From positions 4,252-68,251 of the forward strand of contig MWCH01000001.1 of assembly GCA_002069945.1 (NCBI GenBank): DNA of 64,000 nt, in the 5' to 3' direction. Position numbers and translations under genes: made by a program. How positions within the stretch are numbered: position 1 is the first letter of the stretch; every line of letters begins with the position of its first letter. Shown here one piece after another: positions 1 to 64,000 of this stretch. The DNA comes from Microgenomates group bacterium ADurb.Bin219. GTDB taxonomy: Bacteria; Patescibacteriota; Microgenomatia; UM-FILTER-40-11. Under the pieces are notes generated by a model. It had not been told where the DNA came from, searched no databases, and was given only the letters and a program-made list of their open reading frames with translations.

Positions 1-1092
1 TCGCAAAGCTTGGCCAAGCGGGCAACCAGATTACCCAATCCGTTGGCCAGATCGGCATTGTATTTTTCCGTTAATTTTTTCCAGCCTACGTCACTGTCGT
101 TATTTTCCGGAAAAGAAGAGGCGATCAAATAGCGGGTTGCGTCAACGCCGAATTTTTCCAGTAATTGTTGGGGGGAAATAACATTGCCCAGCGACTTGCT
201 CATTTTTTGATTATCAATCGTATAAAAATTGTGAGCGAAGATTTCTTTGGGTAAAGCCAGGCCGGCGGCAATTAACAGGGCTTCCCAAATAGCGCCGTGG
301 AACCAAAGAATTTCTTTTCCCAAAAGATGAAGGTCGGCCGGCCAAAAAGATCCCCGGCCGGTTATTTTTGTCGCCGTATAATAATTAAACAAAGCTTCCA
401 CCCAGACATAAACGGTTTGGGTTTTGTCCCAGGGAACGGGAATTCCCCAACTGACTTCCGCCCGGGAGATACTCAGGTCGTTGATCCCGGCTTTCAGTTT
501 AGCCAAAACCTCGGTTTTTTTACTTTCCGGGGAAATCCGGTAATGGTAAGGACTGTTTTCGTTCTCCAGCGCTTCAATAAGAATAGGCGCATAGCGGGAA
601 AGTTTAAAAAAGTAATTTTCTTCGGATTGTTTTACAACTTCCCGATTGGGATGAAGCGGGCACTTGCCGTCAAACAATTCGGTCTCCGTGATGAACTTTT
701 CACAACCAATGCAATAAAGGCCGGTGTATTTTGCCTTGTAGATATCGCCGTTTTTGTAGATTTTTTCCAAAATATCCTGAACAATTTTTTCATGGTCCGG
801 ATTGGTTGTCCGGATAAAATAATCGTATTCAATATTTAACTTCGGCCAGATATCGGAAAAAGTCTTTGACACCCTATCGCAAAATTCTTTTGGCGGAAGA
901 CCTTCTTTTTTGGCCGCCTCGGCGACTTTGGCTCCGTGTTCGTCCGTTCCGGTCAGAAAAAAGACTTCGTCCCCGATTAGCTTGTGGTATCGGCTAAGGA
1001 TATCCGCTATAACCGTTGTACAGGTATGGCCGATATGGGGAATGTCGTTGACGTAATAAATCGGCGTGGTGAGATAAAACTTGTTTGCCATA
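1..1092 (-). CDS. metG: Methionyl-tRNA synthetase, N-terminal part; the gene continues past the window start
   Basis: My translation of the minus strand from the ATG at 1092 gives MANKFYLTTPIYYVNDIPHIGH, which contains the class I HIGH motif. It also gives FYTIDNQKMSKSLGN (the KMSKS motif) and a C-x-x-C knuckle. This gene is absent from the supplied ORF track because it runs off the window edge. The track ORF 297..839(+) lies antisense to it. Confidence 0.85.
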
Positions 1093-1182
1093 GCCGTATT
1101 TTAACCTAAAGCGAGGCTCTTTTCAAAGAAGAGATTCTTTGCCCTGAAGCCGGGATTATGTTGTATTTTGGGAAGGTTGGTT

Positions 1183-1542
1183 TTAGCTAAAAAGTTGTTT
1201 AATTTTGGAAGACCATTTTTCCGCCCATTCATCTGCCTCAACTTTATTCAAGGCCAACTTAAGACCGCTTTTTTTAATCCATTTGGCGGTTTGGGAAATG
1301 GTGGCGCTGGAAACTCCCAGTTCTTCTCTGATTTTGGAATAGCTGACTCCTTCTTTAAGCAATTTTGCCAAATAAATTTTTTTGGCGATTGAGGCAATTT
1401 CGGTTTGGGGAATAACTACCGGCAAGATTTCCTCGGCTTCTTCGGGAGTTTTAATATCGGCAATCAGCTGGTAAAAAGTATTAAGAAAAGGAGAAGCCTT
1501 TTTTTCTTTTTTAACCAAAGATTTTTTAATTCCCTTTTTCAT
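1183..1542 (-). CDS. Small DNA-binding protein, TrpR/YerC-YecD-like helix-turn-helix
   Basis: The 119-aa product contains the segment SKIREELGVSSATISQTAKWIKKSG, which looks like a helix-turn-helix. I assigned the family from memory of TrpR-related proteins and did not search. Confidence 0.45.
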   Translation of the reverse strand: MKKGIKKSLVKKEKKASPFLNTFYQLIADIKTPEEAEEILPVVIPQTEIASIAKKIYLAKLLKEGVSYSKIREELGVSSATISQTAKWIKKSGLKLALNKVEADEWAEKWSSKIKQLFS

Positions 1543-1615
1543 TTTTTTGTTTCAACAAAAAACCCCTTTCGAGGCAGTTAGGTAGTTTAAAGATAACATT
1601 ATCCTTAGGTTTATG

Positions 1616-1981
1616 TCAAGGGTTTTTGTTTTTTCGGGAAAAGTAGAGTTCCAGACAGACAATAATTCCTATCAAAAGAAGGATATTTAAAGGGTAAGCC
1701 TGTTTTATCAGGCGAAGCAGTAAAAAGCCGGCAATAAAAAGACTAGTCAAAAAACCTTTTCTGGTGTTGGAAAAGATAAAGGCGAGAGTAAGGGTAAGAG
1801 ATAGTGTCAGGGTGAAAAAAAATAAAATAAGAGAGAAGGGAATATCAAATGAAAAATGAAAAATGAAAAATGAAAAATGTTGATCGGGAGAAATATTAAA
1901 GACAACATAAAACCACAGTAACCAAAGAAAAAGGTTAAGAATAAAAGTTAATAAAAAATTTCTGCGGCGTTTTAGCGGCAT
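1616..1981 (-). CDS. Hypothetical small polytopic membrane protein
   Basis: The 121-aa product is highly hydrophobic, and part of it (FFIFHFSF) is encoded by a tandem AATGAAA repeat. It might be a gene remnant. Confidence 0.35.
   Translation of the reverse strand: MPLKRRRNFLLTFILNLFLWLLWFYVVFNISPDQHFSFFIFHFSFDIPFSLILFFFTLTLSLTLTLAFIFSNTRKGFLTSLFIAGFLLLRLIKQAYPLNILLLIGIIVCLELYFSRKNKNP
1848..1880. repeat. Tandem heptamer repeat (AATGAAA) of about 4.5 units inside the small membrane ORF
   Basis: Read directly from the sequence: aaatgaaaaatgaaaaatgaaaaatgaaaaatg. Confidence 0.7.
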
Positions 1982-2077
1982 GCGTTAGTGATTACTAGAC
2001 TTCGGACAGTGAACTCGAATAAGGGAAATCTATTAATCTTCAATTTAAGATTAACAAAACCATGATAAAATAGATAC

Positions 2078-3118
2078 ATGACAAAGGAAATTTATTTGCT
2101 TTTCGCCTTGGTAATAGGATTAATAGGCCTAATCGGATATTTTATTAACAAAAAACTTTCCGAAGTTGCTCAGGGTTCCCAGCAAGACCAGGTTTTGACC
2201 GAGTGGCTTAAGACCATGCAATCTTCGCTTGACAATACCACCAAAACTTTAAATTCAGCGCTTTCCTCTACCAGTAAGAACCTTTCCGATACTTTGCAGA
2301 AAGGCAATCAGGACTTAAACCAAAGACTTGATAATGCCGCCCGGTTAATGTCGCAAATTCAAAAAGATGCCGGTCGGTTTGCCGAGCTTTCGCTTTCAAT
2401 GAAAAATTTGCAGGATTATTTAAAGTCGCCGAAATTAAGAGGCAACATTGGCGAGGAGGTTTTAAAAGATCTGATTTCCCAAATGTTTCCCAAAAATTCT
2501 TTTTTTCTCCAGTATTCTTTTAAATCTGGAGACAAAGTTGACGCGGCTATCAAAACCGATGCCGGCATTTTGCCGATTGATTCAAAGTTCCCCGCGGAAA
2601 ATTTCCAAAAAATGCTGGCGGCGGAAAACGATACGGAGAAAGAAGATTGGCGCCGGGAATTTATCAAGGATGTCAAAAAACATATTACCGATATTTCCAA
2701 AAAATATATTTTACCCGAGGAAGGGACGATGGATTTTGCCCTGATGTATATTCCCTCGGAGCCGATTTATTACGAGGTGGTAAATTTATTGGAACTGACG
2801 GATTTTGCCCGGAAAAACCGCGTCTATCCGGTTTCTCCCAATACTTTGTATGCCAATTTACAGGTGATTTTATTGTCTTTTCAGGGAAAAGAGATTGAAA
2901 AAAGAACCAAACAGGTTTTTGTTTTAATGAGGGCAATTCAAAAAGACTACACCAAAATTACCGACGAGCTTTCGGTTCTTAACCGCCACATTACCAACTC
3001 CTATAATCAGATGGCCAACGTTAATTCCGGCTTTGCCCTAATGGGCCAGAAATTATCTTCAACTCAAGCTTTGGGAGAAATAAAAGAGGAAAAAGGAAAA
3101 GGAGAGAACAGAGAGTAG
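2078..3118 (+). CDS. rmuC: DNA recombination protein RmuC-like
   Basis: The product has an N-terminal transmembrane segment, a long coiled-coil (Q/L/N-rich) and a conserved C-terminal region (GNIGEEVLKDLISQMFP ... DFALMYIPSEPIYYEV) typical of RmuC. Confidence 0.75.
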   Translation: MTKEIYLLFALVIGLIGLIGYFINKKLSEVAQGSQQDQVLTEWLKTMQSSLDNTTKTLNSALSSTSKNLSDTLQKGNQDLNQRLDNAARLMSQIQKDAGRFAELSLSMKNLQDYLKSPKLRGNIGEEVLKDLISQMFPKNSFFLQYSFKSGDKVDAAIKTDAGILPIDSKFPAENFQKMLAAENDTEKEDWRREFIKDVKKHITDISKKYILPEEGTMDFALMYIPSEPIYYEVVNLLELTDFARKNRVYPVSPNTLYANLQVILLSFQGKEIEKRTKQVFVLMRAIQKDYTKITDELSVLNRHITNSYNQMANVNSGFALMGQKLSSTQALGEIKEEKGKGENRE

Positions 3119-3186
3119 AGCAAGAGTAGATATTTCTTTTTTCTTTTACTCAAACCTCTTTTTCTCTGATGTAAGTTATATTAGTT

Positions 3187-6100
3187 ATGGAAGAGAAAAA
3201 ATTAAACCAAGAACAGATTGAGGCGGTTCACTTCGGAAAAGGACCGCTTTTGATTATTGCCGGCGCCGGAACGGGGAAGACAACGGTTATTACGGAAAGA
3301 ATCAAACATTTAATTACTTCGGGTTTGGCTAAGCCTTCGGAAATTCTCGCCTTAACTTTTACGGAGAAAGCAGCCAAAGAAATGGAAGAGAGAGTTGATG
3401 TTGCCCTGCCGCTTGGTTATACGCAGATGTGGATTATGACCTTTCACTCTTTCTGTGATCGCGTTTTACGTGACGAGGCGGTTCATATTGGTTTGGACTC
3501 CCGGTATAAATTGATGACCGAAGCGGAATCAATCATGTTTTTGCGAAAAAATCTTTTTAAGTTTGATTTAAATTATTTTTGTCCCTTGGGCAATCCGAAT
3601 AAGTTTATTGATGGGATGCTGAAACATTTCAGCAGGTTGAAGGATGAAGACGTAGCGCCAGAAAATTATTTACTGTATGCTAAAAATTTTCCGGAGAAGT
3701 TAAAAGTTGAAAGTGAAGAAGCAAAGAAATATTGGGAATTGGCGGGAGCATATAAAACTTATGAAGAAATGAAAGTAAAGGAAGGAGTAATGGATTTTGG
3801 CGACTTGATAACCAATACCTTAAAATTGTTCCGCCAAAGACAAAACGTTTTAAAACAATATCAAGACAGATTTAAATATCTTTTGGTTGATGAGTTTCAG
3901 GATACCAATTATGCTCAAAACGAATTGGTTTTGCTTTTGGCAGGAGAAAAGAAAAATTTGACCGTGGTTGCCGATGACGATCAATGTCTACCTTTGGGAA
4001 CTTTAATTTCTACTTCAAAGGGGGATAAAAGAATTGAGGAAATAAAAAAAAAGGAAAAGGTCATAACCGCTGTAGGGAAAGGATATACTTCATTTTCTGT
4101 CGTCACCCATATATTCAAGACAAAAAAGAAGAGTAGATTTTTAAAATTAGTTACCGATAAGGGAACCCAGATAACTCTTACCGATAACCATAAAATGTTT
4201 TGTCTGGTTCCCAATAGAGTTTACGGAAAAAAGAAATATTTTTACATTTATCTTATGGAAAGAGTTGGTTTGGGGTGGAGATTGGGAGTGACTAATGATT
4301 TATGCCAACGCTTAAAACTGGAAAGATCAGCGGATAGAATAATTGCGATAAGGGCTTGTCAGACAGAGGAGGAGGCAAGATATTTTGAAACTTTTTACTC
4401 TTTGGTTTACCACATTCCCACAATATGTTTTAAGCCTCGGCGCCGGACGATAATTAAAGGCGCTTGGATGGAAAAATTGTTCAAGGAAATCGATACCGAA
4501 ACGAACGTTCAAACTTTAGCTAAAGATTTGGGAATTGATTTACGAGGACATCATTTTTGTTTAGGAGCGGTAATAAGAGGCCGGCAAAGAAGAGTAAAAA
4601 TAAATTTAAGAATTTGTAAAAGAAACTATCGGACAAAATATGCCCTCGGCAGATATTTATCTAATCCTTCAGTCCTTCATGAGATAAACATTGAAACTTC
4701 TGACAAAAAAGTGACGAGTAAATTAAAAAAAGAGGGTTATAAAATTCTTAGAGCAAAAAAAGGCGATAGGGTAAGAATTTCTTTTGGAAATTTGGATCGG
4801 GCAGAAGAAGAGATAAACAAATTAATGATTCTTACGGGAGGGATTTTAGACGTGAAGTTTGATGTTGGGAAAAGAAATAAATATGCGAGACAAGCACAAA
4901 CAATGGCGGCAGGAAACGTCTTGCCGGGTTTTTATATTCCGGTGTTAAAGGATTATCAAATAGAGTATGAAATGGTCGTTAAAAGAGAAGAGTTTGTCAA
5001 AGAGAATTTTGTTTATGATTTAGAAGTTGCAAGGACTCATAACTATGTCGCTAACGGTGTAGTTGTCCACAATTCAATTTACAAATGGAGGGGCGCCGCA
5101 ATTTCTAACGTTATCCAATTAAGAAAAAGAATTCCCGAAACGAAAATTGTTGTTTTAACCAAAAACTACCGTTCAAATCAGAAAATTTTGGACAAAGCCT
5201 ATCGGTTAATTCAAAATAATAATCCCGACCGGTTGGAGGTTAAAGAAAAGATTGATAAAAAGTTAGTGGCGATGAGAAATATTAGGGGCGTTGGGGAGGT
5301 TGGGGATGTTAAGTTGATACACGCAGACAGAGTGGAGAATGAGGCGGAAGAAGTAGCGAAGGAAATTAGTTCTTTAATAAACGGTAAACAGTTAGCGGAA
5401 AGCGGAAGCTACCGGTTTAAAGATTTTGCGATTTTGGTGAGGGCCAATAATCACGCGGATGCTTTTATCCGGGCATTGGCCCGCCGGGGAATTCCTTACC
5501 AATTTTTGGGGCCGGGGATGCTTTTCCGCCAACCCGAAGTTAAAGATTTAATCGCTTATCTGGAAGTTTTGTATAATTTTGAAGATTCGGTTGCCCTTTA
5601 CAGAATTTTGGCGATGGATTTTTTCGCTCTTTCCGGACGGGACTTGGCCGCCATAAATAACTTTGCCCGTAAAAATAATCTCTCTTTATTTGAAGCTTGC
5701 GAGAAAATTGTCAACAATAATTCGGTGATAAGCGAAGAGTCAATAGAAATCGTAAGAAAGCTGGTGGAAATGATTCACCGCCATCTGGATTTGGTAAAAA
5801 AGGAAACCGCCGGACAAATTATTTATAATTTTTTGGAAGAAAGCGGGTTACTTAAAGGCCTGACCGAGTATAAATCGGTCGGCGACGAAAGAAAAGCCAA
5901 TAATATCGCCAAATTTTTTGACAAGCTGCGTTCTTATGAAGTTGATCACGAGGACGCTTCGGTAGCGGCAGTGGTTGATTGGATAAATTTATCAATGGAA
6001 TTGGGCGAGTCGCCCCGGGCGGCCGATATTGACTGGACGGAAAACGACGCGGTTAATATTTTAACCGTTCACTCGGCCAAAGGTTTGGAATTTCCGGTTG

Positions 6101-7206
6101 TCTTTTTGGTCAATTTGGTCGGCCAGCGTTTTCCGACCACGGAAAGAAAGGAGCAGATTCCCCTTCCGGAAGAATTGATAAAAGAAATTTTGCCGGAAGG
6201 CGACTATCATCTTCAGGAAGAAAGAAGGCTTTTTTATGTTGGGATGACCAGGGCGAAAGACCGGCTTTATTTGACGGCAGCCGATTATTACGGAGAAGGA
6301 AAAAGAGAAAAGAAAATTTCGCCTTTTGTTTACGAGGTATTGGGAGAAGAGACGGTTAATAACAAACAGTTAACCGTCAACAGTAATCAGATGTCTATCT
6401 TTGATTTCAAACCAGCCCAGGAGTCAAAATCTCCAATTACCAATCAACAATCACCAATTACTTATCTTTCTTATTCTCAGATTGACACTTTTAACATCTG
6501 CCCTTTGCAATACAAATATAAATTTATTTTAAGAATTCCGACACCTCCTTCCGGAGCGGCCGCTTTCGGCAGCGCCATTCACGAAACAATGCGCGATTTT
6601 TACCAAAGGATTTTGGCGGGACAAGACCCGACCCAAGAAGATCTTTTAAAGATTTTGGCGGAAAATTGGGTTTCTTTGGGTTATTCTTCCAAAAACCAGG
6701 AAGAAAAATATAAAAGAGAGGGAGAAAAAATTCTCCGGGCTTTTTATGAAAAAACTTACGACCGAAAGACGAAACCGAAATGCTTGGAGCAGGTTTTTTC
6801 GGTTAAAATTTCTTCCGGGTTAAAAATCGGAGGAAAAATTGACCGAATTGATTTAACGGAACAGGGAGTTGAAGTCATTGACTATAAAACAGGCAGTGCC
6901 TCTTCCAAAAAGGACGTTGCTAAGGATTTGCAATTGACAATTTATGCTTTGGTGGCGACCGACGGCACTTTGGAATATATGGGAATTTTAGACAAAACTC
7001 CCCTGCCGGAAGAAGTTAAAGTTTCCTTTTATTTTTTTGACAACCAGGAAAAAGTATCGGCCGTCAGGACCAGAGAGGAATTGGAACAGGTAAAAAAGGA
7101 GTTAATCGCCAAAGCGGAAGAGATTTACAAAAGTGATTTTTCGCCCTCGCCGGGAAAGATGTGCGATTTTTGCGACTACAGACTTTTATGTGAAGCCTGG
7201 AGATAA
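3187..7206 (+). CDS. UvrD/PcrA-family helicase with a C-terminal Cas4/AddB-like PD-(D/E)XK nuclease domain, interrupted by an intein in helicase motif III
   Basis: Walker A is AGAGTGKTT and motif II is LLVDEFQDTN. Motif III is split as VADDDQ | intein | SIYKWRGAA. The downstream helicase motifs are present. The C-terminus has four cysteines in RecB/Cas4 Fe-S arrangement (NICPLQYKYK ... CDFCDYRLLCEAW) and catalytic-type residues (IDYKTG ... QLTIY). Confidence 0.85.
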   Translation: MEEKKLNQEQIEAVHFGKGPLLIIAGAGTGKTTVITERIKHLITSGLAKPSEILALTFTEKAAKEMEERVDVALPLGYTQMWIMTFHSFCDRVLRDEAVHIGLDSRYKLMTEAESIMFLRKNLFKFDLNYFCPLGNPNKFIDGMLKHFSRLKDEDVAPENYLLYAKNFPEKLKVESEEAKKYWELAGAYKTYEEMKVKEGVMDFGDLITNTLKLFRQRQNVLKQYQDRFKYLLVDEFQDTNYAQNELVLLLAGEKKNLTVVADDDQCLPLGTLISTSKGDKRIEEIKKKEKVITAVGKGYTSFSVVTHIFKTKKKSRFLKLVTDKGTQITLTDNHKMFCLVPNRVYGKKKYFYIYLMERVGLGWRLGVTNDLCQRLKLERSADRIIAIRACQTEEEARYFETFYSLVYHIPTICFKPRRRTIIKGAWMEKLFKEIDTETNVQTLAKDLGIDLRGHHFCLGAVIRGRQRRVKINLRICKRNYRTKYALGRYLSNPSVLHEINIETSDKKVTSKLKKEGYKILRAKKGDRVRISFGNLDRAEEEINKLMILTGGILDVKFDVGKRNKYARQAQTMAAGNVLPGFYIPVLKDYQIEYEMVVKREEFVKENFVYDLEVARTHNYVANGVVVHNSIYKWRGAAISNVIQLRKRIPETKIVVLTKNYRSNQKILDKAYRLIQNNNPDRLEVKEKIDKKLVAMRNIRGVGEVGDVKLIHADRVENEAEEVAKEISSLINGKQLAESGSYRFKDFAILVRANNHADAFIRALARRGIPYQFLGPGMLFRQPEVKDLIAYLEVLYNFEDSVALYRILAMDFFALSGRDLAAINNFARKNNLSLFEACEKIVNNNSVISEESIEIVRKLVEMIHRHLDLVKKETAGQIIYNFLEESGLLKGLTEYKSVGDERKANNIAKFFDKLRSYEVDHEDASVAAVVDWINLSMELGESPRAADIDWTENDAVNILTVHSAKGLEFPVVFLVNLVGQRFPTTERKEQIPLPEELIKEILPEGDYHLQEERRLFYVGMTRAKDRLYLTAADYYGEGKREKKISPFVYEVLGEETVNNKQLTVNSNQMSIFDFKPAQESKSPITNQQSPITYLSYSQIDTFNICPLQYKYKFILRIPTPPSGAAAFGSAIHETMRDFYQRILAGQDPTQEDLLKILAENWVSLGYSSKNQEEKYKREGEKILRAFYEKTYDRKTKPKCLEQVFSVKISSGLKIGGKIDRIDLTEQGVEVIDYKTGSASSKKDVAKDLQLTIYALVATDGTLEYMGILDKTPLPEEVKVSFYFFDNQEKVSAVRTREELEQVKKELIAKAEEIYKSDFSPSPGKMCDFCDYRLLCEAWR
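3985..5073 (+). mobile_element. Intein of 363 aa, probably carrying an endonuclease/linker domain, inserted in UvrD motif III
   Basis: It starts with Cys (CLPLGTLIS, block A) and has block B LTDNHKMF (TxxH). The C-terminal block is FVYDLEVARTHNYVANGVVVHN, followed by the +1 Ser of the extein (SIYKWRGA). Removing it restores the canonical DDDQSIYxWRGA motif. Confidence 0.8.
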
Positions 7207-7345
7207 GGACGGTGCTGGAGTGGTTACGGAAGAGGGAAACGGGAAAGAAAGTTAGATAAAGAGCGAGGAAGAATTCTTTAGGAAATTAAAAAGGAAAGCC
7301 TAAAGACTGTTTTTCTGATTCCCGGGAAGATTTGATAAACCCTCC

Positions 7346-9898
7346 TTAGAAAGTAGTTTTTTGAGAAGAATCAATTTTAAGAAAGTAGCCTCTATAATTA
7401 TCTAAGACAAAATCAAGCCCATACACCTCCTGTTTTTCTTTAGCCAGAGATTCCCACAACCCTGATTCGAAACGGGAAAGAACCTTGCCGTTGGATTTAT
7501 CAAGGATGTAAGAGGCGAAACAATTAACGCCAATTTGGCAGGAAGTTTTGGGCAACCCAATAGCATTCCAGCCAGGCTGCAAATCTAAAGTAATTGATTG
7601 AGTTATTTCTTCACCTGAAGGTTGCCAAGTCGAAGTTTTTATGGCATTAACAAAATATGAAACGCCCGGCTTGATAACAAAGTTATTAGAAGTAGTATTT
7701 AATGAGTAGCTTTCCCATTTACTATTTTCCCATTTTGAGATAATGTATACTTCTCCTCCCTGATTATTAATTTGATCAAGTAACTCTTTAGCGTTCATTG
7801 ATTCATTAGGCATAATGGGTAAACTTAACAAGTTCCAGCCCGGATTAATTTTTACTGATCGAATGACTTCCTTTATCTCAAAACTACCTTGAGTTGAGGA
7901 ATTAAGCTTTTCCATTTTAATATCTGCAAAATAGTTCTTATTCGAAGATGTGGGCGTCCAATCGAAGTTTAAATCTTTGTATCCGGAGCTAGAAATTGTA
8001 ACTTTGTAACCTTTCCCAATATCGGTTATTAATCCAAAGTTCCCGTTAGCATCAGTGACGGTCTTAATTTTTTTACCCGAAGAATCAGTAAGTGTAATAG
8101 TTGCGTTGGCAAGACGTGTTTTGGTATTTTGTTCAGCAAAAACTTTTTTAATCAGAATATTTAATGGAGGAACCAAGAATGATTCGCTATCAGGAGTTGG
8201 TTCTCCAGCTGAGACGGTCCCGCTTATTATTGTTTGTTCGGAATTCGGTTGGGCAGACTCACCCATAATACATTGGCAATTTTGACAGGTACCAGTCCGC
8301 CCACCAAAAAGGGAACAACTTTCACCATTATTGTGGTTAAAACAAGCATCTAATTTCGATAAATGTTGACAAGGCAAAGGAGTAGAAGAGGGTGGAGAAG
8401 TAGGATAGGAACTTCTACATATGCAATTTTTGCAATTTCCCGAAACTATTCCTAAACTACAAGGGTCATTTTCGTATTTTCCTTCACAGGCGAGTATTTC
8501 CATTGAACCCGGATTCATCGGACAAGGAGTAGGGGAAGGGATAGCTGGTACACGAGTTAAAGAAGAAGTAAGGGTAAGGGTTGGTGCGCTAGTTGGTGAG
8601 GTCCGAGTTGGTACACGAGTTAAAGAAGGAGATGGAGTATTGGAGGAAGAATTGGGAGCATGACAACCTAATTGGCAGGCTTGATCAGTGCGAAACGAAC
8701 TATCAGAGTTGTAACAATAGCACCGATTATTGCCCGTTTGACAGTTTAATGCCAAAAGTATTCCCGGATAGGAACGATTACATTGAGTTCCGTTGCAGAA
8801 ATAATCAGGACGACTGGAGGTTAGGCATTCTCCACCGCTAGTATTAAGCAATTTTTTGCAGGCTGAATCACAGTCAACCGGGAAATCTTGTCCCGGAGAA
8901 GGGGCTGGAGAGATGGTTGGGGTTTGTTGAACTGTAGGAGAAGTTACATCTCGACATTCGGCAACTCCCTGTGCATTAACAGTACAAGTTGTCCCTTGGC
9001 AGGTGCTGGTTCTTTGCCAATAACGTCCATATTGTGTAGCTTGGCAAGTTTGGATGCTTTTCCCGTCTGAGCTACACCTGCTTTTATTTAACTCAGAGGC
9101 TTGACAATTAAGATTTTGGCTTACGGTTGTTGGAGTCGGTTGAACTGTAGGTTGGGTAGCAGATGGAGTTATGGTCGCAAGACCATTAGCATTTTCGCAA
9201 TCGGCTTGAGTGGAGTAAGAGCCGCTCTCTGTGAAACAGGTGCAGACATATCCCGGGCAACTGGTTTGGTTGAGAGTTCTCTGCTTGGTATTTAATTTAT
9301 ACACCGCGCCGGAAATAGCACACCATTTCGCCGGTTTTGAGCCGCAAACATTATTGTAGGAGGCATTAGCTGCACGACAGGCTTCAGCACAGTTGGGGAA
9401 AGGAACAGTAGGGATAGGAACATTACAGCCGGGATTGGGTTGACTGCATGAAACTCCGGTGTTGCGACCGGCTTTGGTATAGGAAAAACCCCTAGCATCA
9501 CACCACTTTTCCACAATTACCCAGTTTGTTCCATCGCAATCAACTCTTTCGCATGCGCTTAATTGTTGGTTTTCTCTACCGGCACAGTCTGGCTGTGGTA
9601 GCGGTTGATTTTGGCAATTTGTGCCCGGACAACTATCGCCTCCGCGGTCGGCACAATCACCCCAATAGAACAAAGTTCCTCCGGCAGTATTACATTTTCT
9701 TACCTCTTTTGCCTTATGGCATTCGTTAGGACAACATTCACCATAAGTTCCTCCGTCAGTAGAGCCGGGGGGACAAACAGTGGCTGGGACACTGGACCCA
9801 CCGACATAACCGGCTTGAGCATCACCAGTTAAACCTCTCGAAAATATTCCCAAAAGGCAAATGATCAATAGTCGGTGAAAAATAGCTTTTCTTTTCAT
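7346..9898 (-). CDS. Large secreted cysteine-rich protein with Thr/Pro/Ser linkers and C-terminal carboxypeptidase-regulatory-like beta-sandwich domain(s)
   Basis: The product has a signal peptide (MKRKAIFHRLLIICLLGIFS) and dozens of Cys in repeated C-x-C contexts. PT/ST-rich linkers separate the modules. The C-terminal segment ATITLTDSSGKKIKTVTDANGNFGL matches a CarboxypepD_reg-like pattern. It is the last gene of a three-gene minus-strand operon whose genes overlap by 4 nt. Confidence 0.55.
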   Translation of the reverse strand: MKRKAIFHRLLIICLLGIFSRGLTGDAQAGYVGGSSVPATVCPPGSTDGGTYGECCPNECHKAKEVRKCNTAGGTLFYWGDCADRGGDSCPGTNCQNQPLPQPDCAGRENQQLSACERVDCDGTNWVIVEKWCDARGFSYTKAGRNTGVSCSQPNPGCNVPIPTVPFPNCAEACRAANASYNNVCGSKPAKWCAISGAVYKLNTKQRTLNQTSCPGYVCTCFTESGSYSTQADCENANGLATITPSATQPTVQPTPTTVSQNLNCQASELNKSRCSSDGKSIQTCQATQYGRYWQRTSTCQGTTCTVNAQGVAECRDVTSPTVQQTPTISPAPSPGQDFPVDCDSACKKLLNTSGGECLTSSRPDYFCNGTQCNRSYPGILLALNCQTGNNRCYCYNSDSSFRTDQACQLGCHAPNSSSNTPSPSLTRVPTRTSPTSAPTLTLTSSLTRVPAIPSPTPCPMNPGSMEILACEGKYENDPCSLGIVSGNCKNCICRSSYPTSPPSSTPLPCQHLSKLDACFNHNNGESCSLFGGRTGTCQNCQCIMGESAQPNSEQTIISGTVSAGEPTPDSESFLVPPLNILIKKVFAEQNTKTRLANATITLTDSSGKKIKTVTDANGNFGLITDIGKGYKVTISSSGYKDLNFDWTPTSSNKNYFADIKMEKLNSSTQGSFEIKEVIRSVKINPGWNLLSLPIMPNESMNAKELLDQINNQGGEVYIISKWENSKWESYSLNTTSNNFVIKPGVSYFVNAIKTSTWQPSGEEITQSITLDLQPGWNAIGLPKTSCQIGVNCFASYILDKSNGKVLSRFESGLWESLAKEKQEVYGLDFVLDNYRGYFLKIDSSQKTTF

Positions 9899-10677
9899 TT
9901 TAGAGTTACAAATCTAGCTGGTTGTCTTAATGTCGCCGATTGAAAATCACTGTTGTAGTAGCGACCGCTTCTGGCTTCTAAGAATATTAAATCTTCTTTT
10001 GTAATTTCATGAAAGCTTTCTTGGTTAAATTGTCTTAAATTGCCTAAATCTAGACTCCAAACCCCCCGGATATCAGTAAAAGTTGAAAGAGTTGAAGATT
10101 TGATTAAATTGGTATTTTCGCCGTCAATAAGAACTAAATAAACTAATACATCAGCCGCGCCAGTTTTGCCGTCACTTTGAAATACCCGGGAAAAAATTGG
10201 CTGGGGCATTGACAATTTTTCCAAAGCCGAGGCCGTTTTTATATCCGGTAGTATTTTACCATTGGCATCTGTTTTCAAAACTTTATTGTTGGAAACAATT
10301 CGGTAATAGTAACTGGAATTTGGTTTTAAATTTTTTAAGGTGACATGGTGGGTATAAGAAGGGTTGGTAATTTCATTTTGGGCGATATTGTATTTTTCCA
10401 ATAAAAGAGGATACAGAAAGCTTAACTGAAGGCTTCTTAAAATTCGGTTTTCCTGTTGACTAAAAATAACTTGGCTTCTGACTGGTTTATCGGTCGTCCA
10501 GGAAATTGAAAGAGAAGAATCAGTCACGTTGGAGATTCTTAGATTTTGTGGCGAAACAGTCGGGGCAGGGGAAAATATAATAATTAAAAATCCAACCAGA
10601 ATGGCTACAAACAAGCATAAAATAAGTTTAAAATAGCGGTATGAAGTAAGGGAAATTTTATTTCCAAATTTTTTCAT
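9895..10677 (-). CDS. Membrane-anchored FN3/purple-acid-phosphatase-N-like domain protein (paralog B)
   Basis: An N-terminal transmembrane segment is followed by PQNLRISNVTDSSLSISWTTDKP ... YTHHVTLKNLKPNSSYYYRIVS. The likely ATG is at 10677, while the track ORF starts at a TTG at 10683. Confidence 0.55.
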   Translation of the reverse strand: MKKFGNKISLTSYRYFKLILCLFVAILVGFLIIIFSPAPTVSPQNLRISNVTDSSLSISWTTDKPVRSQVIFSQQENRILRSLQLSFLYPLLLEKYNIAQNEITNPSYTHHVTLKNLKPNSSYYYRIVSNNKVLKTDANGKILPDIKTASALEKLSMPQPIFSRVFQSDGKTGAADVLVYLVLIDGENTNLIKSSTLSTFTDIRGVWSLDLGNLRQFNQESFHEITKEDLIFLEARSGRYYNSDFQSATLRQPARFVTLK

Positions 10678-10679
10678 TT

Positions 10680-11564
10680 TCAAGTTTTTTTATTAAAACT
10701 AAAAATTCTTTTGAAAAATTTTATAATTTTTGTTAGCCAATTTTCCTTTTCCTCAACCGGACTGGCTGGCCAGAGCTGGGTTTCGAATGAAGGAGGCGAT
10801 TTCAAAGTGCTTTCTGTTTCCGCATTTGTTTCTTTTGGAGAAGCGGTTAGAGTTATATCGGTCAGAGTTTGATTGTCTTGGACGACTATCGGTTTGACAA
10901 CAGTCGTTTCTCCGTCAGCCACCAAAAGATAGCCTTTTTCGTTCATTTGTACTAGGTATGGAGTTGCCCGGTCCTTGTTTCGGCTATTGTTGAGATTTAA
11001 AAGGTAATTCCCGTTTTTGTCAGTTAGAGTAGAAATGGGGGTAGAATTATTAAAACTGAAGTAGACCAGAACTTCATTGGCCGGCATTTGGTTGGTATTT
11101 AAGATTCTTCCTTTAAGAATAAAAGGAGGCAGGGGGGTAGCGGCTGGAGTGGCGGGAGTGGTAAATTCATAAGGACGGCCATTGTTGTCAAATCTTTCTT
11201 CACCAGAAACCAAAAGGAAGTAATAAGTTTTTCCAGGATAAAGGTCTTTAAGAGTGATGTGATGGATTTTAGAACTTGGTTGACTGGGGCGATCATCAAA
11301 AGCAACCTGTTTTTTTAATAAATCATTACTTTCAGAGTAAAAAAGCAATCCCTTGGTAGGGAAGTCTGTTAGCCAGGAAACGGTTAAGGAATTTTCTGAA
11401 AGATTAGTTAGCTTTACTTCTTTGGGGGTGGGTTCCGGAGCAGCTTGGGATCGAAAAATAGTTGGATTTTGAATTAAAAATAAAAGTCCGCCTAAACCAA
11501 TAAGGATTGCACCAAAGCCTAGTAAGTTTTTTTTCAGGTGGTTATCGATTTTTATTTTTTTCAT
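10680..11564 (-). CDS. Membrane-anchored FN3/purple-acid-phosphatase-N-like domain protein (paralog A)
   Basis: An N-terminal transmembrane segment is followed by PKEVKLTNLSENSLTVSWLTDFPTKG ... HHITLKDLYPGKTYYFLLVS, then a carboxypeptidase-regulatory-like segment. The ATG is at 11564. Confidence 0.55.
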   Translation of the reverse strand: MKKIKIDNHLKKNLLGFGAILIGLGGLLFLIQNPTIFRSQAAPEPTPKEVKLTNLSENSLTVSWLTDFPTKGLLFYSESNDLLKKQVAFDDRPSQPSSKIHHITLKDLYPGKTYYFLLVSGEERFDNNGRPYEFTTPATPAATPLPPFILKGRILNTNQMPANEVLVYFSFNNSTPISTLTDKNGNYLLNLNNSRNKDRATPYLVQMNEKGYLLVADGETTVVKPIVVQDNQTLTDITLTASPKETNAETESTLKSPPSFETQLWPASPVEEKENWLTKIIKFFKRIFSFNKKT

Positions 11565-11740
11565 CAACAACGGTTACTTTTTACTATTATACATAAAAAT
11601 TTGAATGTCAAGTGTTATTATCTGATAGGGTTATCAGGCTATAATATATATGAGATATTTATTAAAAATAAAATTAGAGCAAAAGAGAAAGCGGGAGACA
11701 GAGTAGAAGTTATTTTTGACTTTTAACCTTACGTTATATG

Positions 11741-12583
11741 CTAAAAGCTGAAGCGGTTTTTGATTAAAGACGGCGGAAAATATATTTCTTTTCCACCGAA
11801 TCCTTCTTTAAATTTGGTAAATCCTAGCCAGGCTTTGACCGGATATCTTTCATCGTAGATTCCTTCAAAATCAAAAATTTCGCAATTCATTTTTTTAGCC
11901 AATTTAAATGCTTCCCAAGCTAACAACGAAGGGGCAAACATTTTTTTGCCCTCTTTGGTGGCAGCGGCCAACCAATAGTAAGCCACTTTATTTGCATGAA
12001 GCAGAAAAATTCCCGCGACCGGCTTTTCTTGAAAATAGGCAATCAAAATTTTGGCACTTTTCGGATAAAAGGCAAGGTAAAGATTTTTGATTTCATTATC
12101 GGTGGCAAAAGGAATAATATTTTTTTCCCACAAAGAATGTTTCTTCAACCAAAGGAATTCCCGAAAGTCTTTTGCCTGCTTAACCATAATGCCGTTTTTT
12201 TCCGCTTTTCTGACGGCCCTTCTTTTGGCTTCGGAAAAAGAATTAAATATTTCCGGCTCCGGTTTTGTGAGATCTACTTGAATAGTTTTAGTCGGAAAAT
12301 AAGGTTTTTGATTGATTTTAAAATCAATCCTGCTTTCTTGCTCTTTTGCTCTTTTACTTTTGTTAATTTCCTGATCAATCAAAATTTGGAATGCCCGATT
12401 TTGTTTGGCAATTTTTTCAATTTCCGCAAAAGGAAGCGGGGGTTTGATTCTTTGAACCTTAATGATTGAACCGATCAGGGGAAACTTTTTAACAAATATT
12501 TGCCCGCCGGAGATTTTTTCCGTTTTCCAGCCCAGAAGTTTTAAATAATTGGCATAATCGGGAGTTTGTCTAATATCGATCAT
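11741..12583 (-). CDS. FemAB-family aminoacyltransferase (peptidoglycan interpeptide bridge formation), short paralog
   Basis: The C-terminal half is typical of FemX/FemAB family proteins (IFLLHANKVAYYWLAAATKEGKKMFAPSLLAWEAFKLAKKMNCEIFDFEGI). Confidence 0.65.
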   Translation of the reverse strand: MIDIRQTPDYANYLKLLGWKTEKISGGQIFVKKFPLIGSIIKVQRIKPPLPFAEIEKIAKQNRAFQILIDQEINKSKRAKEQESRIDFKINQKPYFPTKTIQVDLTKPEPEIFNSFSEAKRRAVRKAEKNGIMVKQAKDFREFLWLKKHSLWEKNIIPFATDNEIKNLYLAFYPKSAKILIAYFQEKPVAGIFLLHANKVAYYWLAAATKEGKKMFAPSLLAWEAFKLAKKMNCEIFDFEGIYDERYPVKAWLGFTKFKEGFGGKEIYFPPSLIKNRFSF

Positions 12584-12597
12584 TCATCGTTGTCTCG

Positions 12598-13614
12598 TTA
12601 GCTTGTTTTTGCCTTTAGCCTTAAAATTTTCCAGCGAAGTTTGTCAATCAGATTGTAAAGCTTATAAAGCTTTGGATTAATCACTAAATCGTAAGTACCC
12701 ACAAATTCTACCAATTTAGGGGAAAAGCCTTCTTTGAAGCGGTGAAAGCCGTAATAGGGGTGGTTGGGGGACGGATTCGGTTCAAGGTCACCCCAAAGGT
12801 CAAATTTTTTAAGCCCCAGTTTTTTACCGAACTTAATTGCTTCCCACATTAATAAAGTCGGGGCCATCAATTCTTTGTGTTCCCTAGTGGAAGCGCCGTA
12901 AGGATAGTACAAAGTGTCCTTAAAAACAAAAAGCAGAAAGGCAGCGAGAATATCGTCCTTGGAGCCGGCGGTCAAAAGACGGGAAATACCGGCCGGTTGT
13001 AAAATTTGCCATTGGGCTTGGTGAAAGTTTTGGCTATGGGCGTAGAAACCCTGTCTGGCGGTTGTTTCGAACAAGAGTTTTAAATATTCTTTAAACGCCT
13101 TTGGGGAATTGTCCTCTTTGGCGGTAACGCCGCGTTTTTCTGCCAACCGAATATTGTATCGGGTTTTCGGATGCATTTTTTTAAGCAATTCTTCTTCGGA
13201 TAAGGATAAATCAATCACGGAAGTATATTTGGTAAATATCGGTTTCCCGGGAAATAATCCCCAGTCAATCATTGTCTTCCTGTTTACTGTTGATTGTTTA
13301 CCGTTGACAGTATTCGGTTCTAACTTAATAAAGATGGCTTTGTTTTCTTGGCCGATTTCTTTCAGGAATTTGATTATTTCCTTTGTCGGCAATGGGCCCT
13401 TGGGAAAATAGCCAACGGTATATGGCAAATGAGGAATCTTATGAAAAAATAATTGAAAAGCAGAAACCAGCTTTTCTTTTTCGTAAATTCCGGCGCGGAC
13501 AACTTTTTGCCCCAGTTTTTCCCGGAATTCGCCCCATTCATAGGATTGAAGGGGATGATTTACAAGTTTGTTAAACGCCTCTTTGTCTTTTGCTGTTAGT
13601 TCTTTAATAATCAT
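12598..13614 (-). CDS. FemAB-family aminoacyltransferase
   Basis: The N-terminus reads HPLQSYEWGEFREKLGQKV and the C-terminus reads AFLLFVFKDTLYYPYGASTREHKELMAPTLLMWEAIKFGKKLGLKKFDLWG. The two paralogs lie in tandem, 14 nt apart. Confidence 0.7.
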   Translation of the reverse strand: MIIKELTAKDKEAFNKLVNHPLQSYEWGEFREKLGQKVVRAGIYEKEKLVSAFQLFFHKIPHLPYTVGYFPKGPLPTKEIIKFLKEIGQENKAIFIKLEPNTVNGKQSTVNRKTMIDWGLFPGKPIFTKYTSVIDLSLSEEELLKKMHPKTRYNIRLAEKRGVTAKEDNSPKAFKEYLKLLFETTARQGFYAHSQNFHQAQWQILQPAGISRLLTAGSKDDILAAFLLFVFKDTLYYPYGASTREHKELMAPTLLMWEAIKFGKKLGLKKFDLWGDLEPNPSPNHPYYGFHRFKEGFSPKLVEFVGTYDLVINPKLYKLYNLIDKLRWKILRLKAKTS

Positions 13615-13680
13615 CTGCCTGAAGAAAATTTTCTTAAATTTCTTGGGAACTTTAACTTGCTTTATTTTACCACTCTTTTC

Positions 13681-15528
13681 CTACGAGAGTAGCTGGAGCA
13701 ATTCTTGGGGAATATCCATCAAAAAGCGGGAAGGAAGGTTGGCACTTCTCTGGCCAAAGTAAAGACGGCGACGGGCATAAGTTAAATATACTTTTTCCTT
13801 GGCGCGGGTAATTCCGACATAGCAGAGCCTTCTTTCTTCTTCCAATTGAGAATTATCTAAAAGACTGCGCGAATGGGGGAAAAGACCTTCTTCCATCCCG
13901 ACCATAAAAACAACGGGGAATTCCAGCCCTTTAGCGGCATGAAGTGTCATCAGGGTAACCGCTCCCCTCTTGTCGGTCGTTTTTTTGTCTTTAACCGGAT
14001 GATCGGGAAGTTGCTCCTGTTCAACCAGGGCAACATTTTCCAAGAACTGGTTTAGCTCGGGAAAATTGGTGGCGACCGAGCCAAGCTCTTTAATATTTTC
14101 CAGCCGGGTCAAATCCTCTTCGTCTTCGGCATCGTAAAGATCTAGGTAGCCTGTTTCCTTAAGAGTTTTTTCAAGGATTTCCATGGTTGTCAGGTTTTTC
14201 CGGCCGATTAACGATTTTTGCAGTTTTAAAAATTTTTCCAGTCGGCCTTTCCCCAGTTTTTCAATTCTTTTATAAGAAACCATATCCTTAGGATTGGCCA
14301 AAAGTCTTAAATAAGAAAGAACATCTTTTATTTCCTTCCTTTCATAGAAACGAGTACCGCCGACCAGGGAATAAGGAATCCCTGCTTGTAAAAAGGCCTC
14401 TTCCAGAACGCGGGATTGAGCATTGGTTCGATAAAGGATGGCGAAATAAGAGTAATTGGGGGCAAGTCGTGAGTTGGAGGAGACGCGATTCAGAATTTGG
14501 CGGACAATAAATTCCGCTTCTTCCAATTCGTTGGCAGCTTCGTAAAGAAAAGCGTTTTCTCCTTTCGGGTTTTCGGTCCAAAGTTTTAAAACCGGATGGG
14601 AAGAGTTATGGGAGATGACGGAATAGGCGGTGTCCAGAATTTTTTGGGTTGAACGGTAATTTTGTTCCAAATTAATAGTTTTCAGGTCGGGAAAATCTTC
14701 CTTGAGTTTTAAGACATTTTTAAAATCGGCGCCGCGCCACATATAAATTGATTGGGCCATATCGCCGACAACGGTTAAATTATTAAATCTTTTGGCCAAT
14801 AATTTAGTCAAAACATATTGGGCATGGTTGGTATCCTGGTATTCGTCAACAAGAAGATAGCGGTATTTGTTTTGATAATCGCCCAGAATTTCCGGAAATT
14901 TTTTAAAAAGATTGACCGTTTTAAAAATCAAATCATCAAAATCCAAAGCTTCGTTTTCTTTTAAAAAATTTTGGTATTTCCGGTAGACTCTGGCCACGGT
15001 TTCCTGCCAATAACCGCGGACATATTGGGGATATTCCAACTCGGAAATCAATTCGTTTTTCGCTTCGGAGATGGTTGTCAGAACCGCGCGGGGATTAAAT
15101 TCTTTTGGCGACAGTTGCAATTGATTAAGAATTTCTTTAACCGCGTCAATTTGGTCCTGATCGTCATAGATAAGATAATTGGGGGGAATGCCGATATTTT
15201 TCCCTTCTTTACGCAAAATTTTGGCGCAAAAGGAATGGAAAGTGCCGGCATATGGAAGGTGGGAAGTAAAGCTTGAGAGGCGTGCCGGGAGTTGAGAAGC
15301 GAGGATTTTTTGGAGGCGGTCTTTCATCTCGCCCGCGGCCTTATTGGTAAAAGTCAGCAGCAAGATATTTTCCGGAGGGACTTTCTTTTCCGCTATCAGC
15401 CAGGCGGTCCGGTAAATTAAAACCCGGGTTTTTCCCGAACCGGCGCCGGCCAGAACCAAAAGCGGGCCGTTATGGTAAACGACCGCTTCTTGTTGAGCCG
15501 GATTCAAATCTGCTAAAATATCTTTCAT
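13681..15528 (-). CDS. pcrA: ATP-dependent DNA helicase, UvrD/PcrA family (uninterrupted copy)
   Basis: The sequence begins MKDILADLNPAQQEAVVYHNGPLLVLAGAGSGKTRV, and contains LLVDEYQDTN, VVGDMAQSIYMWRGAD and LHAAKGLEFPVVFMVG. The likely start is an internal Met of the track ORF. Confidence 0.85.
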   Translation of the reverse strand: MKDILADLNPAQQEAVVYHNGPLLVLAGAGSGKTRVLIYRTAWLIAEKKVPPENILLLTFTNKAAGEMKDRLQKILASQLPARLSSFTSHLPYAGTFHSFCAKILRKEGKNIGIPPNYLIYDDQDQIDAVKEILNQLQLSPKEFNPRAVLTTISEAKNELISELEYPQYVRGYWQETVARVYRKYQNFLKENEALDFDDLIFKTVNLFKKFPEILGDYQNKYRYLLVDEYQDTNHAQYVLTKLLAKRFNNLTVVGDMAQSIYMWRGADFKNVLKLKEDFPDLKTINLEQNYRSTQKILDTAYSVISHNSSHPVLKLWTENPKGENAFLYEAANELEEAEFIVRQILNRVSSNSRLAPNYSYFAILYRTNAQSRVLEEAFLQAGIPYSLVGGTRFYERKEIKDVLSYLRLLANPKDMVSYKRIEKLGKGRLEKFLKLQKSLIGRKNLTTMEILEKTLKETGYLDLYDAEDEEDLTRLENIKELGSVATNFPELNQFLENVALVEQEQLPDHPVKDKKTTDKRGAVTLMTLHAAKGLEFPVVFMVGMEEGLFPHSRSLLDNSQLEEERRLCYVGITRAKEKVYLTYARRRLYFGQRSANLPSRFLMDIPQELLQLLS

Positions 15529-16528
15529 GCCAGACAATTTTAAAGGAAAAACGGCAGAAGAGAAAGTGGAGCCGGAAAAGGAAAGCGTTAAAAGCAGTAA
15601 AAAAGGTAAAGGAAGAGGCTGTTTATTTTTTCTCTTTCTGGTTTTGGTTTTATTTTTTTGGGGAAGAAGATTTGTTAAAGGGCTTCCGCAAATTAGAGAA
15701 GACAATGGGAGGGTAAATTTGGTTTTGTTGGGGATCAGCGGCGATGGTCAAAAACCGGCCGATTTAACCGATACCATTATCTTTTCCTCTTTTAATAAAA
15801 GCAACGGCCGGACTCTTTTCCTTTCTTTGCCTAGAGACATTTGGTCCGACAGCTTAAAGTCTAAAATCAATACCGCTTATCATTACGGCGGTTTTTCTTT
15901 GGCCAGACAATCGCTTGAGGAAATTTTAGGCCAACCGGTCCACTATCTTTTTGTTTTGGATTTTGAAGGTTTTAAAAAAGTGGTTGATTTTCTCGGGGGA
16001 ATTGATATTTATATTGAAAGAACATTTACCGACTTTAAATATCCGGTTCCCGGAAGGGAAGACGATCTTTGCGACGGGGACAAGGAATTGAAATGCCGCT
16101 ACGAAGAACTTCATTTTGAAAAAGGATGGGAAAAGATGGACGGGGAAAGGGCTTTAAAATTTGTCCGTTCGCGGAATGCCGAAGGCGAAGAAGGAACGGA
16201 TTTTGCCCGCAACCAAAGACAGCAAAAATTTCTTTTGGCCCTGAAGGATAAGGCTCTTCAGCCGAAAAACATTTTTCGTCTTAAAGAAGCAATCAAGTTA
16301 TTGCCCTCTTTGATCAAGACCGATTTAAAACAGGAAGAATATTCGAATTTCGGGTTAACTTTTTTAAGATTTCAATCGGATAAAATTAAAACAGAACAGC
16401 TTAAAACCGAAGGGGAAGAAGCCTTACTTTTTCATCCTTTAAGGCATTCTTCCGGACAATGGGTTTTGTTACCCAAAGACGGAAACGGGGAAGAAATAAG
16501 AGGTTTTGTAAAAAAGAATTTACCGTGA
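15527..16528 (+). CDS. LytR-CpsA-Psr (LCP) family cell-envelope phosphotransferase
   Basis: An N-terminal transmembrane segment is followed by DTIIFSSFNKSNGRTLFLSLPRDIW ... INTAYHYGG and KFVRSRN, which are LCP hallmarks. Confidence 0.75.
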   Translation: MPDNFKGKTAEEKVEPEKESVKSSKKGKGRGCLFFLFLVLVLFFWGRRFVKGLPQIREDNGRVNLVLLGISGDGQKPADLTDTIIFSSFNKSNGRTLFLSLPRDIWSDSLKSKINTAYHYGGFSLARQSLEEILGQPVHYLFVLDFEGFKKVVDFLGGIDIYIERTFTDFKYPVPGREDDLCDGDKELKCRYEELHFEKGWEKMDGERALKFVRSRNAEGEEGTDFARNQRQQKFLLALKDKALQPKNIFRLKEAIKLLPSLIKTDLKQEEYSNFGLTFLRFQSDKIKTEQLKTEGEEALLFHPLRHSSGQWVLLPKDGNGEEIRGFVKKNLP

Positions 16529-16585
16529 TAGGCATTACGAATTAAGGGATTAAAAGATTAACGAAATTTCTTTACTCTTGCTTTA

Positions 16586-18805
16586 TCAATCCATTTTGTA
16601 GATTCTGGCGGTTCCCTGTTGAAAAACAACCTTTCCCAGACGATTAAATTTTGCTTCCTGAAGTTTGGGGTATTTGGTTTTTTCCATTCCCGAGACAATA
16701 ACATAGCGGACAGCATACTTATCAAGAATTTCTTTAGCGGTGGCAGGATCATTGGTTTCGTAAACGGTTTGAACTTCACCGGCTCTTTTTCCCGGTTCGT
16801 CATATGCGCCTCGCCAAAGCCATTCATGGACCAGCCAGCCTTCAATTGTCGGCAAGCCGGTAGCCATGGAAATTCTTTCGTAATCGGTATAGCTATCGCC
16901 GACCGCTTCCAAAATTACCGGTTGTCCGGTAACGTTATTGTTTAGCCAAACGACAACAGCATAATCATCCGGGTAAAGTCTTTCCAGAAATTTAAGTCCA
17001 TAAAGGCCTTTGTAATTTTTTGTTTCCAGAACCCCGTAATAGCCGGTGATGGAATAAATAGGATAAGACATAAGCAGGGTAAACAGTAAAAAGTAAACCG
17101 TAAACAGAAGGGTTTTTGTTTTGCTTTTAGGAAGAGATAATTTTAGTCTAACAAAAATGTAGCCGATAAGGACGGAAAACATAATAAAAGACTGGTAGGT
17201 CAGCTTAAACATCGTATTGGCCCGATGATAAGAAGGGATATAAATATCTTTTAAATAGATAATTTCCGGAATAATTATCAGAATAGTGGAAGCGAGAAAA
17301 AGAACCAAAATAAAAATATCGGGAATTAACAATTGGTGATTGGTTTGTAATTGAGAGTTAGTGGTTGACGGTTGGCGATTGGCAGTTGTTTTTATTTCTA
17401 CATTAACCCCCAGCGCGGAAGAGAAGAATCTAACAAAAGATTCTTTTTTTAAACCTGTTTTTATTCTTTTCTTAAACAAAAAAATCAAGTAAGTTATTCC
17501 AAAAAACCAGGGAGCACCCCAAAGTATCAACAACTGGTGCGGCAGGGAATGTTTCCAGACCAAGCCGATTCCCTTGCCGATTTGGTCAAATTTCAATAAG
17601 AAAGGCAAAATGAAAGGAATACTTCCAAGAACGGTAAAAAGACCGATTTTAATTGTTTGCCAAAGGGCTTTTTGAAAATCTTTGTAAATAAAGGAATAAC
17701 CGGCCAGCAATGTTAATCCCCAAACCATTAGGTAAATCGGGTAATCCCATTGGTTGGTCATAAAAGCGATTGAGAGGAGGATCGGAAGTGGGAAATGAGA
17801 AGCGAGAACGCGGCATGGAGAGATAGTTTTCTTTCCAATTTTGATTAGGAGAGTAAAAGCAACGGCGAGGAAAGTAAGAACGAAGGGAATGTCGGAAACG
17901 TGGCCGTGGAGGTCGGCGACGATAAAAGAATATGAGGGAAATTCGTGGATGGTTTTATCTTCCACTTCCGGGCAGTAGCCGATATAGCGGGTAGCGTCAG
18001 GATACCAGTAATTGTAGCTGCCGTTGCAGTAAGGTTTGTTCAAAACTTTCATTTTAAAGTTATAGTAGCCGGGATGAAGATTGGCGCCGAGAGAGACAAG
18101 GAGGGCGGAGATAAGGCCGGCAGCGATAACGGGTCGAAAGTTGTGAGAAGCGGGGTTGGGTTTTGAGAATTTTTGGAAAAAGTAAACAAGGTTGGCAGTT
18201 AGAGAAAAAGTCAGGGAAAAACAAAAAGCAAAAAGGGTAGCAATCATCAGATTATAGGCGACTGCGGAAGAAATTTGGGTAAGCTTAATTAAAAAGGCGG
18301 TTATATAGTGGCCGTAATAGTAATAGTTAATCGCCTTTCCGGCAAACCACATATCCGCCGGCGGGAAGTAACGGCTTCGCAAGATTGAATTGACAAAACC
18401 GTAATCCATAAATTTTTCCAGTCCTTGAATATCCGGTTGAAAACCCCGGATAAAAGACCAGAAAATAAGAGTAGCCAGAAAAAGAAGTTCTTCGGGTAAA
18501 TAGTAATTAGCGATTAGCGATTTGTAATTTTGGCCCAAATGCTTATTTCTTTTAAAAAGCCATAAGTTAAAGGCGACTCCGGCAATTATGGTCAACAAAA
18601 TCGTTTCTTGATAAAAAGGAAGGATTTTTAGGCTGGCCAACAGCCAGACGAGATAAGAAGAGAAAAGAATTCCGATGACCTTGGAAAAAAGATAACCCTG
18701 GTCAAAAAAATCGGCAAAAACCTTTCTGGTCAAAGGCAAAAAAATTAAGCCTAAACCAAAAAGACCAAGCCACCAGCGAAGAATGGTAAATAAATCGGAA
18801 AACAT
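16586..18805 (-). CDS. Large polytopic membrane protein, DUF2298/'YYY' (Chlor_Arch_YYY-like) family; putative GT-C glycosyltransferase
   Basis: The 739-aa product has many transmembrane helices and an AINYYYYGHYITAF motif (tandem Tyr). It has a large C-terminal soluble domain. Confidence 0.55.
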   Translation of the reverse strand: MFSDLFTILRWWLGLFGLGLIFLPLTRKVFADFFDQGYLFSKVIGILFSSYLVWLLASLKILPFYQETILLTIIAGVAFNLWLFKRNKHLGQNYKSLIANYYLPEELLFLATLIFWSFIRGFQPDIQGLEKFMDYGFVNSILRSRYFPPADMWFAGKAINYYYYGHYITAFLIKLTQISSAVAYNLMIATLFAFCFSLTFSLTANLVYFFQKFSKPNPASHNFRPVIAAGLISALLVSLGANLHPGYYNFKMKVLNKPYCNGSYNYWYPDATRYIGYCPEVEDKTIHEFPSYSFIVADLHGHVSDIPFVLTFLAVAFTLLIKIGKKTISPCRVLASHFPLPILLSIAFMTNQWDYPIYLMVWGLTLLAGYSFIYKDFQKALWQTIKIGLFTVLGSIPFILPFLLKFDQIGKGIGLVWKHSLPHQLLILWGAPWFFGITYLIFLFKKRIKTGLKKESFVRFFSSALGVNVEIKTTANRQPSTTNSQLQTNHQLLIPDIFILVLFLASTILIIIPEIIYLKDIYIPSYHRANTMFKLTYQSFIMFSVLIGYIFVRLKLSLPKSKTKTLLFTVYFLLFTLLMSYPIYSITGYYGVLETKNYKGLYGLKFLERLYPDDYAVVVWLNNNVTGQPVILEAVGDSYTDYERISMATGLPTIEGWLVHEWLWRGAYDEPGKRAGEVQTVYETNDPATAKEILDKYAVRYVIVSGMEKTKYPKLQEAKFNRLGKVVFQQGTARIYKMD

Positions 18806-18925
18806 AAAGCCATTTTAGAAATATGTTGTGTTTGTTTCAAGAGGCTGGTATATTTGAACAAGAAAAATTCGAAATCCGAGGCTAAACCTGGTGTTTAAAA
18901 TTTAGAAATTGAATTTAGTTTTTTT

Positions 18926-19474
18926 ATGATTAGGAAGATCAAAATTGCTTTTGATTTGGACGGAATATTAATTGATAAACCGCCTTTTGTCCCCAAGAGA
19001 TTATTGGAATGGCTTTTCAAGGGCAGCGACGGGGAGAGATTGCACTATCGTTTTCCCAAAACGAAACTTGAACAATTGATTAGGAAACTTTCCCACTTTT
19101 ATTTTTTCCGGCCGGCGATTAAGGAAAATATTGAAGTTGTTAAACGATTGGCGAAAGATAAAAGATATGAACTATATATTGTTTCGGGAAGGTATTCCTT
19201 TTTGGAGAAAGAAACCTACATTTGGCTTAAAAGAGCCGGAATTAAAAATTGCTTTGAAAAGATATTTCTTAACCTGGGCGACAACCAGCCCCATCTTTAC
19301 AAAGAACAAATCTTAGCCTCTCTCAAGCCCGATATTTTTATTGACGATGATGATTTAATCGCCGATTTTTTGGCCGGGAAATTTCCAGAAGTTAAGATTT
19401 TTTGTTGCTTCGACAGAGGCGAAAAGTGCCGCAAAGCTAAATTTATAAACCAACTTACGGAAATCACAAGTTAA
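18926..19474 (+). CDS. HAD-superfamily hydrolase-like protein
   Basis: The sequence begins IAFDLDGILID (the DxDG nucleophile motif) and has a C-terminal IFIDDDD segment. Confidence 0.45.
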   Translation: MIRKIKIAFDLDGILIDKPPFVPKRLLEWLFKGSDGERLHYRFPKTKLEQLIRKLSHFYFFRPAIKENIEVVKRLAKDKRYELYIVSGRYSFLEKETYIWLKRAGIKNCFEKIFLNLGDNQPHLYKEQILASLKPDIFIDDDDLIADFLAGKFPEVKIFCCFDRGEKCRKAKFINQLTEITS

Positions 19475-19481
19475 TTTCCAA

Positions 19482-20612
19482 ATGAAGATTTTAATAGTTC
19501 TGACCTACTATCGTCCTCATTGGACGGGATTGACCCAATATGCCGCCAGATTAGCGGAAGGCTTGGCCAAAAAAGGCCACCAAGTAGAAGTAATTTGCAG
19601 CCAACACGACAAGGAAACTGCCCTGGAAGAGACGGTTAACAAAGTAAAAATTTTTCGGGTTCCTTACCAGTTTCGGTTTTTAAGAAGTGTTATCATGCTT
19701 GGGTTTTTCGGGAAAATTATTCCCAGGATAAACAAGAACGAAGTGGTTTTGGTTTTTTTGCCGTTACAGGAAATTGTTTTTGTATCTTTTTTAACGAAAA
19801 TTTTCCGGAAAAAATTGTTTTTGGTTCATAACGGAGACTTGGTTTTACCCGAAAAAGGAAATTGTTTAAATCGCTTAACGGAAAAGATTTATTATCGGAC
19901 AACTTCGTTGGGAATTAAAAATTCCGAAGGAATAATAATTCATACCGAAGACTATGCCAAAAATTCAAAACATTTGTCGTTATTCAAAGACAAGTGGCGG
20001 GTAATTTTACCACCGTTTATTATTCCCGAAATAAAAGAAAAGCAAGTTGAAAACTTTTTAAAAAAATACAAATTGCAGGGCAAAAAGCTTATTGGTTTCT
20101 CCGGCCGGTTTGTCGAGGAAAAGGGAGTTGATTATTTGTTGGAAGCGATCCCCCTAGTCATTAAAAAGATTCCCGAAGCCCATTTTGTTTTTGCCGGAGA
20201 ACATAAAGTTAATTATGAGAAGTTTTGGGAAAAAATTGAACCCTTGATTAAAAAGTACCAAAAGCATATTTCTTTGCTTGGAGTGCTTAACCAAGAAGAG
20301 ATTTTTGTTTTTTACAAAGCAATTGAGGTTTTAGTAATTCCTTCAAGAACCGACTGTTTTCCTTTTGCGCAGATTGAGGCGATGCTTTCGGGAACACCGG
20401 TGGTTTGTACGGATATTCCCGGAGCCAGGTGGGCAATAAAAGAAACAGGGATGGGCGAATTGGTCAAGCCAAAAGATCCGCTGGAATTAACGGAAGGAAT
20501 TGTAAGAGTAATTAAAAATAAAGAATCTTATCGGGAAAATTTTTCTAAAGCCCAAAGAATTTTTAACGATAAAAAATCAATTCTCGATTATGAAAAACTC
20601 TTAGAGGCTTAA
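19482..20612 (+). CDS. Glycosyltransferase family 4 (GT-B, retaining)
   Basis: The C-terminal domain has GFSGRFVEEKGVDYLLEA and EAMLSGTPVVCTDIPG, an E-x7-E-like signature. Confidence 0.8.
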   Translation: MKILIVLTYYRPHWTGLTQYAARLAEGLAKKGHQVEVICSQHDKETALEETVNKVKIFRVPYQFRFLRSVIMLGFFGKIIPRINKNEVVLVFLPLQEIVFVSFLTKIFRKKLFLVHNGDLVLPEKGNCLNRLTEKIYYRTTSLGIKNSEGIIIHTEDYAKNSKHLSLFKDKWRVILPPFIIPEIKEKQVENFLKKYKLQGKKLIGFSGRFVEEKGVDYLLEAIPLVIKKIPEAHFVFAGEHKVNYEKFWEKIEPLIKKYQKHISLLGVLNQEEIFVFYKAIEVLVIPSRTDCFPFAQIEAMLSGTPVVCTDIPGARWAIKETGMGELVKPKDPLELTEGIVRVIKNKESYRENFSKAQRIFNDKKSILDYEKLLEA

Positions 20613-20616
20613 ACAA

Positions 20617-21354
20617 ATGAAAATTTACAAGGAAGACAAAGAAACCATTTTTCTTTCTCAGTTTAAAGATCCGTTGATGGACCATCTTTATAAAAAGATT
20701 CTGTTTCATTTAAAAGACGCACCCGGAAAAAAATTGTTGGATGTTGGCTGTGGGGCGGGAAAAGTTATTTCTTTGGCCGGAAAAGACGGTTTTGAGGTTC
20801 TTGGAGTTGAGATTGAAGAAAAAGTTGCCGGATTGGCTCAAAAGAATCTTCAAAAAGAGAGGGTTAAAGGAAAAATTATTACCGTAGATATTTTAAAGAC
20901 GAAATTAAAAAAAGAGCAATTTGACGTAGTTGTTTGCTCTGAAGTTATTGAACACGTAGATTCGCCGGAGAAGATAATTCAAGAAATCCATAGACTTTTA
21001 AAAAAAGATGGAATACTAATTCTTACCACTCCCCACAATCAGAGATATTGGACGGTTTCTGACGAATTTGCTGAGCACAAAAGACGTTTTTCTATCAAGC
21101 AGATAAAGAAGATATTGGCAAATTTTGAGATTAAAAAAATATATACGGTCGGTTTTCCCGGGATGGCCAGCTTAATACTAATTTATAATTTTTTGGTGAA
21201 ATTATTAAGAATTCAGCACAATGCCTCTTGGAGAAGACAACAATTTAAGCAATGGCCTTTTTATTTGGTCTCTACAATCTTGTTGAGGATTGACGATATT
21301 TTTAACGGTCTTAATTTCGGAATTGACATTGTTGCCGTTGCCAAGAAGAAGTAA
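20617..21354 (+). CDS. Class I SAM-dependent methyltransferase
   Basis: Motif I is LDVGCGAGKV, followed by an acidic residue after beta2 and VVCSEVIEHV ... DGILILTTP. Confidence 0.75.
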   Translation: MKIYKEDKETIFLSQFKDPLMDHLYKKILFHLKDAPGKKLLDVGCGAGKVISLAGKDGFEVLGVEIEEKVAGLAQKNLQKERVKGKIITVDILKTKLKKEQFDVVVCSEVIEHVDSPEKIIQEIHRLLKKDGILILTTPHNQRYWTVSDEFAEHKRRFSIKQIKKILANFEIKKIYTVGFPGMASLILIYNFLVKLLRIQHNASWRRQQFKQWPFYLVSTILLRIDDIFNGLNFGIDIVAVAKKK

Positions 21355-21368
21355 TTAAAACAAATTCG

Positions 21369-23117
21369 TTAATTTATTTTTGCCCTTCTTTTAAAAATCA
21401 TTACTTTCGGGTGGTCGTAAACCGTGAATGATTCGTCGGCCGATTGGTCGGGAAAACAAAAAAGATTATATTTTCCCGGAGGAAAACAGGGATAGGAAGT
21501 AAATTCGGCAATTTTTTCAAAATTTAATTTTCCGGCGAGAAGATCTTGGTAAAACTTGGCGGAAACAGGATATTTTTGAGGCAATCTTCCGATTGATCCC
21601 CAGAGCCGGTTTGAAGAGAGAACCAGGTAATCAATTTTCGCCAATTGCCGGTTAATAATTTTCCATTTCTCTTCGGTATCCGGCGCAAAAAGTGCCAGCT
21701 CCTCAAGTTGATAAAGAGAGCTGCTTTTTCCCTTCAAGCCAAGGGGTAATCCGTCGTCCCAGTGTTCGTAAGAAAGTATTGAGCCGGGAAGAATGTTTTG
21801 GTAAATCCATTCCGAAGCGGTGACGCGGGTAATGGGTTTAGTATAAATATTCAGAAAAGAAAGCGGGTACACTAATATTAAAATGAAAAATGAAAAATTA
21901 AAAATTAAAAATTTATGAGGAAATGTTTTTTTGATGCAAGTTGAGATATTGGATAGGAATAAGGCGGAGAGGATGGCCAGGAAAGGATAAATCGGATAAA
22001 AGTAACGGGATACTTTTCCGAATTGAACGCCTTGGTAAATAAAAAGAAAGATTATCCAGAAGAGCATAAGTAAATAGGAAGTGCTAAGCGGTAAGCGGAA
22101 TTTTGTTCTTTTTTTGATGATACTTTGGATAAGAAGGTTTATAAAAAAAACTATTGCCCCAAGAGAGATTATTCCCAAAGGAAGACCAAGTCCCCACAAA
22201 ACCATATTTTTTAAGGGAAAGATAATTGGCTTGGTTCCGATCCATTGGATTGCAGGAGGATACCAGCCGTTGGGATCAGCCGAAACGTTTAGTTCTTTAA
22301 GATTATTTACAAATTTTGGATTGGGAATTGGCCTAAAAAAATTATTATCGACAAAAGCTTGGGGTTGGTTAAAACGAAATGCGCCGTAGGCGCATAGTCC
22401 AAAACACAGAGCGCAAAGCGCAAAGAAAATTATTTTTTTTGATTTAAGAAGAATAAAAAGAAACCCCAGACCGATGACGGGCAAGAATAAAGCGGCGGAG
22501 ATTTTACAGGCAAGAGCGAGGCCGAAGGAAAAGCCCAGGAACGAGGCGGTTAAGAAAGAGCGTCCCCGCTTCGTCTCGGCGAAATCGGACTTTGTTAAAA
22601 GTAGGGAGATTAAGAAATAGAAGGAAAGGACGAGGAAGAAGTTTAAAAAAGTGTCAACGGTGAAAAAGTGGGAAAGTTGGATTGGCAGAACCATAATGGA
22701 ATAAAGAAAGGCGGCCAGGAGGGGGACAGTTGGTTGTTGGGGGTGAATAATTTTTTTGGAGATGAGATAGACGAGATAAACGGTGCCAACATCAAAAAGA
22801 GCGGAAAGAATCCGGCCGATAAGGTGAATATTGCCGTAATTATCGTTATCGGCAAGAACTCCCAGAACTTTGGTTAGATTTAAAGGGAAGGTGCCGTAGA
22901 CAAAAAAACCGTAACCCACATTATAAGGATTCATCGTGGAAATTTTGGGATCAAGATAGTCGCCGAGGCTTTGGGGAATTTTCATTGAAGTCAGAACCAT
23001 CGTTAAAAATCTTTCGTCCGGGTGAAGATGTTGGCCTTGATCCCAGTTAAGGCCGTAAAGACGAAAAATAAACGCTAAAAGTAAAATAATTAAAACTTTT
23101 GTTTTTAAATTTTTCAT
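21369..23117 (-). CDS. GT-C fold membrane glycosyltransferase (PMT/ArnT/GT39-like)
   Basis: It has an N-terminal transmembrane segment and the segment YGLNWDQGQHLHPDERF, then about 12 transmembrane helices and a C-terminal soluble domain. Confidence 0.55.
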   Translation of the reverse strand: MKNLKTKVLIILLLAFIFRLYGLNWDQGQHLHPDERFLTMVLTSMKIPQSLGDYLDPKISTMNPYNVGYGFFVYGTFPLNLTKVLGVLADNDNYGNIHLIGRILSALFDVGTVYLVYLISKKIIHPQQPTVPLLAAFLYSIMVLPIQLSHFFTVDTFLNFFLVLSFYFLISLLLTKSDFAETKRGRSFLTASFLGFSFGLALACKISAALFLPVIGLGFLFILLKSKKIIFFALCALCFGLCAYGAFRFNQPQAFVDNNFFRPIPNPKFVNNLKELNVSADPNGWYPPAIQWIGTKPIIFPLKNMVLWGLGLPLGIISLGAIVFFINLLIQSIIKKRTKFRLPLSTSYLLMLFWIIFLFIYQGVQFGKVSRYFYPIYPFLAILSALFLSNISTCIKKTFPHKFLIFNFSFFILILVYPLSFLNIYTKPITRVTASEWIYQNILPGSILSYEHWDDGLPLGLKGKSSSLYQLEELALFAPDTEEKWKIINRQLAKIDYLVLSSNRLWGSIGRLPQKYPVSAKFYQDLLAGKLNFEKIAEFTSYPCFPPGKYNLFCFPDQSADESFTVYDHPKVMIFKRRAKIN

Positions 23118-23123
23118 TTTTAA

Positions 23124-24722
23124 TTAAAATTTACCGACCTTTGTTTTACATAATTTAAAACTACCCAGTGGTTCTTTTAGCTTTATTTGCTCTTCACATA
23201 AATCATTGTAGGCTATGATTGATCTTCCGGGAAGATCGGTTGGAACTTTCAAAATATTAGTTTCAAGAACTAAAAAAACATTTTGATTCTTTTTAAATTG
23301 AGAAATAGGGAATAAAGAATTCTTTTGAAAAGGCGATTCGTCTTGAGGGTAGTAGAATTTATCGATCATATTCCAATAGCTAGCTATTTCTGGCGGGAAT
23401 ATTTTATTATCATTGCCGATTAACCATATTACCGAAAGGTTGGTTGGCTTCTTACTTAGAAAGTATTTATAAATTTCATTTTGCTCCCTATAGAAGGTTA
23501 AATAGGCTGGATTTTTAGAAGAAATATATATAAAATCTTTCATTTCCCTTACAATAGTTACTCCAAATAAAACAAAAGAAAAAATTAAAAAAATCCGAAT
23601 ATGGGTACGCGTTCTGGTCATTTTTTTGACAGCAAGGATTATGTTTTCAAGAGAAACAGCAGCGAGAAAGTAAAAAAAAGGGACTAAACAAATATATGTT
23701 CTAGGTAATAGAATTCCAAATATAATATGATAAAAAATTGCTCCTAAAAAAATGAAGGCAGCAAAAAAGTATTTTGTTTGAATCAATCCTAAGACCAATC
23801 CCATTAGAGATAAAATAGTTATGATTTTTGGAACGAAAGAATTATTGTTTTCAAAAAGGAAATCTCGCACCCCTCCTGTAAGTTGATTTTTAAAAGTAAG
23901 AAAATTATTTTGGAGGACAGTGAAATCAATCTTAAAATTTTTCTTTAAGGAAAGAGACGGGGTCATTCCATAGGATTTTGAAATAGCATTTTCTTTAATA
24001 TTATTTATCCATTTTTTAGTAAAAAAACAGGGAAAAAGACTAAAAACCAAAACCAAAATAAGGGATTTTTTAAATAAAACCCTTTTTTTTAAGACGGCTT
24101 GGAACAGACAAGATAAGACCAGAACAATAAAAAAAAGTATTAAATAATGATAGGCGATATTAAAACTCAAAAGACAGATTGAGATTAAAAAACTTGAAAT
24201 TAATATATTAATAATAGAAAAATTTTTAATTCCTCTTAAGAATAAATAAACCGCAGGAAGAAAAAAAATATTAACAAGGGTATCTCCGTGGATAATTCTC
24301 GCGCAAATTAGTTCATAATTGGAGAAAGCGAAGAGTGAAAAGATTGACAATGATACCGGGAGAGAAAAAAAACTTGTTAAGCAGATGAAGAAAATGAAGG
24401 AAGAAATAACATTAAGAAAAGAAAGAAGATAGCGGAAGGATAAAACATTCTGGTACCCAATAATTTTGTAATAGATTGCGCCTATCCCGAAAACAATTGG
24501 ATATTGTTTTAAATCTAAGTCGTATCTAGACCAAGTGCCAAATGATGAAGGTTCTTCTTTTTTGGATGCAGCGGCAAAACTCGCTATCCATTGGATTTCA
24601 TCTCCTTCTATACCCCAAGGGATTTTATCAATAGCATATATTCTTGAAAATAATAAAATAAGCAAAATTAAAAGGTAAGGAATTACTTTCTTAATTTTTT
24701 TAAAAAAAGGCTTGACAATCAT
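23124..24722 (-). CDS. GT-C fold membrane glycosyltransferase-like protein
   Basis: It is polytopic, with an IDKIPWGIEGDE segment after the first transmembrane helix. It sits in the same tandem array as its paralogs. Confidence 0.45.
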   Translation of the reverse strand: MIVKPFFKKIKKVIPYLLILLILLFSRIYAIDKIPWGIEGDEIQWIASFAAASKKEEPSSFGTWSRYDLDLKQYPIVFGIGAIYYKIIGYQNVLSFRYLLSFLNVISSFIFFICLTSFFSLPVSLSIFSLFAFSNYELICARIIHGDTLVNIFFLPAVYLFLRGIKNFSIINILISSFLISICLLSFNIAYHYLILFFIVLVLSCLFQAVLKKRVLFKKSLILVLVFSLFPCFFTKKWINNIKENAISKSYGMTPSLSLKKNFKIDFTVLQNNFLTFKNQLTGGVRDFLFENNNSFVPKIITILSLMGLVLGLIQTKYFFAAFIFLGAIFYHIIFGILLPRTYICLVPFFYFLAAVSLENIILAVKKMTRTRTHIRIFLIFSFVLFGVTIVREMKDFIYISSKNPAYLTFYREQNEIYKYFLSKKPTNLSVIWLIGNDNKIFPPEIASYWNMIDKFYYPQDESPFQKNSLFPISQFKKNQNVFLVLETNILKVPTDLPGRSIIAYNDLCEEQIKLKEPLGSFKLCKTKVGKF

Positions 24723-26482
24723 TTGTTGTAAATTGGCATTTTTTTGTAAATTCTGATTACCGGGTGGTCAAAAACCGAGAAGGTTTCCTCGGCCTGTTCG
24801 TCGGAAATTTGTAATTGGAAATTAGTGGCTAGTAGTTGGGAAAAAGGGAAAAACGTTTTAATTTCCTTATACCCCAGTTTTCCCGAAAAAAGCAATTGGT
24901 AATATTTGGTTACCAGGGGGTATTTTTCCGGGAAACGCAGATGATTCATAAATACTCTTCTTGAGGGAACGATAATGAAATCGGAAGTTTCCAAATAATT
25001 TGACAAATTTTCGTAAAGCTCCGGAGATTGGTCCAAGTCGTAGAAATTGAAGGAAATCATCTTTAAAAAGTAATTAGTGGTTGGTGGTTGGTGGTTAGAA
25101 GGGAGAATCGGTATGTCAACAACATTGGCGGTATCAAAAAGAACCTGAGAGCCGGAGGGGATGTTTTGGTAGATCCATTCCGAGGCGGTAAAACGGATAT
25201 CGGGCTTAAAATAAATTTGAGAGAAAAAGAGGCCGGGTAATAAACTAAAAACTAAAAATGAAAAACGAAAAACGGCAATTAAGAATTTAAAAAGTTTTAG
25301 TTTTCCCCCTTTTAAGAATAAGGAAGAAATTTTGGCGGTAAATCTTATTAAAAAATAGGAGGCAAAGAGGGAGAAAAAAGGGAAAATGGGTGCCATAAAA
25401 CGGGTCCATTTGGCAAAAAGAAAGGCATTGGGAAGAAAATAAACTAAAAATGAAAAAAGAAAAAGAAAAAATGAGTACTCGGCTAAGTTAAATTTTCTTT
25501 TGATTGCGGATTTTATTAAAGAAACGGCCAGCAAAATAAAACCCAAAGTGCCGAAAATAAATATCGGCCAGCCGAGAGCGTAAGGAAAGATTTTTTCCAA
25601 TTGGAATAAAACGGGAACGGTCTTGATAAATTGCCGGGTATAGAAAACGGGGCTTTTTCCTTGGGCGACCGAGATTTCATACAAAAGAGTTCCTTTGGTT
25701 TCCTTATATGCCAAGAGAAGATAGGGGGAAACCAGAAGAGTAAGAATAAGAGCAAAAGCAAGAGACAGGGCGATTTTAAAGACAAAGATGGATTTTACTT
25801 TAATTTTTGCCCTTGTATTTTTAAGTTGCCATAAAGCGGCTAAAAACAAAGGAATAAAAAAAACGACAGCCGTAATTTTCGTTCCCAAAGCAATTCCCAA
25901 AAAAAAGCCGGCAGAAAGATAATTTTTAAGACTGGGTTTTTCCAGAATCTTTAAAGAAAAATAGATGATTGCCAGAAAACAGAAAGCAAGAATTGATTCA
26001 GTGGTGCCGAAATGAGCGGCTTGGATAAGGCCGGGAGTAAAAGCAACGGCGGTTGCAGTTAAAAGTGAAAAGTTCAACGTTAAAAGTTTTTTGGAAGCGA
26101 AGATTTTTTGGGAGATTAAATAGGCGAGGCAGATAGTGGCGGTTGAAAAAAACGCGGACCAGAAACGCAAAAAAAGAATCGCTTGGTCCAGTTTTAAAAT
26201 CTCACCGAATTTTGCCGGAAACCAGAAAGAAAGCAAACGGGCAGAAAAATAGGCCAGATATAAAGGGAATTGGCCATAAGCGTAAAACCGAGGATCCAGA
26301 TTTTGGGAAGAAAAACTGGTAATCGCAACCGCCATATTTCGTTCGTCCGGATGGAAAGGATAAGGCAGTCCCCAGTTTAGGCCAGAGAAACGGAGAAAAG
26401 CACCGAGGAGGAGAATTAAAAACATCGAACAATGAACTTTGGAGAAATTAAATCTTTTTAAGGATCTCATAAGCGACATCAT
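24719..26482 (-). CDS. GT-C fold membrane glycosyltransferase (PMT/ArnT/GT39-like), paralog of 21369..23117
   Basis: The segment SGLNWGLPYPFHPDERN parallels the paralog. The protein is polytopic. Its start overlaps the 3' end of the upstream oxidoreductase gene. Confidence 0.55.
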   Translation of the reverse strand: MMSLMRSLKRFNFSKVHCSMFLILLLGAFLRFSGLNWGLPYPFHPDERNMAVAITSFSSQNLDPRFYAYGQFPLYLAYFSARLLSFWFPAKFGEILKLDQAILFLRFWSAFFSTATICLAYLISQKIFASKKLLTLNFSLLTATAVAFTPGLIQAAHFGTTESILAFCFLAIIYFSLKILEKPSLKNYLSAGFFLGIALGTKITAVVFFIPLFLAALWQLKNTRAKIKVKSIFVFKIALSLAFALILTLLVSPYLLLAYKETKGTLLYEISVAQGKSPVFYTRQFIKTVPVLFQLEKIFPYALGWPIFIFGTLGFILLAVSLIKSAIKRKFNLAEYSFFLFLFSFLVYFLPNAFLFAKWTRFMAPIFPFFSLFASYFLIRFTAKISSLFLKGGKLKLFKFLIAVFRFSFLVFSLLPGLFFSQIYFKPDIRFTASEWIYQNIPSGSQVLFDTANVVDIPILPSNHQPPTTNYFLKMISFNFYDLDQSPELYENLSNYLETSDFIIVPSRRVFMNHLRFPEKYPLVTKYYQLLFSGKLGYKEIKTFFPFSQLLATNFQLQISDEQAEETFSVFDHPVIRIYKKMPIYNK

Positions 26483-27701
26483 TTCCTAATTTAACGGCGT
26501 AGTTGGTTCCCCTGTCCCAGGGATAAATATGGTGCATGGTTGCCAGATAAACGTTGGGAAGCGGGGTTGTGAACGAAGGTAGAATTTTTGAATAGTTGGT
26601 GGGGACAATGGGTTGGGCATAGAGACTGGAATGAAGCGAGAAACGGGAAGCGAGAAGCGGGAATTTAAAGGCAGGATTTATTTTTTTTAAGTAAGGAAGA
26701 AATTCTTGATAGATTTCTTCTTTGGACATTTTAAAATAAGGGTGGTTTTGGGGATAGTAGCCGCCGACATAAAGGAGACGATTGTTGCCGTAATTTTTGG
26801 CGTCAATGAAATTGGTATGTTCCACTACCGCCACAAAAGGAAAACCGGCTTCGTTAATATTGAGCCAGTAGGTATTGTCTTTTAAAAATTGATCTTTTAA
26901 AACCAAAACCAGATTTACCGCCCCGACCATCTTCAAATTATTAAGTCGGCCTTGATATTCCTTCGGCAACTTTGGGGCAATTTTCAAAAAGTTCGGAATC
27001 GGTCCGGTCCAGATTATTTTTTCAAATCCCCGGTTAAAATCGGAGGCCGTAAATTCGCGGTTAAACAGAACTTCCCCGTTATTTTTCTTGATTTCTTTTA
27101 GCAGGGAATCAATTAAGATTTGGAATCCTCCCTCAAAATAGCCGAGCTTAAAACTTCTTTTTTTAATTCTTCCCCAAAACCAGGCCATTGAAACTTGCTC
27201 GGCATCGGTCTGGCCGAATTTTGATTTTAAAAGCGGCTCCCAGATAATTTCGTAAGGTTTTGTTCCGTAATATTTTTTCAGCCATTCGGAAGCGGTAGTT
27301 TTTTCCAAAAGTTTCCAGTTGTTGGTTACTTTCAAATACAAAGTTGCCAGCGCGGTTTGCATTTTTTGGGCGGGAGAAAGCAGGGGCGATTTTAAAACGG
27401 AAAGAGGAGAGTCAAAAGGAGAAATAAAATTATTTGAAAAGATGGAGGTTTTCGGAGAATTAAAAAAAACTTTTTTGGCCAACCCCAATTCTTCGGCCAA
27501 ATCAAGAAGCTCTTTATCTGACGTAAAAAAGTGATGAAAATAAAATTCCAAAGGCCAGTGCCAGGATTTTTCCTTAAAAGAACCGGCCAGACCGCCGGCA
27601 AAATCGTTTTTTTCAAAAATCGTGACCCGGTTTCCTTTTCGGGAAAGCCGGTAGCCGGCAGTTAAACCGGTTAATCCGGCGCCAACAATTGCAATTCGCA
27701 T
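26448..27701 (-). CDS. FAD/NAD(P)-binding oxidoreductase (amine-oxidase / UDP-galactopyranose-mutase-like fold)
   Basis: The N-terminus has the Rossmann motif MRIAIVGAGLTGLTAGYRLSRKGNRVTIFEKNDFAGGLAGS. I cannot assign an exact family without a search. Confidence 0.6.
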   Translation of the reverse strand: MRIAIVGAGLTGLTAGYRLSRKGNRVTIFEKNDFAGGLAGSFKEKSWHWPLEFYFHHFFTSDKELLDLAEELGLAKKVFFNSPKTSIFSNNFISPFDSPLSVLKSPLLSPAQKMQTALATLYLKVTNNWKLLEKTTASEWLKKYYGTKPYEIIWEPLLKSKFGQTDAEQVSMAWFWGRIKKRSFKLGYFEGGFQILIDSLLKEIKKNNGEVLFNREFTASDFNRGFEKIIWTGPIPNFLKIAPKLPKEYQGRLNNLKMVGAVNLVLVLKDQFLKDNTYWLNINEAGFPFVAVVEHTNFIDAKNYGNNRLLYVGGYYPQNHPYFKMSKEEIYQEFLPYLKKINPAFKFPLLASRFSLHSSLYAQPIVPTNYSKILPSFTTPLPNVYLATMHHIYPWDRGTNYAVKLGNDVAYEILKKI

Positions 27702-27730
27702 AGGCTGATTTTAGCAAAGAAAGCCCTCTT

Positions 27731-28519
27731 TTAGAAGATTAAGGCCAGGCCAAAGCTGATTAAAAGCAGACCGATTCCCAGACCGGCGGTAGTCGGAACT
27801 TTCAAGCCGGTTACCGGTTGGGCAACGGTAGTTTCCGGTTCGGTAACGGCGGTAACCGGTTTGGTTGTTGCCGTCGGCTTTAGGGTTGCAGTCGGTTTTG
27901 GCGTTGTTGTTCCGGGGATTGAAGTAGCCGTCGGAACCGGAGTATTGGTCGGCAGACCGGCGCAAGTGCAATCTTCGTCGGTAGAGCAGCTGGAATTGAC
28001 ACATCTTTTTTCGCCGGAAACGGACAAGCATTTTAAGCCGGAAAGGCATTCAACGTCTTCGGTGCATTTGCCCCAGCAAGGATTGCAGGCGCAATCAATT
28101 TCCGTCGGGCAATTGGAATTAAGACATCTCTTGGTTCCGGAATAAGTCAGACAGCGCAAACCGCTGGCGCATTGACCATCACTTGAACATTCGTCAAAAC
28201 AGGCGGTTTTGCTTCCTGGAGTCGGGGTTGCCGTCGGCTTTAAGGTCGCGGTCGGCGTCAATTGGGAGGTTGGTGTTACGGTTGTTGAGACAGGAGTTGT
28301 CGGCGTCGGCGTCGTTACCACGGTAACGGTAAAGGTTAATCTACAGGAATTGTCGACTGCTTTCGGTTTTGACTCCGGCGCTGTCGGCGCTACCGGTTTT
28401 TGGCCGATTTGGTAAAGCTTTAAGGCGGTGGTGACCGTAATTGCTCCCAGAATAACGGTCGCGACAAGGATAATAATTAAAAGCAGATTTTTTTTGTCAA
28501 TTTTAGGCATTGTATTCAT
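27731..28519 (-). CDS. Membrane/secreted cysteine-rich protein with Thr/Pro linkers and a duplicated about 40-aa Cys module
   Basis: Two repeats of C-x2-E-C-x2-D-x2-C-x2-GL-x-CL-x2-SG-x-KRC-x-NS-x-C-x-T-x2-DC-x-C are flanked by TPTPTT linkers. There is an N-terminal transmembrane segment and a C-terminal hydrophobic anchor. The start codon is uncertain (28510, 28519 or 28546). Confidence 0.45.
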   Translation of the reverse strand: MNTMPKIDKKNLLLIIILVATVILGAITVTTALKLYQIGQKPVAPTAPESKPKAVDNSCRLTFTVTVVTTPTPTTPVSTTVTPTSQLTPTATLKPTATPTPGSKTACFDECSSDGQCASGLRCLTYSGTKRCLNSNCPTEIDCACNPCWGKCTEDVECLSGLKCLSVSGEKRCVNSSCSTDEDCTCAGLPTNTPVPTATSIPGTTTPKPTATLKPTATTKPVTAVTEPETTVAQPVTGLKVPTTAGLGIGLLLISFGLALIF

Positions 28520-28527
28520 TTTATTGA

Positions 28528-29760
28528 TTATTCCATCCAGTTGCAATGAGGTGCTTTGTCAACTTCGGCACAGCAAATTTCGGCGGTAACCTGATAACTG
28601 GCCGGATTTTCCGGCACAGAATAATTAATAAAGTAACCGCCTTTATTATCCGGCTTATGCAGATATTCGGCTGTTTCGCACCAGCCGTCAATCAATTGGC
28701 CACTGCTGCAAAGGTTGGGCGGAATCAGATTAGCGCCGTTGCCGGTATGAACCTTAAGTCTGGCTTTCCATTGGTATAAACCAGTTCCGCCGACGGTCAA
28801 TTTGACGGTTTGGCCGGCCGGCAGTTGGCTTAAATTAATTTCATTATTGCTTGAATCGTAGGCGCGGACTGTTGTACAGCCGCAAGCAGAAACAATCGGC
28901 GTTCCGGAAGCCGGCGATTGGGTTGGAAGAGGAGGATTAGTGGGTCCGGACGAGGTGGGTTGGGGCGGCGGATTACTGCCGATACTGCGGCAGGAAGAGC
29001 CTGAAGCACAACCGGGAACATAATCCAAAGCACAGGCATTATCTCCGGTCTCATTAGAACACATATTTTGTCTTGCCAGACATGATTCTGCGGTTGTATC
29101 CCCCGTTTGAGCTCGATTAGTTTGGCACCAAGAACAATTTTCAATATTGGGCCAGGGAATTATGGTGGGTGTTATTGAAGGGTTCAATGTGGGTGAAGGT
29201 TTTAGCCTTTTTTTTAAACACTCATAATAACTGCAAGTACAGGTACTGCCCTCAAAACTACAATTAAAGTAGGTTCGACAGCGGGATATTTCCTCGTAAT
29301 AGTCATCCGATGCTGAACCAGAGCAATATCTGGGGCTATCGCAGTTAATAGTCTGTGCCGGAGCGTTTAATTGACGTCTTTTGGGTAAAATGTTTCTAAC
29401 CAAGGGGATTGAAAGCAAAAAAAGAACGGTAAGTCCCAGGGGGGCAATTACTTTTTTCAAATTACCAGAGCGGGAAGGAGCCTTTTCCGGTTTAAAAACA
29501 AAACCGTTTCCGGGAGCAGACGGATCAACTGTCGGATTTGGTGTTTCGGCAACCGGGATTTCTGTTGTTTGGGCTGCCGGAGGCGGAGGCGGAACGGGCG
29601 GTTCGGTCGGTAAAGGAGAAGGAGATTCTGGCGGCGGCGTTGGTGGCGGAGAGACAGGATTCGGAGGCAAGGGATTATCGTTATTGGGTGGCGGCGGCGG
29701 AACCGGTTGGGAAAGCGGCGGAAGATCGGTTGGCGGGGCAGTCGGATTTACTGGTTCCAT
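28528..29760 (-). CDS. Type-II-like membrane protein with a Pro-rich N-terminal region and an extracellular Cys-rich domain
   Basis: The N-terminus is a PPPP-rich tract of about 100 aa. A single transmembrane segment (IAPLGLTVLFLLSIPLV) follows, then about 280 aa rich in Cys. Confidence 0.45.
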   Translation of the reverse strand: MEPVNPTAPPTDLPPLSQPVPPPPPNNDNPLPPNPVSPPPTPPPESPSPLPTEPPVPPPPPAAQTTEIPVAETPNPTVDPSAPGNGFVFKPEKAPSRSGNLKKVIAPLGLTVLFLLSIPLVRNILPKRRQLNAPAQTINCDSPRYCSGSASDDYYEEISRCRTYFNCSFEGSTCTCSYYECLKKRLKPSPTLNPSITPTIIPWPNIENCSWCQTNRAQTGDTTAESCLARQNMCSNETGDNACALDYVPGCASGSSCRSIGSNPPPQPTSSGPTNPPLPTQSPASGTPIVSACGCTTVRAYDSSNNEINLSQLPAGQTVKLTVGGTGLYQWKARLKVHTGNGANLIPPNLCSSGQLIDGWCETAEYLHKPDNKGGYFINYSVPENPASYQVTAEICCAEVDKAPHCNWME

Positions 29761-31175
29761 ATAAAGAATTTAACGCCCAAAAATAACAGGGCTAATCCCA
29801 TTGTGAAGAAAAGGAAAGTTGTTGTCAAGTTGCCTGTTTGGGGCTGATCCGGTTTTTCCGTCGGCGTGGCGACAATCCGGGTCGGCTGGGCCGAAATGGT
29901 GGTTGTTTGGGCCGGGGAAACCGTAATTGCCGACGGAGTAGCTTCAAAAGAAGGCAGATTGCTTTCACCGGCAGCGTAAACGGTAAAATTGCGGACAACT
30001 TTTTGGCTTACTCCTTCTTTGTCTTTCAAAGTAACAGTGATGGTATGCTCGCCGGGAGGTAGATTGGCCGGCGGGGTCCATTTCCAGTCTCCTTTTTCGT
30101 CAACCAAAACCTGACCGGAATAAGCGGTTTCCGATTCCACTTTAATTTCCAGAATTTCGCCGCCCGGAGCGGTTCCGATAAATTCCGGCTTGGCGGTATT
30201 GATCTTTTCCCCTTCGTCCGGATTAAGGATAGTTAATTTTTGACCGATTGGCGAGGGCGAGGCTTGAGGCAAGGAAGAAAAGCCGCCGTTGTTGGCCGGA
30301 GAGGAAGTAGACGTAACGGTCGGAGTGGGAATTTGGTTGTTGTTAAAAGCGTTTTCCAAATCGGAAGCGGAAGTTCCCGATGGGACAAAAGGAGCCGGAG
30401 TTAGCGTCGGCGTAACCGTATTTCGGAAGTCATAATTTTCCCCCAAGGTAATTGTCGGTGCCGGACTGTCAATTTTGGTGGTTAAAATTGCCGTCGCGTT
30501 ACCGAGATTGCCCCCCTGGACAAAGATTTCCTCAACTTGAATTTCCCGATCGTAGCGGGAGTAACTCGAAAGAGTACTGGTTCTGGCGGTAGATAAGGGA
30601 ATTACCCAGCTGCCGTCGTTTCCGACCAGACTGGAAAGAGGCGTCGTGTTGGCCAGACTAAGATAGACAATTGTTCCCTTGGCCGGATTTCCCTGGCTGT
30701 CAATAACCATTCCGTGAGCCGTATCGGCCGTTGGCAACGGTAAGTTGATAGTGGGAGCGGTGGTTACTTCATAGGGATTGCCGTCGCGGTCAAAATTCAC
30801 TCCTTGTGAATTGATCCGGAAAAAATATAAAGTTGAGGGTTTTAAATTTTCCAAAGTGACATAATGGACGAAGCGGGGTTGTTTGACGGTTAAACCTTTT
30901 TCCTGGTCATCCAAGACAACCCGTTCGTCTCCGGAAGATTCTTTATAGCTGATAAAACCTTGGGTTGCTTCCTGGGTAATCCAAGAAACGGAAAAAGAGC
31001 TATCGGTTAAATTGGTAATTTTTACTTCTCGGGGAGCGATTTCGACAGAGGCCTTTAGGGAAAAAGACTGGCTTTGGCGAATCAAAAAAACTCCCAGGCC
31101 GGTTGCCAAAGTTAAAATCATTATTCCCAAAAGGGTCGGAATTGTTTTCGGCTGTTTATTAACGATTTTCTTCAT
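29748..31175 (-). CDS. Membrane-anchored FN3/purple-acid-phosphatase-N-like domain protein (paralog C), with carboxypeptidase-regulatory-like and Ig-like regions
   Basis: An N-terminal transmembrane segment is followed by PREVKITNLTDSSFSVSWITQEATQG ... VHYVTLENLKPSTLYFFRINS. The C-terminal end reads PQTGN followed by a hydrophobic segment. Confidence 0.55.
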   Translation of the reverse strand: MKKIVNKQPKTIPTLLGIMILTLATGLGVFLIRQSQSFSLKASVEIAPREVKITNLTDSSFSVSWITQEATQGFISYKESSGDERVVLDDQEKGLTVKQPRFVHYVTLENLKPSTLYFFRINSQGVNFDRDGNPYEVTTAPTINLPLPTADTAHGMVIDSQGNPAKGTIVYLSLANTTPLSSLVGNDGSWVIPLSTARTSTLSSYSRYDREIQVEEIFVQGGNLGNATAILTTKIDSPAPTITLGENYDFRNTVTPTLTPAPFVPSGTSASDLENAFNNNQIPTPTVTSTSSPANNGGFSSLPQASPSPIGQKLTILNPDEGEKINTAKPEFIGTAPGGEILEIKVESETAYSGQVLVDEKGDWKWTPPANLPPGEHTITVTLKDKEGVSQKVVRNFTVYAAGESNLPSFEATPSAITVSPAQTTTISAQPTRIVATPTEKPDQPQTGNLTTTFLFFTMGLALLFLGVKFFIWNQ

Positions 31176-31211
31176 AGATTATTTTTTTCATAACCTGTTT
31201 ATTTTTGTTTA

Positions 31212-31541
31212 TTATTGCGGATTGGGATTGGCTTCCGCGGTTGCCGTCGGCGTTGCCGTTTCCATTTCCGGAGACGGGGTAGCCGTTTCGGGTGTTGCCT
31301 CCGCCGCCGGCGACGAAACCGGCTCGTAGGCCTGGATTTCATAATAGTTTTTTGTTTCCAAAGCGTCCAGTACCGAAGTTTCGATTTTCGGAGTTAAAGG
31401 CTCCAGACCCTTCATTATTTTAACCGAATCGGTTTTGTTTAAAGTTTGAAAAACATCAATTACCATCCAAACAGTAACCGTTATCACGGTTAAAATTGAT
31501 AAAATAAAAAAGTCTCTGCTGACGCTTCTTTTTTCTTTCAT
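31212..31541 (-). CDS. Hypothetical small membrane protein with an acidic Thr/Pro/Glu-rich tail
   Basis: The 109-aa product has one transmembrane segment and lies in an operon with the PilN/PilO-like genes. Confidence 0.35.
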   Translation of the reverse strand: MKEKRSVSRDFFILSILTVITVTVWMVIDVFQTLNKTDSVKIMKGLEPLTPKIETSVLDALETKNYYEIQAYEPVSSPAAEATPETATPSPEMETATPTATAEANPNPQ

Positions 31542-31616
31542 GATTTTCTCAAGAGTAAAAGAGTAAAAGCAAAATCTACTCTTGTTCTGCCCCCTGTTTT
31601 CTCTCGCTCTATTATT

Positions 31617-32255
31617 CTATTCTTTCAAATAAAAATTTGATGTGCCGGAAAGAGTAAGAACAATAGTGCTTGTTTCCGTCCGGGTTTTCTTTGTTTGGGT
31701 AAAAGCGATTTTATCAATCGTCACCAGCCGCCGCAAAGAGTCAATTTTACCCAAGTAATTTTTTAAATTTTGGAAATCGCCTTCGGCGGAAAGACTAAAT
31801 TCAAAACCGGGCAGGTCGGCAGTCTTGGCCTTGGCCGTCGTTTTTTTGACAATTTCAATCTTTGTTACGGAAAAAGACCGGATTTTGACTCCGGAAAGCA
31901 GGGCTTCTTTTTCCAGGGGATAGATAAGCGAGGGAAAATCGGGAATATTAGGGAGAGCTTCTTCCAGAAGATAGAACCGGCTTTGATTCAGGGAATATTG
32001 TTCCTGGGCCTGGACCAAAGAAGCCACTTTTTTTTGGATTTTTGCCAAGGAGGCCTCCTTGTCTTTAATTTCCTTGGTCAACCCGGCAACAATAACCAGA
32101 GTCGGTTTAACGGCAAAAAAAGCGAAAAAAGAAATTGTCAGCAACGATAAAGACAGGGTAGTAAAAGAACGAACCGGTTTCTTTTGGGTAAATTCCCTCA
32201 GGCTGACGTAATAGCGGTTATATTGGTGGAAGCGGTCTTTTAAGGTGACGCTCAT
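31617..32255 (-). CDS. PilO-like type IV pilus assembly protein (inner-membrane bitopic)
   Basis: It has an N-terminal transmembrane segment, a coiled-coil (KEIKDKEASLAKIQKKVASLVQAQEQY) and a C-terminal alpha/beta domain. The call rests on architecture and on its position immediately after the PilN-like gene. Confidence 0.45.
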   Translation of the reverse strand: MSVTLKDRFHQYNRYYVSLREFTQKKPVRSFTTLSLSLLTISFFAFFAVKPTLVIVAGLTKEIKDKEASLAKIQKKVASLVQAQEQYSLNQSRFYLLEEALPNIPDFPSLIYPLEKEALLSGVKIRSFSVTKIEIVKKTTAKAKTADLPGFEFSLSAEGDFQNLKNYLGKIDSLRRLVTIDKIAFTQTKKTRTETSTIVLTLSGTSNFYLKE

Positions 32256-32800
32256 AATTTTCTCCAGTCGGCCGAAAGGGTAAAGCTGATAACTTTTTGT
32301 TCTTCTTTTTCGCCGATAGTCAATCCGGAAATATTGACTTTTTCAATTTGTTTGGCCGAAAGGAGGTTTTTCATGAATTGGGAGATACCGCTTTCCGAAA
32401 GGGCGGAGCCCGTAAGGTTAAGTCCGTTTGGAGTTAAAGTAAAAGCGGTTAGAGTTACGTCGGCCGGTAAAATACCGTTGATAAATTCAACCCGATCGTC
32501 GGAATCAAATTTATTGCCCAAAATCAATTTGACCTGGTCGATTTTTTTCTGGAGGCTGAGAAAGGTTTTTTCAAAATCAGCCGTGGCTTCAATAATTGCC
32601 TGGCCTTGTTTAATACTGTCGTGAAGGTTGGCCAGCTTAGTATCAAAATAAAAACGGGAGAAAAAAGCCAGAATAACGATAAAATCGGTAAAAACAACGA
32701 TCCAGCGGCCGACCGTAATTGACCAATGGAGAAATTTTCCCAATGGCGAATTTTCAAAATCGTCTTTTTGAATCAGATTTATCTGATGAGCAGTCGGCAT
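32252..32800 (-). CDS. PilN-like type IV pilus assembly protein
   Basis: With the start at the internal ATG, the N-terminus reads MPTAHQINLIQ, an INLLP-like PilN signature. One transmembrane segment and a periplasmic domain follow. It overlaps the PilO-like gene by 4 nt. Confidence 0.45.
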   Translation of the reverse strand: MPTAHQINLIQKDDFENSPLGKFLHWSITVGRWIVVFTDFIVILAFFSRFYFDTKLANLHDSIKQGQAIIEATADFEKTFLSLQKKIDQVKLILGNKFDSDDRVEFINGILPADVTLTAFTLTPNGLNLTGSALSESGISQFMKNLLSAKQIEKVNISGLTIGEKEEQKVISFTLSADWRKL

Positions 32801-32932
32801 TTTTTTAAATTTATCCTCTGTTTTAGTATATATAAAGGTAGTTGGCCCTGTCAAAGCCGCCAAAGATAATTTTCCCTAATTTATTTTTGCTGGCCCTTTT
32901 TAATTGGGTTTTTTTTCGGTAGAATTAGGCTG

Positions 32933-34597
32933 ATGTTTAAGAATTTGTTTATCCGTGGTGCCCGTTTTCTTTTCCACCGGCAAAGCAGTGTTTTATCGGC
33001 GGCGGTAATCCTGATGATTACCTACGCCGGCTCAATGGTTTTGGGAATTTTAAGGGAAAGAGTTTTGGTTGCCCATTTTTATTCCTGTTGTTCGTCTTCC
33101 TTGGATGCTTATATTGCCGCCTTTCGGCTTCCGGATATGATCTTTCAATTGGTGGTTTTGGGCGCTTTGTCCGCCGCCTTTATTCCGGTTTTCAGCGAGC
33201 AGTTGGTTAAAGACGAAAAATTGGCTTATCGGATTTCTTCCGCCGTGGTGACTATTTTGGTTGTTTTTTACCTTTTCTTGGCCGGAATTATCTTTATCTT
33301 TACGGAAAAATTTTCTCTTTTGATAACCGGCGGTTTTACCCGGGAGCAAATTCATTTAATGAGCGGGTTGACCCGGATTATGCTTTTTGCCCAGGGCTTT
33401 TTTTTAATTTCCGATTTCCTTTCCGCCATTATCCAATCCCACCGCCGCTTTATTATTCCGGCAGTAGCGCCTTTGCTTTATAATCTCGGAATTATCGCCG
33501 GTGTGGTTTTTTTGGCGCCAATAATGGGAATTTGGTCGGCGGCCGTCGGCGTGGTTATCGGCGCTTTTCTTCACCTTTTGGTCCAGGTTCCTTTGGTTTT
33601 CCGTCTTGGTTTTTCTTACCGTTTTTCTTTGGATTATCGTCTGGCGGGAGTTAAGGAAATTTTCCGGTTGATGTTGCCGCGAAGCTTGGGTTTGGCGATT
33701 TACCAGGTTGAAGCAACAGTTGCCGTTTTTTTGGCGACTTCTCTTCCCGCCGGTTCTTTAACCATCTTTTATCTTTCCCAAAAATTAATGGATTTGCCGG
33801 TCAGGCTTTTCGGAACTTCCATCGGCCAGGCGGCCTTGCCCTTGCTTTCGGAGCAAAAAGCCAAAACGGACGAGACTGCCTTTAGGGAAACCTTAATCAG
33901 TTCCTTGGGGGAAATTCTTTATTTGGCCCTGCCGGCAACGGCGGCAATTTTAATTTTAAGAATTCCTTTGGTCAGAATTGCTTTCGGCGCAAAAACTTTT
34001 CCTTGGCAGGCAACCATTTTAACCGGAAGAGTCGTGGCTTTAATTTCCTTGGCGATTTTTTCCCAGTCAATGACTCAGTTATTGGTTCGCGGTTTTTATG
34101 CCCGCCACAATACCAAGACCCCGTTTTTTATTGCCTTGGTTTCCGTAACGGTTAATATTCTTATGGGCACCGGGTTTATTTATATTCTTTCCTGGGGAGT
34201 AACCGGCCTGGCCCTGGCGACTTCGGTTTCCAGTTTTATTCAAGCTTCCTTGCTTTTGGTGTTTTTGGAAAAGCAGATTGGCGGCCTTTTGACCAAAGAA
34301 ACAATGATTGATTGGTTGAAGATGACTTTGGCCGCGATTTTAGGCGGGATTACTTTTTGGGCAACGATGAAGTTTTTGGATTTATTTATTTTGGATACCA
34401 GCAAAACTTTTAATCTTCTTTTCCTGACGGCCGTAACTACTCTTTCCGGATTGGTGGTTTACTTTTTTACCGGCCGGATTTTAAAAATTAAAGAAGGCAA
34501 CCGTTATTTGGAAGTTCTTTCCAAAATCAGAAAGATTAACCGGTTTTTTTCTCCGCCTCCGGAAATTATCGGAAACGGCCAGAATTTGGCTTCCTGA
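32933..34597 (+). CDS. murJ: Lipid II flippase MurJ (MviN)
   Basis: The 554-aa product has about 14 transmembrane helices. Its N-terminal region (SAAVILMITYAGSMVLGILRERVLVAHF ... AAFRLPDMIFQLVVLGALSAAFIPVFS) is characteristic of MurJ. Confidence 0.85.
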   Translation: MFKNLFIRGARFLFHRQSSVLSAAVILMITYAGSMVLGILRERVLVAHFYSCCSSSLDAYIAAFRLPDMIFQLVVLGALSAAFIPVFSEQLVKDEKLAYRISSAVVTILVVFYLFLAGIIFIFTEKFSLLITGGFTREQIHLMSGLTRIMLFAQGFFLISDFLSAIIQSHRRFIIPAVAPLLYNLGIIAGVVFLAPIMGIWSAAVGVVIGAFLHLLVQVPLVFRLGFSYRFSLDYRLAGVKEIFRLMLPRSLGLAIYQVEATVAVFLATSLPAGSLTIFYLSQKLMDLPVRLFGTSIGQAALPLLSEQKAKTDETAFRETLISSLGEILYLALPATAAILILRIPLVRIAFGAKTFPWQATILTGRVVALISLAIFSQSMTQLLVRGFYARHNTKTPFFIALVSVTVNILMGTGFIYILSWGVTGLALATSVSSFIQASLLLVFLEKQIGGLLTKETMIDWLKMTLAAILGGITFWATMKFLDLFILDTSKTFNLLFLTAVTTLSGLVVYFFTGRILKIKEGNRYLEVLSKIRKINRFFSPPPEIIGNGQNLAS

Positions 34598-34608
34598 AGA
34601 AATCTTTG

Positions 34609-36549
34609 TCAGTTGAAATTTTCCCAAATAATTTCCCGGCCGTTCATTTTCAGAAGAAAATTATCAAGATCGGCGTTAATGAAATTTTTATCATCTGCAT
34701 CGGCGCCGACAGTCAGGAATTTGCCCAAAGAAAGATTAATGTTCGCTCCGGTTGATTCCTTGACTTCCCGATCGTTAATTTTCATTTTCATTTCCATCAG
34801 GGGGTTGCTCCAGGTAAAATTCAAATCATACCATTTGCCGGCTTGCCAATCGCCGATATCCAAAGAGATTGATTTTTTTATCTCTCCCTGTTCAAAGACA
34901 AAATCAAGGAAATTGGCAAAGCCTTCGCTTCTGGTTTTGGCGTAAAGCCGGATAGACGGAGAGACTCTTGATTCAAAAAGAAAACGCTCCGCTGCTTCCG
35001 CGCCGGTTTGGGAAAATCTTAAGGAAAAAGAAATTTCGCCGTCTTCCTGATTGCTAAAATAACCGTCAAAAAGAGGAAAAACCAGGGGCGGCAAGGGCGC
35101 GATTATTTGGGCGGCGAAATTGCCCGGTTCCTCTTCCTCGGCCGGAATTCTGGTCGAGGCCGGACTAAGGCGTCTTAATTTAATAACGGCTGTCGTAAAA
35201 GGTTTAAGGTTAAAACTTTTTTGCCAGGTTCTTCCGGAAGATTGAAATCTGAGGTTGCTTTCCGGATTTGTTTCGGATCCGAAAAAAGAAACGGATTCTT
35301 CAAATTCACCGGGTAAAAAATGATGCAAAGAAACCGAGAGGTCTTTTTCCCGGTTAGCGCCGGAATAAGGGAAAGAGGTTAAGAAGAGAACAAAATTGCC
35401 CTTGCCGTCGGTAGAGGAAAGACCGTAAACATTAAGGCCGTTTTCGTCTGCCGGCAAAAAATATTTCAGATTTTCGTTTAGAAGGGTAAAGGCGGCATAG
35501 CGGGGTTTTTTTAGACTGCCTTTTTCCTGGTGGGTCAATAATCCCCAGCGGCCCCAGAATTGGTTGCCCTTTGGGTCAAGGCCGTCTTTCAGTTCAAAAG
35601 CGAGCAATAAATCGACGGCACCGAAGGATTCCCCGACAGTGGCCAAAGTATGACTGGCATCAAAAAAACTGTCGTGGTTGGCCGACATTTCCGAATCCGA
35701 CCCCCATTCGGTAACAACTTTTTCCGTCTTTTTCCGGAAAGAATTAAAATTCGGCAGATTGTCAACCACCCCGGCTTCCAGTTTGATTTTTTTCGGATTG
35801 GCGCCGTAGGAATGCCAGGAAACAAAATCCAGACGGAGGTTGTTGGCTTTAACCAGGCCGAGGAAATCATTCAGCCAGGTTTTGTTGACGCCCAAAATCG
35901 CCGGACCGCCAAATTTAAAAGGTTGGCAATCAATCGCGCTTTCGGCTGCTTTGGCCGCGGCCAGATAAAGGGAAAAATATTCCGCCGGTTTAAATTTTCC
36001 GAAAACATCCGGCTCATTCCAGACTTCATAATAGAGGTTGCTTAAGTTTTTTCCGTTGCGGCCGCTATAGCGTTCAATGGTGGCCCGGATTAAATTTTCC
36101 CAGTCGGTTATTGACGAAGGCAGGGAAATAATTGAATTGGAAGCGGAGAATATCGGCGGTAGATAAGAAAGGGAAAGAAAAGGCAGGGCGCCGACAGCGG
36201 TAATTTCGGCAATTCTCTCGTCCAACTCTTCCCAGTGGTAACTGATTTCTCCTCTTTCGTCGCGGGAGACGACTTGGGAAAAATCAAAAAGATGATCAAT
36301 CCGGATATAGGAAGGCATTAGTTCGGCGACTGCTCCGCTTACCGGAGCGATTATTTTGGTTGTTTCTTCTCCTCCCTGGCCAAAACCCTGCCAGATTTTG
36401 GGAAAAATTTGGGGAGAGGCACCGTCTATATTAACGGTGACGGAAGTTTTTTCGGCTCGGCCGGCAAGGTTCCGGATAGTTTTCAGACTGACCAGGAAAA
36501 TCACTCCAACCAAAATCAAAAATAGCAGCTCGCCGATTAATTTTTTCAT
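34609..36549 (-). CDS. Secreted clan GH-A glycoside hydrolase (GH39-like) with a C-terminal LamG/concanavalin-like domain
   Basis: It has a signal/anchor sequence and a TIM-barrel region with YYEVWNEPD (the NEP acid/base motif of clan GH-A) and a later VTEWG nucleophile-like segment. The C-terminal beta-sandwich is about 180 aa. Confidence 0.55.
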   Translation of the reverse strand: MKKLIGELLFLILVGVIFLVSLKTIRNLAGRAEKTSVTVNIDGASPQIFPKIWQGFGQGGEETTKIIAPVSGAVAELMPSYIRIDHLFDFSQVVSRDERGEISYHWEELDERIAEITAVGALPFLSLSYLPPIFSASNSIISLPSSITDWENLIRATIERYSGRNGKNLSNLYYEVWNEPDVFGKFKPAEYFSLYLAAAKAAESAIDCQPFKFGGPAILGVNKTWLNDFLGLVKANNLRLDFVSWHSYGANPKKIKLEAGVVDNLPNFNSFRKKTEKVVTEWGSDSEMSANHDSFFDASHTLATVGESFGAVDLLLAFELKDGLDPKGNQFWGRWGLLTHQEKGSLKKPRYAAFTLLNENLKYFLPADENGLNVYGLSSTDGKGNFVLFLTSFPYSGANREKDLSVSLHHFLPGEFEESVSFFGSETNPESNLRFQSSGRTWQKSFNLKPFTTAVIKLRRLSPASTRIPAEEEEPGNFAAQIIAPLPPLVFPLFDGYFSNQEDGEISFSLRFSQTGAEAAERFLFESRVSPSIRLYAKTRSEGFANFLDFVFEQGEIKKSISLDIGDWQAGKWYDLNFTWSNPLMEMKMKINDREVKESTGANINLSLGKFLTVGADADDKNFINADLDNFLLKMNGREIIWENFN

Positions 36550-36550
36550 T

Positions 36551-37234
36551 TTACAAAACGGTTAAGACCAAAATCAAAAGGCCGATGCCGGCAATCACCA
36601 GAAGGGTTCCCAGTGGTTTTATTATTTTTGCCAAAGGGGAAACTGTTGCCGGAGTCTCGGTCGGCGAAGGAGTTATCAAGGGCGGACGTGTCGGCGAAAC
36701 AGCCGGAGAAATTTTTGCCGGTGACGCATTGGCGGAACCGCCAGGAGAAAGCGTTTCCAGACTTGCCGGAGAAGAAGTAAAAGAAATTTTTTCTCCACCG
36801 GCTGCCGCCAAAATTGTGGTGGAGTCAAGCCCGAATTTCAGCGGACCGTTTGTTTCTTTAAGGGCTTTTAATTGGACGGTAGCCAGGTTGCCGTTTCCGG
36901 ATTGTCCGGGAGTACTGAAAAGACTAAAAAGCAGTTTGCCTTCCTGGCTGTTAATTCGGCTGGTCAGAATTTGGGGATTGGCCAAAAAACTGCCGGGGGA
37001 AATTTTTTGGATTTCCCATAAAGCCGGATCATAACTTAAATCCAAATCGGCAGCAACCAGTTTTTGAGCGGTGGTAATTTTTACTTCCAGGGTAAAAACA
37101 TTACCGACCGGTCCTTTTATTACCGCCGGTTCCAAACTGAGAACGGTTTGGGCGGATGATTTTTTCACCTTGCCGAAAAGGAAAACCGGCAGTAAAAAAA
37201 GTAAGGAAAAGAATAGGCAGCAATATTTTTTCAT
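36551..37234 (-). CDS. Cohesin-domain protein with a C-terminal membrane anchor
   Basis: The product has a signal peptide. The cohesin-like core reads VIKGPVGNVFTLEVKITTAQKLVAADLDLSYDPALWEIQKISPGSF, which resembles cohesin domains with their D/L/S/YDP-x-L signature. It ends with a C-terminal transmembrane segment. Confidence 0.5.
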   Translation of the reverse strand: MKKYCCLFFSLLFLLPVFLFGKVKKSSAQTVLSLEPAVIKGPVGNVFTLEVKITTAQKLVAADLDLSYDPALWEIQKISPGSFLANPQILTSRINSQEGKLLFSLFSTPGQSGNGNLATVQLKALKETNGPLKFGLDSTTILAAAGGEKISFTSSPASLETLSPGGSANASPAKISPAVSPTRPPLITPSPTETPATVSPLAKIIKPLGTLLVIAGIGLLILVLTVL

Positions 37235-37252
37235 TGGCTCAAATCAATCTTA

Positions 37253-38740
37253 TCATAAGCCCGCCGGTCCCGATTGGCGGTAATTGGCCAGCAGTATCGT
37301 CAAGTCCAACCCGTTAACTTGGCCGTCAAAATTTAAATCGGCCGGGCTGGTGGTCTTTTCCTGGTTGCGGAATTGACCAACCAAAATTCCCAAATCCAAA
37401 GAATCAATCCGGTCGTCGTTATTCAAATCGCCTCTGACCAAGGGCCGGTCGGAAAAATCGTAAAAATTGCTACCCGGATTGACTTTTATCGCTTTAAGCT
37501 CCCGGCTAAGGGAAAAATTCTCCTTTAAGCTAAGGTCAAAAGTTCCTTCGGCAGGCGAGTCTATTTTTCCCCGGTATTCTCCTTCGGCTTGATTTCTTAA
37601 AGCCAAAGTTTCTTTTAATTTCGGGGTGGCCGAATCGGAACTTTGCAGAATAATTTCGGCGGTTAATTCTTCCGGATATTTTTCCGTTGGTGGAAATTTA
37701 ACCCTTACTTCCAGAAAAGTTGCCGGCGTCGGCGTTGGACTGGGAATTATTTTTGTTTCCTTCGGAACTGCGGGAGCAACGCTTGCTGTCGGCAAAGGCA
37801 GACGGAGAATCAAATTGATCGGATTGGTTTTGTCTGTCGGCGCAAAGGGACAGTTATGGGGGCTGAGATTAAAACAATCTTGGGAAAAGACGGAAGGAAT
37901 CAATTGGTAAAGAGAAGTTGTTTTACCTTCCGAATCTTCGGCGCGGAGCCGGAGAAGATCAATTCCCGGATCATAGGCAAGGTATTCGTTAAGATTTTGA
38001 TTGAGAAAGTCGGCCAGATTGATTACCCATTTGCCCTGGGAGTTGGTCAGGGTTGAAAGAAGCGAGGATTTTCCGGGAATTTCGGCGAAAACAAGGGTTT
38101 CTTTAAGGATTTGGCGATATTGGTCATTTGTTTGGCCCCAAATTAAATTTGGCCGGTAGCAGGGGCTGATAACTCCTTTTTCGGTGCCGTCGCTGCAGGG
38201 TTTCCAGGAGCCGGGTTCCAGGCTATAGGCGCCTTCGGTATTTTTTCCGGAAACCGGAACCCGGGGATTAAAACCGATCCACCTTGCCGTTCTTTGTTCC
38301 AGCGCTAGGCCGTCTTTTTGCCAGCTTCCGTCCAGCCTTTGATAATAAACTCCGCTGCCGGAAACAATGGCAAAATAATAGATTTGGCCGGGGTTAAGGT
38401 TTTCCAGATTAACATAATGGACCAACGAGGAGGTTGCCGGTCCGCGGATATCCAGGCCGGTTTTGTAATCTCCCGATCTTTTTTCCACCGCTTCTTTGGA
38501 GGTTGAATAAATAACGTTGCCGGTGGTTTTCTTTTCGGTCAGCCAACTGACGGTAAAACCCTGGCTGGAAACATTGGAAACAATTACTTTTTGCGGAGCC
38601 GAATCTATTTCCGCGGCCCGGTTTTTAAAAATAACTCTTTGGACCAAGACGGTTAGGCCAAAAAGCAAAACCAGGTTCAAATAGAAAAACTTTAAAAAAG
38701 AAAATTTGTTTACGGATGATTTTTTATTTTTTCCGGCCAT
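37253..38740 (-). CDS. Membrane-anchored FN3/PAP-N-like protein (paralog D) ending in a type I dockerin
   Basis: An N-terminal transmembrane segment is followed by PQKVIVSNVSSQGFTVSWLTEKKTTG ... VHYVNLENLNPGQIYYFAIVS. The C-terminus has two calcium-binding dockerin repeats (DLNNDDRIDSLDLGILVGQF and DLNFDGQVNGLDLTILLANY). The ATG is at 38740. Confidence 0.7.
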   Translation of the reverse strand: MAGKNKKSSVNKFSFLKFFYLNLVLLFGLTVLVQRVIFKNRAAEIDSAPQKVIVSNVSSQGFTVSWLTEKKTTGNVIYSTSKEAVEKRSGDYKTGLDIRGPATSSLVHYVNLENLNPGQIYYFAIVSGSGVYYQRLDGSWQKDGLALEQRTARWIGFNPRVPVSGKNTEGAYSLEPGSWKPCSDGTEKGVISPCYRPNLIWGQTNDQYRQILKETLVFAEIPGKSSLLSTLTNSQGKWVINLADFLNQNLNEYLAYDPGIDLLRLRAEDSEGKTTSLYQLIPSVFSQDCFNLSPHNCPFAPTDKTNPINLILRLPLPTASVAPAVPKETKIIPSPTPTPATFLEVRVKFPPTEKYPEELTAEIILQSSDSATPKLKETLALRNQAEGEYRGKIDSPAEGTFDLSLKENFSLSRELKAIKVNPGSNFYDFSDRPLVRGDLNNDDRIDSLDLGILVGQFRNQEKTTSPADLNFDGQVNGLDLTILLANYRQSGPAGL

Positions 38741-38889
38741 CAAGAGAAGTATAGCTTTAGCCAGGCCAAAGAATCAAGGGACCGGAGGTATTAGATAATT
38801 GAAGATTAACGGATTAAAAAATTAACAAAATTTCTTTTACTCTCTTACTCTCCCGCCCTTTTACTCTATATAATGCTTCTTGACATTCT

Positions 38890-38916
38890 TTAGCAGTCAT
38901 GGTAAGTTAGTGCTAA
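38890..38916 (+). promoter_or_regulatory. CIRCE-like inverted repeat (HrcA operator) overlapping a TTGACA -35-like hexamer
   Basis: The element reads TTAGCAGTC-N9-TAGTGCTAA, against the CIRCE consensus TTAGCACTC-N9-GAGTGCTAA. Each half matches 8 of 9 positions. It lies 15 nt upstream of the hrcA ATG, and TTGACA is at 38880-38885. Confidence 0.5.
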
Positions 38917-38931
38917 TTGGATAAAAAAGAG

Positions 38932-39663
38932 ATGACCGAATTAAGCGAAAGACAAACAAAAATTTTAAAGGCGATTATTGAAGATTTTATTGAGACCGCT
39001 TCTCCCGTCGGTTCGGAAACAATTGAGAAGAAATATAACATGGGCGTTTCTCCGGCAACAATCAGAAACGAGATGGTCAAGTTGACCGAGGCCGGTTATT
39101 TAAAACAGGTTTATACTTCTTCCGGCCGGACGCCGACGCCGATGGCGCTTAAACATTACGTCAACAATTTAATGAAATCGGAAAAATTGACTTTAACCGA
39201 AGAAGTGGCGGTCAAGGAAAAAATCTGGGATTATCGGGCGGAATTTGAAAAGTTATTAAGAGAATCTACCCGGGAATTGGCCAAGAGAACCAAGATGCTT
39301 TCTTTGGCTACTTCCGACAAGGGCGAGGTTTTCAGCTCCGGAGTGGGCAACATTCTTGAATCACCGGAATTTTACGATATTGATTTGACGAAAACCATTC
39401 TTTCCTACTTGGACCAATTTGATTTTTGGTCCAACTTGGTGGAAAAGGCGGCCGAATCGCTTGATCCGATTCATCTGGTCTTGGGCGACGAATTGGGGAT
39501 GGAGATGTTTGAGCCTTGCGGATTTATTTACACCCGTTACAAAGCCGGCCCCCACGAAGGGACAATCGGGGTTGTCGGTCCGTCACGCGTCCGGTATTCA
39601 AAGATCATTCCGATGGTTAAATACTTCGGGGAGCTTATTGAAGAGGTCAGCAAGAATTGGTAA
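38932..39663 (+). CDS. hrcA: Heat-inducible transcription repressor HrcA (short form)
   Basis: The N-terminal winged-helix region reads LSERQTKILKAIIEDFIETASPVGSETI ... GVSPATIRNEM. Confidence 0.8.
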   Translation: MTELSERQTKILKAIIEDFIETASPVGSETIEKKYNMGVSPATIRNEMVKLTEAGYLKQVYTSSGRTPTPMALKHYVNNLMKSEKLTLTEEVAVKEKIWDYRAEFEKLLRESTRELAKRTKMLSLATSDKGEVFSSGVGNILESPEFYDIDLTKTILSYLDQFDFWSNLVEKAAESLDPIHLVLGDELGMEMFEPCGFIYTRYKAGPHEGTIGVVGPSRVRYSKIIPMVKYFGELIEEVSKNW

Positions 39664-39685
39664 GTTATAAAAGCAAAGGAACAAT

Positions 39686-40114
39686 ATGGCCGATTTAAAA
39701 AAAGACCAGCCTAAAAAACAGATTGAAGATTTGACCAACCGTTGGAAACGGGCGTTGGCGGATTATCAGAATTTGGAAAAAAGATACGAAAAGGAAAAAG
39801 CGGATTTTGTTCAATTCGCCAATTCGAATTTGATTTTAAAACTGTTAAATATTCTCGGTCATTTGGAAAAAGCGTCGGAGCACCTTAAAGATGAAGGCCT
39901 TGATTTGGTGATTGTTGAATTCAAAAGGCTTTTAGATAATGAAGGATTGGAGGAAATTGATTGTTTGGGCAAGCCTTTTGATCCGGAAATAATGGAAGCG
40001 ATTGAAGTTGTTAAGGGCGGGGAAGCTAATCGGGTAGCCGAAGTTGTCGGCAAGGGCTATCTGTTAAAAGGACGGCTTTTGTCGGCGGCGAAAGTGAAAG
40101 TATATAAAGAATAG
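39686..40114 (+). CDS. grpE: Nucleotide exchange factor GrpE (short)
   Basis: It has RALADYQNLEKRYEKEK followed by the beta-sheet C-terminal domain. Its position between hrcA and dnaK supports the call. Confidence 0.8.
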   Translation: MADLKKDQPKKQIEDLTNRWKRALADYQNLEKRYEKEKADFVQFANSNLILKLLNILGHLEKASEHLKDEGLDLVIVEFKRLLDNEGLEEIDCLGKPFDPEIMEAIEVVKGGEANRVAEVVGKGYLLKGRLLSAAKVKVYKE

Positions 40115-40261
40115 AGTCCCTCGACTCCCTCGACTTTGCTCGGAATAAGTTCGCTCGGGATAAACTACAAGAGCAAAAGAGTTTGGGGATGTTGGGAATA
40201 TTAGAGATTTAGAAATTATAATTAAAAATTAAAAGAAAGATTTTAAAGGAGGTTAAATAAT

Positions 40262-42178
40262 ATGTCTAAAATAGTTGGCATTGATTTAGGAACAACTTTT
40301 TCCGAAGTCGCCGTTATGGAAGGCGGCAAACCAAAAATTATTTTTTCCGCCGAAGGAAGAAACACGATTCCTTCGGTAGTGGACCCCATTAACCATATTG
40401 TCGGAGACGTTGCCCGAAGGCAGTTGGTTTTAAAACCGAAATCAACCATTTTCTCCGTTAAAAGATTGATGGGAAGGAAATTTTCCGACCCCTCGGTCCA
40501 ACACGATATCAAATGGTTACCTTACAAAATCGTTGAGGGGAAAAACGGAATGGCTTGTGTTGAAGTTGAAGGCAAGGTCTTTACGCCCCAGGAGATTTCG
40601 GCGATGGTTTTGCAAAAAGTTAAAGCGGATGCGGAAGCCTATTTGGGCGAGAAGGTAACGGCGGCGGTAATTACCTGTCCGGCCTATTTTGACGATTCCC
40701 AAAGGCAGGCAACCAAGCAGGCGGGAGAAATTGCCGGGTTTGAAGTGAAAAGGGTAATTAACGAGCCGACCGCTTCGGCTTTGGCTTACGGATTGGATAA
40801 AAAAGGCGCCAAAAAAATCGCGGTTTACGATTTCGGCGGCGGCACCTTTGATATTTCCATTTTGGAGTTGGGCGAAGGCGTCTATGAAGTCAAGGCCACC
40901 AACGGCGACACCCATTTGGGCGGCGACGATTTTGACAAGGCAATTTGGGATTGGATCGCGGACGAGTTCAAAAAGGAAAACGGCGTTGATTTAAGAAAAG
41001 ATCCCCAGGCCCTGCAAAGAATCAGGGACGCAGCGGAAAAAGCCAAGATTGAACTTTCCACTTCTTTGGAAACGGAAATCAATCAGCCTTTTATCACCCA
41101 AGGAAAAGAAGGTCCGTTGCACTTGACGATGAAATTGACCCGGGCCAAATTGGAAAGCCTGACCGCAGATTTGATTGAGAAATCAATTGCTCCGGTCAAG
41201 GCCTGCTTAAAGGACGCCAAATTAACAATCAAGGATATTGACGAAGTTATTTTGGTCGGCGGCATGACCCGGATGCCCAAGATGATCGAGGCGGTCAAGG
41301 AATTTTTCGGCAAAGAACCGAACCGGTCCGTTAATCCGGACGAAGCGGTGGCTTTAGGCGCGGCGATTCAGGCCGGAGTTTTAGGCGGCGAAGTAAAAGA
41401 CGTTCTTCTTTTGGATGTCACGCCTTTAACTTTAGGAATTGAGACCTTGGGGCAGGTTTCAACTCCTTTAATTGCCAGGAATACGACCATCCCGACTTCC
41501 AAGTCGCAGGTCTTTTCCACGGCGGCCGATAATCAGACCTCGGTTGAAATTAACGTTTTACAGGGCGAGCGGCCGATGGCCCCGGACAATAAATCTTTGG
41601 GCCGGTTTATCTTGGACGGGATTCCGCCGTCACCAAGGGGAATTCCCCAGATTGAGGTTTCCTTTGATATTGACGCCAACGGCATCTTAAACGTTACGGC
41701 CAAAGACAAAGCGACCGGACGTTCGCAATCGGTTTCCATTAAAGGTTCAACCGGTTTGGCCAAAGACGAAGTGGAAAAAATGACCAAGGAAGCGGAAGCC
41801 CATGCCAGCGAAGACCAGGCGAAGAAAGATGCCATTGAGGCAAAGAACAAGGCCGACACCTTAATTTATACGGCCGAAAAAACTTTGAAAGACGCCGGCG
41901 ATAAGGTTTCCGAAGAGATTAAAAAAGAAGTGGAAGAAAAGATAAGCAATCTTAAGGGAATTTTGGAAACCGGTTCCAAAGAAGAATTGGAAGCCAAAAC
42001 CAACGAGCTTTCCGATTCTTTACAAAAAGTCGGCTCGGCGATGTACAAATCCAGTCAAGGGGAAGCGGGAAAAAGCGAACAGCCGGGGCAAACAGGACCA
42101 GGAACGGAGACAGAACAGAAAGCGGAAGAGCAGAAGGCCGATAAAGACAAAGCGGAAGAAGGAGAAGTGGTTAATTAA
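40262..42178 (+). CDS. dnaK: Molecular chaperone DnaK (Hsp70)
   Basis: The sequence has [28 protein letters not shown] and DIDANGIL, and ends in an acidic EEVD-like C-terminal tail. Confidence 0.95.
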
Positions 42179-42193
42179 AATTTAAAAAAAAGT

Positions 42194-42236
42194 GGGGGCG
42201 GGATGCGAGAAGCGGGTCGCCCCCATTTCTTATTTA
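42194..42236 (+). terminator. GC-rich hairpin with a T-rich tail between dnaK and dnaJ (attenuator/terminator-like)
   Basis: GGGGGCG at 42194-42200 pairs with CGCCCCC at 42218-42224, followed by ATTTCTTATTT. The loop contains the recurring GCGAGAAGCGGG motif. Confidence 0.35.
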
Positions 42237-43132
42237 TGGTCACTACCAAAGATTATTACGAAATTTTGGGCGTAAACAAAAGCGCTTCGGTCGACGAGCT
42301 TAAAAAAGCTTACCGCAAGCAGGCTTTGGAATGGCATCCGGACAGGAATAAATCACCGGAAGCGGAAAAAAGATTTAAGGAAGTCAACGAGGCTTACGAA
42401 GTTTTATCGGATAAAGAAAAACGGGCGGCTTATGATCAATACGGCCATTCGGCTTTTCAGCCGGGTGGCGGATTCGGCGCCGGCGCCGGGCCTTTCGGCG
42501 GCCGGACCAGAAGTTATCAGCAGGGACCTTTTTCCTACACTTATACGACTTACGGAGGCGAGGAAATGCCGGAAGGAATGGGTTTTGATTTCGGCGGATT
42601 TTCCGATCCTTTTGAAATTTTTAGCCAGTTTTTCGGCGGCGGTTCGCCTTTCGGCGGCCAGGGCCGCTCGCAGAGAATTCCCCGATACGGCATCTCCTTA
42701 AGTTTTATGGAGGCGGCCAAAGGCGTTGAGAAAGAAGTTGAAATTCCCAAGGTCGGCCGCAAGAAGATCAAAATTCCCGCCGGAGTTGACGACGGAAGCA
42801 GGATTAAGTTTTCCGATTTTTACCTGACGATTGAGGTCAAGCCGGATAAAACGTTTAAGCGTGAAGGCTATGACGTCTATATCAAAAAGGAGATTTCCTT
42901 AAGCCAGGCAATTTTAGGTGCGGTTGTCGGCGTTCCGACAATTGACGGCGAGCTTAATTTGCGCGTCCGGCCGGGGACCCAGCCCAATACCATGGTTCGG
43001 CTTCGTGGCCAGGGTATTCCGGTTCCTCATTCTCATCAGCGGGGCGACCAATATGTCCGTTTGGAAGTAAAAATTCCCGAGAAGCTTTCCCGAAGGCAAA
43101 GGGAACTTTTGGAAGAATTTGAGCAAAGCTAG
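42236..43132 (+). CDS. dnaJ: DnaJ-family co-chaperone lacking the zinc-finger domain (type II/CbpA-like)
   Basis: It has a J domain (DYYEILGV ... HPDRN with HPD), a G/F-rich region and C-terminal domains. I saw no CxxCxGxG repeats. Confidence 0.75.
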
Positions 43133-43141
43133 AACTTCATC

Positions 43142-43206
43142 GTTTTTAACGGTTTTTACCAGTTTTTAGGCTTCTTTTTACCTGTTTTTACCAGTTCTTA
43201 CCAGCC
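43142..43206. repeat. Five degenerate direct repeats of GTTTTTACCAG in the dnaJ-protease intergenic region
   Basis: The repeats are gtttttaac, gtttttaccag, gtttttag, gtttttaccag and gttcttaccag. Confidence 0.55.
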
Positions 43207-43313
43207 TAGTTTGTGGAAAATTTGTGTTCATTTGGTATTTAGTTTGCTTTTCTTGTATGATTTGGTTAGTTAAGATAGCCAAGATATTAAAAATATCAAA
43301 GGAGGTGAAAAAA

Positions 43314-44060
43314 ATGAGGAAGATAATTTTAACTCTATCTCTATTTCTGCTTCTTTTGGTTACCCTGGTGACCCCATTGGCTCGTGCCCAGAATGAGGTA
43401 GAAAGACCAAGGGGATTGGAAGATAAAGGTCCTTTAACCAAAATCACCTTTATTCATTATAAAAACGGGACGGTCAGACAATATCCCGCAACCAAGCCTA
43501 AGGTTTCCGCTTGCTATACTTTTTTAGCCAGCGGCGCCAAGTGGAAGACTACGGAAGAATATTTAATTAACCCGATTAACCAAGACGGGCTAAGCGGAGA
43601 TTTTATTAAAGACGCTTTTGATAAAGGAACAACTGCCTGGGAGAGCCAGGTCAGCTTTAATATTTTCGGAAGTTCAATTTTAGATTCGGCTTCCGTTTAC
43701 CAGACAGAATCTCCGGACGGGGAAAATGTAGTTGTTTTTGATGATTATCCGGACAACGGAGTTATTGCCATCACTTCGGTTTGGGGATATTTTTCCGGTC
43801 CGCCCAAAACACGCGAGTTAATTGAATGGGATATGCTTTTAAACGAAAGGTTTGTTTGGGGGAATGCCGACGGCAATGAATCGGTAATGGATTTACAAAA
43901 CATTGCCACTCACGAGTTGGGTCACAGCGCCGGCATGGGTGATTTATATACCACCGATTGTAATCTGGAAACAATGTTCGGCTACTCTAGCGAAGGGGAA
44001 ATAATTAAAAGGGATTTAAATTCGGGAGATATCGTGGGAATTAAAAAGCTTTATCCTTAA
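43314..44060 (+). CDS. Secreted metzincin-type zinc metalloprotease (matrixin/snapalysin-like)
   Basis: An RBS-like AGGAGG lies 7 nt upstream. The product has a signal peptide, the motif HELGHSAGMGDLY (HExxHxxGxxD) and a Met-turn-like TMFGY. Confidence 0.65.
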   Translation: MRKIILTLSLFLLLLVTLVTPLARAQNEVERPRGLEDKGPLTKITFIHYKNGTVRQYPATKPKVSACYTFLASGAKWKTTEEYLINPINQDGLSGDFIKDAFDKGTTAWESQVSFNIFGSSILDSASVYQTESPDGENVVVFDDYPDNGVIAITSVWGYFSGPPKTRELIEWDMLLNERFVWGNADGNESVMDLQNIATHELGHSAGMGDLYTTDCNLETMFGYSSEGEIIKRDLNSGDIVGIKKLYP

Positions 44061-44149
44061 ACCGTTAGTTTAATTTTGGTGATTTCCTAGGGAGTTTAGT
44101 TTTTGTGGCATAAACTTCCAATTTATATTTATGATCTATAATCAAGATA

Positions 44150-44731
44150 ATGATAGAAATTGAGATAAGGGGAAAAATAAGCCCAAAAGATTTTGAAAGA
44201 CTGAGCGGGCTTTTTAGCCAGGAAGGGAAATTAATAAGGCATTACCATCGTCTTTCGGTTGATCTTTCTCCGGGTTTTGATCCAAAGACTAGATCTTGGC
44301 CTAAAGATGATCAATTAGATTTAAGAATTAAAAAGACAGATGAAGAAGAAAAAATTTCCGTTAAGGTAGGAAACATAAACGCCCAGGAGAGAGAAGAGGT
44401 TGAGATTAGATTAAAGGAAGGGGAATTTGAAGATGCGGTAAAGATGTTTACGGCCTTAGGATTTAAACAGGGAATGATTTATTTTTGGCAAAGTTGGGAA
44501 TATGTTTATAAAAAGTTTGAAGTTAAGCTCACCCGATACGGCGAAGAATATTATTCTTTGGAGATTGAATCTCCGGAAAAAAATCTTGACCCGAATGTTT
44601 TAGCCAAGGAATTAAACTTAGATCCTTTTACCGACAAGGAATACAAAAAAGAAATTAACTGGCAGAATTTTAATCTTCACCAAATATTTTCCTTAAAAGC
44701 GGTTGAAAAAATTTTAAAAGAAAATTTTTAA
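44150..44731 (+). CDS. CYTH-domain protein (CyaB/thiamine-triphosphatase-like)
   Basis: The N-terminus MIEIEIRGKI matches the ExExK signature of CYTH domains. An acidic patch lies downstream. Confidence 0.55.
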   Translation: MIEIEIRGKISPKDFERLSGLFSQEGKLIRHYHRLSVDLSPGFDPKTRSWPKDDQLDLRIKKTDEEEKISVKVGNINAQEREEVEIRLKEGEFEDAVKMFTALGFKQGMIYFWQSWEYVYKKFEVKLTRYGEEYYSLEIESPEKNLDPNVLAKELNLDPFTDKEYKKEINWQNFNLHQIFSLKAVEKILKENF

Positions 44732-44745
44732 CCCAGAAAAAGATT

Positions 44746-45333
44746 ATGGTTAAGATTGATCCCCAAACAAATCAGGATTACGAGAATAAAAATTGGCAGA
44801 GGCCAAAGAGTTACAAAAGATTGAGAAGAAACGATCCGACTCCGCCGACCCTAGCCGACCGGGCCGGCCGGGAAGAAGAAATCAGATTGGCGAGGAAGGC
44901 CAGAGTGAAAGAAGCGGAGGGAGAAATAAAAAAACATCTGGCCGTTTTCTTTGGCGGAGAAACGGAGCAAGATCAAGACCGGATAAAAAGATATATAAAT
45001 TGGGTGAAAAATTCGCTTCAACTTGGAGAAGTGCCTCTCAATTTGGAAAATTGTCAGGAAATTAAAATTGATTGCTTTACTTCTTCGGTCAAAGCCGGCG
45101 GCCAACAGCGCCAAAAAAGTCATACGGCCGTCAGGGTAACTCACTTGCCGACAAACATTTTCAGTCAAAACCAGGACGAAAGATTTGCCGATTCAAACAA
45201 AAAAGCAGCCATTGAAACTTTGGCTCAAAAATTGGAAGCCCATCTGGAATTATGGAGAACAATTAAGAGGAATTCTCTTACTCCCGTTAATATTGAAGAA
45301 AGAACTTCTTGTTTGATTCGAAAATCTAATTAA
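44746..45333 (+). CDS. Class-I release-factor-like GGQ-domain protein (ArfB/peptidyl-tRNA hydrolase-like) with an N-terminal extension
   Basis: The segment SSVKAGGQQRQKSHTAVRVTHLPTNI contains GGQ and resembles the RF peptidyl-hydrolase domain. It is preceded by about 110 aa of charged sequence. Confidence 0.55.
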   Translation: MVKIDPQTNQDYENKNWQRPKSYKRLRRNDPTPPTLADRAGREEEIRLARKARVKEAEGEIKKHLAVFFGGETEQDQDRIKRYINWVKNSLQLGEVPLNLENCQEIKIDCFTSSVKAGGQQRQKSHTAVRVTHLPTNIFSQNQDERFADSNKKAAIETLAQKLEAHLELWRTIKRNSLTPVNIEERTSCLIRKSN

Positions 45334-45432
45334 AGCTTGATTTTGGCGGAAGAAATTATTAAATGTCACGCCATTTGAAAATAATTATGCTTGTCGTTGA
45401 CATTTAAAACCTTTCTTCATATCCTTAATTTA

Positions 45433-48400
45433 ATGATGAAAGTAAATCCTTCGTGGAAAAAAAATCGGAGGACTTCGTTTTTCTTGTTTGTTTTGGTTTG
45501 CTTCTCGTTTATATTTTTGACCTCTTTCCTAAAAAAGAAAATTTTTGTTAATTCCGAATATCGTGGAAAAGAGAGTCCGCCTTTAATCCAGACGGAAACC
45601 CGGGTTTTAGGCGAATATTCTTCAACTAGAATTATTGTTTCAGGCGGCGACGGCTATAGCAGCGGCGGCGTGATTTCTCTGGCCTCAACTGATGAGCCGG
45701 CGGTTTATCTTACCAGCTATGGGTTTTCAGGGGAAGCCGAAATTTCTGTTTATAGAGCTGACGAGGAGAATATTTTAGACTATTTACTTCACGATAATGA
45801 GGGCAAGCAACTTAATAATAAGCCGGATTACGACAAATTGAGCTTAATCCAAACCTTTAAGCAAAATATAATCTCTGGTTACGACAGTAAAAATAAAGTT
45901 TTATTACCACTGGAAGAAAATGGAATTTATCTTTTAGTTGTCAAAACCGCCGGGAAGGAAGAATACGCTTTTGTTTTTCGATCTGATTATGGAGTTTTGG
46001 TCAAGCAGGGCAACAAGCGTTTAATTTTTTGGGCCCAAAGTTTTGAAACTAAAAGAAAAATAAGTGGTGGAAAAATCAAAGTTTATAATCTTTCAAGGAA
46101 GAAGACACTTTTAGAGGAAAGTTTGTTTGACGGCGACGGTATCGCCAGCGCTAATTTAAATCCCGATGCCGACTTGGGAATTGTTGAATTTGAAGGAAAA
46201 TTAGCTTTAGTTCCTATAAATTTGCGCTATATGGGTTCTTCCTGGCGCAGATTTTATTCCAAGGAAACAACCCGATATTTTGTCTTTACCGACAGGACCC
46301 TTTATCAGCCGGGGGATAAAGTTTATTTTAAGGCAATTCTCCGGGATGATGATGATGCCCGTTATTCCCTTCCTTCGGGAACAGCCAATGTAAAAATTTA
46401 TAAGGACTGGGATGAAAAAAACAATGTTCTTTTTGAGAAAAACCTTTCGGTTTCCGATAAAGGTTCGGTTTACGGAGAGTATCAACTCCCGAAAGACGTT
46501 ACCCCCGGCGATTATCAATTAAAAGTTGATACCGGCAAAAAAGCTTCGGGAGATTATTATGATTTTTCTGGCGCGAGTTATATTACTTTCCAAGTACAGT
46601 ATTACCGCAAGCCGGAATATTCTTTGGAGATTGAAACAGATCAAAAAGAATTGATTACCGGCGACAGGCTTTATTTTAAGCTGAAAGGAAGTTATTTTTC
46701 CGGCCAACCGGTTTCCGGGCAAACAATTAAATATTCAATTTTTACTTCCGATTTTTATAACTTTGAATATTATTCTGATTACAGTTTTTTGGATGAAGAC
46801 GGACACGATTGGGGATATTACGGTAATCAAAAAATTAAAGAGGACCAGATAGTCTTGGATAAAAAAGGAGAGGCAAAAGTTGAAGTTGAGACCAAGAACT
46901 TGGCCGGCGACGGCAAGGACAAAATTTTTATAATCAGTGCTGAGATGGATAATGGCTCTGGTAATCCCAGCGTTGCCAAAAAGAATGTTTTAGTTTACGC
47001 GGGGGATTTTAATATTTTCCGGAAAAATTATGGCTATCAAAATAAAGTCAACGAAGAACTTTCCCTTCCTTTAGTTTTAAGGCCTCACCAATTTCAGGAT
47101 ATTTCCAACATTTCTTTAAAAGTTAAAGTCCAAAGGAAAGAATGGGTTAAATATTACGTTCAAGACCAAAAACATCCTCAATACCGAGAGGAAAAAGAGG
47201 ATTATCCGGAGATGAACATCGTTTCGGACAGCCGCGGTGAAGCCGAGATTCGTTTTTTGCCAACCAAAGCAGGATCTTATACTTTTTCGATTGAGGGTGT
47301 TGATAAAAAAGGAAACTTAATTGCCAACAGTTTTTATACTTGGGTTACCAATAAGGACTATTCCTTTTATTCGGAGGCGAACCAAAGTAGGTTAACCATT
47401 AAACAAGATAAAGCAAAATACAAACCTAACGAGAAGGTAAAGCTGGCTATTTTTTCCGAGATTCCCGACAGAGATATCTTTTTATCATTTGAAAGAGGCA
47501 GATTGGACCGCTTCCAAATCATTTCTTTAACCGGCACTAGCGTGGTTTTAGAATCATCTATAAACAGCACAGATTTGCCCAATATTTACGCTGTGGCGAG
47601 CAGTTTTTCCGATTCTTCGTTGGAATCCGCCAATACCAATATTTTGGTTTCAGCAGAAGAGAAAAAAATTAAAGTTGAGCTGACTCCGGATAGAAAAGAA
47701 TACGGTCCGGGAGAAACAGTGGTTCTTAACGTACAGACCAAAGATATTGGCGGTAATCCGGTGGCGGCCGAAGTGGCGGTTTGGGCAATTGATAAGGCCC
47801 TTTTCGAGCTTTTGAATCAGGAGCCGGCAAAAATCTTTGAAAGGTTTTGGGGCGAACGGGGGTATAACTCGCCCACTTCTCACTCTTTGGTGGGGATTGT
47901 TGTTCCCGGCGCGGAAGGTGGAGGCTGCTTTGATGGCGAAACCCCGATTCTTTTGGAGAATGGCAAGGAAAAGAAAATCAGCGAGATTGCGGTTGGTGAG
48001 AATATTTTAACTAGAGATAATAACAATCAAAAATCGGTTAAGGCCAAGGTAAAGGCAATTCACAAGACAAATGTTTCCGGTTACTTAATCATTAATGGGA
48101 ATCTCAAGGTAACCGAAAATCATTATCTGAGAGTTAATGATGATTGGCGGGAAGCTGGCAGCATTCAAAAGGGAGACTGGTTAACGGATATCGGTGGCCA
48201 AAAAACAGTGGTAAGATCCCTGGAATATATTAGGGGAAAATTTATGGTTTATAACTTAGAAATTGAGAAATATCATACCTATTTTGCGGGAGGGGTCTGG
48301 GTTCATAATCAAAAAGGAGATGGAGAGGGCAGAACGGTTTTTAAAGACGCCGCCTATTGGAATCCGACAGTGCAAACAGACAGCTCGGGATTAGCTAAAT

Positions 48401-50514
48401 TAACATTTAAACTTCCAGATAATTTAACTACCTGGGTTATTTCCGGCATTGCTGCTTCTAACGATACCAAGGTCGGTCAGCAGACAACCGAAATTGTCGT
48501 TTCCAAAGATGTTATTGTCCGGCCAATTTTGCCCAATATTGTTCGGCTGGGCGATCGGCTATCGGTTTCCGCTTTAGTTCAGAACTTTACCCAAAGTGAA
48601 CGAAATTTTTTGGTTAATTTAAATTTTGGCGCTGGAGACATTGAAGAGCCAAAAGAAGGCAGTCTTTTGGTTCCGGCTTCCGAGACGCAAACCGTTTCTT
48701 GGTGGATTAATCCAAAAAAAGAAAACGAAGCGGCGGAAATGACCTTTTCGGCGGTAGCCAAAGAAGACGCGAAAGACGAAGATAAATTAACCCTGACTCT
48801 TCCGGTAATGAAGTATGGCTTTAAGGAAAAACGGGCGATGATAGGAGAAGGCAACAAAGATTTCCGCCTTAATCTCTCGCCCGATGTCGACAAAGAAAAA
48901 AGCAAAGTTACTTTATCCCTATCGCCTTCTTTGCACGGATCTTTACTTCCGGCGATGAAATACTTAATTTATTATCCTTACGGCTGTGTTGAACAGATAA
49001 CCAGTACTTTTGTTCCGGCGGTTATTGCCAAGGAAAAGCCGGATTTATTTAAAGGTTATTTAGAAAACGAAGATATTGATAAAAACATTAAGGCAGCGAT
49101 TACTAAGCTGCAAAAAATGCAAAAAATTGATGGCAGTTTTGGTTGGTGGGGGAATCGGGAAAGTTCGGCTTTTGTAACCGCTTACGTGGTTGAATATTTA
49201 AGTCGTGCTCAGAAATTGGGTTTTGATGATCGTGGAATTTTGGGCCGGGCAAAAAATTATTTAATATCGAAAGAGAAAAATTCCACTGACAGTGTTAGCT
49301 TGAGTTATGGCCTAAGCTTTTTAGGGGAAAACAAAGAATTATTATTTGATCTAAATAGGGTCGATTTACCTGCTGATATTTTAGCTTTGGCGGTGATGAG
49401 TAATATTCGCAACGGCAGAACCAACCCGGAAACCAATGGCTTAAATGTTTTAATTTCCTTGGCTAAAGAGCAAGGAGAAGGAATTTATTGGGATTCAGGA
49501 AATAAAGAAACCTTCGGTTCAAACGAAGCTTCAACTGCCCTGGCCGCCCGGGCCTTGATGGTTGCGGGAGCGGATAGAAATTTAGTTACAAAAGCAATCA
49601 GATTTTTACTAAGATCAAGGAAGTTTGATTATTGGGCAAATTCTTTTGCTACGGCCCAGATAGTTCAGTTAATTTCTGATTATGCCACTTCAACCAACGA
49701 AAGTACACCAGAATATTCCTACAGCGTTTCTTTGGATGGAGAGATTATTAAATCGGGTAAAGTTCAGAGTACTCGGGATATTATTAAAGATATTATTATC
49801 TCCGCTTCAAAAATAAAATCCGACGGATCCAATCTTTCCGTTTCCCGGGTAGGTGAAGGCCAGATTTATTCTACGCTACTTGTTGACGAGTGGCACACGG
49901 ATGAGAATGCCGTCTCTCAAAGCAATGGTTTAACCATTAAAAGGGAATATTTGGATAAGAACGGCGATATTTATAAAACTGTAGGGATAGGTGACGAAGT
50001 AACCGTGAGATTGACGGTTTCCGGACTTTCGTCCCCCGAATATTATGGTGTTTTAACCGACGAGCTGCCGGCCGGATTAATTCCGATAAATGACAGTTTT
50101 CTTAACGAACAATATCCCCAATCAAGGAGTTGGTATGCTTATTATGATATGGATACCCAGGTGACAAAAAACGGTGCAGTTTTAAGCCTTTATCGCGTTG
50201 AGCAGGGTTCAAGTGTTTATACGTACCGGGCTCGGGCAGTAGCGGCCGGCAAATTTTTGGTTCCGCCGGCAGAAGCCTCTTTGATGTATTCTCCAGAAAT
50301 TTGGGGAAGGACCGAAGCTGGCAAATTGGAGATTACCGACGTCGGTTCGGTTTATCCCAAGCCTCTTCTCCCCGGAGAAAAATTAGCCGCTAAAAGTCGT
50401 TTTTATCTTTCGACAATTGCGATGGTTTTAATTATTTTCGCCGGCTCAGTTTTGGCCGTTATTCTTAAAAAAAGAAAGCAGCTTCCGCCCCCGCTCCCGC
50501 CAACTGCGGTATGA
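45433..50514 (+). CDS. Bacterial alpha-2-macroglobulin-like large surface protein, N- and C-terminally membrane-anchored, containing an embedded Hint domain
   Basis: The product is about 1690 aa. It has repeated MG-like beta-sandwich segments, the thioester motif YPYGCVEQ and a C-terminal alpha-helical/receptor-binding-like region. A transmembrane segment sits near each terminus. The probable ATG is at 45433; the track ORF begins at a TTG at 45391. Confidence 0.7.
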   Translation: MMKVNPSWKKNRRTSFFLFVLVCFSFIFLTSFLKKKIFVNSEYRGKESPPLIQTETRVLGEYSSTRIIVSGGDGYSSGGVISLASTDEPAVYLTSYGFSGEAEISVYRADEENILDYLLHDNEGKQLNNKPDYDKLSLIQTFKQNIISGYDSKNKVLLPLEENGIYLLVVKTAGKEEYAFVFRSDYGVLVKQGNKRLIFWAQSFETKRKISGGKIKVYNLSRKKTLLEESLFDGDGIASANLNPDADLGIVEFEGKLALVPINLRYMGSSWRRFYSKETTRYFVFTDRTLYQPGDKVYFKAILRDDDDARYSLPSGTANVKIYKDWDEKNNVLFEKNLSVSDKGSVYGEYQLPKDVTPGDYQLKVDTGKKASGDYYDFSGASYITFQVQYYRKPEYSLEIETDQKELITGDRLYFKLKGSYFSGQPVSGQTIKYSIFTSDFYNFEYYSDYSFLDEDGHDWGYYGNQKIKEDQIVLDKKGEAKVEVETKNLAGDGKDKIFIISAEMDNGSGNPSVAKKNVLVYAGDFNIFRKNYGYQNKVNEELSLPLVLRPHQFQDISNISLKVKVQRKEWVKYYVQDQKHPQYREEKEDYPEMNIVSDSRGEAEIRFLPTKAGSYTFSIEGVDKKGNLIANSFYTWVTNKDYSFYSEANQSRLTIKQDKAKYKPNEKVKLAIFSEIPDRDIFLSFERGRLDRFQIISLTGTSVVLESSINSTDLPNIYAVASSFSDSSLESANTNILVSAEEKKIKVELTPDRKEYGPGETVVLNVQTKDIGGNPVAAEVAVWAIDKALFELLNQEPAKIFERFWGERGYNSPTSHSLVGIVVPGAEGGGCFDGETPILLENGKEKKISEIAVGENILTRDNNNQKSVKAKVKAIHKTNVSGYLIINGNLKVTENHYLRVNDDWREAGSIQKGDWLTDIGGQKTVVRSLEYIRGKFMVYNLEIEKYHTYFAGGVWVHNQKGDGEGRTVFKDAAYWNPTVQTDSSGLAKLTFKLPDNLTTWVISGIAASNDTKVGQQTTEIVVSKDVIVRPILPNIVRLGDRLSVSALVQNFTQSERNFLVNLNFGAGDIEEPKEGSLLVPASETQTVSWWINPKKENEAAEMTFSAVAKEDAKDEDKLTLTLPVMKYGFKEKRAMIGEGNKDFRLNLSPDVDKEKSKVTLSLSPSLHGSLLPAMKYLIYYPYGCVEQITSTFVPAVIAKEKPDLFKGYLENEDIDKNIKAAITKLQKMQKIDGSFGWWGNRESSAFVTAYVVEYLSRAQKLGFDDRGILGRAKNYLISKEKNSTDSVSLSYGLSFLGENKELLFDLNRVDLPADILALAVMSNIRNGRTNPETNGLNVLISLAKEQGEGIYWDSGNKETFGSNEASTALAARALMVAGADRNLVTKAIRFLLRSRKFDYWANSFATAQIVQLISDYATSTNESTPEYSYSVSLDGEIIKSGKVQSTRDIIKDIIISASKIKSDGSNLSVSRVGEGQIYSTLLVDEWHTDENAVSQSNGLTIKREYLDKNGDIYKTVGIGDEVTVRLTVSGLSSPEYYGVLTDELPAGLIPINDSFLNEQYPQSRSWYAYYDMDTQVTKNGAVLSLYRVEQGSSVYTYRARAVAAGKFLVPPAEASLMYSPEIWGRTEAGKLEITDVGSVYPKPLLPGEKLAAKSRFYLSTIAMVLIIFAGSVLAVILKKRKQLPPPLPPTAV
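47926..48309 (+). other. Hint (intein/BIL-like) mini-domain of 128 aa inserted in the A2M-like protein
   Basis: It starts CFDGETPILLENGKEKKISEI (block A with Cys1) and has an internal TxxH-like NHYL. It ends YNLEIEKYHTYFAGGVWVHN with a terminal His-Asn. The next residue is Gln rather than Cys, Ser or Thr. Confidence 0.6.
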
Positions 50515-51287
50515 AAAAAAAATTAGTTTTGCTTCTTTCGGCTATTTTATTAGGGTTATCTTTTGTTTTTTTCACTCCGAAATCATCAGAAGCGCCAATG
50601 CCGGTAATTGTCGGCGGGATTATCCCTCATCATTTATTGGCAGAGTTTATTATTGATGATTTTTTTGTCCGATTGAAAAAACAAAATCCGGAATCAATTA
50701 TCCTTATCGGCCCCAATCATGAAGAAAAAGGAGGCAATGTTTTAAGTGCTGAAATTGACTGGGAAACTGAATTCGGCCAATTGAAAAGAGACCAATACTT
50801 GATTGATAGGTTAAAGAAGGGTAATTTTCTTAATATTGACGAAAAGATTCTTAAGGAAGAGCATTCGATTATCGATATTCTTCCTTTTATTAAAAAAAAC
50901 CTGCCTTCGGTTAAAATTACCCCCTTGATATTTAGAGGCGTTTTAAGGCTTTCGGAATTAAAGAAAATCGCGATCAATTTAGCTCAGGAGCTGGACGAAA
51001 AAACTATTATTATCGGGTCAGTTGACTTTTCTCACTATTTAAGCGCTCAGGAGGCCAAATTAAAAGACGAAGAAACAATTGAGGCAATTAAAAATTTTGA
51101 TTTGGAAAGGATATATTCTTTTGGTAATGATCACCTGGATTCACCGGCTTCTTTAATCATTGTCCTTTTGGCCTCGAGAATAAAAGGAAAAGATAATTTG
51201 AAAATTTTAAATCACACTAATTCGGGAATAATTACCAAAAACAGCTTTCCGCCAACGACAAGCTATTTCTCCATTACTTTCAATTAA
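50511..51287 (+). CDS. MEMO1/AmmeMemoRadiSam-system-protein-B-like protein with a signal peptide
   Basis: The segment VIVGGIIPHHLLAEF resembles the Memo His-rich active-site region. Its ATG overlaps the A2M stop codon (ATGA). Confidence 0.5.
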   Translation: MKKKLVLLLSAILLGLSFVFFTPKSSEAPMPVIVGGIIPHHLLAEFIIDDFFVRLKKQNPESIILIGPNHEEKGGNVLSAEIDWETEFGQLKRDQYLIDRLKKGNFLNIDEKILKEEHSIIDILPFIKKNLPSVKITPLIFRGVLRLSELKKIAINLAQELDEKTIIIGSVDFSHYLSAQEAKLKDEETIEAIKNFDLERIYSFGNDHLDSPASLIIVLLASRIKGKDNLKILNHTNSGIITKNSFPPTTSYFSITFN

Positions 51288-51507
51288 TCCTTTTATTATT
51301 TCTGAAAAAGCCGCCGAGGACATCACGGAAATCTAAGCCAAAATAGCTTAAGGTCGAAAGAAGGAGAAAGGTGGCGGTCGCTTCGTCAAGGTTGCCGATA
51401 AAAGGGAAATTATCCTGAATTATTTCAAAAATACCCATTCCCGGATTAATTAAGTAAACGGCTGAGATAAAGCCAATAAGAGCAACCCAGATTTTTTTTG
51501 TTTTCAT
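51280..51507 (-). CDS. Hypothetical small membrane protein
   Basis: The 75-aa product has two hydrophobic helices. There is no other support. Confidence 0.3.
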   Translation of the reverse strand: MKTKKIWVALIGFISAVYLINPGMGIFEIIQDNFPFIGNLDEATATFLLLSTLSYFGLDFRDVLGGFFRNNKRIN

Positions 51508-51520
51508 TTGAACTCCCTAT

Positions 51521-51877
51521 TCATTCATTATATTCTTCATAAGCTTCGGGTGGAAGGAAATAGGATAATTTCCCCTGTCTTTTTTCCGGTTTTTCGTTAA
51601 TCGCCAAAATTTCTTCCATTTTTTTTGAGGATTCGTCGGAAACAACCGAAACGTGGTGGCCGGAACTGAAAAAATTAGCGTGGTCTTGGGCGCGAAATTC
51701 GGCCACCTTTTTCGTAATAAAGTTTTGGCTTTCGGCAGTATAAAGAATTGTTCTACAGGTATGACAGACGACAATTAACTCACTCTTTTCTTCTACTGCC
51801 AAAACGGAAACTTTCCCTAAGGGCTTGCCGGTTTCGGTTTCCTTGTTCATTGGTCTTATTATACTTGTAGTTAACAA
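51521..51877 (-). CDS. Hypothetical protein
   Basis: The 118-aa ORF lies directly downstream of the HAD gene on the same strand. I recognised no motifs. Confidence 0.35.
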   Translation of the reverse strand: MLTTSIIRPMNKETETGKPLGKVSVLAVEEKSELIVVCHTCRTILYTAESQNFITKKVAEFRAQDHANFFSSGHHVSVVSDESSKKMEEILAINEKPEKRQGKLSYFLPPEAYEEYNE

Positions 51878-52671
51878 GACAGGTTGGATTTTAACAGCGA
51901 ATCTACCAGCTGATCGATTTTGGGAACAAAAACGGTATTGGCCGGCATTGCTCCGCCGCCTTCACGGTAAACAACCCAATTGCTTGGGATAAGGGCTTTG
52001 TAACGAATACCGGCTTCGTCGGCGGCCATAATATCTCCCCGAAGATTATCCCCGATAACCAGGGTTTCCGCCGGTTTGATTCCCGGAAAAGAGTTGACTG
52101 CCGCCAGCCAGTCTCCGCTGTTTTTAACGCCGTCTTCGTCGGCAACCCAAAAGTGGTTGAAGAATCTTTTTAAATCCAATTCCCGGATTTTTAAATTACT
52201 CCAGGTTAAGTTTCCGTGGGTAACCAGGCCCATTTCCGTACCGGTTGTTTTTAACACAGACAAAGTTTCTTCGGCGCCGGGATGAAAATCGGGCACCGTT
52301 TTGTAAATTTCCAGCAATATCGGCAATCCTTCTTCAAAAGCGGCGGAAATTTCCTTTTCCCGGCCGGGTTGATAAGCGGCGGCCAGTTTTTTGCCGAGTT
52401 CCAGGTATCTGACCGGATTGACAAAATGGGTATAAAAAACATCAATATCCAGCCGGTGAAAAATTTCGGTAAATTGAGTTAACTCATCGGTTGAAAAAGA
52501 GAGTCTTTGTCCGACTAAGGCGAAGAAATCACCATATCTTCTGTTAAAGTGGTTGTTGGTATCGATCAAGGTATCATCAAGATCGAACAATATCAGTTTA
52601 ATTCCCCTTTTATCCAGCCATTTTTTTAAATCTTCCGGCCGGTTTGTCTCAGGAGATATCGCTTCTTTCAT
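51871..52671 (-). CDS. HAD-superfamily hydrolase (phosphatase)
   Basis: With the start at the internal ATG, the sequence reads MKEAIS ... ILFDLDDTLIDT, the DxD nucleophile motif. The C-terminal motif is GDNLRGDIMAADEAG. The 5' part of the track ORF is probably not translated. Confidence 0.65.
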   Translation of the reverse strand: MKEAISPETNRPEDLKKWLDKRGIKLILFDLDDTLIDTNNHFNRRYGDFFALVGQRLSFSTDELTQFTEIFHRLDIDVFYTHFVNPVRYLELGKKLAAAYQPGREKEISAAFEEGLPILLEIYKTVPDFHPGAEETLSVLKTTGTEMGLVTHGNLTWSNLKIRELDLKRFFNHFWVADEDGVKNSGDWLAAVNSFPGIKPAETLVIGDNLRGDIMAADEAGIRYKALIPSNWVVYREGGGAMPANTVFVPKIDQLVDSLLKSNLSC

Positions 52672-52752
52672 TTGGGAGTAATTATAAAGGATATTTTTTA
52701 AAAAGCCAGGCGGCATATTTGTCAAAACGGAATTTAGGGATATAATAAAAAT

Positions 52753-53061
52753 ATGAATGCCAGTCCCGAGATTCATTCTTCCGGTAGCTTCAAAGAAAAG
52801 GAAAAAGATCCGCTTTACTGTTTTCCGAAAGAAACAGCAGTCTGGCCGGATCATTGGGGTAGCGTTTGTTGGATAGTTAAAGAGGAGGAAGGTTTATTGG
52901 CAGTAAAAGCCGAAGGAAAATCAATTTCCGGTCTTGGAGGATGGATAGTTGTTGAAAGAAACGCGACCCTTTATCGGGACAATAAATTTAGAGAGTTGGC
53001 AGTCGGCAAGTGTTTCGGCGCTTATGCCAACAGCGCTCGTCGGGCAAAAAAAAGAGGATAA
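52753..53061 (+). CDS. Hypothetical small protein
   Basis: This 102-aa ORF occupies an otherwise roughly 490-nt gap. It has no recognisable motif and no clear RBS. Confidence 0.25.
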   Translation: MNASPEIHSSGSFKEKEKDPLYCFPKETAVWPDHWGSVCWIVKEEEGLLAVKAEGKSISGLGGWIVVERNATLYRDNKFRELAVGKCFGAYANSARRAKKRG

Positions 53062-53162
53062 AAAGGAAAAGAATCAGATAACAAAAGAGAGAAAACCCAA
53101 AAAGGAAACGATAGTTCAAAAATCTTTATTTACTATTCCTTAACCATAATTAAAAATCGCAA

Positions 53163-53816
53163 ATGGCGGAAAGTCTTTTTGAAGGCGTTATCAAAGCCAA
53201 AATAATTGAGGTCAGGTTTGCGGTTGCCGGCCGGCTGTCGTTAATTAACCGGAAAAAAGGCGATTCCGTTAAAAAAGGCGAGTTATTGGCTTCTTTGGAT
53301 AAAAAAATAAGCCAAACCCAATTGGATAAGGAATTGGCGGATTTTGAAAAAGCCCGGGCGGAATTTGAAATCTTCAATATCAAAAAAGGCGAGCCCCAGG
53401 ACGAAATCGGCAAGTATTTAAAAAAACAAGTCCAGGCGGATTTGGACACGGCGGTTAAGGCGGTTGAATTGGCCAAAGCGCAATTGGACCAACTGGACTT
53501 GTTCTCTCCGGCGGAAGGAATTGTTTTGGAAGACAGCAATCTGACGCCGGGGATTTATTTAACGCCGGCATCGTCACCCTTTTCCGTTTTGGATACCGGT
53601 TCTTTCTATTTTGAATTTGAAGTCAACCAGGCGGATTTAATTTTTTTCCGGGATCCCAGACAAATAACCGTTAAATTAAGCGGCGTTGAAAAAGTTATTG
53701 CCGGCCAAACCCGGCCGGTTATTTCTTCGGCCAAGGGCAAGCTTTCAATTATCGCCGATCTCCAGGACAGAAGCGGCTTGATTTTGGGATTGACGGGAGA
53801 AGGTATCGTCGGTTAA
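53163..53816 (+). CDS. HlyD/membrane-fusion-protein-like (biotin-lipoyl-like plus beta-barrel) protein without an obvious signal or anchor
   Basis: It begins VIKAKIIEVRFAVAGRLSLINRKKGDSVKKGELLASLD, resembling the lipoyl-like hairpin of periplasmic adaptors. A coiled-coil segment and C-terminal beta-strands follow. Confidence 0.4.
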   Translation: MAESLFEGVIKAKIIEVRFAVAGRLSLINRKKGDSVKKGELLASLDKKISQTQLDKELADFEKARAEFEIFNIKKGEPQDEIGKYLKKQVQADLDTAVKAVELAKAQLDQLDLFSPAEGIVLEDSNLTPGIYLTPASSPFSVLDTGSFYFEFEVNQADLIFFRDPRQITVKLSGVEKVIAGQTRPVISSAKGKLSIIADLQDRSGLILGLTGEGIVG

Positions 53817-53832
53817 GGTTGGAAAGAAAAAG

Positions 53833-54168
53833 ATGAAAAGCACAATTTTACGAAAAAAGATTAAGGCGGAGGGAATAAAATTTTGGGTAAATAACGGCAA
53901 AGAAGAAGTCGGCCGGGCCTTTCTTTATCTTTTAAAAAACGATTTACACAGCGAACCTTTCGGATTATTGGAAGACGTTTTTGTTAAGGAAGAAGAGCAG
54001 AAAAGAGGAATCGGCACCAAATTGGTTGAGGAAGTAATTAAAGAAGCAAAAAAAAGAAAATGTTACAAATTAATCGCGACCAGCCGCTATTCCCGGCCCC
54101 AAGTTCATAAATGGTATAAAAAACTAGGTTTCAAAGACAGGGGAATTGAATTCAGGAAAGATTTTTAA
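53833..54168 (+). CDS. GNAT-family N-acetyltransferase
   Basis: The acetyl-CoA binding motif is EQKRGIGTKLVEEVIKEAKKRKCYKLIA (Q/RxxGxG/A). Confidence 0.7.
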   Translation: MKSTILRKKIKAEGIKFWVNNGKEEVGRAFLYLLKNDLHSEPFGLLEDVFVKEEEQKRGIGTKLVEEVIKEAKKRKCYKLIATSRYSRPQVHKWYKKLGFKDRGIEFRKDF

Positions 54169-54898
54169 GTAAAATATATACTCCCGGCCGGTTGACCGGA
54201 TTAAAAGCGCAAGCAAGTCCCGGTTTGTCTTTTAAATGAACCAGGAATGGCAAATTAAATATTTTTCTCCAGTCGCGTTTCCGGTATTTTTCCGACTCTT
54301 TTTCCAGAACGGTTAATCCCTGGCTTTCAAATAAATTCTTCCAAAAAGAGACATCCGAACGGTCGCTATTTCTTTTAATATGACCTTCTACTTTTTCAAA
54401 TCTTGGCTCTGACGGATCGGCAATTACCAAAAAAGCCTTTCCGTTTGGCTTAAGGACTCTTTTTATTTCTTCAACTGCTTTTTTAGCGTCCGGAATATGT
54501 TCCAAGACATCGGTGGAAACGATTGCGTCAAAGGATTCATTTTTAAAAGGCAGGCCGGTGACGCTTGCCTGGACCGGTTCAATCGACTGGTTTTTACTTT
54601 CTGCCGCCGAGCTAAAAGCCAGATCTATGCCAAAGTAATTTACGGAGATAGGACCGATAACTTTTTGTATTGCTTTACCGAGAAGACCAAGCCCGCTTCC
54701 CAATTCCAAAATTTTTTCACCACCCCTGAGATCCAATTCTTTGGCAATATTTTTTGCGGCCAACTCAAATCTTAAAGGAGCCACTTCTTTTCTGATTTCC
54801 GCAAGACTGGAAGAAAGTAAAGATATTTTTTGGTCTTTTGCCTTGTATCTATTATATGAATAGGGATATTCTAAAACTCCGGCAGCAGCTTCACTCAT
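54152..54898 (-). CDS. Class I SAM-dependent methyltransferase
   Basis: It has ILELGSGLGLLG (motif I), FDAIVSTDVLEHIPD and LKPNGKAFLV. Confidence 0.75.
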   Translation of the reverse strand: MSEAAAGVLEYPYSYNRYKAKDQKISLLSSSLAEIRKEVAPLRFELAAKNIAKELDLRGGEKILELGSGLGLLGKAIQKVIGPISVNYFGIDLAFSSAAESKNQSIEPVQASVTGLPFKNESFDAIVSTDVLEHIPDAKKAVEEIKRVLKPNGKAFLVIADPSEPRFEKVEGHIKRNSDRSDVSFWKNLFESQGLTVLEKESEKYRKRDWRKIFNLPFLVHLKDKPGLACAFNPVNRPGVYILLKNLS

Positions 54899-55038
54899 TA
54901 ACTATTGTTATCTAAAGAAAATATTAATTAAATAAAGTTTACCACTTTTAATTTGTGAAAAATTTTAAGAGGGAAAAATACCAAAAGTTGTAAAGCTATA
55001 TAGTAACGTCTTGCGCTGAGTAAAATCGAAGCGTATAA

Positions 55039-55518
55039 TTGGAAAAATTAACTGCCCAAAAGGCAGTTTTTATGTTGGAAAAATTTAGACAATTCAGATC
55101 CGACCTTAGAAGGGAGCGAGATACAGCTGCTGGTGCTTTGATGATTTTTGAAATTCTTCAGGCCAAAAAACAAGTTAAGGCAGAGGAGACCTATGCGACA
55201 AGGATTGAGGCGGCCATTATTCTTCGAGAAATTCAATTTGTTTCCCGATTTCCGTTTGATCCGCCAGAAGAGCCGATTGACATAAGACTGGCAAAATTTG
55301 CTGAATTTGAAAATAAAGGATACGCGGTTCTTTTGGTGATTAAGCCAGAATGGCTTAGAGAAGTTCTAAGGTCCGGTAACCCAAGGGAAAAGGATTATTT
55401 TTACGAGAAACTCAAACTTACTCTTCAAGTTATCGACGAGTTAAGAGGGGAAGGAGATAGAGTTTTAACCGAAGGAGAGATTCAAGGAACAACGAAGGAA
55501 CAAAGAAAACAAAAATAA
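55039..55518 (+). CDS. Hypothetical protein
   Basis: The 159-aa ORF has no recognisable motif. Confidence 0.4.
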   Translation: MEKLTAQKAVFMLEKFRQFRSDLRRERDTAAGALMIFEILQAKKQVKAEETYATRIEAAIILREIQFVSRFPFDPPEEPIDIRLAKFAEFENKGYAVLLVIKPEWLREVLRSGNPREKDYFYEKLKLTLQVIDELRGEGDRVLTEGEIQGTTKEQRKQK

Positions 55519-55740
55519 AGCTTAGAAATTTTTTATTTTGCTTGTTTCTTTATTCAGTTTCATGAAGGTAGCTTGCTTTCGCAGCACAATTGGACTAATT
55601 AGACAAATAGGATAATTGGGGAAGTTGGGGAGGTTGAGGTCAGGAATCAGGAATAAAAAATAAGGAATAAGTCAATTCTTAATCCCCAATTGCTATAATA
55701 GAATAAACTGAAAGTCAAAAGGGTTAAAAATTGGTTAATT

Positions 55741-56379
55741 TTGTTGGGAATTTTACTTCTAGCCTCCGTTGGATTAAATATTTTTCAATTTCAAAAAAAT
55801 AAAAGCCTTGAGGGGGTTGAGGTTTTGGGAGTGATTGACGGGGATACTTTGGTTTTGGCCGGAAAAGTCAGAATTAGGCTAAGAAGTTTGGACGCGCCGG
55901 AATTAAATTATTGCGGCGGACAGGAAGCAAAAGCGGAATTGGAGAGATGGGTTTTAGGCAAGCAAGTCGTCATAAAAGAAAAAATCGTGGATCAAAAAGG
56001 CAGACCGATGGCTTTTGTTTACAGCGACGGCGCCTTAATTAATTTAAAAATGTTGGAAAGCGGTTGGGCCAGGTTTCATTCGGATACCAGCTCGGTCAGG
56101 GCACAATTAAAAGCGGCCGGCGATCAGGCCAAAAAAGAAGGAAGAGGAATTTATAGCCCCAAATGTTACCAGAAAACCAATCCGGAAAAACCCAAATGCA
56201 ATATTAAAGGAAATATTGATAAAGTCAGCGGTAAGAAAACCTATTTTTATCCGGGTTGCAGCCAATACGAATTTACCATAATTGAAAAAGATTTAGGTGA
56301 AGATTGGTTTTGTACGGAAAAGGAAGCGAGAGAGGCGGGATTTACGAAGGCGGAGACATGCGGAAAACTTGGAAATTAG
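55741..56379 (+). CDS. Thermonuclease (SNase-like) with N-terminal anchor and a C-terminal 4-Cys module
   Basis: The segment VIDGDTLVLAGKVRIRLRSLDAPE is the SNase catalytic motif. The C-terminal module has the spacing C-x11-C ... C-x19-C. The start is a TTG in the track. Confidence 0.7.
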   Translation: MLGILLLASVGLNIFQFQKNKSLEGVEVLGVIDGDTLVLAGKVRIRLRSLDAPELNYCGGQEAKAELERWVLGKQVVIKEKIVDQKGRPMAFVYSDGALINLKMLESGWARFHSDTSSVRAQLKAAGDQAKKEGRGIYSPKCYQKTNPEKPKCNIKGNIDKVSGKKTYFYPGCSQYEFTIIEKDLGEDWFCTEKEAREAGFTKAETCGKLGN

Positions 56380-56526
56380 ATATTGGATATTAGGGGGAAG
56401 TGGGGGCGGGAAGCGAGAAGAAAGATTAACGGATTAAAAAATTAAAGGATGACGAATGGGGGAAAAGTTTATTGTTAGTTTGATGTCTCGTTTAATGATG
56501 AGGAAAAAAGAATTGGGGCGGAAGAG

Positions 56527-57216
56527 CTAGAAGCGAGGGTAAATATATTGGTTATAAAGCTCCTTGTATTTATTTAAACGTTCCTCGTTAGGACCTTCAA
56601 CATAAGTAGATTGATTTGGTTTTTGGCCAACAGTCCCGATAAAAAGAGCGCTTAAGAGCATTGATCTTTCCGAATCGATTGCATCTTTCAGGGTTGCGCC
56701 CACGCTAGTATTCGGAATATTGTAGTCGGCGGTTCCGCCGTAATCAATAAAATGAAATTCCGGTTGGCCAAATTGGTCCTCGGTTACTAAAAGATTCGGA
56801 TCGTAAATGTGGCTACCTTCGCCAAGATCTCCGTGCGGATGGCCGGTAAGATCTTCCAACCGGGCCAGAGTTAAAAACAGTTTTTCCGCTTCTCCAACGG
56901 AAAGCAGTTTTTTTCTTTCATTTAAAAATTCTCTTAACGACTTGCCCTCAATTAATTTTTGTTCGTAGCCGACTACCTTGCCGCTTTCTTCAACAATTTT
57001 CAGGACCGGAGGAAATCCCGGGACCGGCCCTTCTTTTCCTTGGATTTCCAGAATTTTTTTCAAAATTTCAATTTGAGGTTGATGTCCCGGATCTTCGGGG
57101 AATTTAAAGATTTTTCTGACGGTTCCCCTTTCCTGATCAAGAGTAACAAAACTTCTGGACGTTTCAATTACTTCTGGTACTTCTTGAGTATAAATTGTTT
57201 CTCCCTGTTCTGACAT
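56527..57216 (-). CDS. Putative small atypical kinase-like protein
   Basis: HGDLGEGSHIYDPN resembles a kinase catalytic loop (HGDL ... N), and FIDYGGT resembles the DFG position. The call is weak. Confidence 0.35.
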   Translation of the reverse strand: MSEQGETIYTQEVPEVIETSRSFVTLDQERGTVRKIFKFPEDPGHQPQIEILKKILEIQGKEGPVPGFPPVLKIVEESGKVVGYEQKLIEGKSLREFLNERKKLLSVGEAEKLFLTLARLEDLTGHPHGDLGEGSHIYDPNLLVTEDQFGQPEFHFIDYGGTADYNIPNTSVGATLKDAIDSERSMLLSALFIGTVGQKPNQSTYVEGPNEERLNKYKELYNQYIYPRF

Positions 57217-57314
57217 ATAGGAATAATTATATTACATCTGAGCAGGGAATAGGAATAAAGAATAAAAAATTAATCCTTCTTCGCCCTCCGAATCGGAGGG
57301 CTTCGGAGGTACGG

Positions 57315-57350
57315 GCGGATTAAAAAATTAAAAGATTAACGGATTAAAAT
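57315..57350. repeat. Recurrent AT-rich intergenic motif GGATTAAAAAATTAAAAGATTAACGGATTAAAA
   Basis: This is one of at least five related copies in intergenic DNA. The others lie near 38804, 56424, 62707 and 63257. Confidence 0.5.
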
Positions 57351-57400
57351 TGCTTTGTTTTTCTCAGTTGGTTTTCAGGTTGGGTATATAATCTGGTTGT

Positions 57401-58072
57401 ATGAGAATCCTTGTCGTTGAAGACGAACACCAAATTGCCAATTCAATTAAAAAAGGTTTGGAATTGGAAGGCTTTGCCGCCGACGTTGCCTATGACGGGA
57501 TTGAGGGCTTTGATTTGGCGTCAACCGAAGATTACGACGCCATTGTTTTGGATTTGATGCTTCCGGGAATGGAAGGAATGGAAATTTGCCGGAAACTCCG
57601 GCAGGAAAAAATCCATACCCCGATTTTAATTTTAACCGCCAAAGGCCAATTGGAAGATAAAGTTAAAGGCCTGAACAGCGGGGCGGACGATTATTTGGTC
57701 AAGCCGTTTGCTTTTGAAGAATTACTGGCCCGGATCAGAGCATTAATCCGAAGGCCGAAGGCAGCCAACGGCACAACTTTAGTTGTCGGCGATTTAAGTT
57801 TAAACCCCCTGACCTTTACTCTAGAAAGAAGCGGCAAGGAGATAAGATTGTCCAATAAAGAATTCGGTTTGCTGGAATTTTTGATGCGCCATCCGGGACA
57901 AATTTTTACCAAAGACCAGATTATCGGTCACGTTTGGAATTACGACGCGGATATTTTACCCAATACGGTTGAAGTATATGTCGGTTATTTGCGAAACAAG
58001 ATTGACCGGCCGTTTCCCAAGAAAAAGGCGTTGATACATACGGTAAGGGGATTCGGATATAAAATTGGATAA
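57401..58072 (+). CDS. OmpR-family two-component response regulator
   Basis: The receiver domain reads MRILVVEDE ... AIVLDLMLPGMEG ... LTAKG, and the winged-helix domain has LSNKEFGLLEFL and VRGFGY. Confidence 0.9.
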   Translation: MRILVVEDEHQIANSIKKGLELEGFAADVAYDGIEGFDLASTEDYDAIVLDLMLPGMEGMEICRKLRQEKIHTPILILTAKGQLEDKVKGLNSGADDYLVKPFAFEELLARIRALIRRPKAANGTTLVVGDLSLNPLTFTLERSGKEIRLSNKEFGLLEFLMRHPGQIFTKDQIIGHVWNYDADILPNTVEVYVGYLRNKIDRPFPKKKALIHTVRGFGYKIG

Positions 58073-58173
58073 TCTCAAATCTTAAATGTTAAATGTTAAA
58101 TCCAAATGCAAAACCGTAAATCTTTAAAGATTTTAGATTTAAGTTTTGAGTTTTTAGTTTTGAGTTTTTAACC

Positions 58174-59229
58174 ATGTTTAAGTCTGCTCGAGTTAAACTG
58201 ACCGCTTGGTATTTGCTGATCATTATGACGATCAGTCTTTCTTTCAGTGGCGTAATTTACTACGGAACCAGCAGAGAGATGGAAAGAAGTTTCCGGCGCA
58301 TAGATTTAAGACACCGCGCCGAAGAGTTGGGAATTCCCCTGCCGCGCTTTTTTTCTTTTCCCGAAGATTTGCCCTTGCGCTTAAGAGAAACGGCTCCCCG
58401 TTACTTTTTTGCCGAGGATTTGGCCGAGGCCAGGAAAAGACTGCTTTTAAATTTGGTCGGAATAAACGGAGTCATTTTGGCCGTTTCCGCCTTGGCCGGA
58501 TATTTTTTGGCGGGCAGGACTTTGGCCCCGATAGAAAATTCCCTGGAAGAGCAAAAAAGATTTGTCGCCGATGCTTCACACGAGTTGAGAACTCCCTTGA
58601 CCGCCTTAAAAACGACAATGGAAGTTGCCTTAAGGGACAAAAAGATGAATTTAACGGAAGCAAAGAAAATTATTAATGACAATTTACATTCGGTTGACGA
58701 TTTAAAATCTCTTTCGGACAAACTCTTAAGCCTAACCAGATATCAAAGCAACGGCGGGAGCCTAACCTTTGCGGAAGTGGATATTAGGGAAGTAATAGAA
58801 AAAGCAGTTAAGAAGATGGAATCGGTTGCGAAAGAAAAAAAAGTTCGCTTGGGGTTAAAAGTTAAAAGCGAAAATTTAAAAGGAAATGCGGAGAGTTTAG
58901 AGGAAATGATGTTGATTTTTTTGGATAATGCGGTGAAGTTTACGCCGAAGGGAGGGAGGGTAACGATAGAGACGGAGGTTAGGGGACAGAAGTTAGAGGT
59001 TAGAGTAAAAGACACGGGGGTGGGGATTGCAAAAGAAGATTTGCCGCATATCTTTGACCGGTTTTACCGGGCAGACCAGTCAAGATCCAGACAAAAAGTT
59101 GACGGGTTTGGTTTGGGGCTATCTTTGGCCAAAAAGATTATTGAGATTCATAAAGGAACAGTAGGGGTGGAAAGCAAAATGGGAGAAGGGACTAGTTTTA
59201 GCATAAAACTGCCAATTGCTCATTATTAG
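58174..59229 (+). CDS. Sensor histidine kinase
   Basis: An N-terminal transmembrane segment is followed by the H-box FVADASHELRTPLT. The N, G1 and G2 boxes are present (FLDNAVKFTPKGG, VKDTGVGI, GFGLGLSLAK). Confidence 0.85.
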   Translation: MFKSARVKLTAWYLLIIMTISLSFSGVIYYGTSREMERSFRRIDLRHRAEELGIPLPRFFSFPEDLPLRLRETAPRYFFAEDLAEARKRLLLNLVGINGVILAVSALAGYFLAGRTLAPIENSLEEQKRFVADASHELRTPLTALKTTMEVALRDKKMNLTEAKKIINDNLHSVDDLKSLSDKLLSLTRYQSNGGSLTFAEVDIREVIEKAVKKMESVAKEKKVRLGLKVKSENLKGNAESLEEMMLIFLDNAVKFTPKGGRVTIETEVRGQKLEVRVKDTGVGIAKEDLPHIFDRFYRADQSRSRQKVDGFGLGLSLAKKIIEIHKGTVGVESKMGEGTSFSIKLPIAHY

Positions 59230-59328
59230 TTACCAATCGCCGGTCACTATTGCTATTTTCTCAGTTTCTTCTCAGTTGATGTCGTTAAAGTAATTAGGAT
59301 TTCTTAAATTGCTTAATTTATTTTCCGG

Positions 59329-60744
59329 GTGTATATTGACCGAATGAAAATTTTTGAAACAATAAAAAAACAATTGGCGGACGCTCAAAGATGGTCGGCA
59401 AAGACGACGGCCAAGGATAAATTGATTGCCGTCAAGGATTATTTTTTAAAAGCTTCTTTAAAAAAGAAAGCGGTTTTGGTTATCGGTTTTTTGGCTTTGA
59501 TTTTTTTAATCCGCCAGGCAGCCGGAAGTTCCCAATCGGCAAAAACAACTTACGAAACGGCCAAGGTGGAAAAAGGCACTTTGGTTTCTTCCATTTCCGG
59601 ATCCGGGACAATTACCTCCGGCAACTACACCAACATTTCCACTAAAGTTTCCGGAAAGGTCGCCCGGGTTTTTGTCACCAACGGCGACAAAGTTGTTAAA
59701 GGCCAAAAAATTGCCGAAGTAGTTTTGGACGATTACGCCCGGGAAAGACAAACGGCGGCCTGGGTTGCTTATTTGGAGGCAACGGAAGCGGTTAAAGATG
59801 CCCAGACGGCCAAATGGACGGCGGATATCCAGATGTGGCAGGATCGGGAAAGTTTATTGACGGCAATTGAAAAAAATAACAACAATACGGGCAATACCGA
59901 AGGCGAAAGGCAGGTTATCATCAAGTCGGTTGATCAGAAAAGAGCGGCTTTCGCTTCCTCGGAATTAAAGTACAAAAACGCGGATAGCGACTTGGCCAAC
60001 GCGCAAGCAAAAGTTTCCAAGGCCTTAAGGGATTATCAGGAAAATTCGGCCACCATTGTCGCTCCCTCGGCCGGTGTTGTCAGCGATTTGTCTTTGGCTC
60101 CCGGATTGGTAGTCAATGCCAGCTCTACCACCAGCTCCACCAGCGGCGCGACCATTGTTTCCGGCCAGGTTGTCGGCAAGATTAATGACACCGAAGGCCA
60201 GTTAATCGCCTCGGTCAGTTTAACCGAAATAGACATTATCAAGGTCAAGGCCAACCAGAAAGTAACTTTAACTTTAGACGCTTATCCGGACAAATCCTTT
60301 ACGGGCAAAGTCTTGGCCGTTAATACCAGCGGCAACATTTCTTCGGGCGTTACTTCTTATCCGGTGACCATTCTTTTGGATCCGGTGACGGCGGAAGTTT
60401 ATCCCAATATGGCGGCCAGCGTGGAAATTATTACCGAAATAAAAACCGACGTTTTGTTAATTCCTTCTACCGCGGTTCAGACGTTAAACAACCAATCTTT
60501 CGTTGAGGTCAAAAAAGACGGTTTGATTAGCTCGGTTCAGATAGAAATCGGCAGCAGCAACGATTCCCAGACGGAAATTATCTCGGGTTTAAACGAAGGC
60601 GACGAAGTCATTACGGCCACCATTGATGCCCAGACTTCCAATCAAACGCAATCCGGAGCAAGTTCGCCTTTTAGCGGCATCGGCCGGTCTTCCCAATCGA
60701 GACAAAGAGGGAACCAAATCCGCTTCGGCGGCCCGGGTTTTTAA
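59329..60744 (+). CDS. Efflux/ABC periplasmic adaptor (HlyD/MacA-like membrane fusion protein)
   Basis: It has a transmembrane anchor, a lipoyl-like hairpin (SGKVARVFVTNGDKVVKGQKIAEV), a coiled-coil and a beta-barrel. The start is GTG at 59329 or ATG at 59344. Confidence 0.7.
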   Translation: MYIDRMKIFETIKKQLADAQRWSAKTTAKDKLIAVKDYFLKASLKKKAVLVIGFLALIFLIRQAAGSSQSAKTTYETAKVEKGTLVSSISGSGTITSGNYTNISTKVSGKVARVFVTNGDKVVKGQKIAEVVLDDYARERQTAAWVAYLEATEAVKDAQTAKWTADIQMWQDRESLLTAIEKNNNNTGNTEGERQVIIKSVDQKRAAFASSELKYKNADSDLANAQAKVSKALRDYQENSATIVAPSAGVVSDLSLAPGLVVNASSTTSSTSGATIVSGQVVGKINDTEGQLIASVSLTEIDIIKVKANQKVTLTLDAYPDKSFTGKVLAVNTSGNISSGVTSYPVTILLDPVTAEVYPNMAASVEIITEIKTDVLLIPSTAVQTLNNQSFVEVKKDGLISSVQIEIGSSNDSQTEIISGLNEGDEVITATIDAQTSNQTQSGASSPFSGIGRSSQSRQRGNQIRFGGPGF

Positions 60745-60749
60745 CTAAC

Positions 60750-61472
60750 ATGGCCAAATCAGTTATCAATATCAGTCGTTTATCCAAGATTTATAAGTCG
60801 GACAGTCTTGAATTGAAAGCATTGGACGATATTTCCTTGAATATTAATCAAGGCGAATTTGTGGCGATTATGGGCCCGTCGGGAAGCGGCAAGTCAACCT
60901 TGATGCATATTTTGGGCGCCTTGGATTTGCCGACCGGCGGTACCTATTTGCTTAACGGGCAAAATGTCGGCCTTTTATCGGATGATCAATTGGCCGATAT
61001 CCGCAATAAAGAAATCGGCTTTGTTTTTCAGGCTTATAACCTTTTAGCGCGGACTTCGGCGATAGAGAACGTGATTTTGCCTTTGGATTACGCCGGAGTT
61101 CCCGAACCAGAGCAATACGAAAGAGCCCTGGCGATGTTAAAAAAAGTCGGTTTGGCGGACCGGCTCAGCCACCCGCCCAATAAACTTTCCGGCGGCCAAC
61201 AGCAAAGAGTGGCGATTGCCCGGGCCTTAGTTATGAACCCGTCAATTATTTTGGCCGATGAGCCGACGGGTAATATTGCCTCGGCCCAGGCGGAAGAAAT
61301 TATGGCGATTTTTGAACAGCTTAACGACGACGGCCACACGATTGTAATGATTACCCACGAGCCGGATATTGCCGAACACGCCCAAAGAATAATTCATTTA
61401 CTGGACGGTAAAATCGTCAAAGACGGCAACGGTCATAAGCGCCGGATTATTAACGGAAAAGCGAAAGAATGA
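60750..61472 (+). CDS. ABC transporter ATP-binding protein (MacB/LolD-like)
   Basis: It has Walker A GPSGSGKST, the signature LSGGQQQRVAIARAL, Walker B ILADEPTG and an H-loop. Confidence 0.9.
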   Translation: MAKSVINISRLSKIYKSDSLELKALDDISLNINQGEFVAIMGPSGSGKSTLMHILGALDLPTGGTYLLNGQNVGLLSDDQLADIRNKEIGFVFQAYNLLARTSAIENVILPLDYAGVPEPEQYERALAMLKKVGLADRLSHPPNKLSGGQQQRVAIARALVMNPSIILADEPTGNIASAQAEEIMAIFEQLNDDGHTIVMITHEPDIAEHAQRIIHLLDGKIVKDGNGHKRRIINGKAKE

Positions 61473-62692
61473 AAATTACCAAATTGATTAAAAGCGGAAT
61501 TAAAAACCTGGCCATTAACAAAATGCGGACCGGTTTGGCGGTTCTGGGAATCGTCATCGGTATCGGCAGCGTTATTGCTTTGGTTTCTTTGGGCGAATCA
61601 AGCAAAAAAGCGGTTCAATCCTCAATCCAATCCATCGGCTCCAATTTACTGACGGTTTTACCCGGTTTTACTTTTTCCGGTAATGTCCGGGGAGCAATGG
61701 GTGGAGCCCAGACTTTAACCAACGAAGACGCCGAAGCCATCAAAACTTCCTCCCGGATAACGACGGTTAAAAGCGTTTCTCCCGAATATTCGGGGAGGGC
61801 GCAAATAATTGCCGGCCGGAATAATACCAATACTCAGGTGGTCGGGGTAGAACCGGTCTACGCCCAGGTCAGGAAAATCAGTTTGGAAAAAGGCTCTTTT
61901 CTTACTTCCCAACACTTGACCTCTATGGCAAAAGTGGCGGTTTTGGGTCCGGGAGTGGCCGAAGATTTGTTCGGCGAAGGGGTTGACCCGGTGGGCCAAA
62001 CCATCAGAATCAACGGCAAGAATTTTTTGGTTATCGGTTTGACCAAGTCAAAAGGGGGAATGGGAATGGATAACCAGGACGACCGGATTATTGTTCCTTT
62101 AACCACCGCGCAAAAACAGTTATTCGGAGTCAAATACCTTTCCTCAATTGCTTTAGAGGCAAAAAGCGAAGCGGTAATGACACAGGCCCAAAATGAGGTC
62201 GGTTATCTTTTGTTATCCAGGCATAAATTAACCGCGGTTGAAGATGCGGATTTTCGGATTATGTCCCAGGAAGATATTTTGCAGGCCGCTTCCGCCGTAA
62301 CCGGCACTTTTACCACTCTTTTAACGGGAATTGCCGCCATTTCTCTTTTGGTCGGCGGAATCGGGATTATGAATATTATGTTGATGTCGGTAACGGAAAG
62401 AACCCGGGAAATCGGTTTAAGAAAAGCCTTGGGCGCCAAAAAGAAAACCATTGTTTATCAGTTTCTAACCGAATCAATTATTCTGACTTTTACCGGCGGC
62501 CTAATCGGGATTGTTTTGGGAATCGGCGGTTATTATCTCTACGCCCGGGCCAATAACGCCGTTTTCAGCTTAAGTTTTTCCTCGGTTTTTTTGGCCTTTT
62601 TTGTTTCCGCCGGAATCGGCGTTTTGTTCGGTTGGTATCCGGCGCGCAAAGCCGCCAGTCTCCAGCCGATTGAAGCTCTGCGTTATGAATAG
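61469..62692 (+). CDS. ABC transporter permease (MacB/FtsX-like)
   Basis: It has an N-terminal transmembrane segment, a large periplasmic domain and a C-terminal four-helix FtsX-like bundle (ISLLVGGIGIMNIMLMSVTERTREIGLRKALGA). It overlaps the ATPase gene by 4 nt. Confidence 0.85.
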   Translation: MKITKLIKSGIKNLAINKMRTGLAVLGIVIGIGSVIALVSLGESSKKAVQSSIQSIGSNLLTVLPGFTFSGNVRGAMGGAQTLTNEDAEAIKTSSRITTVKSVSPEYSGRAQIIAGRNNTNTQVVGVEPVYAQVRKISLEKGSFLTSQHLTSMAKVAVLGPGVAEDLFGEGVDPVGQTIRINGKNFLVIGLTKSKGGMGMDNQDDRIIVPLTTAQKQLFGVKYLSSIALEAKSEAVMTQAQNEVGYLLLSRHKLTAVEDADFRIMSQEDILQAASAVTGTFTTLLTGIAAISLLVGGIGIMNIMLMSVTERTREIGLRKALGAKKKTIVYQFLTESIILTFTGGLIGIVLGIGGYYLYARANNAVFSLSFSSVFLAFFVSAGIGVLFGWYPARKAASLQPIEALRYE

Positions 62693-62758
62693 GGCGAAAA
62701 TCCTGTTAAAAAATTAACGAATTAACGAATTATGATTGTTAGAAAGGTGGTGATTTAA

Positions 62759-63211
62759 ATGAAAAAGAACAATGTTTTAACTATTATTTTAGTGGCGGCG
62801 GCAATGGCAGGAGCCGGTTTTTTTGCCGGGGTTAAATACCAGCAGCTAAAGCGGCCGGCGGGTTTTAGACAATTTGCCGGTGGTCGATTCGGAAACGGCC
62901 AGGGAATGAGAAATGTTCCAAAGCAAGGAAACGCCAATTTTTCCGGCGGCAGGCAGAATTTCCGGCCGATTAACGGCAAAATTACGGGAGCAGACGAAAA
63001 ATCAATTACGGTTAAAGCGGCGGACGGCAGCAGCAAGATTGTTATCTATTCGGAAACAACCAAGATTAACAAAACTACCGAAGCAACCAAGGAAGATTTG
63101 AAAGTCGGCGAGTCGGTAATGGTTGTCGGGACCGAAGGAACGGACGGAACCATCACGGCACAAGTTATTTCGGTTGGACAGGAGATGGGAGTAAGGAGAT
63201 TAACGGATTAA
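62759..63211 (+). CDS. Hypothetical anchored/secreted protein (DUF5666-like beta-rich domain)
   Basis: It has an N-terminal transmembrane or signal segment and a Gly/Asn-rich linker. The C-terminus reads GKITGADEKSITVKAADGSSKIVIYSETTKI. Confidence 0.4.
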   Translation: MKKNNVLTIILVAAAMAGAGFFAGVKYQQLKRPAGFRQFAGGRFGNGQGMRNVPKQGNANFSGGRQNFRPINGKITGADEKSITVKAADGSSKIVIYSETTKINKTTEATKEDLKVGESVMVVGTEGTDGTITAQVISVGQEMGVRRLTD

Positions 63212-63256
63212 GAAATTAATTCCCCTTCGCCCCTTCAGGGCTCCGGAGGGACAGGC

Positions 63257-63297
63257 GGATTAAAAAAATTAAAAGATTAAAAATTAACGGATTAGAG
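63257..63297. repeat. Recurrent AT-rich intergenic motif copy (GGATTAAAAAAATTAAAAGATTAAAAATTAACGGATTAGAG)
   Basis: A nearly identical neighbouring context (CTTCGCCC ... GGAGGG-N-C-R-GGCGGATTAAAAAATTAAAAGATTAA) occurs at 57262-57345 and 63222-63297. Confidence 0.5.
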
Positions 63298-63399
63298 ATT
63301 AGAGGGAAGTGGGGACGGAAAACGGGAAGTGGGACGAGAAGTGAGAAACGGGTCGGAAAGTGAGAAATGAGAAGAACCGATGGACTTTTACTCTAACCC

Positions 63400-64000
63400 C
63401 TACTCTCTTTTGCTCTTTGTGCTTTGAAAAAGGACCCTCGGTTTGCCGGGGACAAAGTGGTGGTCGGGGCAACGGGCGGTATAACTTTCCTCGCCGCCGA
63501 CCAGGATAATCGGGTCATCAAAATTGGCCGGTTGGCCGTTAATTAACCTTTGGGTTCTAGTGGCCGGCCGGCCGCAGATCTTGCCGTCCTGTTCAAATTT
63601 ACAGATCGCCTGGAGCCGGGTAATCTGATCGGCCAGGGTCAACAAAACCGGCATTTGACCGAAAGGCTCGCCGCGGAAGTCGGTCGGCAGACCGGCGACA
63701 ATAACCTGGATATTCTTTGCCAAAAGAGTTTTGACTACCGGAACAATATTTTCGTTGAAGAATTGAACTTCGTCAACGGCAACAAATTTGGTATCCGGTT
63801 TAAGAAAGCCAAAAAGTTCCTCGGGTTTTTCTATCGGCAGGCCGGTTGCCGGCAACTCAATATGGCATTCAAATCCGTTATCGCTTTGGGGATGGACGAC
63901 GATTTTATCCGGTTTGCCGTAGCGTTGGTCAATGGAAGCTTTAAAAGCCTGGCCTTTTAGGGAAGCGTGGCGGTTTAAATCAAATAAACGGACCAGCTCC
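63400..64000 (-). CDS. tdk: Thymidine kinase, 3' portion; the gene continues past the window end
   Basis: The sequence has VDEVQFF, the zinc-ribbon motifs CKFEQDGKICGRPATRTQR and YTARCPDHH. My translation upstream of the track ORF stays in frame to the window edge. Confidence 0.8.
   Translation of the reverse strand, partial: ELVRLFDLNRHASLKGQAFKASIDQRYGKPDKIVVHPQSDNGFECHIELPATGLPIEKPEELFGFLKPDTKFVAVDEVQFFNENIVPVVKTLLAKNIQVIVAGLPTDFRGEPFGQMPVLLTLADQITRLQAICKFEQDGKICGRPATRTQRLINGQPANFDDPIILVGGEESYTARCPDHHFVPGKPRVLFQSTKSKRE

Follow-up and report, generated by a model that had tools for sequence, protein, structure and literature searches.

Fibronectin III/transthyretin-like envelope proteins of Microgenomatia: a paralogous family whose largest subfamily is encoded with pilN and pilO

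The four paralogous ORFs found in the analyzed window, a stretch of 64,000 nt from Microgenomates group bacterium ADurb.Bin219 (contig MWCH01000001.1, positions 4,252 to 68,251), represent a family of cell-envelope proteins, predicted to be Sec-exported and spread across Microgenomatia, with a common head composed of an FN3 and a transthyretin-like domain, after an N-terminal signal or anchor. Genes of the largest subfamily (C-type) are coupled to the pilus genes pilN and pilO; this coupling is the strongest signal obtained and was absent from the preliminary description of this DNA. Judging from sequence, the C-type protein might be a partner of the PilN/PilO alignment complex that is extracytoplasmic and confined to this lineage, with the other three ORFs being co-opted paralogs, a reading which we hold to have about an even chance of being correct. 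In the literature, no account of this family was encountered.

ORFs A (9895..10677), B (10680..11564), C (29748..31175) and D (37253..38740) were confirmed at the coordinates reported previously, all on the minus strand, and ATG is a more plausible start for them than the TTG located 3–6 nt upstream. The four products are alignable over about 240 residues with 25–36% identity. Pairwise BLASTP comparisons gave 52–110 bits (E 2e-9 to 5e-29, dbsize 3e5) versus a maximum of 22–24 bits in the shuffle control (100 shuffles for each of three pairs); thus, A–D are true paralogs, as had been supposed, and not chance matches. The conserved motif by which they were initially recognized is real, but as originally written it fits none of the four ORFs, because one spacer residue was missing in each half and the pattern was slightly too strict. 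The corrected signature, P-x-x-[VL]-x-[ILV]-[TS]-N-[LV]-[TS]-[DES]-[SNQ]-[SG]-[FL]-[ST]-[VI]-S-W-x-T followed by H-[HY]-[VI]-x-L-[KE]-[ND]-L-x-P-x-x-x-Y-[YF]-[YF]-x-[IL]-x-S, matched ORFs A–D and no others in the six-frame translation of the window.

Each of the four proteins possesses a single N-terminal hydrophobic segment, which ends about 5–15 residues ahead of the FN3 domain. The latter exceeds the Pfam gathering score of Pur_ac_phosph_N in all of A–D (33–44 bits, GA 30) and that of fn3 in three of them, and it is present in all 71 C-type members. FN3 and PAP N-domains were the only matches in a PDB profile search, so that the expected FN3-like fold is borne out. Matches of the second domain to Pfam CarboxypepD_reg are weak in A–D, while 47 of the 71 C-type members match this family (best E 2.7e-8). 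Modelled alone by AF2, the domain reached pLDDT 92.7 and pTM 0.84, and Foldseek matched it with transthyretin, HIU hydrolase, dioxygenase beta-sandwiches and the SlaB S-layer stalk; on the weak Pfam matches, the AlphaFold model and Foldseek, it is a transthyretin/CarboxypepD_reg-like beta-sandwich. The domain order given in the preliminary description (hydrophobic signal/anchor, PAP-N-type FN3, then a CarboxypepD_reg/transthyretin-like domain) is therefore retained. In the AF2 model of C, a helix at residues 14–39 is followed by regions with pLDDT >90 (45–250 and 311–400); within the head (45–250) the value is about 95, and the high confidence across the junction suggests that the two domains form a rigid pair. 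In all four proteins the first domain is matched best by PF16656, the N-terminal domain of purple acid phosphatases, and a distant match, P0038, is a genuine metallophosphatase; a reading of A–D as degenerate purple-acid-phosphatase or PhoD-type enzymes is nevertheless effectively refuted, as the similarity is limited to the non-catalytic FN3-like domain and the catalytic metallophosphatase domain follows it in none of A–D and in none of the 71 relatives.

The family is far larger than the four members originally counted, each of which stands for one orthologous group. The C-type alone accounts for 261 clusters at E <= 1e-10 (word-index search); in the exhaustive search it makes up about 85 of the 150 best-scoring representatives (50% identity level, E <= 1e-92). 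The named matches are Woese-, Shapiro-, Gottesman-, Roizman- and Levyibacteria. Orthologs of each paralog keep a conserved, tightly coupled operon across Microgenomatia. The supposed lineage specificity holds for the full-length architectures but not for the FN3 plus transthyretin-like pair, which occurs also inside giant secreted proteins of other phyla; since the same pair is found in such unrelated proteins, the role of the head may be generic, that of a spacer or of a binding module.

In the window, C belongs to a minus-strand operon starting with pilN (32252..32863, likely ATG start at 32800; PilN 47.2 bits, GA 22.8), the product of which bears an N-terminal PilM-binding motif of the INLIQ/INLLP type conserved across 19 orthologs. 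A promoter-like site at pilN (32854..32825) shows 11 matches of 12, the best in the region. Further genes are pilO (31617..32255; PilO 50.2 bits, GA 22), a gene of a small single-TM protein (31212..31541, 109 aa) with an L-x-P-[LI]-[ND]-P motif, and C itself (475 aa). The small protein, 61–132 aa elsewhere, is always encoded between pilO and the C-type gene. C starts with a conserved K-x-IPT-LLG signal/anchor with invariant Ala42; the FN3 (30759..31037) and transthyretin-like (30408..30758) domains are followed by a disordered linker, a Big_13 Ig-like domain (29976..30245), a Ser/Thr/Pro linker and an LPXTG-like QPQTG-NLTTT motif ahead of a TM segment (29751..29846). Two minus-strand genes lie downstream: X1 (28528..29760, 410 aa), overlapping the stop of C by 13 nt and encoding a Pro-rich, presumably cytoplasmic N-terminus, a TM segment and a Cys-rich ectodomain (21 Cys), and X2 (27731..28546, 271 aa), encoding an N-terminal TM segment, a Cys-rich module (17 Cys), Thr/Pro linkers and an LPXTG-like QPVTG-LKVPT tail with a TM segment. 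X2 is homologous to L002_204 and L005_X2.

The C-type gene was located 3' of pilN-pilO in all 28 loci retrieved with C-type or D-type proteins as the starting point, the median gaps along pilN-pilO-small-C being -1, -1 and +1 bp; the window is looser than the median (75 bp between pilO and the small gene, 36 bp between the latter and C). In the reciprocal test, a C-type gene was downstream of pilO in all 64 assessable loci, the PilO-derived DNA motif used being specific to this PilO type and silent on more divergent PilO genes. Gene order in the region is generally conserved, rpsT and the divergent murJ being constant neighbours as well, and the synteny may thus be partly inherited rather than functional. 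This bears on another reading, namely that these are ordinary Gram-positive-style adhesins or S-layer-associated glycoproteins, a generic head on a Ser/Thr/Pro stalk, co-transcribed with pilN-pilO as part of an envelope neighbourhood. It is consistent with the whole-protein model of C, matching generic tandem FN3/Ig adhesin arrays (SiiE, ice-binding adhesin, fibronectin), with Big_13 and Ca_tandemer-type repeats, with the SlaB match, with the recurrence of the head in giant proteins of other phyla, and with the envelope-function genes nearby (MurJ, LCP, FemAB and the GT-C genes PMT_2 and DUF2298). However, the rpsT gap amounts to tens of bp as against -1 to +1 bp for the pil genes, and the coupling persists through several candidate phyla in both directions while the adjacent X1/X2 vary freely among loci. 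Adhesin genes are usually fast-evolving and mobile in position, whereas the architecture and position of the C-type are invariant. We thus regard the adhesin reading as unlikely, though of appreciable weight, and favour the partnership with PilN/PilO.

The C-terminal modules vary, as was noted before (dockerin in D, PQTG with a hydrophobic tail in C), and look like alternative anchors: LPXTG-like in C, dockerin in D and a predicted amphipathic helix in B, with none in A. The C-type tail combines the consensus [VI]-P-x-[STP]-G-x-L-T-P-T with a subsequent TM segment; P445 is kept in 69/71 members and G448 in 70/71, and 67/71 have a K/R among their 12 final residues. The canonical tail LPETG-ILTPT is carried by a neighbouring ORF in L014. 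Processing by a sortase would fit these tails; the own motif of C is QPQTG rather than LPXTG, and no sortase gene was found in the 64-kb window, although sortase is reported to be near-ubiquitous in Microgenomates (PMC6744442). Both hydrophobic segments of the C-type are unusually conserved (P13 in 71/71, T14 in 69/71, G460 in 69/71, G467 in 68/71), consistent with helices that pack together in a membrane complex. In B, C and D, a conserved ...[KRQ]-A|[SA] site, the Ala of which is invariant in the C-type, is compatible with signal-peptidase cleavage, and a relative in L031 possesses a canonical cleavable signal peptide.

B (294 aa from ATG; Pur_ac_phosph_N 35.7 bits, weak CarboxypepD_reg) is the first gene of a B-A-Cys-rich operon preceded by a promoter-like site (11611..11583), and is identical to search match P0002 from Microgenomates bacterium ADurb.Bin219. 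Its N-terminal signal/anchor is followed by the FN3 (about 11157..11429) and transthyretin-like (about 10851..11126) domains and by the C-terminal segment WLTKIIKFFKRIFSF (10683..10742, minus strand), read from the sequence as the amphipathic helix. A (260 aa; 43.6 bits; search match P0001) starts 2 nt past the stop of B and overlaps with its own stop the start of the next gene; it consists of an N-terminal hydrophobic anchor, in which no AxA-like site was seen, an FN3 domain with an insert (about 10282..10551) and a transthyretin-like domain (about 9898..10221), and has no C-terminal module. A is invariably accompanied by B, and in some genomes the two are naturally fused as B+A (P0005-P0007). 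The third gene (7346..9898, minus strand) encodes a Cys-rich secreted protein (850 aa, 53 Cys) with a CarboxypepD_reg-like domain at aa 589–655 and, at its C-terminus, a conserved domain of about 190 aa, for which no family match was obtained; it shares 44% identity over 263 aa with its L006 ortholog, and the Cys-rich gene occupies the same position in the orthologous operons of L006, L042 and L043.

Cys-rich genes thus adjoin A/B and, together with pilus genes, C, as previously described, but D adjoins cohesin and GH39 genes instead. D (495 aa), with a promoter-like site at 38777..38748, comprises a signal/anchor, FN3 (38339..38602), a transthyretin-like domain with a Cys-containing insert, a beta-rich region and a type I dockerin (37292..37432; Dockerin_1 34.6 bits, GA 22.9) made up of two Ca-binding repeats, the dockerin being found in six of eight D orthologs. 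The next gene on the minus strand (36551..37234; Cohesin 47.8 bits, GA 24.1), in the same position in L044 and L045, encodes a signal peptide, the cohesin, a Ser/Thr/Pro linker and a C-terminal TM anchor, and its product is the presumed docking partner of D; the product of the third (34609..36549, minus strand) is a GH39 glycoside hydrolase that is anchored N-terminally and contains a LamG-like domain.

The preliminary description regarded the FN3 proteins as membrane-anchored scaffolds, which retain the N-terminal TM segment and hold Cys-rich secreted proteins at the surface. Each paralog is indeed co-operonic with exported partners, stop and start codons often overlapping; the A-type is devoid of an AxA-like cleavage site, and the N-terminal segment of the C-type is conserved beyond signal-peptide needs. 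Yet three of the four subfamilies have a separate C-terminal anchor, redundant if the N-terminal segment anchors, the putative cleavage site and the L031 signal peptide would fit removal of that segment, and of the D operon products it is the neighbour (cohesin plus TM) that resembles a scaffold, with the dockerin on D. Since the tails look like alternative anchoring devices, the FN3 proteins look like anchored or displayed parts, and the scaffold reading, probably the wrong way round, is improbable.

In the favoured reading, surface retention would differ among the paralogs, C using a sorting signal, D its dockerin bound to the neighbour's cohesin, B its helix and A its pairing with B. The C-type and small TM proteins would form an extracytoplasmic subunit of the PilM/N/O alignment complex, linking PilN/PilO to the cell wall, a job done by PilP, PilQ and TsaP in diderms; this is proposed because the C-type is the invariant fourth gene of pilN-pilO-small-C and because the main type IV pilus locus listed for the complete Microgenomates genome Ch65 names PilA/B/C/D/M/T and, in that list, neither PilN nor PilO (PMC7143001). 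A/B and D would be copies of this head that arose later and joined other surface assemblies, A/B with a Cys-rich secreted protein and D with a cohesin-dockerin/GH39 module. If so, the C-type is a candidate new type IV pilus part in wall-bearing, outer-membrane-less CPR bacteria.

Among known systems, LPXTG proteins, the sortase substrates of monoderms, share with the C-type an N-terminal signal, beta-sandwiches placed N-terminally, a stalk rich in Ser/Thr/Pro and a C-terminal P-x-[ST]-G followed by a hydrophobic stretch that ends in a short basic tail. The C-type motif is, however, degenerate ([VI]PxSG; QPQTG in the window) and accompanied by conserved L-T-P-T and TM Gly residues lacking in classical signals; no sortase is encoded nearby, and among the four paralogs the tail occurs on the C-type only. 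D resembles non-cellulosomal cohesin-dockerin pairs in its canonical two-repeat type I dockerin and in the anchored cohesin of the next gene, followed by a glycoside hydrolase, but its dockerin sits on an FN3/transthyretin-like protein without a recognisable enzyme domain, GH39 lacks a dockerin, and what is found, in a CPR bacterium, is one pair rather than a multi-cohesin scaffoldin.

The recently described CPR donor-strand pilus 'Pam', homologues of which are reported mainly from Saccharimonadia and Microgenomatia, has components that all bear signal peptides, including PamR (two FnIII domains and a C-terminal TM helix), chaperones (two beta domains and a C-terminal TM helix) and pilins with paired cysteines; PamR and PamC/D are proposed to tether the extracellular assembly to the membrane (preprint 10.64898/2026.03.03.709456). 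By description, the C-type is similarly CPR-restricted, with a signal peptide, beta-sandwiches, a C-terminal TM helix and Cys-rich neighbours, and could be viewed as a PamR-like anchor/terminator or a membrane-tethered PamC/D-like chaperone, with the Cys-rich proteins as the subunits that polymerise or are displayed. We give this little credence: the pam operon is reported to adjoin ATP synthase genes and to be without PilN or PilO (10.64898/2026.03.03.709456), whereas the conserved partners here are PilN/PilO and the annotated ORFs surrounding the three loci include no ATP synthase gene. There was also no PapD-type Pfam match and no sign of donor-strand exchange for the C-type, the second domain of which models as a complete transthyretin-like sandwich and not as a strand-missing truncated Ig.

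The alignment-complex role brings the C-type closest to PilP of the diderm type IVa PilMNOPQ system (with PilQ/TsaP), likewise encoded directly 3' of pilN-pilO. The resemblance is positional and functional only. No PilP Pfam match was found in C, the C-type lacks a lipobox, and an extra small TM protein gene separates it from pilO; its fold is FN3 plus transthyretin-like plus Big_13, and its attachment would be LPXTG-like to peptidoglycan and not to a secretin. Like PilP, it would be an exported, envelope-attached beta-sandwich protein, joining PilN/PilO to a fixed outer layer.

Four ORFs of the window, all on the minus strand and designated A (9895..10677), B (10680..11564), C (29748..31175) and D (37253..38740), share 25-36% identity over ~240 residues, and each possesses a single N-terminal hydrophobic segment just ahead of an FN3 domain. 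Pairwise BLASTP scores among them reached 52-110 bits, whereas shuffled controls never exceeded 24 bits; together with the Pur_ac_phosph_N scores of all four, which lie above the gathering threshold (GA), this bears out the claim of the preliminary description that they are paralogs. The sequence signature proposed there for the family matched none of the four ORFs as written, being one spacer residue short in each half; the corrected pattern recognized exactly A-D and nothing else in the six-frame translation of the window. Two proteins of the window have identical counterparts among the entries of Microgenomates group bacterium ADurb.Bin219, a CPR bacterium. We consider the paralogy and the folds of the family near certain; the preliminary observation is confirmed and its interpretation partly supported, as discussed below.

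The first domain of the shared region scored 43.6, 35.7, 43.6 and 33.1 bits against Pur_ac_phosph_N (PF16656; GA 30) in A, B, C and D, respectively, and fn3 (PF00041) exceeded its GA of 25 in three of the four (A, C and D); a Pur_ac_phosph_N/fn3 domain was matched in all 71 relatives from the ortholog group of C (hereafter C-type). The AlphaFold (AF2) model of C, built on 71 homologs (mean pLDDT 80.8), starts with a helix (residues 14-39) followed by a two-domain block (45-250, pLDDT about 95), and continues with a disordered linker, a Big_13 Ig-like domain (311-400), a second disordered linker of the Ser/Thr/Pro kind and a terminal helix (450-474), the latter modelled for the hydrophobic C-terminal segment 448-474. 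Beta strands modelled at residues 49-138 (pLDDT >90) agree with a seven-stranded beta-sandwich of the FN3 type, and in a profile search of the PDB the FN3 and PAP N-domains were the only matches for the first domain; Pfam scores, modelled strands and profile search all agree with the FN3 fold suggested earlier for the conserved region. A phosphatase reading was rejected, since the metallophosphatase catalytic domain (PF00149) is absent from A-D and from the 71 relatives. At the FN3 start an Asn that heads an N-x-[ST] sequence is invariant; it may be a glycosylation sequon or, equally, a structural residue.

Foldseek comparison of the whole C model with the PDB returned generic FN3/Ig arrays only, and the second domain was therefore modelled alone (pLDDT 92.7). 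Its matches were transthyretin, HIU hydrolase, the protocatechuate dioxygenase beta-sandwich and the SlaB S-layer stalk (TM 0.4-0.6, E about 1e-3); the scores are marginal, and the matches are consistent with a predicted transthyretin-like (prealbumin-like) beta-sandwich. The gathering threshold of CarboxypepD_reg (PF13620; 32.3 bits) was not reached by B (15.4) or C (21.4), and A and D gave no match, while 47 of the 71 relatives matched this family at E <= 0.01 (best 2.7e-8). The likeness, as judged from these profile scores, is a clan-level similarity rather than family membership by the curated cut-off. Given the matches of the relatives, the domain model and the Foldseek results, the earlier description of the region as 'FN3 + CarboxypepD_reg-like' is correct at the level of fold.

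An exhaustive HMMER search among 1.84 billion representatives retrieved 2,925 proteins at E <= 1e-30, a total that also counts giant FN3-repeat proteins; the 37 relatives found with a word-index search, by comparison, are a sensitivity artefact. About 85 of the best 150 matches display the architecture of C; they are full-length and run in a single stretch of about 400-530 aa. A profile search that reported names yielded 261 clusters at E <= 1e-10, which, where named, were 'hypothetical', 'uncharacterized protein YxeA' or 'fibronectin type III domain-containing protein' and came from Woesebacteria, Shapirobacteria and the Patescibacteria group; Gottesmanbacteria were named in the word-index search, and Roizman- and Levyibacteria MAGs appeared in the genome scan. 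No NCBIfam family was found for the nine proteins tested, with sub-threshold domain or repeat matches on C and D only. This is a real and large family, for which existing descriptions go no further than the annotation of domains. The pair of FN3 and transthyretin-like domains (the head) is itself not lineage-specific; it also occurs in giant secreted proteins carrying T9SS tails, kelch propellers or proteases. Many MAGs with the Microgenomates-specific operon described below (L007-L035) are titled 'uncultured Gammaproteobacteria' or 'Nevskiaceae', a 615-kb 'chromosome' (OZ246397.1) among them; these are probably mislabelled CPR genomes.

Gene C follows pilN (32252..32863, minus strand), pilO (31617..32255, minus strand) and a gene for a small single-TM protein (31212..31541, minus strand) in one operon. 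The first two encode bona fide PilN (47.2 bits) and PilO (50.2 bits), both above GA, and an INLLP-type motif is conserved in PilN. Such a motif of PilN binds PilM. The order pilN-pilO-small protein-C was kept in 28 of 28 loci retrieved via C-type or D-type proteins, with median gaps of -1, -1 and +1 bp. This search relied on a narrow C-type alignment, and the reverse test started from PilO, using a hand-made degenerate DNA pattern on metagenome contigs: among 120 matches, 22 were chance ones without a PilO ORF, and the remaining 98 loci contained a PilO-like ORF, followed by a C-type ORF in every one of the 64 that had enough downstream sequence. The invariant coupling of C-type genes to pilN-pilO is a new and testable lead. 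One may suppose instead that C is a generic adhesin or an S-layer-associated glycoprotein and that its linkage to pilN-pilO is inherited context, an explanation that we regard as unlikely. Conservation extends upstream of pilN to rpsT and a divergent murJ, less tightly than the four genes are held together.

The small protein comprises 61-132 aa across loci (for instance, L001 7811-7999 and L003 4337-4636), is always encoded between pilO and the C-type gene, and contains a conserved motif L-x-P-[LI]-[ND]-P-x-[IL]-[DE]; the protein has no family assignment. Two fast-evolving genes for Cys-rich proteins, X1 (28528..29760) and X2 (27731..28546), follow C on the same strand. In X1 (also in L001, L003 and L005) the N-terminus is cytoplasmic, rich in Pro and of low complexity over about 100-170 aa; one TM segment comes next, then a fast-evolving Cys-rich ectodomain, in some cases with a beta-rich domain at the end. 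Further downstream of pilN-pilO-C (16586..27701, minus strand) lie genes for an amine oxidase, two PMT_2-type GT-C glycosyltransferases, an unassigned membrane protein and DUF2298; amine oxidase and DUF2298 likewise lie downstream of the operon in Woesebacteria (L003 7860-13017). Possible targets of glycosylation by this cluster are the Ser/Thr/Pro linkers of C and X2. Promoter-like sites, recognized as consensus matches only, are present just upstream of B, pilN and D.

The other paralogs belong to two further operons, the four ortholog groups of the family being distributed over three conserved operons in all. The order of B, A and a CarboxypepD_reg protein of ~840-1040 aa recurs in L006, L042 and L043 amid unrelated flanking genes, and three clusters consist of B-A fusion proteins, which bear only one signal sequence; the recurrent order and the fusions argue that B and A would act together. 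In the window the third member is an 850-aa Cys-rich protein (7346..9898, minus strand), whose conserved C-terminal ~260 aa (7346..8130) are 44% identical to those of the L006 ortholog and contain two P-G-W-N-x-[LI]-[SG]-L-P motifs; its conserved C-terminal half gave no Pfam or PDB sequence match, save a CarboxypepD_reg-like domain at its start. D carries a type I dockerin (Dockerin_1, 34.6 bits; GA 22.9) with two visible Ca-binding repeats, DLNNDDRIDSLD and DLNFDGQVNGLD, which is kept in six of eight D orthologs. The adjoining gene (36551..37234) encodes a cohesin (47.8 bits; GA 24.1), and this adjacency, as well as the entire order of D, cohesin protein and GH39, is maintained in L044 and L045; judging from the domain matches, the cohesin would be an available cognate partner for the dockerin of D. 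The association of the family with Cys-rich or pilus-assembly genes, suggested for all its members, holds for C with X1/X2 and for B-A with their Cys-rich neighbour, where the orders recur, and does not extend to D, which adjoins cohesin and GH39.

Elsewhere in the window, two genes contain intein-like elements: a UvrD/AddA-type helicase-nuclease (3187..7206, plus strand; UvrD and PD-(D/E)XK) is split by an intein, with matches to Intein_splicing at aa 281-629 and to Hint at 262-344, and a 1707-aa bacterial alpha-2-macroglobulin (45391..50514, plus strand) has its bait region and A2M domain separated by a Hint/PT-HINT insert (about aa 841-974). The macroglobulin gene is set apart from the DnaJ gene by a matrixin-like (Peptidase_M10) protein gene (43224..44060, plus strand) and one for a short ArfB-like RF-1-domain protein (44746..45333, plus strand). 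The GC skew over 1..64000 is positive in every 4-kb bin (0.05-0.19) regardless of gene orientation, its cumulative value rising monotonically; a similar strand disparity has been reported for another Microgenomates genome (PMC7143001).

The proteins of the family differ most at their C-termini. C-type proteins terminate in [VI]-P-x-[STP]-G-x-L-T-P-T (P in 69 of 71, G in 70 of 71), a TM segment with conserved glycines and a short basic tail, 67/71 members having a K/R among their 12 last residues and the window protein a single Lys. The pentapeptide is QPQTG in C and QPVTG in X2, and X2 proteins end in LPxAG-xxWPT and a TM segment. The PQTG/hydrophobic tail of C and the dockerin of D, both noted previously, are real. 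For the local sorting-signal consensus, a neighbouring 91-aa ORF at L014 (1298-1573, plus strand) provides a useful reference, being made up of nothing but a signal peptide, a linker of Thr and Pro, a canonical LPETG-ILTPT and a TM segment. No sortase is encoded in the 64-kb window; the enzyme is reported as near-ubiquitous in Microgenomates (PMC6744442). D ends in its dockerin, the cohesin protein of the next gene being membrane-anchored; A lacks a C-terminal module, and the basic C-terminal segment of B would, judging from its sequence, form an amphipathic helix. With a head that stays the same and tails that differ in the recognised anchoring device they carry, the family proteins read, from sequence, as probable anchored passengers rather than scaffolds; the membrane-anchored scaffold envisaged earlier is held to be very improbable. 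In B, C and D the N-terminal segment is probably cleaved, as judged from the invariant Ala42 of C-type proteins (context ...K-A|S-P) and the classical signal peptide of the L031 relative. A retained helix packing on PilN, PilO or the small protein would likewise be compatible with the unusual conservation of IPT-LLG in this segment of C-type proteins. A sortase-pilin (SpaA-type) reading was rejected, as A-D, X1 and X2 contain no YPK, A-D no SpaA/CnaB domain, and the operon no sortase.

We infer the functions of the family from sequence, predicted structure and gene context. In CPR bacteria, type IV pili are believed to play a central part in attachment to the host and in the uptake of DNA. In a complete Microgenomates genome PilA/B/C/D/M/T were listed at one locus and PilN/PilO were not (PMC7143001); Saccharibacteria keep pilMNO together, without such an FN3 gene (PMC11623550); and the PilP, PilQ and TsaP of diderms are absent from CPR (PMC6744442). 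On the simplest reading, the alignment complex of Microgenomatia would have its extracytoplasmic half encoded separately as pilN-pilO-small protein-C, and C-type proteins would connect PilN/PilO to the wall, the role of PilP, PilQ and TsaP in diderms; A/B and D would carry duplicated copies of the head that serve other surface assemblies. The combined statement (a paralog family, a pilus role of C-type proteins, and A/B and D as duplicates) seems to us about evenly balanced on the sequence data, and the pilus role taken on its own falls somewhat short of even. The full mechanism is put forward tentatively: Microgenomatia may have swapped the PilP/PilQ half for pilN-pilO-small protein-C, with C-type proteins fixed to the peptidoglycan by the LPXTG-like signal as a stator or conduit for the pilus motor, in a cell that lacks an outer membrane, and the head duplicates serving in other anchors, including the cohesin-dockerin one.

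The C-type protein, found after pilN-pilO in every case examined across a whole CPR class and bearing a tail of the wall-anchoring type, offers a concrete candidate, open to testing, for the outer part that is missing from the machine by which type IV pili would cross and brace against the monoderm cell wall. Moreover, one binding head appears to have moved among three surface-anchoring systems, cohesin-dockerin in a CPR genome included, which would aid the annotation of 'hypothetical' and 'fibronectin type III domain-containing' proteins in organisms of the CPR type. Should the link to the pilus prove mistaken, the family would still stand as one of ordinary surface proteins built of beta-sandwiches.

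No description of the family or of a pilN-pilO-FN3 operon was found in the literature, the nearest system being the CPR Pam pilus (preprint 10.64898/2026.03.03.709456), compared here with C-type proteins by description and gene context. Its anchor PamR has FnIII domains and a C-terminal TM helix. The pam operon adjoins ATP synthase genes and lacks PilN/PilO, whereas the C-type genes follow pilN-pilO; that C-type proteins are components or analogues of this pilus seems highly doubtful. Under the proposed role in the alignment complex the closest counterpart would be PilP of diderms. The PilP profile (PF04351) gave no match to C-type proteins at E <= 0.1, and the likeness of these proteins, which are not PilP family members, to PilP is confined to function and position.

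What the first reader, a model, noticed from the sequence alone, without database searches (positions are those of the whole stretch)
47926..48309. A Hint/BIL-like 128-aa domain is embedded inside an alpha-2-macroglobulin-like surface protein, with Gln at the +1 position
The insert has an intein-type N-terminus (CFDGETPILLENG) and C-terminus (VYNLEIEKYHTYFAGGVWVHN). The downstream residue is Gln, which cannot serve as a splicing nucleophile. This fits bacterial intein-like (BIL) domains, which cleave or rearrange rather than splice. BIL domains occur in secreted proteins. One inside a thioester-containing A2M protease trap, upstream of the CVEQ thioester, might mediate autoproteolytic processing or cross-linking. 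I do not recall this combination being described.
Basis: partly seen in the sequence, partly recalled or inferred. Interest (0 to 1): 0.65.

Follow-up and report, generated by a model that had tools for sequence, protein, structure and literature searches.

The report
Self-processing Hint domain in A2M bait
A small intein-like self-cutting domain sits exactly where a bacterial protease-trap protein (alpha-2-macroglobulin) normally has to be cut by an enemy protease to fire, and this arrangement is conserved across well over a hundred lineages of tiny CPR/Patescibacteria, which suggests a built-in trigger that does not appear to have been described.

Summary
Window 47926-48309 encodes a 128-aa Hint domain (Cys1 ... 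His-Asn, then Gln) inside a 1693-aa membrane-anchored alpha-2-macroglobulin with a CVEQ thioester. This protein is OQA93809.1 of Microgenomates bacterium ADurb.Bin219.

By Pfam the domain is PT-HINT (E 3e-12). Its nearest solved relatives, by sequence and by predicted fold, are bacterial intein-like (BIL) domains: 2LWY and the Tetrahymena BIL2 structures 6Y75/6TMM.

The domain is not in an ordinary MG-domain loop. It sits in the short, Gly-rich, disordered bait region, at about Gly949/Asp950 of E. coli ECAM.

The arrangement is a conserved family:
- 41 species genomes carry it, nearly all titled as CPR/Patescibacteria.
- Among the 150 best 50%-identity cluster representatives, 133 have the Hint and 17 lack it. 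The 17 have poly-Gly at the site.
- In all 133, Gly-1, Cys1, block-B His and His-Asn are invariant, and block-B Thr is kept in 132.
- The +1 residue is never Cys or Thr, and is Ser in 3 of 133.
- Lys at +2 occurs in 128 of 133 and is absent from the Hint-less forms.

My best reading (about 0.5) is a domesticated A-type BIL that self-cleaves the bait. This would give two-chain maturation or a protease-independent trigger. The rivals are non-canonical ligation (alpha-amine or Lys isopeptide) and transfer to an external nucleophile. Full-text searches found no description. I rate it a new variant of known kinds.

The parts
45433..50514 (+). Whole gene: 1693-aa membrane-anchored alpha-2-macroglobulin (thioester-containing) with an embedded Hint domain. 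The ORF also opens at a TTG at 45391.
   Evidence: ORF list and translation. Pfam finds MG2, bMG5, A2M_BRD, PT-HINT, A2M, TED and bMG10. The sequence is identical to OQA93809.1. phmmer matches ECAM/SaA2M structures.
45472..45531 (+). N-terminal hydrophobic segment (TSFFLFVLVCFSFIFLTSFL), a signal anchor or signal peptide.
   Evidence: Read directly from the translation. No predictor was run.
47392..47811 (+). A2M bait-region domain (Pfam A2M_BRD, residues 654-793).
   Evidence: Pfam E 6.8e-13. Confidently folded in the AF2 517-aa model.
47884..47925 (+). N-side bait linker SLVGIVVPGAEGGG, ending in the invariant Gly at -1.
   Evidence: pLDDT is below 50 for model residues 179-189. Gly-1 is present in 133 of 133 representatives. 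The linker aligns to ECAM ~930-949, within or next to the disordered bait Arg923-Leu942 (PMC4498604).
47926..48309 (+). 128-aa Hint domain of the A-type BIL / PT-HINT class. Catalytic elements: Cys1 (47926-47928), block-B T-E-N-H (48112-48123) and terminal His-Asn (48304-48309).
   Evidence: Conservation over 42 and 133 sequences.
48310..48333 (+). C-side bait linker QKGDGEGR: Gln+1 (non-nucleophile), Lys+2 (128 of 133 conserved; absent in Hint-less forms) and Arg+8 (invariant in the 42-sequence set and in A5; aligns with ECAM Arg956).
   Evidence: pLDDT is below 50 for model residues 323-330.
48352..48618 (+). A2M (MG) domain starting at the invariant AYWNP.
   Evidence: Pfam PF00207 E 3.5e-20. 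Invariant columns.
48985..48996 (+). Thioester motif C-V-E-Q (Cys1185) within the TED (Pfam 1175-1283 = 48955-49281).
   Evidence: CxEQ is present in every related locus that extends as far as the TED.
49927..50298 (+). C-terminal MG domain (bMG10), including the conserved Met-Tyr (SLMYSP, 50278-50295) that corresponds to ECAM ESMY.
   Evidence: Pfam E 2.9e-19. Alignment to ECAM. Near-invariant M-Y-x-P in A5.
50401..50466 (+). C-terminal transmembrane helix followed by KKRK.
   Evidence: Translation. A similar hydrophobic tail occurs in most related loci.
50511..51287 (+). Exported Memo-like protein gene that overlaps the A2M stop codon by 4 nt. It is a conserved downstream partner; any functional link is unproven.
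   Evidence: Pfam Memo E 8.5e-25. N-terminal signal-like segment. A homologue lies immediately downstream in 26 related loci.

Best explanation
The segment is an A-type bacterial intein-like (BIL / Pfam PT-HINT) autoprocessing domain. It has been fixed, long ago and largely by vertical descent, in the middle of the short Gly-rich bait region of a surface-anchored, thioester-containing alpha-2-macroglobulin of CPR/Patescibacteria.

Proposed mechanism:
1. After Sec export and folding, Cys832 carries out an N-to-S acyl shift on the Gly831-Cys832 bond, assisted by the block-B Thr/His.
2. Asn959 cyclises, assisted by His958.
3. Because there is no +1 Cys/Ser/Thr, the canonical trans-esterification cannot happen. 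The main outcome is therefore cleavage at one or both junctions.
4. The A2M cuts its own bait and releases the 14-kDa Hint. This turns the single chain into an N-terminal fragment (MG1-BRD) and a C-terminal fragment (QKGDGEGR-MG-TED-CTMG).

By analogy with ECAM, cutting the bait untethers the segment carrying the invariant Arg, which aligns with ECAM Arg956. That lets the thioester domain leave its shielded position. The Hint would thus act as a built-in, protease-independent maturation or trigger device. It would be comparable to furin processing plus C3a (ANA) removal in complement C3/C4, or to the 'cut' form of insect TEP1.

What is shown: the identity of the domain, its position, the conservation of the catalytic residues, the absence of a +1 nucleophile, and the family distribution. 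What is inferred: that processing occurs, that cleavage dominates over ligation, and that cleavage activates or matures the trap.
For: Domain identity:
- Pfam PT-HINT passes its gathering score, and intein N- and C-terminal TIGRFAMs match.
- The best PDB sequence hit is the C. thermocellum BIL 2LWY.
- The AF2 model has pLDDT 89.5, with top Foldseek hits BIL2 6Y75/6TMM and 2LWY at TM about 0.8.

Position:
- The Hint is a clean insertion between '...AEGGG' and 'QKG..R..F.DTAYWNP'.
- Hint-less orthologues have AEKGGGGG(G)D.R at that spot.
- The junction aligns to ECAM Gly949|Asp950. That lies between the disordered bait Arg923-Leu942 and Arg956/Gly958/Asn963, which rebind the C-terminal MG domain after cleavage (PMC4498604).
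- In the 517-aa AF2 model the Hint is confident, but both linkers have pLDDT below 50.

Selection on catalysis:
- In 133 representatives of 50%-identity clusters, Gly-1, Cys1, His66, His127 and Asn128 are 133/133 and Thr63 is 132/133. The same pattern holds in 41 species genomes, all with intact ORFs.
- The Hint is more conserved than its host (Kimura distance 1.00 against 1.49). Its similarity tracks that of the host: Mantel r 0.23 with 0 of 999 permutations reaching it, and the Hint nearest neighbour falls within the top-5 host neighbours in 37 of 111 cases against about 5 expected.
- There is no compositional anomaly at the insert.

Against canonical splicing:
- The +1 residue is Q/D/E/G/K/N/A/L, never Cys or Thr, and Ser in only 3 of 133.
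- BIL domains 'produce predominantly cleaved products', and a single mutation turns them into efficient splicers (PMC7664689). A +1 nucleophile is therefore easy to evolve, yet it has not been selected here.
- A canonical intein in the same window (helicase gene, 3985-5073) does have +1 Ser.

Subfamily habit:
- The nearest non-A2M relatives mostly carry the Hint near the C-terminus, often after GGG|CF. It is followed by a short tail or, in some, by a domain with a Pfam toxin-family hit. Only cleavage or transfer makes sense there. HINT is described as an autoproteolytic release module in polymorphic toxins (PMC3239186).

The trap is intact:
- The CxEQ thioester is kept in every related locus that extends as far as the TED.
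- The protein has only three cysteines: one in the N-terminal hydrophobic segment, Hint Cys1, and the thioester Cys. The modal count among relatives is two.
Against: There is no experimental evidence of processing for any member.

A-type BIL domains can also ligate their flanks without a nucleophilic side chain. This rests on the titles of Dassa 2004 and Aranko 2013, as listed in PMC7765530 and PMC7664689. The best structural match, BIL2, forms a Lys isopeptide (PMC8616854).

The near-invariant Lys at +2 is present only when the Hint is present. That is what one would expect if ligation, not plain cleavage, were the selected outcome.

Hint-less orthologues show that an uninterrupted poly-Gly bait is a working state for this protein family. 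Unregulated self-cleavage would fire and waste the thioester, and I found no regulatory feature; the Hint has no second Cys.

The ECAM mapping rests on a low-identity alignment and is accurate only to within a few residues.
Confidence: 0.5

Rival explanations
1. Non-canonical splicing used only for maturation. The Hint removes itself and re-joins the two halves of the bait. It would do this either by attack of the alpha-amine freed by Asn cyclisation on the Gly831 thioester (A-type BIL ligation) or by attack of the Lys961 (+2) epsilon-amine, giving a Gly831-Lys961 isopeptide bridge as in Tetrahymena BUBL BIL2. The mature protein would then be an ordinary protease-triggered A2M with an intact, possibly branched, bait.
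For: - Lys+2 is conserved in 128 of 133 Hint-containing proteins and in 42 of 42 of the genome-derived set. No Lys lies between the poly-Gly and the invariant Arg in the Hint-less forms whose junction was read.
- Gly at -1 is invariant, as at the C-terminus of ubiquitin-like domains.
[quoted passage not shown] - The ligated product AEGGG-QKGDGEGR would resemble the AEKGGGGGGDGGR bait of Hint-less orthologues.
- An intact bait is evidently the functional state in those orthologues.
Against: - BIL domains are reported to give mainly cleaved products (PMC7664689).
- If efficient re-ligation were the selected outcome, a +1 Ser/Thr/Cys is one mutation away. Yet it is present in only 3 of 133.
- There is no homing endonuclease or other sign of selfish mobility that would explain persistence of a merely tolerated passenger. 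The Hint is more conserved than the host.
- Lys close to the C-junction is also common in relatives that have only a short tail after the Hint and no C-terminal domain to ligate.
Confidence: 0.3
2. Hedgehog-like transfer, a second warhead. The Gly831~Cys832 thioester is resolved by an external nucleophile: a lysine or other amine on a target protein or host-cell surface, a lipid, or a cell-wall component. This would covalently attach the N-terminal MG1-BRD half, while Asn cyclisation frees the TED-bearing half. The protein would then carry two independent acyl-transfer chemistries.
For: - The invariant G|CF junction is the same tripeptide as the Hedgehog autoprocessing site (my recollection of the Hedgehog literature) and resembles the GG|C of BUBL.
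- BIL2 conjugates its N-extein to lysines of other proteins such as Ras (PMC8616854).
- Close relatives have a Hedgehog-like architecture of N-terminal secreted domain, then GGG|C-Hint, then a short tail.
- CPR bacteria are inferred episymbionts that need attachment to host cells, and A2M-domain proteins are noted on the surface of Vampirococcus (PMC8080830).
Against: - There is no sterol- or adduct-recognition region after the Hint.
- No candidate acceptor is known.
- In the window type both halves already carry their own membrane anchors.
- The idea is entirely inferential.
Confidence: 0.12
3. Catalytically silent insert. The Hint no longer processes itself and serves only as a folded plug or as protease bait within the bait region.
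For: A folded domain on two flexible linkers could shield or present the bait. Extracellular Cys1 could be oxidised.
Against: Absolute conservation of Cys1, block-B His, His-Asn and Gly-1 across 133 divergent representatives, with mean pairwise identity in the Hint of only about 44%, is not expected for a structural spacer. Cys is otherwise almost absent from these proteins.
Confidence: 0.05
4. Standard (class 1) mini-intein, a selfish element that splices canonically.
For: Intein N- and C-terminal motif models match weakly. Mini-inteins are the next-best structural matches.
Against: - The +1 residue is Gln here and is never Cys or Thr in 133 relatives.
- The insertion is in the most variable, non-essential part of a surface protein, not in a conserved active-site motif.
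- There is no endonuclease.
- It contrasts with the genuine intein at 3985-5073 in the same window (+1 Ser, 363 aa, in the conserved DDDQ|SIYKWRGA segment of the helicase).
Confidence: 0.02

Closest known systems
A-type bacterial intein-like (BIL) domains (Amitai 2003; Dassa 2004; C. thermocellum BIL structure 2LWY, Aranko 2013)
   Same: - About 130 aa Hint fold with no endonuclease.
- Cys1, block-B TxxH and C-terminal His-Asn, followed by a non-nucleophilic residue.
- Located in a variable region of a secreted or surface bacterial protein.
- Best PDB sequence hit (E 2.4e-6) and TM about 0.8.
   Different: The host and the site differ. Known BILs are described in FhaB-like, RTX-like and other hypervariable proteins (PMC7765530). 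Here the BIL occupies the functional trigger site (the bait) of a thioester A2M. It is strictly conserved there across a phylum-scale radiation, with invariant Gly-1 and near-invariant Lys+2.
Pfam PF07591 PT-HINT (pretoxin HINT of polymorphic toxins)
   Same: It is the best-scoring Pfam family and lies above the gathering cut-off. It is proposed as an autoproteolytic release module (PMC3239186). Some sequence relatives retrieved here also carry Pfam toxin-family hits after the Hint.
   Different: No toxin domain follows the Hint. What lies downstream is the MG-TED-CTMG half of the A2M itself.
BIL2 of the Tetrahymena thermophila BUBL1 polyubiquitin-like locus (6Y75/6TMM)
   Same: It is the top structural match (TM 0.81). 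It has Gly at -1, no +1 nucleophile, and a lysine in the C-extein. It yields an isopeptide product (PMC8616854).
   Different: It is eukaryotic and flanked by ubiquitin-like domains. Sequence identity is only about 23%. Whether Lys961 plays the same role here is untested.
Bacterial alpha-2-macroglobulins ECAM/YfhM and Salmonella SaA2M (4RTD, 4ZIQ, 5A42, 4U48)
   Same: MG-domain ring, BRD, CxEQ thioester in a TED, and a C-terminal MG domain with a conserved Met-Tyr. It shares the overall order and sequence homology.
   Different: - ECAM is a periplasmic lipoprotein paired with PBP1C, and its roughly 20-aa bait is cut by foreign proteases.
- The CPR protein is anchored by hydrophobic segments at its ends rather than by a lipid.
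- It is paired with an exported Memo-like gene in 26 of 42 related loci.
- It has a very short Gly-rich bait interrupted by a self-processing domain.
Complement C3/C4/C5 (ANA domain and furin linker) and Anopheles TEP1 'cut' form
   Same: From established structural knowledge, these proteins carry an inserted element or processing site at the same topological place as the A2M bait. Removing or cutting it yields a two-chain, activatable thioester protein. The 517-aa model matches these structures.
   Different: Processing there is done by external proteases (furin, convertases). Here the inserted domain would excise itself.

Membership tests
A-type BIL domain (HINT superfamily) | Hint (hedgehog/intein) fold | tested here: met
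   AF2 pLDDT 89.5. Foldseek top hits are BIL2 6Y75/6TMM and BIL 2LWY (TM 0.79-0.84), followed by mini-inteins and hedgehog 1AT0.
A-type BIL domain (HINT superfamily) | N-terminal nucleophile (Cys1) and block-B Thr-x-x-His | tested here: met
   Cys832 and T894-E-N-H897. Cys1 is 133/133, Thr 132/133 and His 133/133.
A-type BIL domain (HINT superfamily) | C-terminal His-Asn | tested here: met
   H958-N959, invariant in 133 of 133.
A-type BIL domain (HINT superfamily) | No Cys/Ser/Thr at +1 | tested here: met
   Gln960. The family distribution is Q52 D43 E14 G14 K3 S3 N2 L1 A1.
A-type BIL domain (HINT superfamily) | Mini size with no homing endonuclease; located in a variable region of a secreted, non-housekeeping protein | tested here: met
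   128 aa. It lies in the bait linker of a surface A2M, which is poly-Gly in Hint-less orthologues.
A-type BIL domain (HINT superfamily) | Autocatalytic N- and/or C-terminal cleavage (with some ligation) | not testable with these tools
   Inferred only, from conservation of the catalytic residues.
Pfam PF07591 PT-HINT | Score above the curated gathering threshold | tested here: met
   47.4 bits for the domain alone (42.6 in the whole protein) against a cut-off of 27.7.
Pfam PF07591 PT-HINT | Located immediately N-terminal to a polymorphic toxin domain | tested here: not met
   Downstream are the A2M, TED and bMG10 domains. No toxin domain is present.
Canonical class 1 intein | A +1 Cys/Ser/Thr nucleophile for trans-esterification | tested here: not met
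   Gln here. There are 0 Cys/Thr and 3 Ser among 133. The genuine intein at 3985-5073 has +1 Ser.
Canonical class 1 intein | Insertion in a conserved functional motif of a housekeeping protein; sporadic, mobile distribution | tested here: not met
   It sits in the variable bait linker. There is a signal of co-divergence with the host and no compositional anomaly.
B-type BIL / Hog-Hint / Vint | Lack of C-terminal His-Asn (B-type); a sterol/adduct recognition region after the Hint (Hog); Vint-specific C-terminal half | tested here: not met
   His-Asn is present. There is no extra region between Asn959 and the MG domain. The Pfam Vint and Hint (Hog) models match only the N-terminal ~75 residues, and the Hog 'Hint' model falls below its cut-off.
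Bacterial alpha-2-macroglobulin (thioester type) | MG domains, bait-region domain, TED with CxEQ, and C-terminal MG10 | tested here: met
   Pfam finds MG2, bMG5, A2M_BRD, A2M, TED_complement and bMG10 above their cut-offs. CVEQ is at 1185-1188. phmmer to ECAM/SaA2M gives E about 1e-29 to 1e-24.
Bacterial alpha-2-macroglobulin (thioester type) | Protease-cleavable bait that triggers trapping, and formation of the thioester | not testable with these tools
   The bait position is mapped by alignment only. The function has not been assayed.
Bacterial alpha-2-macroglobulin (thioester type) | Lipoprotein anchoring and pairing with PBP1C (YfhM type) or the yfaS operon | tested here: not met
   Hydrophobic N- and C-terminal segments are present instead, and no canonical lipobox is seen in the N-terminal sequence. 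The neighbours are RF-1-domain, Memo-like and HAD genes, with no PBP among the neighbouring genes scanned.

The most novel reading that the evidence does not exclude
The Hint is a domesticated chemical module that makes these CPR macroglobulins protease-independent, 'two-thioester' devices. Under this reading the Gly831~Cys832 thioester is resolved by a lysine. That lysine could be the co-conserved Lys+2, giving an isopeptide-bridged bait. It could instead be a lysine or amine on a host-cell surface protein, giving covalent attachment. Asn cyclisation would simultaneously cut the bait and unleash the classical TED thioester. The protein would then work as a self-firing covalent adhesin or trap used by episymbiotic Patescibacteria. 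It would be a bacterial analogue of C3 tick-over, built from an intein relative.
Probability: 0.2. Interest if true: 0.85.

Novelty: new variant of a known kind. Interest (0 to 1): 0.62.

Why it matters
All known A2M/complement/TEP proteins depend on an external protease to cut the bait (or ANA/linker) region before the thioester can act. A self-processing domain fixed at exactly that spot would be the first built-in trigger or maturation device in this superfamily. Its catalytic residues are conserved across more than 130 divergent clusters.

It would also give BIL domains a defined physiological job, which has stayed vague since their description in 2003. It points to surface chemistry that may matter for how CPR/Patescibacteria deal with proteases or attach to hosts.

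In practical terms, it offers a natural, compact, extracellularly active Hint with Gly at -1 and a non-nucleophilic +1 residue. It also offers a simple test system, the MG-Hint-MG fragment, for cleavage, alpha-amine ligation and Lys-isopeptide ligation.

Tried and rejected
- **Hint-only homologue search.** It returned only 2 proteins because of the word prefilter. I replaced it with a profile search and the exhaustive representative search.
- **First regex classification of Hint+/Hint-.** It mislabelled many Hint-containing proteins. I replaced it with hmmalign to the A3 profile.
- **Hint- set in the short flank alignment.** It came out empty because of trimming, so I redid the analysis on full-length alignments.
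- **NJ tree for gains and losses.** Distances are near saturation. The tree scatters the Hint-less forms (13 Fitch changes) and I do not trust it. The one presence/absence difference I trust between near relatives is the Hint-less P0236, whose nearest relatives are Hint+ (P0180 at 50% and P0200 at 45%, against 38% or less to other Hint-less forms). This suggests at least two gain or loss events.
- **Recent horizontal insertion.** There is no GC or skew anomaly at 47926-48309 and no endonuclease, so I rejected it.
- **Rfam scan of the window.** It found nothing.
- **afdb50 fold search.** The library was not available, so I could not list UniProt/AFDB entries with the same architecture.
- **Redox-trap idea.** A second Cys pairing with Cys1 is ruled out because the Hint has only Cys1 and the whole protein has only 3 Cys.
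- **Literature.** Searches for BIL/intein/Hint with macroglobulin, bait region or CPR gave no relevant paper. Subscription-only papers are not covered.
- **L001 as evidence of a 'split' gene.** Rejected. P0003, P0004 and P0005 start inside the Hint. For P0005 the contig (L001) shows a decayed or misassembled gene. P0004 is identical over the shared region to the intact ORF in L006.


Full report
**1. The observation**

The next residue is Gln. The segment lies in ORF 45391..50514.

The 1693-aa product from the ATG at 45433 is identical to NCBI OQA93809.1/HNP89111.1, annotated only as 'MG2 domain protein [Microgenomates group bacterium ADurb.Bin219]'. In that numbering the insert is residues 832-959.

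Pfam finds MG2 (282-370), bMG5, A2M_BRD (654-793), PT-HINT (847-960), A2M (974-1062), TED (1175-1283) and bMG10 (1499-1622). CVEQ is at 1185-1188. There are hydrophobic segments at both ends, residues 14-33 and 1657-1678.

The neighbourhood is ordinary chromosome: HrcA, DnaK, DnaJ, a secreted matrixin-like peptidase, an RF-1-domain protein, then the A2M, a Memo-like gene and a HAD hydrolase.

**2. It is a Hint domain of the BIL kind**

- The isolated 128 aa score 47.4 bits (E 2.9e-12) on PT-HINT PF07591, against a cut-off of 27.7. They also match the intein N- and C-terminal TIGRFAM models.
- Against all PDB sequences the best hit is 2LWY, the C. thermocellum 'bacterial intein-like domain' (E 2.4e-6). 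RecA, DnaX and other mini-inteins follow.
- An AlphaFold2 model of the domain with 10 flanking residues on each side has mean pLDDT 89.5 and is all-beta.
- Foldseek against the PDB ranks the BIL2 domain of the Tetrahymena BUBL1 locus first (6Y75/6TMM, TM 0.78-0.81). The BIL 2LWY comes next (TM 0.79/0.84), then mini-inteins and the hedgehog autoprocessing domain.

**3. Where it sits**

Alignment with relatives shows a clean insertion between '...HSLxGIxxxxAEGGG' and 'QKGxxxR..FKDTAYWNP'. Close orthologues without the insert read '...AEKGGGGGGDGGRSIFKDTAYWNP' and similar.

I took E. coli YfhM/ECAM from the K-12 genome and aligned it with the window protein:
- With the Hint in place, the match stops at window residue 827 = ECAM 939.
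- With the Hint removed in silico, the junction Gly831|Gln960 falls at ECAM Gly949|Asp950.

In the protease-cleaved ECAM crystal structure, Arg923-Leu942 of the bait are disordered. Arg956, Gly958 and Asn963 of the 'cleaved bait region' rebind the C-terminal MG domain and displace the thioester domain (PMC4498604). The invariant Arg eight residues after the Hint aligns with ECAM Arg956. The Met-Tyr of the ECAM ESMY motif is conserved as SLMY.

A second AlphaFold2 model covers 517 residues, from the BRD through the Hint to the next MG domains. Its pLDDT is 88.1. The flanking beta-sandwich domains and the Hint (model residues 193-320) are confident, but residues 179-189 and 323-330 are below 50. 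Foldseek matches its flanks to ECAM, SaA2M, human A2M/A2ML1, CD109, TEP1 and C3/C4/C5.

So the Hint hangs on two short flexible linkers in the middle of the bait region. The ECAM mapping rests on a low-identity alignment and is good only to a few residues. It is, however, bracketed by well-aligned blocks on both sides.

**4. It is a family, not an accident**

A scan of one genome per species found 41 genomes encoding the same A2M-Hint junction over the full 260-aa query. Identity ranged from 42% to 59%. Nearly all informative titles are CPR/Patescibacteria:
- Daviesbacteria, Woesebacteria, Gottesmanbacteria, Shapirobacteria and the Microgenomates group;
- WWE3, Moraniibacteriota, Paceibacterota and Saccharibacteria.

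Several automated TPA MAG titles read 'uncultured Gammaproteobacteria', 'Bdellovibrionales' or similar. I suspect these are mislabelled, but I did not check.

All 41 reading frames are intact through the region. Most loci hold a ~1640-1790-aa ORF with GCxEQ, most of them with a C-terminal hydrophobic tail. A Gottesman/Shapiro-type subgroup of ~2150-2220 aa has YCTEQ or DCVEQ and only an N-terminal anchor.

The exhaustive search of 1.84 billion cluster representatives gave 861 proteins at E<=1e-30. Of the best 150 listed (all E <= 1.5e-65), 133 contain the Hint and 17 lack it. Median full lengths are 1701.5 and 1569 aa.

**5. What is conserved**

| Position | Conservation in 133 Hint-containing representatives |
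|---|---|
| Gly-1 | 133/133 |
| Cys1 | 133/133 |
| Phe2 | 131/133 |
| Block-B Thr | 132/133 |
| Block-B His | 133/133 |
| Asn110 | 132/133 |
| His127 | 133/133 |
| Asn128 | 133/133 |
| +1 | Q52 D43 E14 G14 K3 S3 N2 L1 A1 (never Cys or Thr) |
| +2 | Lys 128/133 |

The independent set of 42 genome-derived sequences shows the same pattern, with Lys+2 in 42 of 42. The second refutation condition, homologues with Cys/Ser/Thr at +1, is therefore also not met.

None of the Hint-less orthologues whose junction was read has a Lys between the poly-Gly and the invariant Arg. Most of them instead have AEK before the poly-Gly. Lys+2 is therefore co-conserved with the Hint.

The Hint is more conserved than the rest of the protein (mean Kimura distance 1.00 against 1.49). 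Its pairwise similarities correlate with those of the host:
- Mantel r is 0.23, with 0 of 999 permutations as high.
- The Hint nearest neighbour is among the top-5 host neighbours in 37 of 111 cases, against about 5 expected.

There is no GC or skew anomaly over the insert.

The protein has only three cysteines: Cys23 in the N-terminal hydrophobic segment, Hint Cys1, and the thioester Cys. Two is the modal count among relatives.

Presence and absence are not cleanly separated on a poorly resolved NJ tree. The one case I trust is the Hint-less P0236. Its nearest relatives are Hint+ (50% and 45% identity, against 38% or less to other Hint-less forms). This suggests at least two gain or loss events.

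**6. Mechanism**

The conserved set is exactly what is needed for the N-to-S acyl shift at Gly|Cys and for Asn cyclisation at Asn|Gln: Cys1, Thr and His of block B, the penultimate His and the terminal Asn. The residue needed to couple the two reactions, +1 Cys/Ser/Thr, is absent.

Published work states that BIL domains lacking the +1 nucleophile 'produce predominantly cleaved products'. It also states that a single mutation converts them into efficient splicers (PMC7664689; see also PMC7765530). A nucleophile is thus one mutation away, yet it appears in only 3 of 133 lineages. I infer that efficient canonical splicing is not the selected outcome.

The nearest non-A2M relatives mostly carry this Hint near the C-terminus, often after GGG|CF. 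It is followed by a short tail or, in some, by a domain with a Pfam toxin-family hit. There, only cleavage or transfer is meaningful. HINT domains in polymorphic toxins are regarded as autoproteolytic release modules (PMC3239186).

My best-supported reading (about 0.5) is that the domain cuts the bait from within. The ECAM mechanism then predicts untethering of the Arg-bearing segment and release of the thioester domain.

This could serve as two-chain maturation. Known analogues, from my knowledge of the literature, are furin-processed C3/C4 and the 'cut' form of TEP1. It could also serve as a protease-independent trigger, with the Hint in the topological place of the complement ANA domain.

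The main weakness is timing. Unregulated self-cleavage would discharge the trap, and I found no regulatory feature.

**7. Rivals**

(a) Non-canonical ligation (about 0.3).
- The best structural match, BIL2, joins its N-extein to a lysine epsilon-amine of the C-extein (PMC8616854).
- Invariant Gly-1 and the Hint-specific Lys+2 fit this model well.
- The spliced bait would resemble the Hint-less one.

(b) Hedgehog/BUBL-like transfer of the N-terminal half to an external nucleophile (about 0.12).

(c) A silent structural plug (about 0.05). This is hard to reconcile with the catalytic conservation.

(d) A canonical intein (about 0.02). The same window supplies a control. The UvrD/AddA-type helicase-nuclease at 3187-7206 carries a 363-aa intein (3985-5073) in the conserved segment DDDQ|C...HN|SIYKWRGA, with +1 Ser.

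**8. Comparison and novelty**

As a domain, the insert meets every testable criterion of an A-type BIL and is a Pfam PT-HINT member. It fails the class 1 intein criteria and the PT-HINT context criterion, because no toxin follows it.

As a host, the protein meets the sequence criteria for a thioester bacterial A2M. It differs from YfhM/ECAM in three ways:
- anchoring, by hydrophobic end segments rather than a lipid;
- gene partner, an exported Memo-like protein in 26 related loci rather than PBP1C;
- a minimal Gly-rich bait.

Full-text searches combining BIL, intein or Hint with macroglobulin, bait region or CPR returned nothing relevant. The only CPR paper that discusses A2M-domain surface proteins treats them as presumed protease defence (PMC8080830). 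The databases name these proteins 'MG2 domain protein', 'YfaS' or 'hypothetical'. The searches do not cover subscription-only literature.

I rate it a new variant of known kinds: a known autoprocessing module fixed at the trigger site of a known trap.

**9. Verdict**

- Identity and position of the domain: confidence about 0.95.
- Autoprocessing occurs: about 0.85.
- Cleavage rather than ligation is the main outcome: about 0.5.
- Interest: 0.62.

Noticed in passing
window 3187-7206 (+); intein at 3985-5073: A UvrD/AddA-type helicase-nuclease (UvrD-helicase, UvrD_C and PD-(D/E)XK domains) carries a canonical 363-aa intein: ...VVADDDQ|CLPLGTLIST...NGVVVHN|SIYKWRGA. It has Cys1, His-Asn and +1 Ser, and it sits in a conserved helicase segment. 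It is a useful in-genome contrast to the A2M Hint. I did not examine whether its middle part is a homing endonuclease.
   Followed up: partly
window 50511-51287 (+): The Memo-like (PF01875) gene has an N-terminal signal-like segment (MKKKLVLLLSAILLGLSFVFF...) and overlaps the A2M stop codon by 4 nt (ATGA). A homologue lies immediately downstream of the A2M-Hint gene in 26 of the related loci (25 of the 41 genome loci, plus L001). This is a conserved, exported A2M-Memo gene pair in CPR bacteria whose meaning is unknown. Other bacteria pair A2M with PBP1C.
   Followed up: partly
window 43224-44060 (+): This is a secreted matrixin-like zinc peptidase (Pfam Peptidase_M10; HELGH motif; signal peptide ...LVTPLARA) two genes upstream of the A2M. 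A homologue lies upstream of the A2M in only one related locus (L014), so the link is probably coincidental.
   Followed up: partly
L001 6400-10331 (Logan contig SRR22387954_545174): The orthologous A2M gene is broken into four called ORFs. It has frame changes, loss of most MG domains, and an internal deletion that removes the bait and the first ~95 residues of the Hint. The Memo gene still follows it. This is either a decaying pseudogene or an assembly artefact.
   Followed up: partly
L005, L007, L008, L014, L016, L020, L022, L025, L027, L028, L030-L032, L034, L038, L040 (record titles): Many TPA_asm MAGs that carry this CPR-type A2M-Hint gene are titled 'uncultured Gammaproteobacteria', 'Pseudomonadales' or 'Bdellovibrionales'. 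Given the gene content and its similarity to Daviesbacteria/Microgenomates loci, these labels look wrong. I did not verify this.
   Followed up: no
proteins P0011, P0014, P0015, P0029, P0030, P0039, P0045, P0049: The closest non-A2M relatives of this Hint have a Hedgehog-like layout. A secreted or pilin-like N-terminal region is followed, sometimes via a Gly run, by |CF-Hint-HN| and then a tail of only 3-30 residues (85 in P0014) that often starts with Lys. This looks like an uncharacterised group of self-cleaving or self-transferring surface proteins.
   Followed up: partly
window 45433-50511 (protein) and relatives P0094-P0238: These ~1700-aa surface proteins are almost free of cysteine. The window protein has three: Cys23 in the N-terminal hydrophobic segment, Hint Cys1, and the thioester Cys1185. 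The modal count in relatives is two.
   Followed up: yes
L036-L040 (Gottesmanbacteria/Shapirobacteria-type loci): This subgroup of ~2150-2220-aa A2M-Hint proteins has a long extra N-terminal region, YCTEQ or DCVEQ in place of GCVEQ, a longer bait linker (…NANTNLGxKGGSGGG|C), and no C-terminal anchor. After Hint self-cleavage, the thioester-bearing half would no longer be tethered to the cell.
   Followed up: partly
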